Source: a virus | Taxonomy: Duplodnaviria; Heunggongvirae; Uroviricota; Caudoviricetes | Length of the DNA: 14,080 nt | Strand: one strand, 5' to 3' | Virus record (IMG/VR): IMGVR_UViG_2541047854_000001 | Location: 1-14,080 of that record | Part shown: in pieces, positions 1-14,080 of the stretch | Position numbering within the stretch: position 1 is the first letter of the stretch | Layout: each line of letters begins with the position of its first letter | Notes under the pieces: model-generated | The model's database searches: none | What the model saw: only the letters and a program-made list of their open reading frames with translations | What the model was told of the DNA's origin: nothing | Program-made: the position numbers and the translations under genes

Positions 1-201
1 TTACCCATTGGCGCGGCTTAAGAGCTTGTTTTTGAATTCACAATGGTCACGATATAACCATCTTGCGCGCCCGTGGATAACTTTGGCTTTTGGCAAGTCG
101 CCGGACTTAATCCGGTCATAGATGAAGGTTTTACCAAAGCCAGTATCAGCCATGATGAATTTCAAATCAACCAGTGAATCAGGCTGTAGTTCGTGTTGCA
201 T
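1..201 (-). CDS. torI: Prophage excisionase / recombination directionality factor TorI (AlpA/Xis-family winged-helix protein), 66 aa
   Basis: Complete 66-aa ORF, ATG at 201-199 and TAA at 3-1. The translation MQHELQPDSLVDLKFIMADTGFGKTFIYDRIKSG... matches my recollection of K-12 TorI in length and sequence. It sits at the int-distal end of the argW prophage as in K-12. Confidence 0.85.
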   Translation of the reverse strand: MQHELQPDSLVDLKFIMADTGFGKTFIYDRIKSGDLPKAKVIHGRARWLYRDHCEFKNKLLSRANG

Positions 202-220
202 GAGTGCTATCTCCGAATAG

Positions 221-236
221 GGAATCGAACCTGCAA
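221..236. repeat. 16-nt att core (ggaatcgaacctgcaa), exact copy of a segment inside argW at 13012..13027
   Basis: Exact 16/16 identity with the T-arm region of the tRNA at the other end of the element; both flanks diverge immediately. Direct repeat in the same orientation, about 12.8 kb apart. Confidence 0.7.
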
Positions 237-237
237 A

Positions 238-333
238 TCAGGCAATAAAAATACGCTCTATGACGGCGATGGTAGATCAGGATATTTTAAGAAACTGACA
301 GGCCTCATCGAGTGTGAGGCTGTATGGCTCCAT
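238..333 (-). pseudogene. ypdJ: Truncated AlpA/Xis-like excisionase remnant (ypdJ-like): MEPYSLTLDEACQFLKIS, in-frame TGA, frame ends at the att core
   Basis: ATG at 333-331 overlaps the yfdT stop (TAATG). The translation has an AlpA-type HTH N-terminus, is interrupted by TGA at 279-277, continues STIAVIERIFIA and ends at 240-238 just before the att core. Position matches the K-12 ypdJ excisionase fragment between yfdT and torI. Confidence 0.45.
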
Positions 334-638
334 TATTTCACCTCTTGCTGTGACATTGTTGAAAAATGGATATCAGCTCGTTGCTGCCAGACGATCCAAC
401 CGAGAGTCATATCCCATGCCATGTATTCGTTATCGCCGTTTTTTGCTCTCCGACGATCTACTAAGTCACCGAAACGCTTTTCCATGAATAATTCATAAGC
501 TTCGCGTTCATCTGGTTCTACTTCCAGAGATAGGAGTGCGATTTCATAAGCACGGCGCTCAATATCGTCTCGCACGTCAAGGCTGTTGATACGCTCTTTA
601 ATTTCTTTAATCAGTTCTTTGTCGGTAAAAGTGGTCAT
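333..638 (-). CDS. yfdT: CPS-53 prophage protein YfdT, uncharacterized, 101 aa
   Basis: 101-aa ORF with ATG start; the 1-nt stop/start overlap with yfdS (TAATG) suggests translational coupling. Length and gene order match K-12 yfdT. Confidence 0.75.
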   Translation of the reverse strand: MTTFTDKELIKEIKERINSLDVRDDIERRAYEIALLSLEVEPDEREAYELFMEKRFGDLVDRRRAKNGDNEYMAWDMTLGWIVWQQRADIHFSTMSQQEVK

Positions 639-1000
639 TATGCTCCAGCCTCCGGTGCTTTTGGCATTACTGCCCAGTGAGTGATATTGACGTTTTCAAG
701 GTCCCCGACCTGAAATGTCCACTGCCATTCTCCGGTTTCTTTTTGTCCCCAGGTGTACCAGAGAGAACGCCAGCCAATTAGCCAGCCTTCTCCGTTAGCA
801 TCGAATAACAAAACACTTTCATTTGCTGGTGGCAGTTCAGTTGACACTGGTATTACTTTGTTTTCCTGTGCTGCACATTTAGCTTCAAGCGCATCGAATT
901 TACGCACCAGGTATTCAGCATCTGTTTCATTTACTTTCAGATCTCGCGGTACACATCTCCCACGAAGAAACCCTTCCATTTCGAAAACATTCATGCGCAT
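638..1000 (-). CDS. yfdS: CPS-53 prophage protein YfdS, uncharacterized, 120 aa
   Basis: 120-aa ORF with ATG at 1000-998, overlapping the 3' end of yfdR by 10 nt. Length and order match K-12 yfdS. An alternative ATG at 994 overlaps the yfdR stop. Confidence 0.75.
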   Translation of the reverse strand: MRMNVFEMEGFLRGRCVPRDLKVNETDAEYLVRKFDALEAKCAAQENKVIPVSTELPPANESVLLFDANGEGWLIGWRSLWYTWGQKETGEWQWTFQVGDLENVNITHWAVMPKAPEAGA

Positions 1001-1527
1001 TTGCGTAACTCCGATAACTCGTTAAAGCGTTCCATAAACATCCCGTAGGCATGGCCCGGTGCCAGTGGAATCACGTTGAACATCTCTGTTGCCGGGATAC
1101 CTTCCAGTACAGGCCAGAAAGAGCCATCATCAAGCCCGAGATCGCGGCGTTCGGTTGCCAGCATGATGAGATCGGCATATTTCACGGGCGTACTCATAAC
1201 TGGGGGTAACCCGTATTTCTCACGGATTACGGCGTCTATTTTTTCTTCCATTTGTTTATAGTCAGGAAGAAGGCGTTTCAGTGGTGCGGGAATGTCCTGG
1301 CAATACGCTTCTGTTGCATCATGCATTAACGCTTCAAAAGCAAATTCCTGCGGCACCAGCTGGCTGCAAAGAACCGCATGTTGGGCGACGCTGTAGAAGT
1401 GCGAAAGATGACCGGCAAAGCGACAGATATTTGAAAGGGAAACCGCGATATCGTTAATATCGATGTCGTCTTTATTTATCCTGTCATAATAAAAATGCTT
1501 CCCGGAAAAAGTTTTAATAAATGACAT
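991..1527 (-). CDS. yfdR: HD-domain phosphohydrolase (5'-deoxynucleotidase-like) YfdR, 178 aa
   Basis: ATG at 1527-1525 gives 178 aa starting MSFIKTFSGKHFYYDR, preceded by GGGGAA. The track ORF begins 9 codons upstream at a GTG. An H...HD metal-binding signature (SVAQHAV ... LMHDATE) is visible. Length matches K-12 YfdR. Confidence 0.8.
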   Translation of the reverse strand: MSFIKTFSGKHFYYDRINKDDIDINDIAVSLSNICRFAGHLSHFYSVAQHAVLCSQLVPQEFAFEALMHDATEAYCQDIPAPLKRLLPDYKQMEEKIDAVIREKYGLPPVMSTPVKYADLIMLATERRDLGLDDGSFWPVLEGIPATEMFNVIPLAPGHAYGMFMERFNELSELRKCA

Positions 1528-1620
1528 TTTGTTCCCCACGTATATGCGCTGCACCGCGCTGAATTCTGGTAAAAAGAATCCCTCACCATCCGGCGATTAT
1601 TGAGTAAATTACGTTTCCAT

Positions 1621-1642
1621 AAATGCCCCCGCAGGGGCATTT
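1621..1642. other. Intergenic stem-loop between yfdQ and yfdR (9-bp perfect stem aaatgcccc / ggggcattt, 4-nt loop), no U-tract
   Basis: Perfect inverted repeat read directly from the sequence. With no following T-run it looks more like a processing or attenuation hairpin than a strong terminator. Confidence 0.3.
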
Positions 1643-1654
1643 GCAGTAATGAAA

Positions 1655-2479
1655 TCAGGCGGTGAAAGTACCAATAAAGGTTTCTACTTTGCTGTCCTTG
1701 AATTTCTCAACAAGCAGATCACGAAATTCGTTAGCCATTTCTTCCTGCACCGCCTCCAGCTGAATAATGCGCAGAACCAGTACAGGACGATCGCCAGTGA
1801 TAATACTGAGGCGTAATTTAAACGGACGTTCTTTCAGACCTTCAAACGGAACGCATTTAAATTCAAATGCCACTGGCATAATGTCTTTGGTCTTCGCTTC
1901 GACAGACTCCATCAGGGAGCGTTTGCCGCTGAAGTCATTATCTTCAAAATCAGCGGTCTGGTTTGCTTCAATCGTGATTTTACGGACAGCCGCAGCCGCT
2001 TTTGTTGCCTGAATAGCGTCACCATTAGCATCAAAGCCCACAAGATAGTCTGCCCAGTCTTCAATCCATTCTGCTAGTGACTTCTGGGAGTTACGCTCGC
2101 CGTTAATAGACAACAGAGCAGAGAACGGTGCTGTCTTTTTCAGTTTGAGTGTGGCGGTGTTATCTGCGTGACCTGGTTCATCAATAGTACCCAGGTTAAG
2201 CACACTGACGGCTCGCATATTATCGGCATCGATAAAGCAGCGGGTGCCTTCATCTGCAAGATCTTTAGAATAACGGGTAAAGTCATCGATGCTGGCAGTG
2301 GAAAGCGCACCACGGAAACGGAAGCGATTTAAATTAAATTTTTCCAGATCATGAATGCGGAAATTCTCAGGCAATGCCACAGCATCGGCACCAATCTTAC
2401 TGATAATTTCATTAACACCCTGAGCAGAAATAAGGGCATGGATTTGATTAATTGCGGTTGCGTCTAAGTTCTGAGACAT
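1655..2479 (-). CDS. yfdQ: DUF2303-family prophage protein YfdQ, 274 aa
   Basis: 274-aa ORF with ATG at 2479 and a GAGGA Shine-Dalgarno about 7 nt upstream. Length, order and the sequence as I recall it match K-12 YfdQ. Confidence 0.85.
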
Positions 2480-2544
2480 AATAAGTCCTCACTATATAAA
2501 GATATTCAGTGATGAGATAAATAATCGGTTAATTAAGAACGATA

Positions 2545-2907
2545 TTAATGACCTGCTGCGCGGAGTTTTCCGTCAGGTTCACCGGCAAGAGTCAGTAATT
2601 GTCCCTGGTCTTCCTGCAGACTAGTCAGGCGACCACCGCGATTGACATACATTGGCGTTTCGGTGGTGTCTTCTTCGGAAATTTTCCCGCGGTTAGTCGG
2701 GCGAACATATGAGAGTTTGTGTTTGATTTTCACACGGTTCTCATCAAATGGTTCGATTTCCAGGTTGAGTGAGACCTTACCTTTGGTTTTCGTGTTCATC
2801 ACACCGGAAGCGACTTCACTGAGAACTGCGCCGATTTTGGTTTCAAATACGCCGCCGTCCAGCTCCCCAATAAATGCCTGCACATCAGTACTGCGTTCGC
2901 TAGCCAT
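2545..2907 (-). CDS. yfdP: CPS-53 prophage protein YfdP, uncharacterized, 120 aa
   Basis: Internal ATG at 2907-2905 with a strong AGGAG SD (taggagcagaaaaATG) gives 120 aa starting MASERSTDVQ. The track's 226-aa version runs upstream through the GC-rich structured block and is probably an artefact. Confidence 0.75.
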   Translation of the reverse strand: MASERSTDVQAFIGELDGGVFETKIGAVLSEVASGVMNTKTKGKVSLNLEIEPFDENRVKIKHKLSYVRPTNRGKISEEDTTETPMYVNRGGRLTSLQEDQGQLLTLAGEPDGKLRAAGH

Positions 2908-2924
2908 TTTTCTGCTCCTAATCA

Positions 2925-3300
2925 TATCGACCCTGCAAGGTCGGTTGGTTTCTCCACAAAACAGAGAAGAACACCTGCGGTGGCAGCCGCCCGGATGGAT
3001 TGGGTTATGAGCCCGTCGTCCGGTGATGTTCTTCTCTGTTTTGTAAAAAGAGCGGTACCAGCCGGAAGCAAGTGTACAAACTGGTACCGCGAGGACTACA
3101 CACAGCATAAAGTTGTGGTGCCGGGTGCCTCCCGGTGCCTGGCGAAGGTTGCACACCAGGCGGGTGGGTATCCACAGAAGGTCGACTGTCAGCCTCAACC
3201 TTAACCCGCGTGCGCTGAGCCGCATTCACCACAACGCTAAGGATTCTCTCTGGTTGAAAATACTTAGCTGTTATGTGCCTGTCTTTTCACCACTTCAGGC
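2925..3300. other. GC-rich structured noncoding block: candidate ncRNA or cis-acting RNA/DNA element
   Basis: No credible ORF; only overlapping Pro/Arg/Gly-rich ORFs on both strands. Perfect inverted repeats: 18 bp (2956-2973 with 3027-3044, plus 2 bp after a 3-nt bulge), 10 bp (3052-3061 with 3081-3090), 9 bp long-range (3112-3120 with 3227-3235) enclosing three local hairpins. Confidence 0.3.
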
Positions 3301-3345
3301 TCGGTGGTATCTTGGTGTTTTCATATAGCCAAGAAGGAAATAGTT

Positions 3346-3537
3346 ATGACCAAAGAAGAAAAAATTCTTTATTTATTCCAACTATCGGTTAAGACTCACA
3401 CTGCATATCAGACTGCTGCCATGACATCAGATAAAAATTACAGTACGTCAGAAAACCCGATAGACGACATAAGCAAGCTTTACGATAAGTTCGAAGCACT
3501 ACTCGATAAAAAGTTTGCTGAGGCTGGGCTTGAGTGA
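3346..3537 (+). CDS. Hypothetical small protein, 63 aa (MTKEEKILYLFQLSVKTHTAYQ...)
   Basis: ATG at 3346 preceded by AAGGAAA with 5-nt spacing; hydrophilic, no recognisable motif. The track ORF starts 14 codons upstream at a weaker site. Confidence 0.4.
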   Translation: MTKEEKILYLFQLSVKTHTAYQTAAMTSDKNYSTSENPIDDISKLYDKFEALLDKKFAEAGLE

Positions 3538-3705
3538 TTGTTGAATAATCGACAAAACCCAACTTAAATTTTCGTCAGTGGGCTCGATGCCATGTGCGGT
3601 GAGCTCACTTTTCAAAACTCCAAGCAATTCAGAGCTGATTTTCAATATATCTGCTTGATTTCTAACTATTCCCACTTTTTCCTCCCTTGGTCTACGCGCG
3701 GTCAT
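3499..3705 (-). CDS. Hypothetical small protein, 68 aa (or 58 aa from the internal GTG); Arg-rich N-terminus
   Basis: ATG at 3705; inside the ORF, AGGGAGG followed by AAAAA and GTG gives a better initiation site at codon 11. Its 3' end overlaps the convergent 63-aa ORF by 39 nt. First gene left of the repressor/OL region. Confidence 0.3.
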   Translation of the reverse strand: MTARRPREEKVGIVRNQADILKISSELLGVLKSELTAHGIEPTDENLSWVLSIIQQSLKPSLSKLFIE

Positions 3706-3889
3706 GTTTTACGCCCAAACGACTTCACAGTTATTGTTTAAAATCTGGACTTTCATTTCATACACCTGCTTTAACATGAGTGCCTGGTGGCACAACATGA
3801 CTCAACGAATCATCCTGGACTTCATATGCCCCAGGCGGCTACTTCGTGGGCGTCCTGCCTGTTCGTTATCTTTGATACAAAATCTAACT

Positions 3890-3962
3890 TAACTTAGTTA
3901 TTATAGCAAGAGAAAACACCAAACTTTTCTTAGTTCGGTGCCTTAGTTAGAGAAGAGAGGTC
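3890..3962 (-). promoter_or_regulatory. Putative OL/PL-like region: three CTTAGTT half-site repeats and an extended -10 like element downstream of the repressor gene
   Basis: CTTAGTT at 3893-3899, 3929-3935 and 3942-3948, the same motif as in the cI/cro intergenic region. On the minus strand TGcTATAAA lies around 3897-3906. Confidence 0.35.
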
Positions 3963-4589
3963 TTAGAGTTCGTATTGAACTCCTTTGACTACACCAATGA
4001 TAAGGCAATTACCATTGATAGGGATGTTGGGATACCGAGGATTTAATGGCACTAAAAACTTTTGAGGGCCATCGATGACTAATTTTTTTACTGTAGCTTC
4101 GTTTGTTCCATCAAGTCGAGCGATGACTATTTTTCCATGACGAGGTTCTGCATCTGGATCTACAATCACTGTTGCGCCTTCTGGTATTGTTGGGAGGCCA
4201 TTAGGGTTAGTCATGGAGTCACCTTTAACCTCTAATGCAAATGAGTTATCACCAATCTTTAATGATGTATCTACCCACTTGTCCACTTCACTAAACACTT
4301 CTGCTGCCCTGCACTCAGTAAACTGCCCAGCCTGAACCCACGATATTACAGGAACTCTGCGCATGTTTGTGACGAGTTTGCCTTCAAACTCAGCACCATA
4401 AAGAATGTAATCTATTGACGTATTGAAGAACTTCGCTAATTTCGAAAGTGCCTCCCCACCAGGGGTATTGATGTCTTTCTCCCAGTACCCCACAGCAACG
4501 TCGCTTACTCCACAAAATTTACCCAATTCTTTCTGGGACGTTCCGGTAACTCTTCTCAGAGCTTTTATACGCTGACCAACCGTTTCCAT
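3963..4589 (-). CDS. Phage CI-like repressor: XRE-type HTH N-domain plus LexA/S24 peptidase C-domain, 208 aa
   Basis: N-terminal HTH (QKELGKFCGVSDVAVGYWEKD), Ala-Gly candidate cleavage site (VQAGQF), catalytic GDSM serine motif and a downstream Lys (VKKL). Divergent from a Cro-like gene. Confidence 0.85.
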   Translation of the reverse strand: METVGQRIKALRRVTGTSQKELGKFCGVSDVAVGYWEKDINTPGGEALSKLAKFFNTSIDYILYGAEFEGKLVTNMRRVPVISWVQAGQFTECRAAEVFSEVDKWVDTSLKIGDNSFALEVKGDSMTNPNGLPTIPEGATVIVDPDAEPRHGKIVIARLDGTNEATVKKLVIDGPQKFLVPLNPRYPNIPINGNCLIIGVVKGVQYEL

Positions 4590-4686
4590 AGGAGCACCAT
4601 TTCTTGAATTGCTAAGTAATCTTAGTTTTTATTGACCAAAGATAGATTTGTAATTAGCATCTAATAAAACTTAGTTTGGAGGGCGT
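4590..4686. promoter_or_regulatory. Divergent cI/cro operator-promoter region (OR-like)
   Basis: Inverted repeat CTAAG-taat-CTTAG at 4612-4625, CTTAGTT at 4621-4627 and CTTAG at 4670-4674. Candidate rightward promoter: -35 TTGACC at 4632-4637, 17-bp spacer, -10 TAGCAT at 4655-4660; GGAGGG SD at 4678-4683 before the cro ATG at 4687. Confidence 0.5.
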
Positions 4687-4887
4687 ATGACAACTGACGA
4701 TATCGAAAGCTACTTCGGCAGTATTGAGAAAGTTGCTGCTTTTTTCGGCATAACAACTGAAGCCGTTTATCAGTGGCGAAACCGTCCGGGCCAGTTAATT
4801 CCAAAAGGACGTGCAGCAGAAGCTGCATATAGAACTTGCGGACGGTTGCCATTTAAACCTGAGCTTTATGAAAAATCTAATGGATAA
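4687..4887 (+). CDS. Cro-like / YdaS-family small HTH regulator, 66 aa
   Basis: ATG at 4687 with GGAGGG SD; HTH-like segment IEKVAAFFGITTEAVYQWRN. Divergent from the cI-like repressor. Confidence 0.75.
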   Translation: MTTDDIESYFGSIEKVAAFFGITTEAVYQWRNRPGQLIPKGRAAEAAYRTCGRLPFKPELYEKSNG

Positions 4888-5476
4888 ATCGATTAACAGA
4901 AACCACAGAACGATGAGGCTAACCGTGGGTAAGCATCACTGGAAAGTAGAAAAACAGCCTGAGTGGTACGTGAAAGCTGTCAGAAAAACTATCGCAGCGT
5001 TGCCGGGTGGTTACGCTGAAGCAGCTGACTGGCTGGATGTAACAGAAAACGCATTATTTAACCGTCTTCGTGCCGATGGCGATCAGATTTTCCCGCTGGG
5101 ATGGGCAATGATTTTGCAACGTGCTGGTGGAACTCACTTCATTGCTGACGCTGTGGCGCAGTCTGCAAATGGCGTCTTTGTGTCTCTTCCTGACGTCGAG
5201 GATGTGGACAACGCCGATATTAACCAGCGCCTGCTGGAAGTCATTGAACAGATTGGCAGTTATTCCAGACAGATTCGTTCGGCAATCGAAGACGGTGTGG
5301 TGGAACCGCATGAGAAGACAGCAATTAACGACGAGCTGTATCTCTCAATTTCGAAGCTGCAGGAGCATGCAGCACTGGTCTACAAAATCTTTTGCATTTC
5401 AGAAAGTAATGACGCCCGCGAGTGTGCAGCTCCGGGCGCCGTGGCGTGTCGTGACTGTGGAGAAACTAACGCATGA
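4868..5476 (+). CDS. Putative CII/YdaT-like early regulator, possibly chimeric at its C-terminus; start uncertain
   Basis: Immediately follows and overlaps cro in another frame. In-frame starts: GTG 4811 (track), ATG 4868, ATG 4880, and GTG 4925 with a GAGG SD. The Cys-rich C-terminus overlaps the next gene. Product assignment is by position after a YdaS-like Cro. Confidence 0.45.
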
Positions 5477-6044
5477 ACAGTTTAACAACACACTATCGGC
5501 ACTGTTGCCGCCCGGTCCTGCATGGTCAGCCAGCGATCCGGCGATTGCCGGTGCGGCACCTTCATTAACCCGCGTTCATCAGCGTGCGGATGCCCTGATG
5601 CGGGAGCTGGATCCGCGCACCACCACTGAACTGATAAACCGCTGGGAGCGTCTGTGCGGTCTGCCGGATGAATGTATTCCCGCAGGGACACAGACCCTTC
5701 GCCAGCGTCAGCAACGGCTGGATGCGAAGGTTAATCTGGCGGGCGGCATCAATGAGGATTTTTACCTTGCACAGCTTGCTGCCCTGGGCAGACCAGACGC
5801 CACTATCACGCGATACGATAAAAGCACGTTCACCTGCTCATCGGCCTGTACTGACGCGGTGAATGCGCCGGAATGGCGGTATTACTGGCAGATCAACATG
5901 CCAGCCGCCACCAACACCACCTGGATGACATGTGGCGATCCCTGTGATTCCGCGCTGCGTATCTGGGGTGACACCGTTGTCGAGTGTGTGCTTAACAAAC
6001 TCTGCCCGTCGCATACCTACGTAATTTTTAAATATCCGGAGTAA
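5457..6044 (+). CDS. Phage tail protein, Mu gp48 / YmfQ-like (DUF2313 family); start uncertain (GTG 5457, GTG 5451 or ATG 5409)
   Basis: N-terminal [11 protein letters not shown]-type motif and a C-terminal Cys cluster (CGDPCDSAL); sits directly upstream of the tail fiber gene as in Mu-like and e14-like tail modules. The first 96 codons of the track ORF overlap the preceding gene. Confidence 0.6.
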
Positions 6045-6047
6045 TCC

Positions 6048-7061
6048 ATGCATCGTATAGACACGAAAACCGCGCAGAAGGATAAGTTCGGCGCGGGTAA
6101 GAACGGTTTTACCCGTGGTAACCCCCAGACTGGCACGCCTGCCACCGATCTGGATGATGACTACTTTGACATGTTGCAGGAAGAACTTTGTAGCGTTGTT
6201 GAGGCATCCGGTGCCAGTCTGGAGAAGGCGCGGCACGACCAGCTGCTTACCGCGCTTCGTGCGCTGCTGTTAAGCCGCAAGAATCCGTTTGGTGATATCA
6301 AATCGGATGGCACGGTGAAAACGGCTCTCGAAAACCTTGGTTTATCAGACGTTTTACATAAGGGAAATTTTGGTGTCGGGAGTAGGCTGCAAGGTAGTGC
6401 AGCCGGGAATAGCCATGTCGGTGGATTCATGTATGAACCATATCAGGCGAACAATCTTTACCCGCTAAGTGTGGCTTTAATGCAGGCAGCAGGCCCGACA
6501 TCGACAGAATGGGCGCAGCTGGCTGTTTCATATGGTGGGGCATTCAGAGCTTTCCTTGGGCGACAGACTTATAATGGAAATCCTGAAATCAGTGAGTTGT
6601 ACCATGACCAGCGTAAGCCGTCTGCGTCGGATGTTGGTGCCCAACCTCTGAATGCAACTCTCACCACTCTTAGTGGAAAAGATGCGGCAGGATTAAGGAG
6701 CGTCCTAGGGCTTGGAACAACAGCCACAAGAAACGTAGGTACGGGAGCGTCACAAATACCTGATATGAGTTCGTTTTTAAGCGGATCTACAGCATCAGCT
6801 TTTTGGTACAAACTTCCTGGTGGCATGGTGGTGATGGGGGGTAATGCATCTGGAATCGCCTCTGGAACTGCAGGTAATGAGGTCTTCTTCCCAATACCAT
6901 TCCCAAATGCTTGCTCAAGCGTTGTCGTGACATTAGTCAGCAACGGGTTATATGCCGACACAGTCTCGTTTAATACATATATCCCTGGAACTGACCGTTT
7001 TAACATTTATACGAATACAAGCGGCACGTATACTATTTACTACATGGCTTTTGGGAGTTGA
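6048..7061 (+). CDS. Phage side tail fiber protein, 337 aa
   Basis: ATG at 6048 with GGAG SD 6 nt upstream. N-terminus [47 protein letters not shown] is the conserved tail-fiber N-terminal domain; Gly/Ser/Thr-rich distal part. Confidence 0.8.
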
Positions 7062-7062
7062 T

Positions 7063-7479
7063 ATGAACAATTATGTATGGTCTGCATCACATGTTTCATT
7101 TTTTCCAAAATCCATGCTGCCAGATTATGAATCTGCTGGATGGAATCTTTCCGATGTGGTGGATGTTGTTGATGACATTTTTCAAACATACAGATCAATG
7201 CCACCAGAAGGTAAAATTCTTGGGGTTGTTGATGGGATGCCTGAATGGATTGACAAGCCGCCAGTGCCAAATAGCGTGTTGCTTTCAGACGAACTTGCGC
7301 GGCTTGCATCAGAATATAAAAATGACAGAGTTCAATTGAATGACGCATACGTTGCGGCAATGGTAAGCGATAGTCCATCAGAGCAAACTAAGCAGCAGGC
7401 GGTAAGGGATCAAATTATTCAAAGAAAATCTCAGTACACAGCAGACATAGCTGCAGCAAAATTAAAATATCCCATTTAA
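7063..7479 (+). CDS. Tail fiber assembly (chaperone) protein, 138 aa
   Basis: ATG at 7063, 1 nt after the tail fiber stop, with GGGAG SD. The N-terminal YVWSAS...FFP...PEGK...W.D.PP pattern is typical of Tfa proteins. The track ORF starts inside the fiber gene in the same frame. Confidence 0.7.
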   Translation: MNNYVWSASHVSFFPKSMLPDYESAGWNLSDVVDVVDDIFQTYRSMPPEGKILGVVDGMPEWIDKPPVPNSVLLSDELARLASEYKNDRVQLNDAYVAAMVSDSPSEQTKQQAVRDQIIQRKSQYTADIAAAKLKYPI

Positions 7480-7489
7480 GGTGGACATC

Positions 7490-7654
7490 ATGGAAACACA
7501 ATCAAACGAAGAACAAAAACAGAGCCAGCAACAGCAGGATTCTACCGTAAAATTCTGTCCGATATGTGGCTCAACAATGCATCAGCAAGATTATCTGAAT
7601 GGGAAATGGTGGTTTTGTGATGATGAAGAATGCGGTTTTTTTGAGCCCGTCTAA
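7490..7654 (+). CDS. Small zinc-ribbon protein, 54 aa (CPICG ... FCDDEEC), absent from the ORF track
   Basis: ATG at 7490 preceded by AAGGTGGA; Gln-rich N-terminus then CxxC-x16-C-x4-C; TAA at 7652-7654 followed by a terminator hairpin. Confidence 0.5.
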   Translation: METQSNEEQKQSQQQQDSTVKFCPICGSTMHQQDYLNGKWWFCDDEECGFFEPV

Positions 7655-7674
7655 AGTATTTGTTTGCAGGAATT

Positions 7675-7705
7675 AAAGCCCTCTCTGGAGGGCTCATATT
7701 TATTT
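7675..7705. terminator. Bidirectional intrinsic terminator between the convergent zinc-ribbon ORF and acyltransferase gene
   Basis: 7-bp GC-rich stem agccctc / gagggct (7677-7683 with 7688-7694), 4-nt loop, T-rich tract after it on the plus strand and a moderately T-rich tract on the minus strand. Confidence 0.5.
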
Positions 7706-8488
7706 TGCGTATTTCTTTCTAAACCCAAGAAATGGCTTTTCAATCAACTCAAAACATATCTTAGAAAAGATAAGAATTGCAGGTAGTAAAATCAAAAAAT
7801 TAATGACAGCATTAACATTATCATTGTCGATAAACCTCGGAATTCCAAATGTTTTATGGAATGAGTAAAGAACCACACCATGCAATATGTATTCAGAAAA
7901 GCTTACCTCACCAAGTTTAGATAATCCATTATCTATAATGGCAGGTGTTTTTATGCTTGACGATAAGTAAGCAAATACAAAAATACCCCACATGCAAGCC
8001 TCCAGATATGATAAAGAAGTTACATATGGTGTTGGAATGTACCATAAACCCTCAGATCTAAGTGTTAAAAGAGAAAAGAAGACAATTGCAGAACTGGCGA
8101 TGATAAAGATCGGATTAGCGAATTTATCCTTATGGTTTATATATAGATATCCAAACACCATCCCAATTAATAGCTGGTCAAATCGACCAAGCATTGTTAA
8201 GTAGTAATAATGATTGTTCAGATATGAATCCGACCCTAATTCCCCACCATAGATTGCAACGATCATGGTTCTCCAGGCAAGCCAAAAAAGAGACAGATAC
8301 ACAATATACTTCACACCATATCTGTTAAGAAAAAGAGCTAGGAAAGGAAATATTAAGTAAAATTGAAATTCTACTGCTATAGTCCACGTTTGCCCGAAAT
8401 GAGCCAGCAACGGTGATGTTTGCAAATTCGAGAAAAGGAACAAGGATAAAGCATCAGAAAATGTGGCAGTACCTCTAGATAGAGACAT
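7700..8488 (-). CDS. Acyltransferase family 3 (O-antigen O-acetyltransferase-like) membrane protein, N-terminally truncated relative to the family; possible pseudogene
   Basis: TWTIAVEFQFYLIFPF matches the family's SVE.QFY motif, but only about 34 residues after the first ATG. An in-frame R-x-x-R segment (FNRFIRIFPLL) lies upstream of that ATG, and the frame stays open up to the gtrS stop codon. AT-rich and polytopic. Confidence 0.65.
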   Translation of the reverse strand: MSLSRGTATFSDALSLFLFSNLQTSPLLAHFGQTWTIAVEFQFYLIFPFLALFLNRYGVKYIVYLSLFWLAWRTMIVAIYGGELGSDSYLNNHYYYLTMLGRFDQLLIGMVFGYLYINHKDKFANPIFIIASSAIVFFSLLTLRSEGLWYIPTPYVTSLSYLEACMWGIFVFAYLSSSIKTPAIIDNGLSKLGEVSFSEYILHGVVLYSFHKTFGIPRFIDNDNVNAVINFLILLPAILIFSKICFELIEKPFLGFRKKYAK

Positions 8489-8565
8489 GGCGGTAATCCA
8501 TGCTCCAGAAAGGAGTGGGAAGATGCGAATAAATCTATTGAAGATAAAAGACTTATAAGAAATTG

Positions 8566-8595
8566 AAAATCCTCCGGCATAGCCGGAGGATTTTT
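8566..8595 (-). terminator. Strong intrinsic terminator hairpin immediately downstream of the GtrS-like gene
   Basis: 13-bp stem (aaaatcctccggc / gccggaggatttt) with a 3-nt loop, T-runs on both sides, 2 nt after the gtrS stop. Confidence 0.55.
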
Positions 8596-8596
8596 G

Positions 8597-10261
8597 TTAA
8601 AGGGTAAAGTCTATTTGATAATATCTTTTAGAAGGCGTTGTTGAGTCAAATGCTCCAAATGAAGCGTTTTTGATATACCATGATGGCATGTAGTTCAATT
8701 TCGCATAAAGGAACACCCTATCATTTACATAAGCGTAATTTGGCTCGAAATCAAAATTGTGATAATTATCAAATATATCCATCACATGGAAAAGGAAACG
8801 TTGATTAGGCTGTTCAGATAGCCTTTCTTCATGCGTTATTTCAAATAAAAACACAGTCTCCAAACAATATTTATCAGTATACATATAAATACCTTTCAAG
8901 CCTTTCTTGGTAAACATGTTACTGCTGTCGTGAATTTTATATTTATTATTATCTATAACAGAATAATCAAATATTGTGCCATATCCTATAATGTTTTTTT
9001 TATTGTAGTATTTGGACATGGCATCAAAGTTTGTCCATGTGTCAAACATATATGTTGAACTTGGCATTGCTTTGAAATAAAACTCAGGTATTAATGTTTC
9101 TTTTTCATTACTATCATTTTCTTGTATTAATTTAATTCGAATTGAGTTTTGTAAATTAATCGAATGATAAGCGGATATTACCGATATAGACTCAACAATA
9201 AAAGTCAAGAACATCATAGAGTAAAAAACTCTAATAAAATTAGTGCTTAAAATATCATTACGAATAAAGTTTAATGAATATGCGATAGACATTAAACAAA
9301 ATACAAATGATGGTGTTTTCGCTCTATCAGGGAATGCTGGAGAAAACACCATAACAAAAGAGCAGCCTAAAGAAGCCAATAAAAGCACTATGGATATTAA
9401 AAAATCAGTAGGCTTGCCATCTTTTGTAATTAGATTCGATTTTTGAATGCGTATACATAATAAAATTGATACTATAGCTATACTATAAGCTAGTTTAGAT
9501 GATTTAAAGACTTCGGGCATTCTATGAAAAAAATGCAAGTCAATTTTTTCTATTAAAGAAAGTGAGCGCCAGTCTGCGAATGATGGATCCATCATCCTCG
9601 ACTCATTTCCTGGTGTTGCCAATAAAAAAACAGCACCTGTTATTACTAAAATAAAAATAGGCAAAAGCCTTAAATCATTCTTTTTTATTATTACTAGTAA
9701 GTATAAATAACAAAGTAAGATTATACCAATCAAAGTTAAGCTTGCATTTTCATTTGTACATCCTGCTAGTAATGATGCAGGATAAACAACAGGATTGATT
9801 TTTTTATTTTGTATGTAACCAATTACTTCTTTAGCTACAAAAACATATAAAACGGAAGTCCATAAATAGTTTGCACTACCAACAATCCATAAATTTGATT
9901 GTCCAAAGCTTGGATGAGAAAGAAAAAAAATAATCGAAATAAAAGATAATATATACCAGCTTTTTACGGTGTTGTCAAATTTTGAAATTAAATGCAAAAG
10001 CAAGAAAACACCAAATGTTTGAATTGCTGCTATAACAATTTTATTATTCACCAACAACAATGTTGGACTTATAAAATCAGCAACAATTCTTCCACTCCAT
10101 GTTAGATAATGATGCAAGTGCGCATCAAAATTGAATCCAATAATTGCATAGCCATAATCATCTGACTGGAGAGGTGTGTAGTAATTCAAAGTGTAAACTA
10201 CAGCAAGAAATGTTGCGCATACAAAAAAATAAATATATTTATTTAATTTTGGATATTTCAC
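8597..10261 (-). CDS. Type-specific O-antigen glucosyltransferase (GtrS/GtrC-like), 554 aa, polytopic with a soluble C-terminal domain
   Basis: Third gene of a gtrA-gtrB operon; GTG start overlaps the gtrB stop (GTGA). Very AT-rich with many hydrophobic segments. It is 554 aa against 443 aa for K-12 YfdI as I recall it, so a different serotype-specific allele. Confidence 0.7.
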
Positions 10262-11181
10262 TTATCACCTCTGTGCTTTAAGATGTATTTTGGTCTTTTC
10301 TTGGTCTCTATATATATTCTACCAATATATTCACCTAAAAAACCTATACCGATTAACTGAACACCGCCAAGGAATAATATCGAAACAAGTAAAGAAGGAT
10401 ACCCCCTTACAGGATTACCAAAGGCGATTGTATCAATGATCATCCATGCACCATAAAAGAATGAAAAACTAGCCACGACAAGTCCGATATAGGTCCACAT
10501 TCTTAAAGGGAATGTTGAAAAGCTGGTAATGCCCTCAAGCGCTAGGTTCCATAGTTTCCAACCATTAAATTTTGTGCTACCAGCGACACGTTCTGCGCGA
10601 ACATACTCAACAACATCGGTGCGACCACCTACCCAACTCAATACACCTTTCATGAAAAGATTCCGCTCAGGTAGCAGCTTAATGTTCTCAACCACCTCTC
10701 GTGACATAAGACGGAAGTCACCGACATTCTCTTCGATCTGAGGGGTGCTGATTTTGTTATGTAGTTTATAGAACCACTCAGCCGTCTTACGCTTAAGGCG
10801 CCCATCAGTAGAGCGATCAGCGCGCTTGGCAAGCACCATGTCCGCGCCTGCCTGCCACTTCTCAATCAGATGAGGTATAACTTCAATCGGATCTTGTAAG
10901 TCGACATCGATCGGTATAATCGCTTCGCCGGTTGCGTGATCAAGTCCGGCGAATAGAGCAGGTTCTTTACCAAAGTTGCGTGTAAATGACAATGGAACAA
11001 CTAGCGGGTCTGAAATAGCAAGAGCGTTAATAATTGATTCCGTGGCATCTTTGCTTCCGTCATTTATGAAAATAATTTCTACTTCATATGGCTTCAACTC
11101 TTCGAATTCACGTACCGTTTTATAAAAAATTGGTATCGTATCTTCTTCATTGAAGACAGGAACGACCAGAGATATCTTCAT
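10258..11181 (-). CDS. gtrB: Bactoprenol glucosyltransferase GtrB (GT2 family), 307 aa
   Basis: [14 protein letters not shown]-terminus and DVDLQD (DxD) motif with two C-terminal TM segments; ATG overlaps the gtrA stop (ATGA). Corresponds to K-12 yfdH. Confidence 0.9.
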
Positions 11182-11540
11182 TTTGCATCCCTAAATACAA
11201 TGAACTTTGAATAGACGAAACCGCACACCAGGCTGATGGCGGAAAAGGTAATAAGTGTGATAAACGGAGGAAGGGAGCATTTGTCAGCAGCCCAACCTAC
11301 AGTCGCACTCAACATTCCCATGAATCCAACGTATAACATGTAGCGCATCGTTGTAGTTGATGCTTTGAATGTGAATCTTGCATTCGCGAAGAAGCTAAAA
11401 CTCACAGCCACAACGAACCCGGCTAAGTTTGCAAGGGTTTGATTGGTATGCGCGGCGTAGATACATACACCAAAAACCACCCAGTGTATAAGTGTGTTCA
11501 GTACACCAATCGAGGTATACCTCGCGAATAGCTTTAACAT
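11178..11540 (-). CDS. gtrA: Bactoprenol-linked glucose translocase (flippase) GtrA, 120 aa
   Basis: 120-aa hydrophobic GtrA-family protein directly upstream of and coupled to gtrB. Corresponds to K-12 yfdG. Confidence 0.85.
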
Positions 11541-11622
11541 TTCTTCTATCAGCTAATAATCAAAGGCATGAAGTCTATCATCCAAGTCTCAATTGATCGA
11601 GACTTGCTGTAATCACTGAAAC

Positions 11623-11658
11623 ACACAAAGCCTTGCACTGGATTGCAAGGCTTTGTGT
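11623..11658 (-). terminator. 15-bp perfect hairpin downstream of intS (acacaaagccttgca / tgcaaggctttgtgt, 6-nt loop); weak U-tract
   Basis: Perfect inverted repeat 20 nt after the intS stop, lying between intS and the gtr operon. Candidate terminator or insulator. Confidence 0.4.
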
Positions 11659-11678
11659 CATCCGATAGTTAAGGTGGA

Positions 11679-12836
11679 TCACTCCACCTTTTCATCAAGC
11701 CAGTCCGCCCACCACTGCATCATTTCTCTTCGCTTGTCGAGATACTGAGCATGGTTGTAAATTCCACGTACAGATCCGCCATTGGCATGTGCCAGTTGCA
11801 TTTCAATAGCGTCAGCAGGCCATTCGTGCTCGTTCATAATCGTGCTGAATTCATGCCTGAATCCGTGACCGCTTTCCAGACCTTCATAGCCGATTTGTTT
11901 GATCACAAGCAGTACCGCATTCTCGCAGATTGGCTTCTTCTTATCGTTGCGCCCGGCAAAAACAAACTCTGATACTGGCTTGGTGATTGAGCTTAGCGTA
12001 GTGAGAAGTTCAACTACCTGGTCTGATATAGGAACAACATGAATCTTGCGGCCCTTCATCACACTGGCGTCGATAGTGATAATCCTGTTTTCAAAATCGA
12101 CGTTCTTCCATTGCATGGAACGAAGCTCTTTCGTTCTTAGGGCTGTGTAGCGTAAAACTTTGGTCGCAATGAGCGATACGATACTTCCTGAAAATGTTGC
12201 AAGTGCTTTGTTGAATTCCGGGATCTGGTCGGCAGGTAAAAACGGGAAGTTCTTCTTGCGGTATCCCTTCATGGCGTCAGCAAGGTCAGGTGCCGGGTTA
12301 TATTTAGCCCTACCAGTGACAATAGCGTAACGGAAAACCTCGCCGCATCTTCTGCGGGCTTTGTTGGCTCGCTCCATTGCACCGCGATCTTCAAATCTGC
12401 GGATTACTTCCAGCAGTTGCATCGGCTCAATATCCTGAATTTCAAGGCTGCCGATGATAGGTAAAATGTCGTCATCAAACATTTTTGCAAGTTCAGTTGC
12501 ATAGCCTACTGACCAGACTTGCTTCTTGTGCTCGTACCATTCCTTGTATATTGCACTAAAGGAATTGTTGTTAGACGAAGCCTTTTTCGCCTTTACCGGA
12601 TCGATACCAACCGAGATGTCTTTCCTCGCAGTCCATGCCTTATCCCTTGCCTCCTGCAAAGTCATTAGCGGATATTTTCCTACGGTCAGGATTTTCTCCT
12701 TACCGTCAATCTTGTAGCGAAGCTGCCATACCTTTTTCCCTGACACAGGGACATAAAGGTACAGGCCATTACCATCGAGAAGGCGGTATGGTTTTTCTTT
12801 CGGCTTTGCTGCTTCAATCTGCTTAACGGTGAGCAT
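11679..12836 (-). CDS. intS: Prophage integrase IntS (P4-type tyrosine recombinase), 385 aa
   Basis: Adjacent to and co-oriented with argW. ATG at 12836 gives 385 aa starting MLTVKQIEAAKPKEKPYRLLDGNGLYLYV. The track ORF starts 12 codons upstream at GTG 12872. C-terminal catalytic region contains HGFRH and a tyrosine. Confidence 0.9.
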   Translation of the reverse strand: MLTVKQIEAAKPKEKPYRLLDGNGLYLYVPVSGKKVWQLRYKIDGKEKILTVGKYPLMTLQEARDKAWTARKDISVGIDPVKAKKASSNNNSFSAIYKEWYEHKKQVWSVGYATELAKMFDDDILPIIGSLEIQDIEPMQLLEVIRRFEDRGAMERANKARRRCGEVFRYAIVTGRAKYNPAPDLADAMKGYRKKNFPFLPADQIPEFNKALATFSGSIVSLIATKVLRYTALRTKELRSMQWKNVDFENRIITIDASVMKGRKIHVVPISDQVVELLTTLSSITKPVSEFVFAGRNDKKKPICENAVLLVIKQIGYEGLESGHGFRHEFSTIMNEHEWPADAIEMQLAHANGGSVRGIYNHAQYLDKRREMMQWWADWLDEKVE

Positions 12837-12997
12837 GGGTAAAAATCCGGTGGGTAAAATTATTTTATCCACTTTTTACCCGTCATGGAGTGCGGCTGTC
12901 AACGATCTGAAGCGAACCATGACAAACTGTGAATCTACGGAAGGCTTGATATTTAGGGGGTTTTGCGGACTGGTACGGATGGGAGCGAACTGATAAA

Positions 12998-13072
12998 TGG
13001 TGTCCCCTGCAGGAATCGAACCTGCAATTAGCCCTTAGGAGGGGCTCGTTATATCCATTTAACTAAGAGGAC
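12998..13072 (-). tRNA. argW: tRNA-Arg (anticodon CCU), 75 nt, encoded CCA
   Basis: Reverse complement GTCCTCTTAGTTAAATGGATATAACGAGCCCCTCCTAAGGGCTAATTGCAGGTTCGATTCCTGCAGGGGACACCA folds as a cloverleaf: 7-bp acceptor stem with one G-U pair, anticodon stem AGCCC/GGGCT with loop CTCCTAA, T-arm GCAGG/CCTGC. Confidence 0.9.
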
Positions 13073-13125
13073 AATGCGGCATGAGTATACCCGCTAATGG
13101 AGTGCGGGGTAAGTACGCTGCCGCT
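13073..13125 (-). promoter_or_regulatory. Putative argW promoter (-10 TATACT about 12 nt upstream of the mature tRNA 5' end)
   Basis: On the minus strand TATACT lies at 13088-13083, followed by a GC-rich discriminator-like catgccgc. The -35 is weak. Confidence 0.3.
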
Positions 13126-13147
13126 CGATTGCTTAAACCCTCGCCAT

Positions 13148-14080
13148 TTATGCCGGGTTTTTATAATTTTTCTTAATGTTTTCCGCACGTTCTGCTTTTT
13201 GGCGTGCTTCTGCTTTACGCTTATTGCTCATGTCGTTACGAATCTGTGCATGACTCATTAACGCGAAGATAAAGGTGCCGCCGCAGATGTTCCCCGCTAA
13301 AGTAGGTAGTGCGAAGGGCCAGATGAAATCGCTCCAGTGCAGCGTACCGTTAAACACCAGATAGAGGATTTCAACAGAACCGACCACGATATGGGTGGTG
13401 TCACCCAGGGCAATAAGCCAGGTCATCAATATAATCACCACAATCTTTGCCGCACCCGCTGCAGGAAACATCCAAACCATAGTGGCGATCAGCCAGCCGG
13501 AAATGATCGCGTTGGCAAACATCTCGCTGGGGGTGTTCTTCATCACATCCATGCCGATTTTGACAAATGCATCGCGAGTTTCTTCATTGAAGATAGGCAT
13601 ATATTCAAATGCCCACGCCGCAATACCTGTCCCGAGAATATTACCCAGCAGCACGACGCCCCATAACCGTATAAGTAAGCCGACGTTGCTCATTGTCGGT
13701 TTTTGCATGACGGGTAGTACCGCAGTCACGGTATTTTCGGTAAATAATTGCTGGCGGGCCATAATGACGATAATAAAACCAAAGGTATAACCGAGATTCT
13801 CCAGCAAGAAGCTGCCCGGCACACCTTCCAGTTCGACATGAAATATCCCTTTTGCCAGTAACGAAGCGCCCATCGACAGACCCGCCGCAATGGCTGACCA
13901 CAGTAGCGCCATTGCGTCGCGTTCCAGCTCTTTTTCACCATCCTGGCGGATATGCTCATGAATTGCCATCGCCCGGGAGGGGAGTCGGTCTTCATCTATT
14001 TCTATTTTTTTGCCGCGCTCTTTTTCTTCGCTCTCAACTTCAATTTCGTCGCTGTGTTGATCAATTTTGTCGTTGTCCAT
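13148..14080 (-). CDS. yfdC: Formate/nitrite transporter (FNT) family inner-membrane protein YfdC, 310 aa
   Basis: ATG at 14080-14078, exactly at the window edge. Acidic N-terminal tail followed by multiple TM segments. Length and position next to argW match K-12 yfdC. Confidence 0.85.
   Translation of the reverse strand: MDNDKIDQHSDEIEVESEEKERGKKIEIDEDRLPSRAMAIHEHIRQDGEKELERDAMALLWSAIAAGLSMGASLLAKGIFHVELEGVPGSFLLENLGYTFGFIIVIMARQQLFTENTVTAVLPVMQKPTMSNVGLLIRLWGVVLLGNILGTGIAAWAFEYMPIFNEETRDAFVKIGMDVMKNTPSEMFANAIISGWLIATMVWMFPAAGAAKIVVIILMTWLIALGDTTHIVVGSVEILYLVFNGTLHWSDFIWPFALPTLAGNICGGTFIFALMSHAQIRNDMSNKRKAEARQKAERAENIKKNYKNPA

What the first reader, a model, noticed from the sequence alone, without database searches (positions are those of the whole stretch)
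202..333. att core copy lies between a truncated excisionase remnant and intact torI
The 16-nt segment ggaatcgaacctgcaa at 221-236 is identical to part of argW at 13012-13027. Neither flank of the left copy resembles the tRNA 3' end, so it looks like a phage-phage junction rather than a simple phage-host attR. Directly upstream, an AlpA/Xis-like frame (ypdJ-like) carries an in-frame TGA and stops at the core; directly downstream, an intact 66-aa torI starts 20 nt from the core. Two excisionase genes flanking an att core suggest either a tandem or composite integration at argW with torI from a second element, or that the torI promoter is built on the att region. Either reading bears on how TorI and IntS control excision.
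Basis: partly seen in the sequence, partly recalled or inferred. Interest (0 to 1): 0.5.

Follow-up and report, generated by a model that had tools for sequence, protein, structure and literature searches.

The report
tRNA T-arm look-alike upstream of torI
The 16-base repeat is real, but it is not the prophage's recombination site; it is a short copy of the argW tRNA T-arm kept just upstream of the excision gene torI in many related phages, probably as a control element, while the true attachment core lies 74 bases past torI, outside the window.

Summary
The window is a KplE1/CPS-53-type prophage at argW. The sequence facts hold. GGAATCGAACCTGCAA occurs only at 221-236 and 13012-13027. torI (1-201, minus) is intact. 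The ypdJ-like frame has an in-frame TGA.

The 16-mer is not the att core. The published core, CTGCAGGGGACACCAT, sits at 12997-13012 in argW. An empty argW site joined at that core exists in 912 of 5426 complete E. coli genomes.

ypdJ is the 18-codon stump of an SfV/P22-type xis. An SfV-type xis-int-attP module was replaced by a cassette of terminator, T-arm motif, torI, attP(argW) and intS. The 16-mer lies about 35-40 nt inside that cassette.

The T-arm motif is identical in the functional phages HK620 and Sf6. Its centre, GTTCGATT(T)CC, sits about 29 nt before the torI start in 13 divergent lineages whose silent sites are near saturation, so it is under selection.

My best guess is a binding site for IntS and/or TorI that gates torI expression. 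That function is inferred, not shown. The module is already known; the motif appears undescribed.

The parts
221..236 (-). argW T-arm look-alike, TTGCAGGTTCGATTCC on the minus strand. Its conserved centre GGTTCGATTCC is 221-231.
   Evidence: Exact 16-nt match to argW 13012-13027. Identical in HK620, Sf6 and IME10. GTTCGATT(T)CC is invariant in 13 divergent lineages about 29 nt before the torI ATG.
1..201 (-). torI, the recombination directionality factor (66 aa, intact). The window begins at its stop codon.
   Evidence: ORF listing. 100% identical to PDB 1Z4H, Tor inhibition protein. Annotated torI in E. coli genomes.
211..214 (-). torI Shine-Dalgarno GGAG, 6 nt downstream of the motif.
   Evidence: Read from the sequence. 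GGAG is conserved in all lineages.
247..272 (-). Decayed copy of the intrinsic terminator that precedes the motif: CCATCGCCGTCATAGAGCGTATTTTT here, against the intact CCATCGCCGCATCAATGCGGTTTTTTT in IME10 and L042.
   Evidence: Alignment with IME10 and IMG/VR loci. No terminator is detected in the window. An intact terminator lies directly upstream of the motif in HK620.
277..333 (-). ypdJ-like stump: the first 18 codons of an SfV/P22-type xis, plus TGA (279-277) in place of Arg19 AGA.
   Evidence: About 96% nt identity to SfV from orf28 into xis, ending at window 277. SfV Xis matches HTH_17 and TIGR01764.
333..638 (-). yfdT, the SfV orf28 homologue. This is the last intact backbone gene before the replaced module.
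12997..13012 (-). True att core (attL copy), CTGCAGGGGACACCAT: the 3' end of argW plus one base.
   Evidence: Published core (PMC2951348; PMC8787464). Located. Its partner copy is at L001 2912-2927, 74 nt past the torI stop and outside the window.
13012..13027 (-). The T-arm of argW itself (end of the variable region, T-stem 5' strand and T-loop). It lies immediately left of the core, so it is the presumed IntS 'B' core-type half-site of attB/attL.
   Evidence: The published attL substrate primer starts at GCTAATTGCAGGTTCGATTCC (PMC3509656). That IntS binds here is inferred.
12998..13072 (-). argW, tRNA-Arg(CCT).
   Evidence: ARAGORN.
12903..12990 (-). TorI boxes I1-I5 of the P' arm: GTTCG 12990-12986, GTCCG 12970-12966, GTTTG 12927-12923 (I3, mutated in this strain), GTTCG 12917-12913 and GATCG 12907-12903. 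They overlap the intS promoter.
   Evidence: Box cores GTTCG/GATCG/GTCCG and the two-block layout are from PMC2951348. Mapped. The offsets 22/42/85/95/105 from the core are conserved in five lineages.
11679..12836 (-). intS, the tyrosine integrase, transcribed away from attL.
   Evidence: Annotation of the identical region in isolate AF56. NCBIfam PRK09692 integrase domain.
11654..11654 (-). Right edge of the swapped module. Homology to SfV resumes here, 25 nt after the intS stop, at a terminator hairpin ahead of gtrA/yfdG.
   Evidence: Local alignment of the window with SfV.

Best explanation
**What it is (shown)**
- The 16-mer is a selected cis-element, not a crossover site. It is a copy of the argW T-arm.
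- That T-arm is the sequence lying immediately left of the IntS crossover region in attB, i.e. the presumed 'B' core-type half-site.
- The copy sits in the torI leader, between an upstream intrinsic terminator and the torI ribosome-binding site.
- It belongs to the mobile cassette [terminator - T-arm motif - torI - P arm - core - P' arm - intS]. KplE1, HK620, Sf6, IME10, Kapi1 and many enterobacterial prophages share this cassette.
- In this prophage the cassette replaced an SfV-type xis-int-attP module, which left ypdJ as an 18-codon xis stump.
- The real attR core lies 74 nt beyond torI.

**How it most likely works (inferred, not shown)**
- The motif is a docking site for the module's own recombination proteins. 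It is identical to what the IntS core-binding domain must recognise in attB, and it contains the TorI recognition pentamer GTTCG.
- Occupancy just upstream of the Shine-Dalgarno sequence would block read-through or initiation into torI.
- That would keep the excision factor off in the lysogen until strong antiterminated early transcription overrides the block.
For: **Not the crossover site**
- The published core is CTGCAGGGGACACCAT.
- The second copy of the core is found 74 nt past torI in FORC_082 and K-12.
- The empty attB joined at that core occurs in 912 of 5426 genomes. A junction through the 16-mer occurs in 0 of 5426.
- The functional attR of 135 bp excludes the 16-mer.

**Part of the cassette**
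- The motif is identical in HK620 and Sf6, with homology running from the core to about 15 nt beyond the motif.
- The mosaic junction with the xis stump is at about 265-277, and the right edge is at 11654.

**Under selection**
- GTTCGATT(T)CC is invariant in 13 lineages (E. coli, Serratia, Citrobacter, Pantoea, Edwardsiella, Erwinia phage and others), at -26 to -35 from the ATG and mostly at -29/-28.
- The flanks are unconserved, and four-fold-site identity in torI between the lineages is mostly 0.35-0.6, near saturation.
- The motif is duplicated in tandem in Erwinia phage Midgardsormr38 and in L126, L129 and L130.
- It is unique in the 38-kb HK620 genome.
- 64 of 119 viral-contig hits to CAGGTTCGATTCCC lie directly upstream of a torI-like ORF.

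**Link to the recombination proteins**
- TorI box cores are GTTCG, GATCG and GTCCG (PMC2951348).
- The phage-side half-site next to the core reads TTCGATGTA|TGCAGGGG in most lineages. The tRNA reads TTCGATTCC|TGCAGGGG.
- The conserved block of the motif ends where the attP/attB identity block begins.

**Relevance**
- PtorI is described as 'non-characterized', and RDF expression is named as the switch for excision (PMC2951348).
Against: - No binding or expression data exist for this site; the function is inference.
- The motif departs from the TorI box consensus YAGTTCGY. It has A at +5, which occurs in 0 of 25 P'-arm boxes, and it is not phased at 10 bp with other boxes.
- Isolated core-type integrase sites are usually weak binders (general knowledge of lambda Int).
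- Several lineages lack the motif, including the isolated phages vB_Kpn_Chronis and vB_EhrS_49. The motif is therefore dispensable for the lysogenic cycle.
- No sigma-70 consensus promoter was found next to it.
Confidence: 0.45

Rival explanations
1. Functionless relic. The T-arm copy is a scar of how the cassette first formed, for example an aberrant Int-mediated or illegitimate event that joined the left half of attB to the torI leader, or an older and longer tRNA identity block. It persists only because it is linked to torI.
For: - The E. coli version matches argW over 16 nt, ending at the base where the true core begins. That looks like a half-site joined at the exchange point.
- The 5' flanks in other lineages keep partial TT-CA similarity to the tRNA.
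- The motif is missing in some isolated phages.
Against: - Eight to eleven contiguous bases are invariant in 13 lineages whose silent sites are near saturation and whose adjacent spacers are unalignable.
- The distance to the ATG is conserved.
- Independent tandem duplications exist.
- The sequence 3' of the motif shows no trace of the acceptor strand.
Confidence: 0.2
2. The 16-mer is a working or recently working att core that marks a tandem prophage junction, with torI belonging to a second element integrated at argW.
For: - The exact 16-nt repeat is in direct orientation with argW.
- An excisionase remnant lies on one side and an intact RDF gene on the other.
Against: - The published core is a different, adjacent 16-mer, and its partner lies beyond torI.
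- 0 of 5426 genomes carry the junction predicted from recombination at the 16-mer, against 912 for the true core.
- The single, non-tandem phages HK620 and Sf6 carry the motif in the same place.
- The xis-stump junction lies 35-40 nt away.
- No overlap-region sequence (TGCAGGG) follows the motif.
Confidence: 0.03
3. Promoter element. The region is the cII-activated 'pI' promoter annotated in HK620 and Sf6, with TTGCctgatTTGC as the cII site, or another promoter for torI and intS.
For: - GenBank annotation of HK620 places a promoter at 1664-1702 and a cII site at 1689-1701. Sf6 carries a 'pI' annotation.
- TTATTGCCTG is shared by a subset of lineages.
Against: - The repeat spacing is N5, whereas the HK620 pRE site reads TTGC-N6-TTGT.
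- TTGC-N5/6-TTGC occurs 9 times in HK620 against 6.7 expected.
- The second TTGC is not conserved outside E. coli, whereas GGTTCGATTCC is.
- No sigma-70-like hexamer pair is detected.
- A promoter there would make Xis together with Int, which is the wrong logic for integration.
Confidence: 0.1
4. RNA-level element in the torI mRNA leader: either a T-loop/T-arm mimic, or an anti-Shine-Dalgarno segment (UUCC pairing with GGAG) that controls translation or processing.
For: - UUCC ... GGAG can pair in every lineage, by my reading.
- The Edwardsiella version forms a 6-bp hairpin around the motif.
Against: - RNAalifold finds no consensus pairs in the 13-lineage alignment.
- The E. coli leader folds no better than shuffled sequence (z = -1.17).
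- There is no Rfam match.
- The T-stem is not maintained in most lineages.
- An anti-SD role would not explain the invariant GTTCGA.
Confidence: 0.1

Closest known systems
KplE1/CPS-53 - HK620 - Sf6 - CUS-3 - Kapi1 recombination module (IntS integrase, TorI RDF, attP between xis and int; Panis/Ansaldi)
   Same: - TorI is 100% identical.
- intS sits next to argW with its promoter inside attL.
- The core is CTGCAGGGGACACCAT.
- Five TorI boxes are present in the P' arm.
- int and the RDF gene lie at opposite prophage ends.
   Different: - Nothing differs in architecture; this window is a member of that module.
- The T-arm motif upstream of torI is present in all E. coli members. I did not find it mentioned in the accessible papers.
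- In this strain box I3 reads GTTTG.
SfV / P22-type xis-int-attP(thrW) module
   Same: The backbone on both sides of the cassette is SfV-like, and the first 18 codons of xis are retained: yfdT (SfV orf28) through the 5' end of xis at about 96% nt identity on one side, and the gtrA side, more diverged, on the other.
   Different: The C-terminal part of xis, int and the thrW-type attP are gone. They are replaced by terminator - T-arm motif - torI - attP(argW) - intS.
RDFs that double as transcription regulators (P2 Cox, 186 Apl, P4 Vis; TorI repressing PintS)
   Same: A small winged-helix RDF binds short direct repeats and also controls promoters. TorI already represses intS through boxes I3-I5 (PMC2951348).
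   Different: Here the candidate operator is a single tRNA-like site (occasionally double) in front of the RDF gene itself. It fits the integrase half-site better than the RDF box, and no binding has been shown.
tRNA 3'-end identity blocks of phage attP sites (Williams 2002 classes; recalled from memory)
   Same: The sequence is copied from the target tRNA gene and carried on the phage.
   Different: Normal identity blocks run from the crossover to the tRNA 3' end, so that the gene is restored. This piece lies 5' of the crossover, is separated from the core by 293 bp containing torI, and is not needed to rebuild argW.

Membership tests
att crossover core of the IntS system | Sequence equals the duplicated core that bounds the whole element | tested here: not met
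   The published core is CTGCAGGGGACACCAT. The 16-mer is the adjacent T-arm segment. The left copy lies inside the prophage, upstream of torI. The real second core lies 74 nt past torI.
att crossover core of the IntS system | Natural empty sites or excision products are joined at this sequence | tested here: not met
   0 of 5426 complete E. coli genomes carry the junction predicted for the 16-mer. 912 of 5426 carry attB joined at the true core.
att crossover core of the IntS system | Lies within the minimal functional attR | tested here: not met
   The primers of the 135-bp in-vitro attR (PMC3509656) span from the last 20 nt of torI into host DNA. Window 221-236 is excluded.
KplE1/HK620/Sf6 torI-attP-intS module | TorI-type RDF and IntS-type integrase at opposite prophage ends, flanking attP in the circular form | tested here: met
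   torI is at 1-201 and intS at 11679-12836, both on the minus strand. The cores lie beyond torI and in argW.
KplE1/HK620/Sf6 torI-attP-intS module | Five TorI boxes (GTTCG/GTCCG/GATCG) in two blocks on attL, overlapping PintS | tested here: met
   Boxes lie at offsets 22, 42, 85, 95 and 105 from the core. I3 is GTTTG in this strain.
P22/SfV-type excisionase (ypdJ stump) | Homology to the Xis N-terminal helix-turn-helix | tested here: met
   The 18 codons are identical in protein to SfV Xis except for one residue (Q13/D13), at about 96% nt identity. HTH_17 scores E = 4e-4 for the stump and 6e-9 for SfV Xis.
P22/SfV-type excisionase (ypdJ stump) | Full-length, uninterrupted reading frame | tested here: not met
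   TGA replaces Arg19, and homology ends at window 277 of a 116-codon gene. It is a pseudogene remnant.
TorI operator | GTTCG-type pentamer core | tested here: met
   The motif contains GTTCG.
TorI operator | Flanks fit YAGTTCGY, and boxes occur in arrays phased at 10 or 20 bp | tested here: not met
   +5 is A in the motif and never A in 25 P'-arm boxes. -1 is G, which is rare. Duplicated copies are 13 or 16 bp apart.
IntS core-type (B) half-site | Same sequence as the tRNA segment abutting the crossover region | tested here: met
   16 of 16 identical in E. coli. The conserved block ends at the first base of the core.
IntS core-type (B) half-site | Bound by the IntS C-terminal domains | not testable with these tools
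   Needs EMSA or footprinting.
cII-dependent pI promoter | TTGC-N6-TTGC straddling a -35 region, conserved among relatives | tested here: not met
   The spacing is N5. The pattern frequency is at chance level (9 against 6.7). The second TTGC is not conserved outside E. coli.
tRNA-like / T-arm RNA structure | Conserved stem closing the 7-nt T-loop; covariation | tested here: not met
   RNAalifold finds 0 pairs. Fold z = -1.17. There is no Rfam hit.

The most novel reading that the evidence does not exclude
The motif is a decoy 'B' half-site through which the integrase, which is made constitutively in lysogens, sits on the leader of the excisionase gene and blocks its expression. TorI is already known to repress intS. 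Together the two would form a mutual-repression switch built from att-site parts, which would answer the open question of what gates RDF expression in prophages whose int and xis are uncoupled.
Probability: 0.2. Interest if true: 0.65.

Novelty: new variant of a known kind. Interest (0 to 1): 0.4.

Why it matters
In KplE1-type prophages, excision depends only on whether TorI is made. The authors who defined the system state that PtorI is uncharacterised and that understanding excision control requires studying RDF gene expression (PMC2951348).

A short element that is strongly conserved, matches the target tRNA and sits exactly in the torI leader is a concrete, mutable candidate for that control point. 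It can be tested in the well-behaved phages HK620 and Sf6.

If the element has no function, the result is still useful. It corrects the att assignment for this window and documents a clean module swap between SfV-type and argW-type recombination cassettes.

Tried and rejected
- **Decayed full att copy (T-arm plus acceptor strand) upstream of torI.** Alignment of the 3' flank to TGCAGGGGACACCA in 13 lineages was no better than shuffled sequence.
- **RNA structure.** RNAalifold, a single-sequence fold and Rfam were all negative.
- **Sigma-70 promoter scan.** Nothing was found on the torI strand.
- **cII-site reading.** The pattern occurs at chance frequency and has the wrong spacing.
- **Extra copies of the motif in HK620.** None were found.
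- **Literature search for the 16-mer or the 11-mer.** It returned only tRNA probes and unrelated tRNA constructs.
- **Panis 2007 (JBC) and Menouni 2013 (PNAS).** Neither is held in the library. From memory only, the PNAS paper reports that Rho-dependent termination keeps torI silent. I could not check where its terminator maps relative to the motif.
- **Source strain of the window.** No genome in the collection covers more than 61% of the window in one place.

Full report
**1. What is in the window**

ARAGORN finds one tRNA, argW (tRNA-Arg CCT), at 12998-13072 on the minus strand. The first 201 bases are the reverse complement of an intact 66-aa ORF. That ORF is 100% identical to the Tor inhibition protein TorI, PDB 1Z4H.

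The first 1.2 kb matches the torI-yfdT-yfdR end of KplE1/CPS-53-type prophages in thousands of E. coli genomes. Identity is 99.8% to strain FORC_082 and 96.2% to K-12. intS lies at 11679-12836 next to argW, followed by gtrA/yfdG, yfdH and other genes. No genome in the collection matches the whole window in one place, so this prophage is a mosaic.

**2. The observation**

GGAATCGAACCTGCAA is exact at 221-236 and 13012-13027. No other site in the window matches at up to two mismatches, and 0.01 matches are expected by chance.
- torI starts 19 nt from the left copy.
- On the minus strand a frame begins at 333-331 and overlaps the yfdT stop codon. It reads MEPYSLTLDEACQFLKIS, then TGA at 279-277, and closes at a second TGA at 240-238.
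- The flank 3' of the left copy does not resemble the tRNA acceptor strand.

**3. It is not the att core**

The published duplicated core of KplE1 is CTGCAGGGGACACCAT (PMC2951348). Kapi1, Sf6 and HK620 have the same site (PMC8787464). In the window this is 12997-13012, the 3' end of argW.

I extended the sequence leftward using FORC_082 (L001) and K-12 (L002). The second copy of the true core lies 74 nt past the torI stop and is followed by host DNA and dsdC. torI is therefore inside the prophage and next to attR, as the literature describes.

Two further tests agree:
- The attB predicted by joining the flanks at the true core exists at up to 100% identity in 912 of 5426 complete E. coli genomes.
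- The attR fragment that works in vitro is 135 bp. It runs from the last 20 nt of torI into host DNA, so it excludes 221-236 (PMC3509656).

**4. What the excisionase remnant is**

The stump is about 96% identical in DNA to phage SfV, from orf28 (the yfdT homologue) into the first 18 codons of SfV xis. Homology stops at window 277, and TGA replaces the AGA codon for Arg19. SfV Xis is a P22-type HTH_17/'excise' protein, not AlpA-type.

Beyond the stump, relatives such as IME10 and several IMG/VR prophages carry an intact intrinsic terminator, CCATCGCCGCATCAATGCGGTTTTTTT. In the window this has decayed to CCATCGCCGTCATAGAGCGTATTTTT, at 272-247.

On the other side of the module, homology to SfV resumes 25 nt after the intS stop, at window 11654. 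It continues through a terminator hairpin into gtrA.

So, on an SfV-like backbone, [xis C-terminus - int - attP(thrW)] was replaced by [terminator - T-arm motif - torI - attP(argW) - intS]. In that sense the locus is composite. However, the mosaic junction lies 35-40 nt upstream of the 16-mer, and nothing indicates tandem integration.

**5. The 16-mer is a conserved element of the cassette**

The functional phages HK620 and Sf6 carry the identical TTGCAGGTTCGATTCC 19 nt upstream of hkaC/gp18, which is TorI. It sits directly after an intrinsic terminator. Homology with KplE1 runs from the core to about 15 nt beyond the motif.

I searched one genome per species and IMG/VR with a TorI alignment. 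This gave 184 upstream regions and 59 distinct 60-nt leaders. In 13 divergent lineages, GTTCGATT(T)CC is invariant and sits 26-35 nt before the ATG, mostly at -29/-28. These lineages are:
- E. coli
- Serratia fonticola
- a Citrobacter
- two Pantoea
- Edwardsiella
- Erwinia phage Midgardsormr38
- several uncultivated contigs

The bases on either side, and the spacer to the Shine-Dalgarno sequence, are not alignable. Identity at four-fold degenerate sites of torI between these lineages is mostly 0.35-0.6, near saturation. Decay therefore cannot explain the conservation.

Further points:
- Some lineages carry two tandem copies, 13 or 16 bp apart.
- The motif is unique in the 38-kb HK620 genome.
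- 64 of 119 viral-contig hits to CAGGTTCGATTCCC lie directly upstream of a torI-like ORF.
- The motif is absent from some lineages, including the isolated phages vB_Kpn_Chronis and vB_EhrS_49, where xis is embedded in the early operon. It is therefore an accessory element, not an essential one.

**6. What it most likely does**

Three facts point to the module's own proteins:
- TorI recognises GTTCG-type pentamers (PMC2951348), and the motif contains one.
- The motif is, base for base, the tRNA segment that lies immediately left of the crossover region in attB/attL. Its conserved block ends where the attP/attB identity block begins.
- The phage-side half-site next to the core reads TTCGATGTA in most lineages, against TTCGATTCC in the tRNA. 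TTCGAT is therefore plausibly what the IntS core-binding domain reads.

Against a pure TorI operator, 25 P'-arm boxes from five lineages give the consensus YAGTTCGY with C or T at +5. The motif always has A there, and it is not phased with other boxes. Its conservation pattern follows the tRNA, not the TorI box.

I therefore favour an IntS 'B'-type half-site look-alike, possibly also touched by TorI. It would sit between a terminator and the torI ribosome-binding site and hinder expression of the RDF in the lysogen. This is inference; nothing here shows binding. The authors of the system call PtorI 'non-characterized' and name RDF expression as the switch for excision.

**7. Rivals**

- *Neutral scar of the cassette's origin.* This fits the exact abutment with the core but not the conservation.
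- *The pI/cII annotation in the HK620 and Sf6 records.* It is not supported. The spacing is N5, the pattern is at chance frequency, and it is not conserved outside E. coli.
- *An RNA element.* It is not supported by RNAalifold, folding energy or Rfam.

**8. Verdict**

- The repeat is real and non-random.
- The att assignment is wrong.
- The composite-origin idea is right in a different form.
I did not find it described in the accessible literature.
- The system as a whole is already known. The motif is a modest but testable addition to it.

Noticed in passing
window 12923-12927 (minus strand): TorI box I3 of attL reads GTTTG here, where K-12 and HK620 have GTTCG. I3-I5 are the boxes through which TorI represses intS, so this strain may respond differently to TorI.
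   Followed up: partly
window 2750-2760 (+): There is a third near-copy of the T-loop motif, GGTTCGATTTC, with one mismatch. It lies in the yfdQ/yfdP region on the opposite strand. At one mismatch 0.26 hits are expected in the window, so it is probably chance.
   Followed up: no
window 1-5500 versus 5494-14080: The prophage is a mosaic. The torI-proximal part resembles K-12 and FORC_082 KplE1 early genes. The argW-proximal 8.6 kb is 100% identical to isolate AF56 and carries Mu-like baseplate and tail-fibre remnants, an acyltransferase and a DUF6056 gtr gene. No genome in the collection covers more than 61% of the window in one place.
   Followed up: partly
L192 (NZ_OZ546963.1, isolate AF56), locus 1-2200: In this strain emrY directly abuts an internal phage gene (DNA circularization protein). 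The torI end of the prophage therefore appears to be deleted, and by my recollection of K-12 gene order so is the dsdCXA locus. That would trap the prophage remnant and remove the D-serine utilisation genes.
   Followed up: no
L002 (K-12) 3329-3331, equivalent to window 331-333: In K-12 the start codon of the xis stump is ATA rather than ATG, so the remnant is further decayed there than in this window.
   Followed up: no
attL, window 12986-13021 (minus strand): The T-loop GTTCG of argW itself lies 31 bp, about three helical turns, upstream of TorI box I1. It is therefore roughly in phase with the TorI array. I do not know whether TorI touches the tRNA gene in attL.
   Followed up: no
L016 (Dryocola sp. 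BD626) about 2470-2500: Here the terminator and TTATTGCCTG are fused directly to the ribosome-binding site. This looks like a precise loss of the T-arm motif and would make a natural deletion variant for comparison.
   Followed up: no
L117 (IMG/VR 2563367136_000004) about 1465-1485: This Edwardsiella-type leader has the loop changed (GGTTAGACTCC), while the flanking inverted repeat GACAGG/CCTGTC is kept. It is the only case that hints at a hairpin constraint.
   Followed up: no

Follow-up and report, generated by a model that had tools for sequence, protein, structure and literature searches.

We asked what is encoded by a block rich in GC and in inverted repeats that separates yfdP from the repressor region in an SfV-like lambdoid prophage, at positions 2925-3345 of the 14,080-nt stretch of viral DNA analysed here (the window). 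An earlier note, made from the sequence alone, had read it as a single noncoding RNA or cis element, possibly a novel one, and had given no strand. The claim of a GC-rich block was borne out, with a GC content of 0.527 over 2925-3345 (0.552 over 2956-3265) versus 0.455 in the left flank, 0.405 in the right flank and 0.437 in the whole window. The inverted repeats that had been listed were all present on re-checking:

2956-2980 with 3020-3044: large inverted repeat, its 25-nt arms 88% complementary and including 18 bp of perfect pairing
3052-3061 with 3081-3090: second inverted repeat, 10 of 10 positions complementary
3112-3120 with 3227-3235: third inverted repeat, 9 of 9 positions complementary

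Folding recovered the three local hairpins proposed within the third repeat (3121-3135, 3137-3161 and 3178-3202), and the earlier parsing of the helices was correct. Both strands of the block folded far more stably than shuffled sequences (z = -6.7 for the minus strand and -5.1 for the plus strand), and 0 of 100 shuffles were as stable. Every line of evidence pointed to the minus strand; G-U pairs in the helices around the sRNA core described below fit the minus strand only, and those of the junction that follows it favour the same strand.

The suggestion of an RNA-based function was thus upheld, the block being an RNA element rather than a gene. The reading of the block as one RNA gave way to two unrelated modules. 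Since, among 107 distinct copies of the second module, only 24 have the core of the first upstream of them, we treat the two as independent. We consider it probable that the block consists of two consecutive, independently mobile minus-strand RNA modules, an STnc100-family sRNA and then a tRNA-like junction, with presumed roles as sRNA cargo and as decoy or mimic, respectively. The entire block is absent from the CPS-53 prophage of E. coli K-12, which was tried as a reference.

Module 1, a divergent STnc100-family sRNA

The Rfam covariance-model scan that the earlier note had proposed identified RF02076 (STnc100). The match ran over model positions 1-206, was confined to the minus strand and scored 49.1 bits (E = 3e-8), a margin of just 2 bits over the gathering score of 47. 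The features of the module are as follows:

3043-3265, minus strand: STnc100-family sRNA (Rfam RF02076), full-length covariance-model match
3227-3235, minus strand: 5' strand of sRNA helix P1, GUUGUGGUG, pairing with CACCACAAC at 3112-3120 and closing the multi-helix core
3208-3223, minus strand: sRNA hairpin P2, GCGGC-UCAGC-GCaCGC, from the minimum-free-energy fold
3196-3202, minus strand: pseudoknot 5' strand, AAGGUUG, complementary to CAACCUU (3145-3151) of the P4 loop
3138-3160, minus strand: sRNA hairpin P4, CCUGGUG-UGCAACCUU-CGCCAGG, whose loop supplies the pseudoknot 3' strand (3145-3151)
3116-3137, minus strand: invariant 22-nt core, CACCGGGAGGCACCCGGCACCA, which includes hairpin P5 (3121-3135) and the first part of the 3' strand of P1
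3091-3111, minus strand: single-stranded linker, UUUAUGCUGUGUGUAGUCCUC, a candidate seed region
3043-3090, minus strand: intrinsic terminator T1, consisting of GCGGUACCAG, a 19-nt loop and CUGGUACCGC, which form a perfect 10-bp GC-rich stem, and then UCUUUUUAC

The 9-bp pair and the local hairpins noted earlier correspond to P1, P4 and P5 of STnc100, and the 10-bp repeat is T1. As similarity to ST64B starts at about 3256, the true 5' end of the sRNA is probably near 3250-3256. The 22-nt core occurs once in the window (0 occurrences expected by chance), is identical to the Rfam consensus and was found exactly in at least 119 IMG/VR viral contigs. Among the matches listed, these contigs form 60 clusters whose identity to the window, the core excepted, is just 40-55%.

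The helices around this core are maintained by compensatory change. Among 60 family representatives, the two outer pairs of P1 covary, one being AU in 28, GC in 25 and GU in 6, and the other CG in 25, UA in 13 and UG in 10. P2, which in the window is a subfamily variant of the consensus CCCCU-GUGCGG-AGGGG with pairs that Rfam flags as non-standard, covaries family-wide from CG to UA or GC, and the arms of P4 vary in sequence between family clusters with their pairing retained. Overall, 94.5% of the module 1 structure was paired versus 87.3% in shuffles, while control structures slid along the alignment paired at 36-48%; the covariation score was 0.236 versus 0.111 for shuffled alignments, and 0 of 500 shuffles reached it. 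With a score above the gathering threshold, the conserved core, helices P1, P5 and the variant P2, and a 3' Rho-independent terminator, module 1 is, judged by sequence and structure, a divergent member of the STnc100/EcOnc27/PasD prophage sRNA family. For this main body of the block the earlier proposal of a novel element therefore falls; the junction part has no Rfam family.

The core also contains a pseudoknot that joins the P2-P3 junction to the P4 loop and has no entry in the structure line of RF02076. In 62 distinct pairs of J2/3 and loop, the longest complement averaged 6.06 nt versus 4.71 ± 0.11 nt with permuted loops (200 loop permutations, maximum 5.06). On a structure-blind MAFFT alignment, 86% of cells paired and four of the five pairs changed on both sides, and phiES15 carries AAGGCUG/CAGCCUU, a double compensatory change. 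The hairpin at 3178-3202 competes with this pseudoknot, and covariation across the family prefers the pseudoknot.

Downstream of the core, UGCUGUGUGUAGUC in the linker is kept in ST64B, phiES15, phiNP and Flotzy despite the differing terminators alongside, and no site complementary to the linker was found within the window. The 10-bp stem of T1 is replaced by unrelated sequence in relatives. Its ST64B counterpart has an entirely different stem (GUCGGCGUC/GACGCCGAC) that still pairs, followed by an unchanged tail (CUUUUUAC), and phiES15 has another terminator at this position, again with a paired stem and a U-rich tail.

Module 1 (about 3256-3043) would thus be built as a compact core, in which the closing P1, hairpins P2, P4 and P5 and the pseudoknot surround the invariant sequence, followed by a conserved single-stranded linker and T1. 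By analogy with its relatives, it most likely acts as a discrete RNA of approximately 200 nt that is bound by Hfq and pairs with mRNAs in trans via the linker, and would serve as regulatory cargo of the moron type. Several of these relatives have been studied. Hfq-CRAC and northern probes picked up EcOnc27/sRNA103 of E. coli O157 (PMC7873438); in EDL933, 11 copies are expressed, and a northern blot confirmed one of them (PMC5331693); and PasD1 and PasD2 of EPEC show Hfq-dependent stability and have RIL-seq targets (PMC8550237). PasD and STnc100 have been judged to be of common ancestry (bioRxiv 10.64898/2026.05.13.724894). An sRNA that simply base-pairs would not usually have several helices, a pseudoknot and an invariant sequence in its core, and the architecture suggests an additional protein or RNA partner.

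The window copy shares with RF02076 STnc100 the full-length match, the identical core, the layout of P1, P2 and P5, the 3' intrinsic terminator, its prophage location and its co-orientation with downstream genes. It differs in lying in the early-left operon beside the repressor, rather than in the interval between late promoter and lysis genes, and in its variant P2, its linker and its terminator. In EHEC, EcOnc27 is the sense partner of AsxR and overlaps in part with the STnc100 annotated downstream of stx2 (PMC12711010), and the AgvB anti-sRNA is transcribed opposite EcOnc06, the sole dyad with its geometry spelled out (Tree et al. 2014, reviewed in PMC7873438). The window copy resembles these AgvB/EcOnc06 and AsxR/EcOnc27 dyads through the STnc100 overlap of EcOnc27 and, by analogy, as presumed Hfq-bound cargo of a lambdoid prophage. 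Unlike them, it has no apparent plus-strand promoter, and Rfam returned no AgvB or AsxR match on either strand at E values up to 10.

The earlier suggestion of a nut- or put-type antitermination element found no support. HK022 put is approximately 70 nt long, folds into two stem-loops, lacks a terminator and is present in two copies, one following PL and the other PR (PMC9378689). The block resembles it as a structured nascent RNA in an early lambdoid operon that has no recognisable N and has terminators before its downstream genes. However, the window has one copy in 14 kb, including the rightward operon, with a five-helix pseudoknotted core of approximately 150 nt and its own terminator, approximately 650 nt from PL, and we rejected put on copy number and architecture. 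Lambda nut (boxA plus boxB) was also rejected: nothing but the T1 tail, CGCUCUUUUUAC, resembles boxA, and this string is not conserved, as SfV and SfII have CGUCCUUUUU there.

Module 2, a tRNA-like three-way junction

The second module starts right after T1 and has the following features:

2956-3044, minus strand: tRNA-like three-way junction RNA
3044-3027 with 2973-2956, minus strand: junction helix P1
3023-3019 with 2995-2991, minus strand: junction helix P2
2990-2977, minus strand: junction helix P3
2996-3017, minus strand: invariant loop motif, GACGGGCUCAUAACCCAAUCCA (GACGGGCUCAUAAYCCAAUCCA), with GGG-CUCAUAA-CCC at 3014-3002

The junction has a minimum free energy of -47.5 kcal/mol (z = -7.4), and E. 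coli, Klebsiella and Pantoea versions gave the same predicted fold. In 22 representatives, 94.4% of cells paired versus 88.3% in shuffles and 35-51% in slid controls. The covariation score was 0.206 versus 0.105 (reached by 0 of 500 shuffles), with covariation in all three helices, including the 18-bp stem, and 10 pairs that change on both sides.

The loop motif is invariant between genera in which the flanking sequence is unrelated. It occurs once in the window (0 expected by chance), exactly in at least 119 viral contigs, and exactly in 23 species-representative genomes, all of them Enterobacterales except for one oddly labelled assembly. GGG-CUCAUAA-CCC at 3014-3002 is a copy of the anticodon stem-loop of the initiator tRNA (tRNA-fMet), and this stem-loop identity is found in all copies. 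Using a comparison tRNA sequence checked against annotated tRNA-Met genes, we found the motif identical over CGGGCUCAUAACCC to a tRNA-Met gene with a median of 4 copies per genome that is present in all 5,426 E. coli genomes, which we take to be the initiator tRNA gene.

The likeness to tRNA is partial. The junction loop shares CGxCGGGCUCAUAACCC, including three G-C pairs, with the anticodon arm of the initiator, but its own arm consists of 3 bp and an internal loop instead of 5 bp, as the two outer pairs of the true anticodon stem are absent, and the junction has neither a D arm nor a T-loop consensus. ARAGORN in standard, relaxed and mitochondrial modes made no credible tRNA call on the junction, and the Rfam tRNA model gave no match over it at E values up to 10, so we rejected a canonical or D-armless tRNA. 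The likeness is closest in Klebsiella-type copies, which have an acceptor-like stem of 6-7 bp, an N-CCA end in 9 of 9 cases and a tRNA gene no more than 40 nt before them in 9 of 9; these copies close phage tRNA arrays as the last unit and have a separate terminator downstream. The E. coli-type junction of the window instead has the 18-bp P1, no CCA and no adjacent tRNA, and a run of at least 5 T precedes 104 of 107 junctions of this type. Known RNAs of comparable kind include the thrS operator, the tRNA-like domain of tmRNA, and the species 1 and 2 RNAs of the T4 tRNA cluster. A literature search for a phage initiator-anticodon mimic, or for ST64B sRNAs at this locus, found nothing relevant.

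Module 2 most likely originated from a phage initiator-tRNA gene, and its most likely mode of action is that of a mimic or decoy offering the anticodon-like arm to some conserved host factor; it may in addition be a landmark for processing. As its place after a terminator and before yfdP is fixed, it could alternatively have a cis role. A bolder proposal, which we advance only tentatively, is that the junction is the first described representative of a class of tRNA-derived phage RNAs that has yet to be catalogued, a tRNA-fMet mimic conserved in temperate phages of Enterobacterales, and that the pseudoknotted core of STnc100 is a handle for a partner. Such a mimic might serve as a decoy that diverts a nuclease directed at anticodons, for instance a VapC-type toxin, or might bind MetRS, IF3 or the P site of the 30S subunit, and STnc100 RNAs would be scaffold-plus-variable-region RNAs instead of ordinary Hfq sRNAs.

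Transcriptional context and alternative readings

Both modules lie inside the leftward early (PL) transcription unit of the prophage, the relevant features of which are:

3882-3935, minus strand: likely PL, a putative promoter with an extended -10, TGCTATAAT (3908-3900), and two flanking operator-like repeats
3257-3285, minus strand: candidate sRNA promoter, AAGACA, 17 nt, TATTTT, weak and hand-picked from the sequence
2915-2956, minus strand: yfdP leader, with conserved UGGAGAAAC (2956-2948), a small covarying hairpin (2943-2928) and the Shine-Dalgarno sequence AGGAG (2919-2915)

The repeat family at PL, ACTAAG..CTTAGT, recurs between cI and cro, at 4612-4628 and 4661-4677. The likely PL reads leftward, with the block approximately 650 nt downstream, and the 3' end of module 2 lies 48 nt before the yfdP start codon (ATG at 2907). 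The idea that this repressor-adjacent position is a hot spot for cargo was confirmed by other phages that carry unrelated genes in the same slot.

A sigma-70 promoter scan for the sRNA found none above threshold. A sigma-54 promoter in the conserved upstream box AGGCACATAACAGC was rejected, its GG-to-GC spacing being N9 and not N10. Family members do have conserved promoter-like boxes (TTGACx, 17-18 nt, TAAATT) that end approximately 7 nt before P1. In SfV and ST64B a hairpin resembling a terminator immediately precedes the copy, which implies that its promoter is local.

Because the candidate promoter in the window is weak and unproven, module 1 could be a terminated PL leader and not an independent gene. 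In its full form, this alternative holds that the structured RNA, T1 and the junction together make up a PL attenuator or processive-antitermination checkpoint for yfdPQR-xis-int, the 'sRNA' being the terminated leader only; we regard it as unlikely. Besides the position of both modules on the PL strand, it draws on the lack of a convincing yfdP promoter between T1 and the ATG, so that yfdP expression seems to need read-through of T1, and on the location of the junction after a terminator. It also accords with the placement of STnc100-family copies, which are co-oriented with downstream genes in 34/34, 35/35, 19/19 and 17/17 cases (the largest clusters of downstream genes) and lie shortly upstream of kil-gam, of lysis genes, or of a lipoprotein gene beside plp/upl (P1-like phage). 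These downstream genes, however, are unrelated from copy to copy, the promoter-like boxes before P1 are conserved, and in uninduced cells relatives build up as discrete RNAs bound by Hfq (PMC5331693, PMC7873438, PMC8550237). The Klebsiella-type junctions, in tRNA arrays and with their N-CCA ends, likewise fit a stand-alone RNA. When the core and the 5' arm of T1 were compared by eye for alternative pairing, only a 5-nt ACCAG/CUGGU match emerged, and a riboswitch-style switch found no support.

It is very unlikely that the large stem at 2956-3044 is a mere strong bidirectional intrinsic terminator insulating yfdP, as the earlier note had suggested it might be. In the window the 18-bp stem does stand between an A-run and a U-run, and both strands read the stem and then UUUUGU; the U-run CUGUUUUG, however, is lineage-specific. 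Most relatives have a 3' flank of GUUGUGU(A)UGG in its place, or the short stem and N-CCA end of the Klebsiella type with its separate terminator beyond. The conserved entity is the three-way junction, its best-conserved part is a 22-nt loop motif that a terminator does not need, and a genuine terminator, T1, is already present immediately upstream.

Two exactly conserved 22-mers in otherwise divergent DNA, mosaic joints near 3090 and 3311, and a tRNA similarity reminiscent of attP cores might instead point to sites acting at the DNA level, such as a recombination or mosaic boundary, an attP remnant or a protein operator. This we think most improbable: the helices around both 22-mers covary, with G-U pairs that work on the minus strand only, the joints fall at the terminator and the upstream edge, away from the invariant cores, the resemblance to tRNA-fMet is limited to the anticodon arm and does not extend to the 3' half typical of attP sites, and the elements are distant from int and att. 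The recombination site suggested earlier accordingly finds no support.

The claim that the block has no credible ORF held in substance, since a decayed protein-coding gene, which the earlier note had named as an outcome that would refute its reading, is barely credible. PGAP does annotate a frameshifted pseudogene for a hypothetical protein at 2922-3232 (minus strand), SfII has an intact 113-aa ORF annotated there, and a PHROG family derived from such annotations matches a 49-aa ORF over the large hairpin. However, no Pfam family was found in any frame and no PHROG over the sRNA body, three separate 1-nt indels distinguish the conserved RNA body of ST64B from that of the window, and family members carry helix insertions of arbitrary length with base pairing kept. 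Both strands have long ORFs in several frames, as GC-rich structured DNA would give, and the predicted protein is of low complexity and rich in Arg, Cys, Pro and His.

The reading as two RNA modules removes a recurrent mis-annotation, in which PGAP and phage records place ORFs or pseudogenes over the block. It also puts an STnc100-type RNA in an early-left operon, beyond the late-region 'dyad' context of EHEC, and the covariation data assign a pseudoknotted architecture and an invariant core to a family of prophage sRNAs that is very common yet little understood. The sRNA is of an already known kind, and the tRNA-like junction is the more novel lead and the larger prize, an invariant initiator-anticodon mimic in prophages of many enterobacterial genera. 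If the junction does decoy or bind a host factor, a new kind of player would join the contest between phage and host over tRNAs and translation initiation.

The structured block and its prophage setting

The window belongs to an SfV-like lambdoid prophage of E. coli, and between yfdP and a small ORF it contains a block (~2925-3345) that an earlier note had described as GC-rich, heavily structured and noncoding. The elevated GC content was evident (0.527 versus 0.455 in the left flank and 0.405 in the right), the inverted repeats of 18 bp (2956-2973 with 3027-3044), 10 bp (3052-3061 with 3081-3090) and 9 bp (3112-3120 with 3227-3235) were all found, and the local hairpins were recovered in the minimum-free-energy fold. 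Folding of both strands gave z = -6.7 (minus) and -5.1 (plus) versus dinucleotide shuffles. Several strains, M8 among them, have the block at 100% identity, and 2,786 of 5,426 complete E. coli genomes contain it in some version. The gene order is as follows:

991-1554, minus strand, yfdR
1655-2479, minus strand, yfdQ
2545-2907, minus strand, yfdP
between yfdP and the small ORF 3346-3537, the block
3963-4589, minus strand, cI-like repressor
4687-4887, plus strand, cro

Immediately to the left of cI, the minus strand carries an extended -10 promoter, TGCTATAAT (3908-3900). The operator-like repeat ACTAAG..CTTAGT occurs in four copies within 3882-3935 and 4612-4677, two flanking TGCTATAAT and two between cI and cro. 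This promoter is probably the leftward early promoter, PL, with its OL operators, which would put the block on the strand that PL transcribes, ~650 nt downstream.

The small ORFs 3346-3537 (plus strand; PGAP-annotated, phrog_2605) and 3499-3705 (minus strand; phrog_15476) overlap at their 3' ends; the latter is on the PL strand, carries GGGAGG, a strong Shine-Dalgarno sequence, ahead of an internal GTG, and may be the first PL gene. In other phages the slot between yfdP and the repressor holds unrelated plus-strand cargo genes. The tRNA-Arg(CCU) gene (13001-13072, minus strand) is ~10 kb from yfdP, a spacing as in K-12 CPS-53 with intervening content unlike that of K-12; the whole block is absent from CPS-53.

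A divergent STnc100-family RNA

An Rfam 15 scan of the whole window gave two matches above the gathering score, the tRNA-Arg(CCU) and RF02076 (STnc100), the latter spanning 3265-3043 of the minus strand over the full length of the model (49.1 bits against a threshold of 47; E = 3e-8). The suggestion of a candidate novel ncRNA was correct as to RNA nature but not as to a single novel RNA: the block holds two minus-strand structured modules, an sRNA of a known family and a separate tRNA-like junction, whose helices, pseudoknot, terminator, distribution and contexts are shown by this analysis. The sRNA comprises:

3227-3235 with 3112-3120, minus strand, helix P1 (the 9-bp long-range pair, by mapping of the Rfam match)
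3121-3135, minus strand, P5, an invariant hairpin
3137-3161, minus strand, P4
3202-3196 with 3151-3145, minus strand, pseudoknot AAGGUUG / CAACCUU
3052-3061 with 3081-3090, minus strand, terminator T1 (the 10-bp repeat plus a UCUUUUUAC tail)

Since the 2-bit margin over the threshold is thin, membership was re-tested independently. The 22-nt core CACCGGGAGGCACCCGGCACCA (3137-3116) is exact in at least 119 IMG/VR contigs, and among the matches listed its 103 distinct neighbourhoods form 60 clusters, those other than the window's own sharing only 40-55% identity with the window, core excluded. When 60 representatives were aligned with MAFFT, blind to structure, the named structure was 94.5% paired versus 87.3% in column shuffles, with a covariation score of 0.236 versus 0.111 that none of 500 shuffles reached; slid controls, with the 3' partner shifted by 1-3 columns, were 36-48% paired. 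The block sRNA is a new, divergent member of the STnc100 family in an unusual genomic position. Some viral contigs carry tandem family pairs with a common core and different variable arms, spaced by 484 nt (contigs L021, L038, L052 and L072), 267 nt (L077), 275 nt (L125) or 922 nt (L015).

In nearly every cluster the segment following P2 is complementary to the P4 loop, with differing sequences (CCAGUC / GACUGG, CUGGUG / CACCGG, AUCAGCG / UGCUGGU, AGACUGACAAA / UUUGUCAGUCU, CUAGGC / GUCUAG). The mean longest complement was 6.06 nt over 62 distinct pairs, compared with 4.71 ± 0.11 nt (maximum 5.06; 200 permutations) when loops were permuted among sequences, and four of the five pseudoknot pairs had changes on both sides in the MAFFT alignment. 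Cronobacter phage phiES15, which is closely related to the window subtype, carries AAGGCUG / CAGCCUU, a double compensatory change. This pairing is a pseudoknot missing from Rfam's structure line. Its 5' strand in the window could alternatively form the local hairpin at 3178-3202 proposed in the earlier note; because ST64B weakens that hairpin yet keeps the pseudoknot intact, sequence comparison favours the pseudoknot.

ST64B keeps the RNA at 88% from ~3256 to 3112; upstream of this stretch the two sequences are unrelated. The ST64B terminator stem is wholly different (GUCGGCGUC / GACGCCGAC) with an identical tail (CUUUUUAC), and phiES15 has yet another terminator at the T1 position, the pattern expected of a minus-strand RNA ending there. 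Many family members have boxes (TTGACx, 17-18 nt, TAAATT) ending ~7 nt before P1; the window's best promoter candidate (AAGACA, 17 nt, TATTTT; 3285-3257) falls short of the scan threshold. The SfV and ST64B sRNA copies are closely preceded by hairpins resembling terminators, which argues for a local promoter. That the block is instead a decayed coding remnant is very unlikely, as no Pfam family matches any frame, three separate 1-nt indels distinguish ST64B from the window inside the conserved RNA body, and helix insertions of arbitrary length distinguish family members. A PGAP frameshifted pseudogene and SfII ORF35 are best read as artefacts.

Pathogenic E. coli carry many STnc100 copies, and the 11 of EDL933 are all transcribed, one being northern-verified (PMC5331693). 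A copy downstream of stx2B partly overlaps EcOnc27 (sRNA103), which is Hfq-bound by CRAC and has an anti-sRNA partner, AsxR; at least eight Sakai prophages carry such dyads, located between their late promoter and lysis genes (PMC7873438, PMC12711010). PasD1 and PasD2 are Hfq-stabilised with known RIL-seq partners (PMC8550237), and were judged to have an ancestor in common with STnc100 (bioRxiv 10.64898/2026.05.13.724894). In agreement with this published late-region location of the dyads, our context survey showed most family copies to be flanked by Q, methylase, RusA or tRNA genes at one end and by nanS-p, holin or lysozyme at the other, in every case reading in the same direction as the genes downstream. 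The window subtype differs from most copies in lying in early-left operons, before yfdP (window, ST64B, sal3) or before kil (phiES15). A distant core (~71% identity) occurs in the P1-like plasmid prophages RCS47, SJ46 and JL22; in RCS47 (locus L129, 2001-2129) its neighbours are upl/plp and, on the downstream side, a lipoprotein gene, with phage tRNA genes close by.

Members of the window subtype share a conserved linker, UGCUGUGUGUAGUC, that runs from P1 to the terminator and is a candidate seed region. By analogy with its relatives, the RNA would accumulate at ~200 nt, bind Hfq and base-pair with targets via this linker, and the invariant pseudoknotted core, unusual for such sRNAs, may bind another partner.

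The tRNA-like junction

In mEp460, cdtI-type and Stx2c phages, the stretch in common with the window is confined to 2908-3090, with the large 18-bp hairpin, and in SfV-type phages similarity extends to ~3311. Mosaic joints lie at ~3090 and ~3311. More distantly, phages of Klebsiella, Pantoea and Citrobacter match over just ~37 nt, inside the supposed loop of the hairpin. Alignment of these relatives revealed an invariant motif, GACGGGCUCAUAAYCCAAUCCA (window 3017-2996), enclosed by a covarying 5-bp helix:

window, CCGGA / UCCGG
Citrobacter phage phiNP and Escherichia phage Flotzy, CCGGG / CCCGG
Klebsiella phage, CCUGA / UCGGG
Pantoea phage, ACGGA / UCCGU

The motif is exact in at least 119 viral contigs and also occurs in 23 species-representative genomes, which come from the genera Escherichia, Shigella, Citrobacter, Enterobacter, Kosakonia, Mixta, Buttiauxella, Leclercia, Phytobacter, Pseudescherichia, Raoultella, Pseudocitrobacter, Erwinia and Pantoea, apart from one assembly oddly labelled Chryseobacterium; the exact match there (L248) has enterobacterial-looking flanks and is likely contamination.

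The module (3044-2956, minus strand) is a three-way junction with its own long P1, a P2 carrying the motif as a 3-bp stem and 7-nt loop (GGG-CUCAUAA-CCC), and a variable hairpin, P3. Free-energy minimisation predicted the same junction for the E. coli, Klebsiella and Pantoea versions. Across 22 representatives it was 94.4% paired versus 88.3% in shuffles, with ten pairs changed on both sides, slid controls 35-51% paired, and a covariation score of 0.206 versus 0.105 that 0 of 500 shuffles reached. Read on the opposite strand, its G-U pairs become A-C mismatches.

Among 107 E. coli-type neighbourhoods, a terminator tail lies upstream in 104, a yfdP-like ORF ≤250 nt downstream in 79, and an STnc100 core upstream in only 24; none of 18 junction loci from other genera had an STnc100 match. 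This makes the two modules independent, with T1 travelling as often with the junction as with the sRNA. At 2928-2956, a conserved string (UGGAGAAAC) and a small hairpin, whose sequence varies among relatives (CGACCUUGCAGGGUCG versus GGCGGUGGCAGCCGCC) with pairing kept, lie between the junction and the yfdP ribosome-binding site; in some relatives AUGGAGAAAC starts a ~10-codon mini-ORF.

The junction loop and the initiator tRNA anticodon arm both carry CGxCGGGCUCAUAACCC. The 77-nt comparison tRNA, which we take to be initiator tRNA-fMet, matches annotated tRNA-Met genes at 100% identity, and every one of the 5,426 E. coli genomes has such genes (median four copies per genome). Unlike a canonical tRNA, the junction lacks both a D arm and a T-loop consensus, and neither ARAGORN (every mode) nor the Rfam tRNA model called it. 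Klebsiella-type junctions have a P1 of 6-7 bp (GGCCUG / CAGGCC), with N-CCA after it in 9/9 distinct neighbourhoods and a tRNA gene ending ≤40 nt upstream in all nine; at the two loci examined in detail the gap is ~five nucleotides, equal to the gaps between tRNAs within the array. At one locus examined, the array sits between Q and the lysis genes, with a separate terminator after the junction. In two Klebsiella phage loci, L131 (1332-1648) and L144 (3916-4376), a tRNA array (Asn, Phe, Thr, Arg) has the junction as its final unit, and in L131 an intrinsic terminator and then a holin gene follow. The Klebsiella-type junction may be processed like a tRNA, and we read the junction as a putative functional derivative of a phage initiator-tRNA gene.

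Possible roles of the junction

The junction would display an initiator-anticodon mimic to a conserved factor. VapC-type nucleases cut tRNA-fMet in the anticodon loop, MetRS reads the CAU anticodon, and the three G-C pairs are recognised by IF3 and the 30S P site, making each a candidate partner; the junction might in addition act as a processing signal of the RNase P type. The leading alternative is that it works in cis to control PL read-through into yfdPQR-xis-int: as no promoter was found between T1 and yfdP, the yfdP operon appears to depend on read-through. The tRNA-like junction, which matches no family in Rfam 15 and was not found in the literature searched, is the most interesting lead from this block.

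Follow-up and report, generated by a model that had tools for sequence, protein, structure and literature searches.

A predicted P22-type immunity switch with an apparently undescribed operator sequence in a defective CPS-53/KplE1-like prophage

Background

The repressor of phage P22 recognizes 18-bp operator sites, which it contacts at positions 2-7 and 12-17; the central 4 bp are not contacted, with A/T being preferred there, and a substitution to C at position 3 of the operator abolishes specific binding (PMC4267663). The KplE1 (CPS-53) prophage of E. coli K-12 lacks a CI module and cannot be induced by SOS. Expression of torI alone suffices for excision of KplE1, and it is the RDF gene that carries the control of excision (PMC2951348). 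Among phages whose repressors are close to the one analyzed here, mEp460_4F5 was described in 2025 as unstudied and the repressor specificity of LLS as unknown (PMC12315714).

We analyzed 14,080 nucleotides of a viral sequence (IMGVR_UViG_2541047854_000001, positions 1 to 14,080), referred to below as the window. The window very probably carries a complete cassette of P22 immC design within a gutted prophage, consisting of OL/PL, a repressor gene, PRM/OR/PR, cro and a cII-like gene, and predicted to be SOS-responsive. Judged from its sequence, this is an ordinary and apparently intact P22-style repressor/Cro switch, with an operator sequence that has apparently not been described previously.

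A prophage remnant at argW

By its insertion site, its IntS/TorI module and its 16-nt att core, the element is a CPS-53/KplE1-like prophage at argW, and it is defective. The argW gene, a tRNA-Arg (CCT), occupies positions 12998-13072, and the core CTGCAGGGGACACCAT, located by means of the published core sequence (PMC2951348), lies at its 3' end (12997..13012, minus strand); the second core lies outside the window. The integrase gene intS (11679..12836, minus strand) encodes a protein 99% identical to K-12 IntS over 385 aa, and the product of torI (1..201, minus strand), the excisionase or RDF, is 100% identical to K-12 TorI. Both TorI and IntS are thus intact, as is one att core. Genes for replication, lysis, the head and most of the tail have been lost. 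Identity to the prophage of KSC1031 extends as far as 5495, and that to AF56 begins at 5494, placing a deletion joint with a 2-bp microhomology (TA) at 5494..5495; here DNA just after ymfL is joined to ymfQ, a baseplate gene from which the first 34 nt are missing. Since the prophage is defective, the switch no longer controls a lytic cycle.

The K-12 element shares the argW site, gtrAB and the att core with the window, and its yfdP-yfdT block is 96.7% identical. However, except for a 234-bp piece of yfdL, K-12 CPS-53 lacks the region corresponding to 2927-6109, and keeps yfdO, yfdN and yfdM instead; K-12 therefore lacks cI, cro, ymfL and the operators. The preliminary description of this DNA had stated that CPS-53 has no such repressor module, and both the genome comparison and the published account (PMC2951348) agree. 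The window thus offers a natural counterpart to the K-12 excision model, with IntS and TorI in the one case without a CI module and in the other with it. As the CI module is present here and missing in KplE1, the proposed rule that control of the RDF gene decides excision becomes testable under native SOS control.

Predicted regulation and its link to excision

In the mechanism that we propose, repressor dimers would bind 18-bp dyads of the form AACTAAG-N4-CTTAGTT, with an invariant C at position 3 and an A/T-rich centre that is not contacted. Repressor at OL1 and OL2 would turn PL off and repressor at OR1 and OR2 would turn PR off, with binding at OR3, which overlaps PRM, allowing autoregulation; Cro would act at the same operators with its preference reversed. 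When DNA is damaged, the repressor would cut itself at A87-G88 by means of S125/K168 under stimulation by RecA*, and both PL and PR would be derepressed. IntS would be expressed independently, and derepression of PL would reach torI by read-through. We infer that the repressor binds these sites, that the promoters are used, that cleavage depends on RecA and that transcription reads through to torI. The motif statistics, the dyads and their conservation among relatives, the domains and catalytic residues, the correspondence in geometry to annotated P22 sites, the lack of the module in K-12 and the deletion joint are observed. With torI the last gene of the leftward operon from PL, and IntS independent, one would expect derepression to set off excision, so that the element is lost. 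The gene order makes SOS-triggered excision via torI plausible.

It is nevertheless quite possible, if not what we favour, that a working switch is uncoupled from excision, either because transcription from PL ends before torI or because torI has signals of its own; SOS would then express only Cro, YmfL and nearby small genes. The interval between PL and torI spans about 3.7 kb and six ORFs, no N-like antiterminator was recognized by gene-family searches, and the operon is interrupted by a gene on the opposite strand (3346-3537, plus), the sole exception to the minus-strand orientation of the family-matching ORFs from 3705 to 1. These observations have to be weighed against three others. No strong intrinsic terminator was found on the minus strand between PL and torI; the intact KSC1031 relative has its genes in the same order as far as the excisionase; and the PL leader includes a conserved structured RNA where HK022 has its putL antiterminator.

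Repressor, Cro and YmfL

The repressor gene (3963..4589, minus strand) encodes a 208-aa protein of the cI/C2 type, with an HTH and an S24 autopeptidase domain (Pfam HTH_3, 1e-10; Peptidase_S24, 9e-28). The PF00717 match, at 96.7 bits, exceeds the curated threshold (23.3) and covers 115 of 116 profile positions, placing the protein in the S24 family. Its S24 signature reads VQ-A87-G88-QF, G-D-S125-M and V-K168-K, which bears out the earlier identification of a 208-aa cI-like repressor with a complete signature. The cleavage and catalytic residues align with A111-G112, S149 and K192 of lambda cI (VQAGQF/VQAGMF, GDSM/GNSM and TVKKL/TFKKL in the two CTDs), and the same residues align with P22 C2. 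The protein also aligns with structures of the lambda cI CTD (7.5e-28) and of the P22 C2 NTD (1.7e-9), and is 47% identical to P22 C2 over 205 aa. These matches support its assignment as a repressor of the LexA/lambda-cI S24 type, with predicted self-cleavage. In the recognition helix (S29-E37, VSDVAVGYWE), V31 is the equivalent of P22 V33, the "valine cleft" residue (PMC2995052), whereas D30, G34 and Y35 replace P22 N32, S36 and Q37.

Divergent from the repressor gene is cro (4687..4887, plus strand), whose 66-aa product matches the Pfam P22_Cro family (4.4e-11) and is 30% identical to P22 Cro (E = 4e-9). The gene had been called Cro/YdaS-like; the Cro half of that label holds, but YdaS reaches only 19.5 bits against a cut-off of 30. 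Likewise, the following ORF, called CII/YdaT-like, has no match to YdaT, and it is a CII-like protein of the CP76 YmfL type (PF06892, 1.2e-13; phrog_101, CII-like). This ymfL gene (4925..5476, plus strand; 183 aa) probably starts at the GTG at 4925 rather than at 4811, as in RefSeq relatives, and its product is 95% identical to YmfL of K-12 e14.

We consider it unlikely that the cassette is a decaying relic, with repressor and promoters inactive, the prophage kept silent by other means (H-NS, Rho) and no response to SOS. Most of the prophage genes are gone (deletion at 5494/5495), K-12 CPS-53 persists without any repressor (PMC2951348), and PRM and PL are both far from consensus. Set against such decay is the state of the cassette: intact prophages have repressor copies that match it at 100% identity, as does 689R6 cI, and the repressor of the isolated phage Kati is 99.5% identical (98.6% for mEp460_4F5 and 89.9% for LLS); the OR region is identical at ten other loci; and cI, cro and ymfL are free of frameshifts and stops.

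Operator motifs

Exact CTTAGTT occurs 7 times in the window compared to 1.52 expected, a number reached in none of 200 shuffles. The copies start at 3893, 3929, 3942, 4621 and 4670 on the plus strand and at 7386 and 13061 on the minus strand, and all five of the former are within the two intergenic stretches of 83 and 97 bp (180 bp; GC 0.32-0.34) that flank the repressor gene. Dinucleotide-preserving shuffles of these two stretches gave a mean of 0.13 copies and in no case out of 20,000 yielded five; in the same kind of test applied to any 7-mer, five copies arose in 15 of 5,000 shuffles. The repetition of CTTAGTT near the repressor gene, which the preliminary description had reported and for which it had proposed a shuffling check, is thus non-random and exceeds the expectation for AT-rich sequence. 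The 5-mer CTTAG shows no enrichment across the window (21 observed, 20.4 expected).

Four of the five flanking copies each form the right half of an 18-bp dyad (AACTAAG-N4-CTTAGTT) with an A/T-rich centre. Their C[TA]AA partner is found at the N4 spacing only (P ~7e-7, corrected for 11 spacings). A loose window-wide scan for 18-bp dyads (>=10/14) showed no enrichment, with 8 matches against 7.7 expected; the dyad signal consists of the exact half-site, the N4 partner and conservation. We rejected CTTAGTT as a free-standing 7-mer repeat, as four copies are dyad halves and one is an orphan. In relatives of 90% identity (LLS, L029) the flanking sequences have diverged, while the CTAAG/CTTAG cores, TTGACC and the spacing are retained, and the N4 centres of the dyads vary yet remain A/T-rich. 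The functional unit thereby supported is a predicted 18-bp dyad with an invariant CTAAx-N4-CTTAG core.

Several of the individual copies noted earlier fare less well. The inverted pair at 4612-4625 stands as the 5-mers CTAAG...CTTAG but not as 7-mers, the left half, TGCTAAG, matching at 5 of 7 positions. The orphan copy at 3942..3948 (plus strand), which had been counted as an operator half-site, finds no support as an operator: it has no C[TA]AA partner at N4, and its place is taken by TTTTGGTT in the mEp460_4F5 group and by TTAAGAG in L029. Additional ACTTAG-like copies had been noted at 3262-3267 and 3962-3966; because CTTAG is not enriched, these are expected by chance and find no support as operators either; the latter runs into the stop codon of the repressor gene and shows no conservation. 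That the CTTAGTT copies as a whole are functionless chance occurrences in AT-rich intergenic DNA is very improbable, since the window-wide counts of CTTAG and of loose dyads and the random appearance of the 3942, 3262 and 3962 copies, which fit such a view, are opposed by the local shuffles, the restriction of partner half-sites to the N4 spacing, the conservation of cores amid diverged flanks, and a geometry that matches that of the P22 operators.

Predicted right- and left-hand operators and promoters

The four dyads, together with one weak site, map, with support from their positions, to predicted operators OL1, OL2 and OR1-OR3 in the P22 OL/OR geometry. Between the divergent repressor and cro genes, three 18-bp sites at centre spacings of 25 and 24 bp overlap elements of PR and PRM, the tripartite OR arrangement of lambdoid phages. 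The OR3-like site, TGCTAAG-TAAT-CTTAGTT (4610..4627), contains the putative PRM -10, TAAGAT (4624->4619, minus strand), its position and the hexamer being as in P22 OR3/PRM; the predicted PRM start is near 4612 (minus strand). The OR1-like site, ATCTAAT-AAAA-CTTAGTT (4659..4676), has the geometry of P22 OR1 and covers the predicted start of PR (near 4667, plus strand) as well as the final 2 bp of the PR -10. Between them is a weak OR2-like site, ACCAAAG-ATAG-ATTTGTA (4635..4652). At 9/14 it is a poor match, and we infer its identity mainly by analogy with P22; its left half overlaps the PR -35, is conserved, and reads CTAAG in the mEp460_4F5 group. A consensus scan placed PR at 4632..4660 on the plus strand (-35 TTGACC, 4632-4637; 17-bp spacer; -10 TAGCAT, 4655-4660). 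The candidate rightward -35 proposed previously is therefore present, and it is invariant in all relatives, in which the -10 reads TAGCAT, TAACAT or TAATAT.

On the other side of the repressor gene, OL1, ATCTAAC-TTAA-CTTAGTT (3882..3899), lies in the spacer and -10 of the putative PL, and OL2, ACCAAAC-TTTT-CTTAGTT (3918..3935), lies 36 bp away and is conserved, with a variable A/T centre. The core ATCTAAC-TTAA-CTTAG of OL1 is invariant in 21 of 21 relatives, including those of 90% identity; in L029 the last two bases of the site are CT. No convincing OL3 was found. PL (3881..3909, minus strand) would have a -35 of TTGCTA (3909->3904), a 17-bp spacer and a -10 of TAGATT (3886->3881), with a predicted start near 3874. 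Its hexamers are weak, matching the consensus at 8 of 12 positions, and the promoter consensus scan made no call there; in the window an extended -10, TGCTATAAT (3908->3900), can be read there as well, and in relatives the -35 is TTGCCA or TTGACC. OL1 and OL2 bracket the PL -35 and overlap the -10, as in the annotated PL of P22.

Comparison with P22, related phages and e14

The dyads share with those of P22 a length of 18 bp, a 7+4+7 structure, an inner TAAG and an A/T-rich centre. Centre spacings of OR3/OR2/OR1 are 25/23 bp in P22 and 25/24 bp here, and OL1 and OL2 are 35 bp apart in P22 and 36 bp here. The -35/-10 offsets of PR and PL are identical in the two systems, as is the placement of the PRM -10 TAAGAT inside OR3, and in both the -10 of PL starts 1 nt outside OL1 and its -35 lies 4 nt beyond OL1. 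P22 OR2 (ACTAAAG-ATTC-CTTTAGT) overlaps TTGACT, just as the OR2-like site here overlaps TTGACC. The half-sites themselves differ, AACTAAG here and ATTTAAG in P22, and every site in the window has C at position 3 rather than following ATTTAAG-N4-CTTAAAT. As C at this position abolishes specific binding of the P22 repressor, P22 and this switch are expected to be heteroimmune. The cII-like genes also differ, being of the YmfL/CP76 type here and C1 in P22.

Operators, PR and PL are shared with LLS, mEp460_4F5, Kati and 689R6, whose repressors are 89.9-100% identical to that of the window; all belong to one immunity family. Each of the others is a full-length phage or prophage, while the window has the cassette in a remnant of about 13 kb at argW. 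In LLS, Cro has diverged (78% identity to the mEp460_4F5 Cro; PMC12315714) and the RNA of the PL leader is missing. Since 689R6 and 569R4 are in-silico prophage calls from clinical isolates, they provide no evidence of inducibility.

The e14 ymfK-ymfT-ymfL region has the same layout, its repressor CTD is 42% identical, and the PL-leader RNA is again found downstream of the repressor gene. However, the repressor NTD and Cro of e14 are unrelated to those of the window (the latter in a comparison of Cro with e14 YmfT), so that the immunity specificity is a different one. Identity with the e14 immunity was therefore rejected, only YmfL and the repressor CTD being related.

Among 5,426 complete E. 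coli genomes, 517 carry the cassette, with the repressor identical or nearly so, and the module is thus common rather than rare. The predicted operator AACTAAG-N4-CTTAGTT and the promoter map would accordingly describe an immunity type carried by about one tenth of the E. coli sequenced so far, CFT073 and ST131 strains among them.

A conserved structured RNA in the PL leader

The PL leader of the window encodes a covarying, widely conserved structured RNA (3804..3867, minus strand). It is composed of a stem P1 (3867-3862/3809-3804), a 22-nt core (3859-3838) and a stem P3 (3835-3831/3818-3814). The element was found in 51 phage records and at least 119 viral contigs, beside unrelated repressors. 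In the alignment 94.9% of cells are paired and compensatory changes occur at 10 of the 14 pairs; RNAalifold recovers P1 and P3, and the covariance-model score is 90.6 bits. A plus-strand ORF at 3704-3892, which overlaps the RNA and has no family match, was treated as spurious. P22 has the gene-24 (N-like) protein and nutL; neither is present here, where this other conserved RNA follows PL.

The leader RNA and HK022 put both occur in phages that lack an N homologue, and both begin no more than about 10 nt from the PL start, are about 65-70 nt long, and contain the words RCGAAC and GGAUGA (PMC9378689). The structures differ, with a closing stem and two internal elements here and two side-by-side stem-loops in HK022 put. 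The leader RNA is also single-copy in each genome, with no counterpart of putR, unlike HK022; no second, putR-like copy was found in 20 kb of an intact relative. The covariance model had no match at E <= 10 in the HK022 immunity region, and local alignment gave short shared words only, so that direct homology to HK022 put is unsupported by either approach. A search of Rfam returned no family for the leader RNA, a result that is uninformative on kinship with put, because the HK022 put region also has no Rfam match. In the literature other than King et al. 2011 (PMC3187212), which lists put-like sequences, searches turned up neither the core sequence of the RNA nor any put-like element in SfV or ST64B.

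We suggest tentatively, and with more doubt than confidence, that the leader RNA may act as a factor-independent processive antiterminator on SOS-derepressed PL transcripts, carrying polymerase the roughly 3.7 kb to torI and rendering the remnant SOS-excisable. On the same speculative reading, the RNA would be analogous to HK022 put while belonging to a different, previously undescribed structural class. If so, it would provide the early antitermination that has been missing from the many lambdoid phages without N (SfII, SfV, SfIV, ST64B, phiNP, e14 and others), and the SOS-excisable element would be a gutted remnant of an O-antigen-modifying (gtr/acyltransferase) prophage. Shared by many N-less lambdoid phages, the leader RNA may prove more broadly interesting than the switch. 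Its sequence for comparison with put-like elements is GGCAGGACGCCCACGAAGUAGC.

Immunity genes and prophage identity

The repressor/Cro switch with repeated CTTAGTT motifs that a preliminary description had read as SOS-cleavable is real, and that reading was right: a defective prophage here carries an ordinary lambdoid switch whose immunity type, though common, is biochemically uncharacterised. The 208-aa repressor ORF (3963-4589, minus strand) contains HTH_3 and Peptidase_S24 domains. Its alignment with lambda cI C-terminal-domain structures (7.5e-28; VQ-A87-G88-QF, GD-S125-M, TV-K168-KL) bears out the earlier identification of a cI-like protein with an S24 signature. The N-terminus matches the DNA-binding domain of P22 C2 (1.7e-9), and identity to C2 is 47% across 205 residues. 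The cro ORF (4687-4887, plus strand) belongs to the P22_Cro family, its product being 30% identical to P22 Cro, and is followed by ymfL, a CII-like gene of the CP76 family that most likely begins at GTG 4925, the start used in RefSeq relatives. These two genes had been labelled Cro/YdaS-like and CII/YdaT-like. The Cro and CII parts of the labels stand; the YdaS part depends on a sub-threshold match (19.5 bits versus 30), and family searches gave no match to YdaT. The CII-like protein is 95% identical to YmfL of the K-12 prophage e14, but neither the N-terminal domain of the repressor nor Cro is related to its e14 counterpart (YmfK and YmfT, respectively), and immunity specificity therefore differs from that of e14.

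The window is a CPS-53/KplE1-type prophage remnant at argW. It includes tRNA-Arg(CCT) (12998-13072), one 16-nt att core (CTGCAGGGGACACCAT, 12997-13012; the second lies outside the window), an IntS 99% identical to that of K-12, and torI (1-201, minus strand), whose product is 100% identical to K-12 TorI. BLAST homology to K-12 covers 1-2926 (torI to yfdP, 96.7%), a 234-bp yfdL piece and 10276-14080; apart from the yfdL piece, 2927-6109 has no K-12 counterpart. KplE1 encodes no repressor, is without a CI module and is not SOS-inducible (Panis et al., PMC2951348), which together with the BLAST result confirms the earlier statement that K-12 CPS-53 lacks a repressor module. The O-antigen modification block (7700-11540, minus strand) is also unlike that of K-12: after GtrA and GtrB comes a 554-aa DUF6056 protein where K-12 has YfdI, and an acyltransferase family gene is present as well. 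Strain AF56 matches this block at 100% identity.

Putative operators and promoters

CTTAGTT occurs 7 times in the window versus 1.52 expected, with 5 copies in two AT-rich intergenic stretches either side of the repressor gene. In dinucleotide-preserving shuffles restricted to those 180 bp, the shuffling test that the preliminary description had named, 0 of 20,000 reached five copies, and five copies of any 7-mer were reached in 15 of 5,000; the repetition is thus non-random. The bare 5-mer is not enriched, so the ACTTAG-like copies previously listed at 3262 and 3962 carry no weight. A C[T/A]AA core lies 4 bp upstream of four of the five copies and is absent at all other spacings from 0 to 10 bp (P ~7e-7 for the N4 pairing after correction).

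The four paired copies define 18-bp dyads that are putative operators: OL1 (3882-3899, ATCTAAC-TTAA-CTTAGTT), OL2 (3918-3935, ACCAAAC-TTTT-CTTAGTT), an OR3-like site (4610-4627, TGCTAAG-TAAT-CTTAGTT) and an OR1-like site (4659-4676, ATCTAAT-AAAA-CTTAGTT). A weaker site (4635-4652, ACCAAAG-ATAG-ATTTGTA) lies midway between the last two. Conservation was assessed over 21 loci with repressors 89.9-100% identical. In phage LLS and contig L029, relatives at 90% identity, neither the cI leader nor the outer flanks can be aligned, yet the TTGACC -35, every spacing and both cores (CTAAG/CTAAT/CTAAC and CTTAG) are kept. The central four bases vary among relatives yet remain A/T-rich (TAAT/CAAT, AAAA/CAAA, TTTT/TATT/TAAA). 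The fifth copy, at 3942, had been counted with the operator motifs; it has no partner half-site and, because relatives have TTTTGGTT or TTAAGAG in its place, was rejected as a conserved operator.

Geometry was compared with the annotated P22 immC sequence, in which OR3 is AGTTAAG-TCAT-CTTAAAT, OR2 ACTAAAG-ATTC-CTTTAGT and OR1 ATTTAAG-TGTT-CTTTAAT. The OR centres are spaced 25 and 23 bp apart in P22 and 25 and 24 bp here. The P22 PR -35 (TTGACT) covers the first 3 bp of OR2, and TTGACC in the window has the identical overlap; in both, the PR -10 extends 2 bp into OR1. The PRM -10, TAAGAT, lies within OR3 in P22 and at 4624->4619 here, and the OL1-OL2 distance is 35 bp in P22 and 36 bp in the window. 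In both, the PL -10 starts 1 nt outside OL1 and the -35 sits 4 nt past it; by these offsets we infer a minus-strand PL with -35 TTGCTA (3909->3904), -10 TAGATT (3886->3881) and a start near 3874. In the 18-bp sites bound by P22 repressor, the protein touches positions 2-7 and 12-17 but not the central 4 bp, where A/T is preferred (PMC4267663), and the dyads here are conserved in just this pattern. The window half-site AACTAAG differs from P22 ATTTAAG at positions 2 and 3, and specific binding by P22R is lost when position 3 changes from T to C (PMC4267663). In the recognition helix, V31, the valine fitting the P22 "valine cleft" (PMC2995052), is kept, whereas D30, G34 and Y35 differ. The switch is therefore of P22 design, with its own specificity. 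The operator assignment is new in detail and entirely conventional in kind. Positions 3900-3908 (minus strand) read TGCTATAAT. Most relatives carry G at 3905; the A found here completes a perfect extended -10 (TGnTATAAT) that overlaps the inferred PL -35. The change may be neutral, since the site is polymorphic among relatives.

A structured RNA downstream of the predicted PL

Directly downstream of PL lies a 64-nt structured element, the PL-leader RNA (3867-3804, minus strand; AACGAAC-AGGCAGGACGCCCACGAAGUAGCCGCC-UGGGGCAUAUGAAGUCCAGG-AUGA-UUCGUU). At least 51 phage records whose repressors are unrelated carry it, among them SfII, SfV, SfIV, ST64B, phiNP, YeP1-3, Pantoea AH07, SPN3UB, Klebsiella phages, mEp237 and ZF40, and in all six records examined it lies just past the repressor-distal operators. 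No N homologue is known in the phages that carry it. Its 22-nt core, found in >119 viral contigs, shows almost no variation, in part because the search required exact matches. The closing stem and internal hairpin are 94.9% paired over 75 distinct copies (20-50% in slid controls), with compensatory double changes in 10 of 14 pairs; RNAalifold independently recovers both helices, and the G-U pairs are compatible with the leftward-transcript strand only. With a covariance model, each element yields a single copy, as does each phage; the model also matches K-12 e14 between ymfK and ymfJ (L008 2109-2178, minus strand) and detects no copy in HK022, P22 or LLS. Rfam gave no match, which is uninformative because it is also silent across the HK022 put region. 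The PL-leader RNA occupies the position of HK022 putL (PMC9378689), although homology search detects no relation to put; a put idea has been raised for LLS (PMC12315714). Our leading guess is that the element would act as a cis-acting antiterminator. A terminator-like hairpin at 3846-3862 (plus strand) is the antisense of its core.

Deletion, operons and predicted excision

Identity to the intact relative prophage of strain KSC1031 stops at 5495 and identity to the AF56 tail region starts at 5494. A deletion with 2-bp (TA) microhomology at 5494-5495 has therefore taken out everything from the end of ymfL to ymfQ codon 12. The joint fuses DNA just past ymfL to the baseplate gene ymfQ, of which the first 34 nt are missing. 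No replication, lysis or head genes remain, and most tail genes are gone as well. PR would now read cro, ymfL and tail-fibre remnants. Leftward, PL is predicted to read a 68-aa ORF, yfdP, yfdQ, yfdR, yfdS-like and yfdT-like genes and torI, all on the minus strand, and no strong intrinsic terminator was found between the genes of this operon through torI. Expression of torI alone is enough for KplE1 excision, and control of the RDF gene has been argued to be the excision switch (PMC2951348). With torI last in the predicted PL operon, SOS-dependent excision of the element is a reasonable prediction from gene order only.

The leftward operon also encloses a small opposite-strand gene (3346-3537, plus strand; phrog_2605) that is annotated in relatives. 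An Rfam match to STnc100, a gammaproteobacterial sRNA (3043-3265, minus strand; 49.1 bits versus a gathering score of 47), overlaps the 5' portion of a long ORF that contains yfdP (2545-3225); relatives have this upstream part annotated as a hypothetical gene with a frameshift.

Prevalence

Of 5,426 complete E. coli genomes, 517 carry the OL-cI-OR cassette at a coverage of at least 80%; CFT073 and strains of ST131 and O145:H28 are among them. Phages Kati, mEp460_4F5 and LLS have the cassette as well. The exact mosaic of the window is found in none of the 5,426 genomes (best coverage 61%). An argW remnant with the cassette occurs in at least one other strain, G4/9, and each segment of the window is common on its own in E. 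coli genomes.

What the first reader, a model, noticed from the sequence alone, without database searches (positions are those of the whole stretch)
7700..10261. GtrS-like gene and acyltransferase share one reading frame, separated by a single TAA and a terminator hairpin
The 554-aa GtrS-like ORF (8597-10261) and the acyltransferase ORF (7700-8488) are in the same frame. The 108 nt between them contain no stop other than the gtrS TAA and encode the family's R-x-x-R loop motif (FNRFIRIFPLL) upstream of the first ATG. That ATG has poor SD spacing, and the SVE.QFY motif begins only about 34 residues into the product, so roughly 60-100 N-terminal residues expected for the family are missing. A 13-bp terminator hairpin sits inside this open frame. 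Either an O-acetyltransferase gene was decapitated when the gtr module and terminator were joined, or the locus derives from a longer fused or read-through ORF. Both genes are strikingly AT-rich, and the GtrS allele differs in size from K-12 YfdI, so this is a swapped serotype-conversion cassette.
Basis: partly seen in the sequence, partly recalled or inferred. Interest (0 to 1): 0.55.

Follow-up and report, generated by a model that had tools for sequence, protein, structure and literature searches.

The report
Deletion-truncated acetyltransferase pseudogene beside gtr operon
A 1.5-kb deletion in a decaying E. coli prophage removed the front of a sugar-acetylating membrane enzyme gene and left the remnant just behind the terminator of a neighbouring sugar-adding gene; the shared reading frame is coincidence, so this is an ordinary dead gene.

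Summary
Their meaning is ordinary.

The window is the cryptic CPS-53/KpLE1-type prophage at tRNA-Arg(CCT) of E. coli, with intS, gtrA, gtrB and a 554-aa DUF6056 GtrC-type gene.

The ORF at 7700-8488 is the 3' part of a 360-aa AT3 (PF01757) acyltransferase gene. Homology to the full-length gene runs to window 8563 and stops 2 nt from the gtrS terminator stem.

E. coli FORC_082 and a food-metagenome contig keep the ancestral layout: full-length acyltransferase, its upstream region, an S24-peptidase fragment, an IS3-family remnant, then the same terminator and gtrS. The window equals that layout minus 1,508 bp.

The deletion removed codons 1-73. These hold TMH1 with the family's essential R-X10-H motif and TMH2, plus the gene's own upstream region. 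The first ATG is Met99, so the RXXR motif is also excluded.

An in-frame, stop-free joint is expected by chance about 19% of the time. Every carrier examined keeps the TAA, so nothing supports a fused or read-through ORF.

The same joint occurs in at least 24 public contigs, all identical. Verdict: a 5'-truncated pseudogene, of low interest.

The parts
7700..8563 (-). 3' remnant of an AT3 (PF01757) O-acyltransferase gene. It corresponds to codons 74-360 plus the stop of a 360-aa protein. The longest ATG-initiated ORF is 7700-8488 (262 aa, starting at Met99).
   Evidence: 97.6-98.3% DNA identity to loci that carry the full-length gene, over alignments that all end at window 8563; within the remnant itself there are only 3-9 differences in 864 nt. 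PF01757 hit of 59.4 bits covering only profile positions 66-321 of 326, or 115-321 for the ATG ORF. Protein comparison.
8563..8564 (.). Deletion joint. Base 8563 is the last acyltransferase-side base and 8564 the first gtrS-side base. 1,508 bp present in FORC_082 (L004 6165-7672) are missing.
   Evidence: BLAST breakpoints and three-way alignments. There is no microhomology at the joint. A 9-bp repeat AGACTTATA lies 6 nt and 8 nt before the two endpoints.
8566..8594 (-). Intrinsic terminator hairpin of the gtr operon (13-bp stem, 3-nt loop). It is ancestral to gtrS and now sits directly upstream of the remnant.
   Evidence: -21.2 kcal/mol, z = -6.5. The identical hairpin follows gtrS in FORC_082 and in L009.
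8597..10261 (-). gtrS/gtrC-type serotype-specific glucosyltransferase gene (554 aa, DUF6056 = GT_STM0557_N). Its GTG start overlaps the gtrB stop by 4 nt. It ends in TAA at 8599-8597.
   Evidence: PF19528 at 193.7 bits. 28.5% identity over 87% of its length to phage epsilon34 GtrC. Synteny after gtrA and gtrB.
10258..11181 (-). gtrB (yfdH), bactoprenol glucosyltransferase of GT2 family.
   Evidence: PF00535 at 112 bits. RefSeq annotation as yfdH. 91% identical to K-12 from window 10276 onward.
11178..11540 (-). gtrA (yfdG), the small membrane protein encoded first in gtr clusters (conventionally called the flippase).
   Evidence: PF04138 at 52 bits. RefSeq annotation as yfdG.
11679..12872 (-). 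Prophage integrase intS.
   Evidence: Phage_integrase and Arm-DNA-binding domains. RefSeq annotation as intS.
12998..13072 (-). tRNA-Arg(CCT), argW, the attachment site of the prophage.
   Evidence: ARAGORN. RefSeq annotation.
7677..7694 (+). Terminator-like hairpin between the convergent tail-fibre-side genes and the acyltransferase stop codon.

Best explanation
The ORF at 7700-8488 is the dead 3' part of an AT3-family, Oac-like, AT3-only O-acyltransferase gene.

In the ancestral prophage the intact 360-aa gene lay convergent to the tail-fibre genes. It sat about 1.3 kb downstream of the gtrABS operon, measured from the gtrS stop to the acyltransferase start codon. An S24-peptidase fragment and an IS3-family remnant separated the two.

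One illegitimate deletion of 1,508 bp removed codons 1-73, the gene's own upstream region and the intervening junk. The deletion stopped 2 nt short of the gtrS terminator stem.

The remnant therefore lacks TMH1, which carries the catalytic R16-X10-H27 motif, and TMH2. It has no promoter of its own and sits behind a strong terminator. Its first ATG, Met99, also excludes the RXXR motif and nearly all of TMH3. It is a pseudogene.

The gtrABS operon is untouched and presumably still glucosylates the O-antigen. Sharing a frame with gtrS is an accident of where the deletion ended.

What is shown: the deletion, its endpoints, the lost motifs and helices, and that the TAA and terminator are ancestral. 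What is inferred: loss of expression and of activity.
For: **Ancestral layout and the deletion**
- Window 5496-8563 matches FORC_082 L004 3097-6164, and window 8549-14080 matches L004 7656-13190.
- The segment missing from the window holds the 5' 219 nt of a 1,083-nt acyltransferase CDS, an S24-peptidase fragment and a frameshifted IS3-family transposase.
- Food-metagenome contig L009 has the same undeleted layout with an intact 360-aa ORF.
- Full-length genes were read in E. coli NT1F10 and S1-INA-02-A; ten further complete genomes match over the same span, to window 8563.

**What was lost**
- In 112 homologues, H27, G48, G51 and F55 are invariant. D13, H14, R16, A19, L56, G60 and F63 are at least 90% conserved. 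All lie in the deleted residues 1-73.
- In OafA, R14A and H25A in the R/K-X10-H motif of TMH1 leave 0.07% and 0.33% of activity. The RXXR arginines are also essential (PMC7448272).
- The AlphaFold model of the 93%-identical 360-aa P0001 (pLDDT 90.5) puts helices at 10-31, 40-45, 49-66 and 76-101. The deletion therefore removes TMH1 and TMH2, and Met99 lies at the end of TMH3.
- No homologue begins at the equivalent Met.

**Expression signals**
- The terminator folds at -21.2 kcal/mol.
- No promoter-like site lies between the terminator and the ATG.

**Spread of the allele**
- The joint is identical, TAA included, in AF56, in nine further public places and in an IMG/VR contig.
Against: - The remaining 864 nt are still an open frame.
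- RefSeq annotates the remnant as an intact 'acyltransferase family protein' of 274 aa (ATC start at 8524) or 287 aa (ATT start at 8563).
- No expression data were available, so read-through of the terminator and translation of a truncated membrane protein cannot be excluded.
- There are only 3-9 nucleotide differences from full-length copies. That is too few to show relaxed selection.
Confidence: 0.93

Rival explanations
1. The remnant is still expressed, by terminator read-through or an internal promoter, using ATT 8563, ATC 8524 or ATG 8488. It would work as a shortened acyltransferase or have some other membrane role.
For: The ORF is intact over 262-287 codons. The RXXR motif would be retained if a non-ATG start were used. 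RefSeq does not flag the gene as a pseudogene. The allele persists in at least 24 contigs.
Against: TMH1 with the R-X10-H motif and TMH2 are gone. The TMH1 residues are essential in OafA. The candidate starts are non-canonical or have GGAG 14 nt away. A -21 kcal/mol terminator lies directly upstream. The sister allele in FORC_082 carries a nonsense codon, so the gene is dispensable in this locus. Persistence is explained by linkage to the rest of the prophage, since the carriers are 100% identical.
Confidence: 0.04
2. The locus descends from, or functions as, a single long gtrS-acyltransferase fusion or read-through ORF, with the TAA as a recent or leaky stop.
For: The two ORFs share a frame, and TAA is the only stop in the 108-nt spacer.
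Against: In the undeleted relatives gtrS ends with the same TAA and the same terminator, 1.3 kb away from the acyltransferase start codon. All sampled carriers of the joint keep the TAA. The probability of an in-frame open joint by chance is about 0.19. The 11 codons between the TAA and the joint are the terminator hairpin itself. None of the 120 best homologues is long enough to hold a 554-aa GtrS as well (the longest are 564 and 578 aa), and each carries only the Acyl_transf_3 domain.
Confidence: 0.005
3. The short arrangement is ancestral. The FORC_082 and L009 layout arose by insertion of a 1.5-kb segment.
For: The extra segment contains an IS3-family remnant.
Against: The 'inserted' segment would have had to supply 73 N-terminal codons that are conserved in Morganella, Aeromonas, Salmonella, Xenorhabdus, Enterobacter and other genera. 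IS homology covers only L004 6830 to about 7596, not the segment ends. The same acyltransferase, S24 fragment and IS-remnant block occurs in other prophages that have no gtrS.
Confidence: 0.01

Closest known systems
AT3-only O-antigen O-acetyltransferases of serotype-converting phages (Oac/OacA of Shigella phage Sf6, OacB, OacC, OacD, phiV10 Oac), Pfam PF01757
   Same: The intact relative is a 360-aa, ten-helix, AT3-only membrane protein with R-X10-H, an FLVLSG motif (FFXISG-like) and RXXR. It is AT-rich and prophage-borne, and it sits beside a gtr cluster, so it looks like a lysogenic-conversion gene.
   Different: The window copy lacks residues 1-73, so it cannot be a working member. Even the intact protein gave no tblastn match at E <= 1e-5 in 50,697 phage records. 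It is therefore not a close relative of the characterised Oac proteins, and its substrate is unknown.
gtrABC (gtrA-gtrB-gtr[type]) O-antigen glucosylation clusters, e.g. K-12 CPS-53 yfdG-yfdH-yfdI, Salmonella phage epsilon34 gtrABC, Salmonella STM0559-0557
   Same: The order is integrase, gtrA, gtrB, then a variable polytopic glucosyltransferase, next to a tRNA attachment site. gtrA and gtrB are conserved (91% to K-12). The third gene is swapped at the gtrB/gtrS boundary. It belongs to DUF6056/GT_STM0557_N and is 28.5% identical to epsilon34 GtrC.
   Different: The gtrS allele is rare: 2 of 5,426 complete E. coli genomes match at the DNA level. It is unrelated to K-12 yfdI. Its sugar target is untested.
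Gene remnants in cryptic prophages such as CPS-53/KpLE1, DLP12 and e14
   Same: Stepwise deletions, IS remnants, truncated tail genes and pseudogenes. The same lineage shows a second deletion joint at 5493/5494, a gtrS frameshift in one carrier and a nonsense allele in FORC_082.
   Different: Nothing notable. This is a typical example.

Membership tests
AT3 acyltransferase (PF01757), functional member | Significant match to the Acyl_transf_3 profile | tested here: met
   59.4 bits against a cut-off of 31, but covering only profile positions 66-321 of 326. For the ATG ORF the figures are 53.4 bits and positions 115-321. The full-length relative covers 3-321 at 105.8 bits.
AT3 acyltransferase (PF01757), functional member | R/K-X10-H motif in TMH1 (essential in OafA: R14, H25) | tested here: not met
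   R16 and H27 of the 360-aa protein lie in the deleted residues 1-73. Essentiality comes from PMC7448272.
AT3 acyltransferase (PF01757), functional member | TMH2 FFXISG-type motif | tested here: not met
   F55-L56-V57-L58-S59-G60 is deleted.
AT3 acyltransferase (PF01757), functional member | RXXR motif (essential in Oac, OafA, OafB) | tested here: inconclusive
   R83 and R86 are encoded at 8536-8525. They lie upstream of the only ATG (8488), so they are present in a product only if ATT 8563 or ATC 8524 initiates translation.
AT3 acyltransferase (PF01757), functional member | Ten transmembrane helices | tested here: not met
   The AlphaFold model of the 93%-identical full-length P0001 gives helices at 10-31 and 49-66, which are lost. 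Helix 76-101 is lost almost entirely if translation starts at Met99. That leaves 8 or 7 of 10 helices.
AT3 acyltransferase (PF01757), functional member | O-acylation of a surface carbohydrate | not testable with these tools
   This needs O-antigen NMR or mass spectrometry on strains with and without the allele.
gtrABC O-antigen glucosylation cluster | GtrA (PF04138) and GtrB (GT2, PF00535) genes in tandem | tested here: met
   RefSeq names them yfdG and yfdH.
gtrABC O-antigen glucosylation cluster | A third, variable polytopic glucosyltransferase gene immediately downstream | tested here: met
   DUF6056/GT_STM0557_N at 193.7 bits. 4-nt overlap with the gtrB stop. Homology to epsilon34 GtrC.
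gtrABC O-antigen glucosylation cluster | Prophage context next to an integrase and a tRNA attachment site | tested here: met
   intS at 11679-12872 and tRNA-Arg(CCT) at 12998-13072.
gtrABC O-antigen glucosylation cluster | Glucosylation of the O-antigen | not testable with these tools
   No biochemical data are available.

The most novel reading that the evidence does not exclude
The acyltransferase next to this particular gtrS has been knocked out at least twice independently. One event is the Q131* nonsense allele of FORC_082, whose downstream fragment is seen on 51 contigs. The other is the 1,508-bp deletion, seen on at least 24 contigs, which still has Gln at codon 131. An intact copy survives in a food-metagenome contig. 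This could reflect selection against combining O-acetylation with this glucosylation on the host O-antigen, for example through incompatibility or phage or immune pressure, rather than neutral prophage decay.
Probability: 0.12. Interest if true: 0.3.

Novelty: already known. Interest (0 to 1): 0.08.

Why it matters
It matters little biologically. This is one more pseudogene in a cryptic prophage.

There is a practical point for annotation. RefSeq and GenBank list the remnant as an intact 'acyltransferase family protein' of 262, 274 or 287 aa, two of these with non-canonical ATC or ATT starts. It should be flagged as 5'-truncated.

For predicting O-antigen structure from sequence, strains with this allele should be scored as gtr-positive and acetyltransferase-negative.

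Tried and rejected
- **tblastn against phages.** The full-length acyltransferase gave no match at E <= 1e-5 in 50,697 phage records. I could not tie it to a characterised Oac.
- **NCBIfam.** No family matched the acyltransferase or gtrS.
- **PDB by sequence.** No match.
- **PDB by fold.** Only a weak match to human HGSNAT (probability 0.93-0.99, TM-score 0.42-0.48). This fits the published TmAT superfamily link (title and abstract of PMC12423673, listed; paper not read) but adds nothing here.
- **Exact joint in other collections.** Zero hits in the GTDB species representatives and in JGI metagenome contigs.
- **Exact terminator sequence.** The same search gave chance palindromes in Clostridia and Treponema MAGs, plus the useful contig L009.
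- **IS-mediated deletion: rejected.** IS3-family homology ends at about L004 7596, 76 nt before the right endpoint. The IS copy is itself a defective fragment.
- **Clean recombination between direct repeats: rejected.** The 9-bp AGACTTATA repeats lie 6 nt and 8 nt before the breakpoints, and the joint has 0 bp of microhomology. They may have helped misalignment, but the product is not the simple repeat recombinant.
- **dN/dS.** There are too few differences, 3-9 in 864 nt, to be informative.
Full report
**Where we are**

The window is the prophage at the argW site of E. coli. It holds yfdC (13148-14080), tRNA-Arg(CCT) (12998-13072) and intS (11679-12872). Then come gtrA/yfdG (11178-11540), gtrB/yfdH (10258-11181) and a 554-aa DUF6056 gene (8597-10261), all on the minus strand. 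The far left end is torI, yfdT, yfdS, yfdR and yfdQ, as in K-12 CPS-53/KpLE1. Window 5494-14080 is 100% identical to E. coli AF56, NZ_OZ546963.1.

**Checking the observation**

- The two ORFs are at the stated coordinates.
- They share a frame, and TAA (8599-8597) is the only stop across the 108-nt spacer.
- The spacer encodes ...ISYKSFIFNRFIRIFPLLSGAWITA before the ATG at 8488.
- A 13-bp stem with a 3-nt loop lies at 8594-8566. It folds at -21.2 kcal/mol, z = -6.5.
- The nearest GGAG lies 14 nt before the ATG.
- GC falls to 27-31% in gtrS and 35-37% in the acyltransferase, against 41-58% around them.

One small correction: AVEFQFY starts at residue 38 of the ATG product, not 34.

**What the acyltransferase ORF really is**

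A megablast of 7400-10400 against 5,426 complete E. coli genomes found 14 genomes with the acyltransferase region. In 12 of them the match stops at window 8563, 75 nt upstream of the ATG. In NT1F10 and S1-INA-02-A the gene is a 1,083-nt, 360-aa 'acyltransferase family protein'. The window therefore keeps codons 74-360 and has lost codons 1-73.

FORC_082 (NZ_CP026641.1) holds both halves of the window with an extra 1.5 kb between them. Its order is tail-fibre chaperone, small ORF, full-length acyltransferase (with an internal stop, Q131*), S24-peptidase fragment, frameshifted IS3-family transposase, then the same terminator, gtrS, gtrB, gtrA, intS and argW. A food-metagenome contig (L009, UOZS01001069) has that same undeleted layout, 99.6% identical to FORC_082, with an intact 360-aa ORF. 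An IMG/VR contig (L022) likewise has the intact gene followed by the S24 and IS block.

**The joint**

The window equals the FORC_082 or L009 layout minus L004 6165-7672, which is 1,508 bp. On the plus strand the window reads ...AGACTTATAAGAAAT|TGAAAATCCTCCGG..., with the joint between 8563 and 8564. That is 2 nt from the base of the terminator stem.

There is no microhomology at the joint itself. A 9-bp direct repeat, AGACTTATA, lies 6 nt before the left breakpoint and 8 nt before the right one. It may have favoured misalignment, but the product is not the simple repeat recombinant.

IS homology ends about 76 nt before the right endpoint, so this is not an IS-end event.

**What was lost**

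I aligned 34 and then 112 family members. The genera include Morganella, Aeromonas, Salmonella, Xenorhabdus, Enterobacter, Pseudomonas and Pandoraea.
- H27, G48, G51 and F55 are invariant.
- D13, H14, R16, A19, L56, G60 and F63 are at least 90% conserved.
- All of these lie within residues 1-73.

R16-X10-H27 is the family's TMH1 R/K-X10-H motif. In OafA, the R14A and H25A mutants retain 0.07% and 0.33% of activity. The authors argue that these residues matter for all AT3 proteins, and the RXXR arginines are also essential (PMC7448272).

An AlphaFold model of the 93%-identical 360-aa P0001 has mean pLDDT 90.5 and pTM 0.90. It places helices at 10-31 (TMH1), 40-45, 49-66 (TMH2) and 76-101 (TMH3), followed by seven more membrane helices. 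The deletion therefore removes TMH1 and TMH2. Met99 lies at the end of TMH3, so the ATG product also lacks RXXR (R83, R86).

Pfam agrees: the profile match starts at position 66, or at 115 for the ATG ORF, instead of 3. Among the 120 best homologues almost all are 346-385 aa and cover 98-100% of the query. The few short ones are C-terminally cut or contig-end partials, and none begins at the equivalent Met.

**Why the shared frame means nothing**

Of the 36 spacer codons, 25 are genuine acyltransferase codons (74-98) and are open for that reason. The other 11 are the terminator hairpin. A random 1-in-3 frame match, times a 0.57 probability that 11 codons of that composition hold no stop, gives about 0.19.

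In the undeleted relatives gtrS already ends with the same TAA and hairpin, 1.3 kb from the acyltransferase start codon. Nine further public places with the joint are 100% identical to the window over the compared span, apart from one 1-nt indel inside gtrS in L015. For seven of them that span is the whole gtrS-to-remnant stretch; two contigs begin inside gtrS. All keep the TAA. A fused or read-through origin is not supported.

**Expression (inferred)**

The gene's native upstream region is gone. No sigma-70-like site lies between the hairpin and the ATG, and the terminator is strong. The deletion replaced the tail after the stem, CAGAUGCGCC, with CAAUUUCUUA. This is more U-rich, so termination is if anything better; that is an inference. 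I conclude the remnant is a silent or non-functional pseudogene. I could not test this directly.

**Distribution**

The joint is in 1 of 5,426 complete E. coli genomes. The exact 262-aa ORF is recorded on 23 or more contigs, in 33 index blocks, including E. coli KOEGE 40. One IMG/VR contig also carries it.

The allele lies in prophages at different stages of decay. Some carriers have the whole Mu-like baseplate module to the left. The window and GCA_008917175.1 have a further deletion joint at 5493/5494, and one carrier has a frameshifted gtrS.

The FORC_082 nonsense allele is independent, because the window still has Gln at codon 131. Its 188-aa fragment is seen on 51 contigs.

**The gtr side**

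K-12 homology (91%) runs from yfdC through gtrB and stops at 10276, 18 nt before the gtrB stop. K-12 has the unrelated 443-aa yfdI at this position. The 554-aa protein belongs to DUF6056, named GT_STM0557_N in newer Pfam releases. It is 28.5% identical over 87% of its length to GtrC of Salmonella phage epsilon34.

**Comparison with what is known, and verdict**

The intact relative works like the AT3-only O-antigen acetyltransferases of converting phages (Oac family; PMC9558356). It is not close to them in sequence. The window copy fails three defining features of a functional AT3 protein: the TMH1 motif, the TMH2 motif and the ten helices.

The finding is a correctly observed but ordinary deletion-truncated pseudogene in a cryptic prophage, wrongly annotated as intact in public records. 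Interest is low.

Noticed in passing
window 5493/5494 (ORFs 4811-5476 and 5121-6044, + strand): A second deletion or recombination joint. Identity to AF56 and to most other carriers starts at 5494, 34 nt inside the ymfQ (Mu gp48-like) baseplate gene. To the left lies a CII/CP76-like regulator gene. All head and most tail genes are therefore missing, and the ymfQ-like ORF has a foreign 5' end. The same arrangement is found in GCA_008917175.1 (L017).
   Followed up: partly
window 8524 and 8563 (RefSeq and GenBank annotations of the remnant): Public records annotate the truncated gene as an intact 'acyltransferase family protein' with different starts. WP_244572455.1 is 274 aa, from ATC at 8524. 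WP_219395214.1 is 287 aa, which matches an ATT start at 8563. GenBank entries are 262 aa from the ATG. None is flagged as a pseudogene.
   Followed up: partly
L004 (FORC_082) 5301-6383; L015 1229-2892: There are independent lesions in the same module. FORC_082 has a Q131* nonsense codon in the otherwise full-length acyltransferase, and its 188-aa fragment is seen on 51 contigs. One carrier of the deletion allele (SRR31140951) has a 1-nt indel that splits gtrS into 424 aa and 106 aa.
   Followed up: partly
L002 and L003 6301-8131 (E. coli NT1F10, S1-INA-02-A): The block of tail fibre, chaperone, 54-aa ORF, intact acyltransferase, S24-peptidase fragment and IS3 remnant also occurs in prophages at other chromosomal sites with no gtr cluster. 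The acyltransferase therefore travels with the tail-fibre end of the phage, not with gtr.
   Followed up: partly
window 8564-8575 versus L004 7660-7672: The deletion replaced the sequence just 3' of the gtrS terminator stem. CAGAUGCGCC became the more U-rich CAAUUUCUUA. This might slightly strengthen termination of the gtr operon.
   Followed up: no
window 10276: The boundary of the gtrS cassette swap relative to K-12 lies 18 nt before the gtrB stop. It coincides with the drop in GC from about 45% to about 30%.
   Followed up: partly
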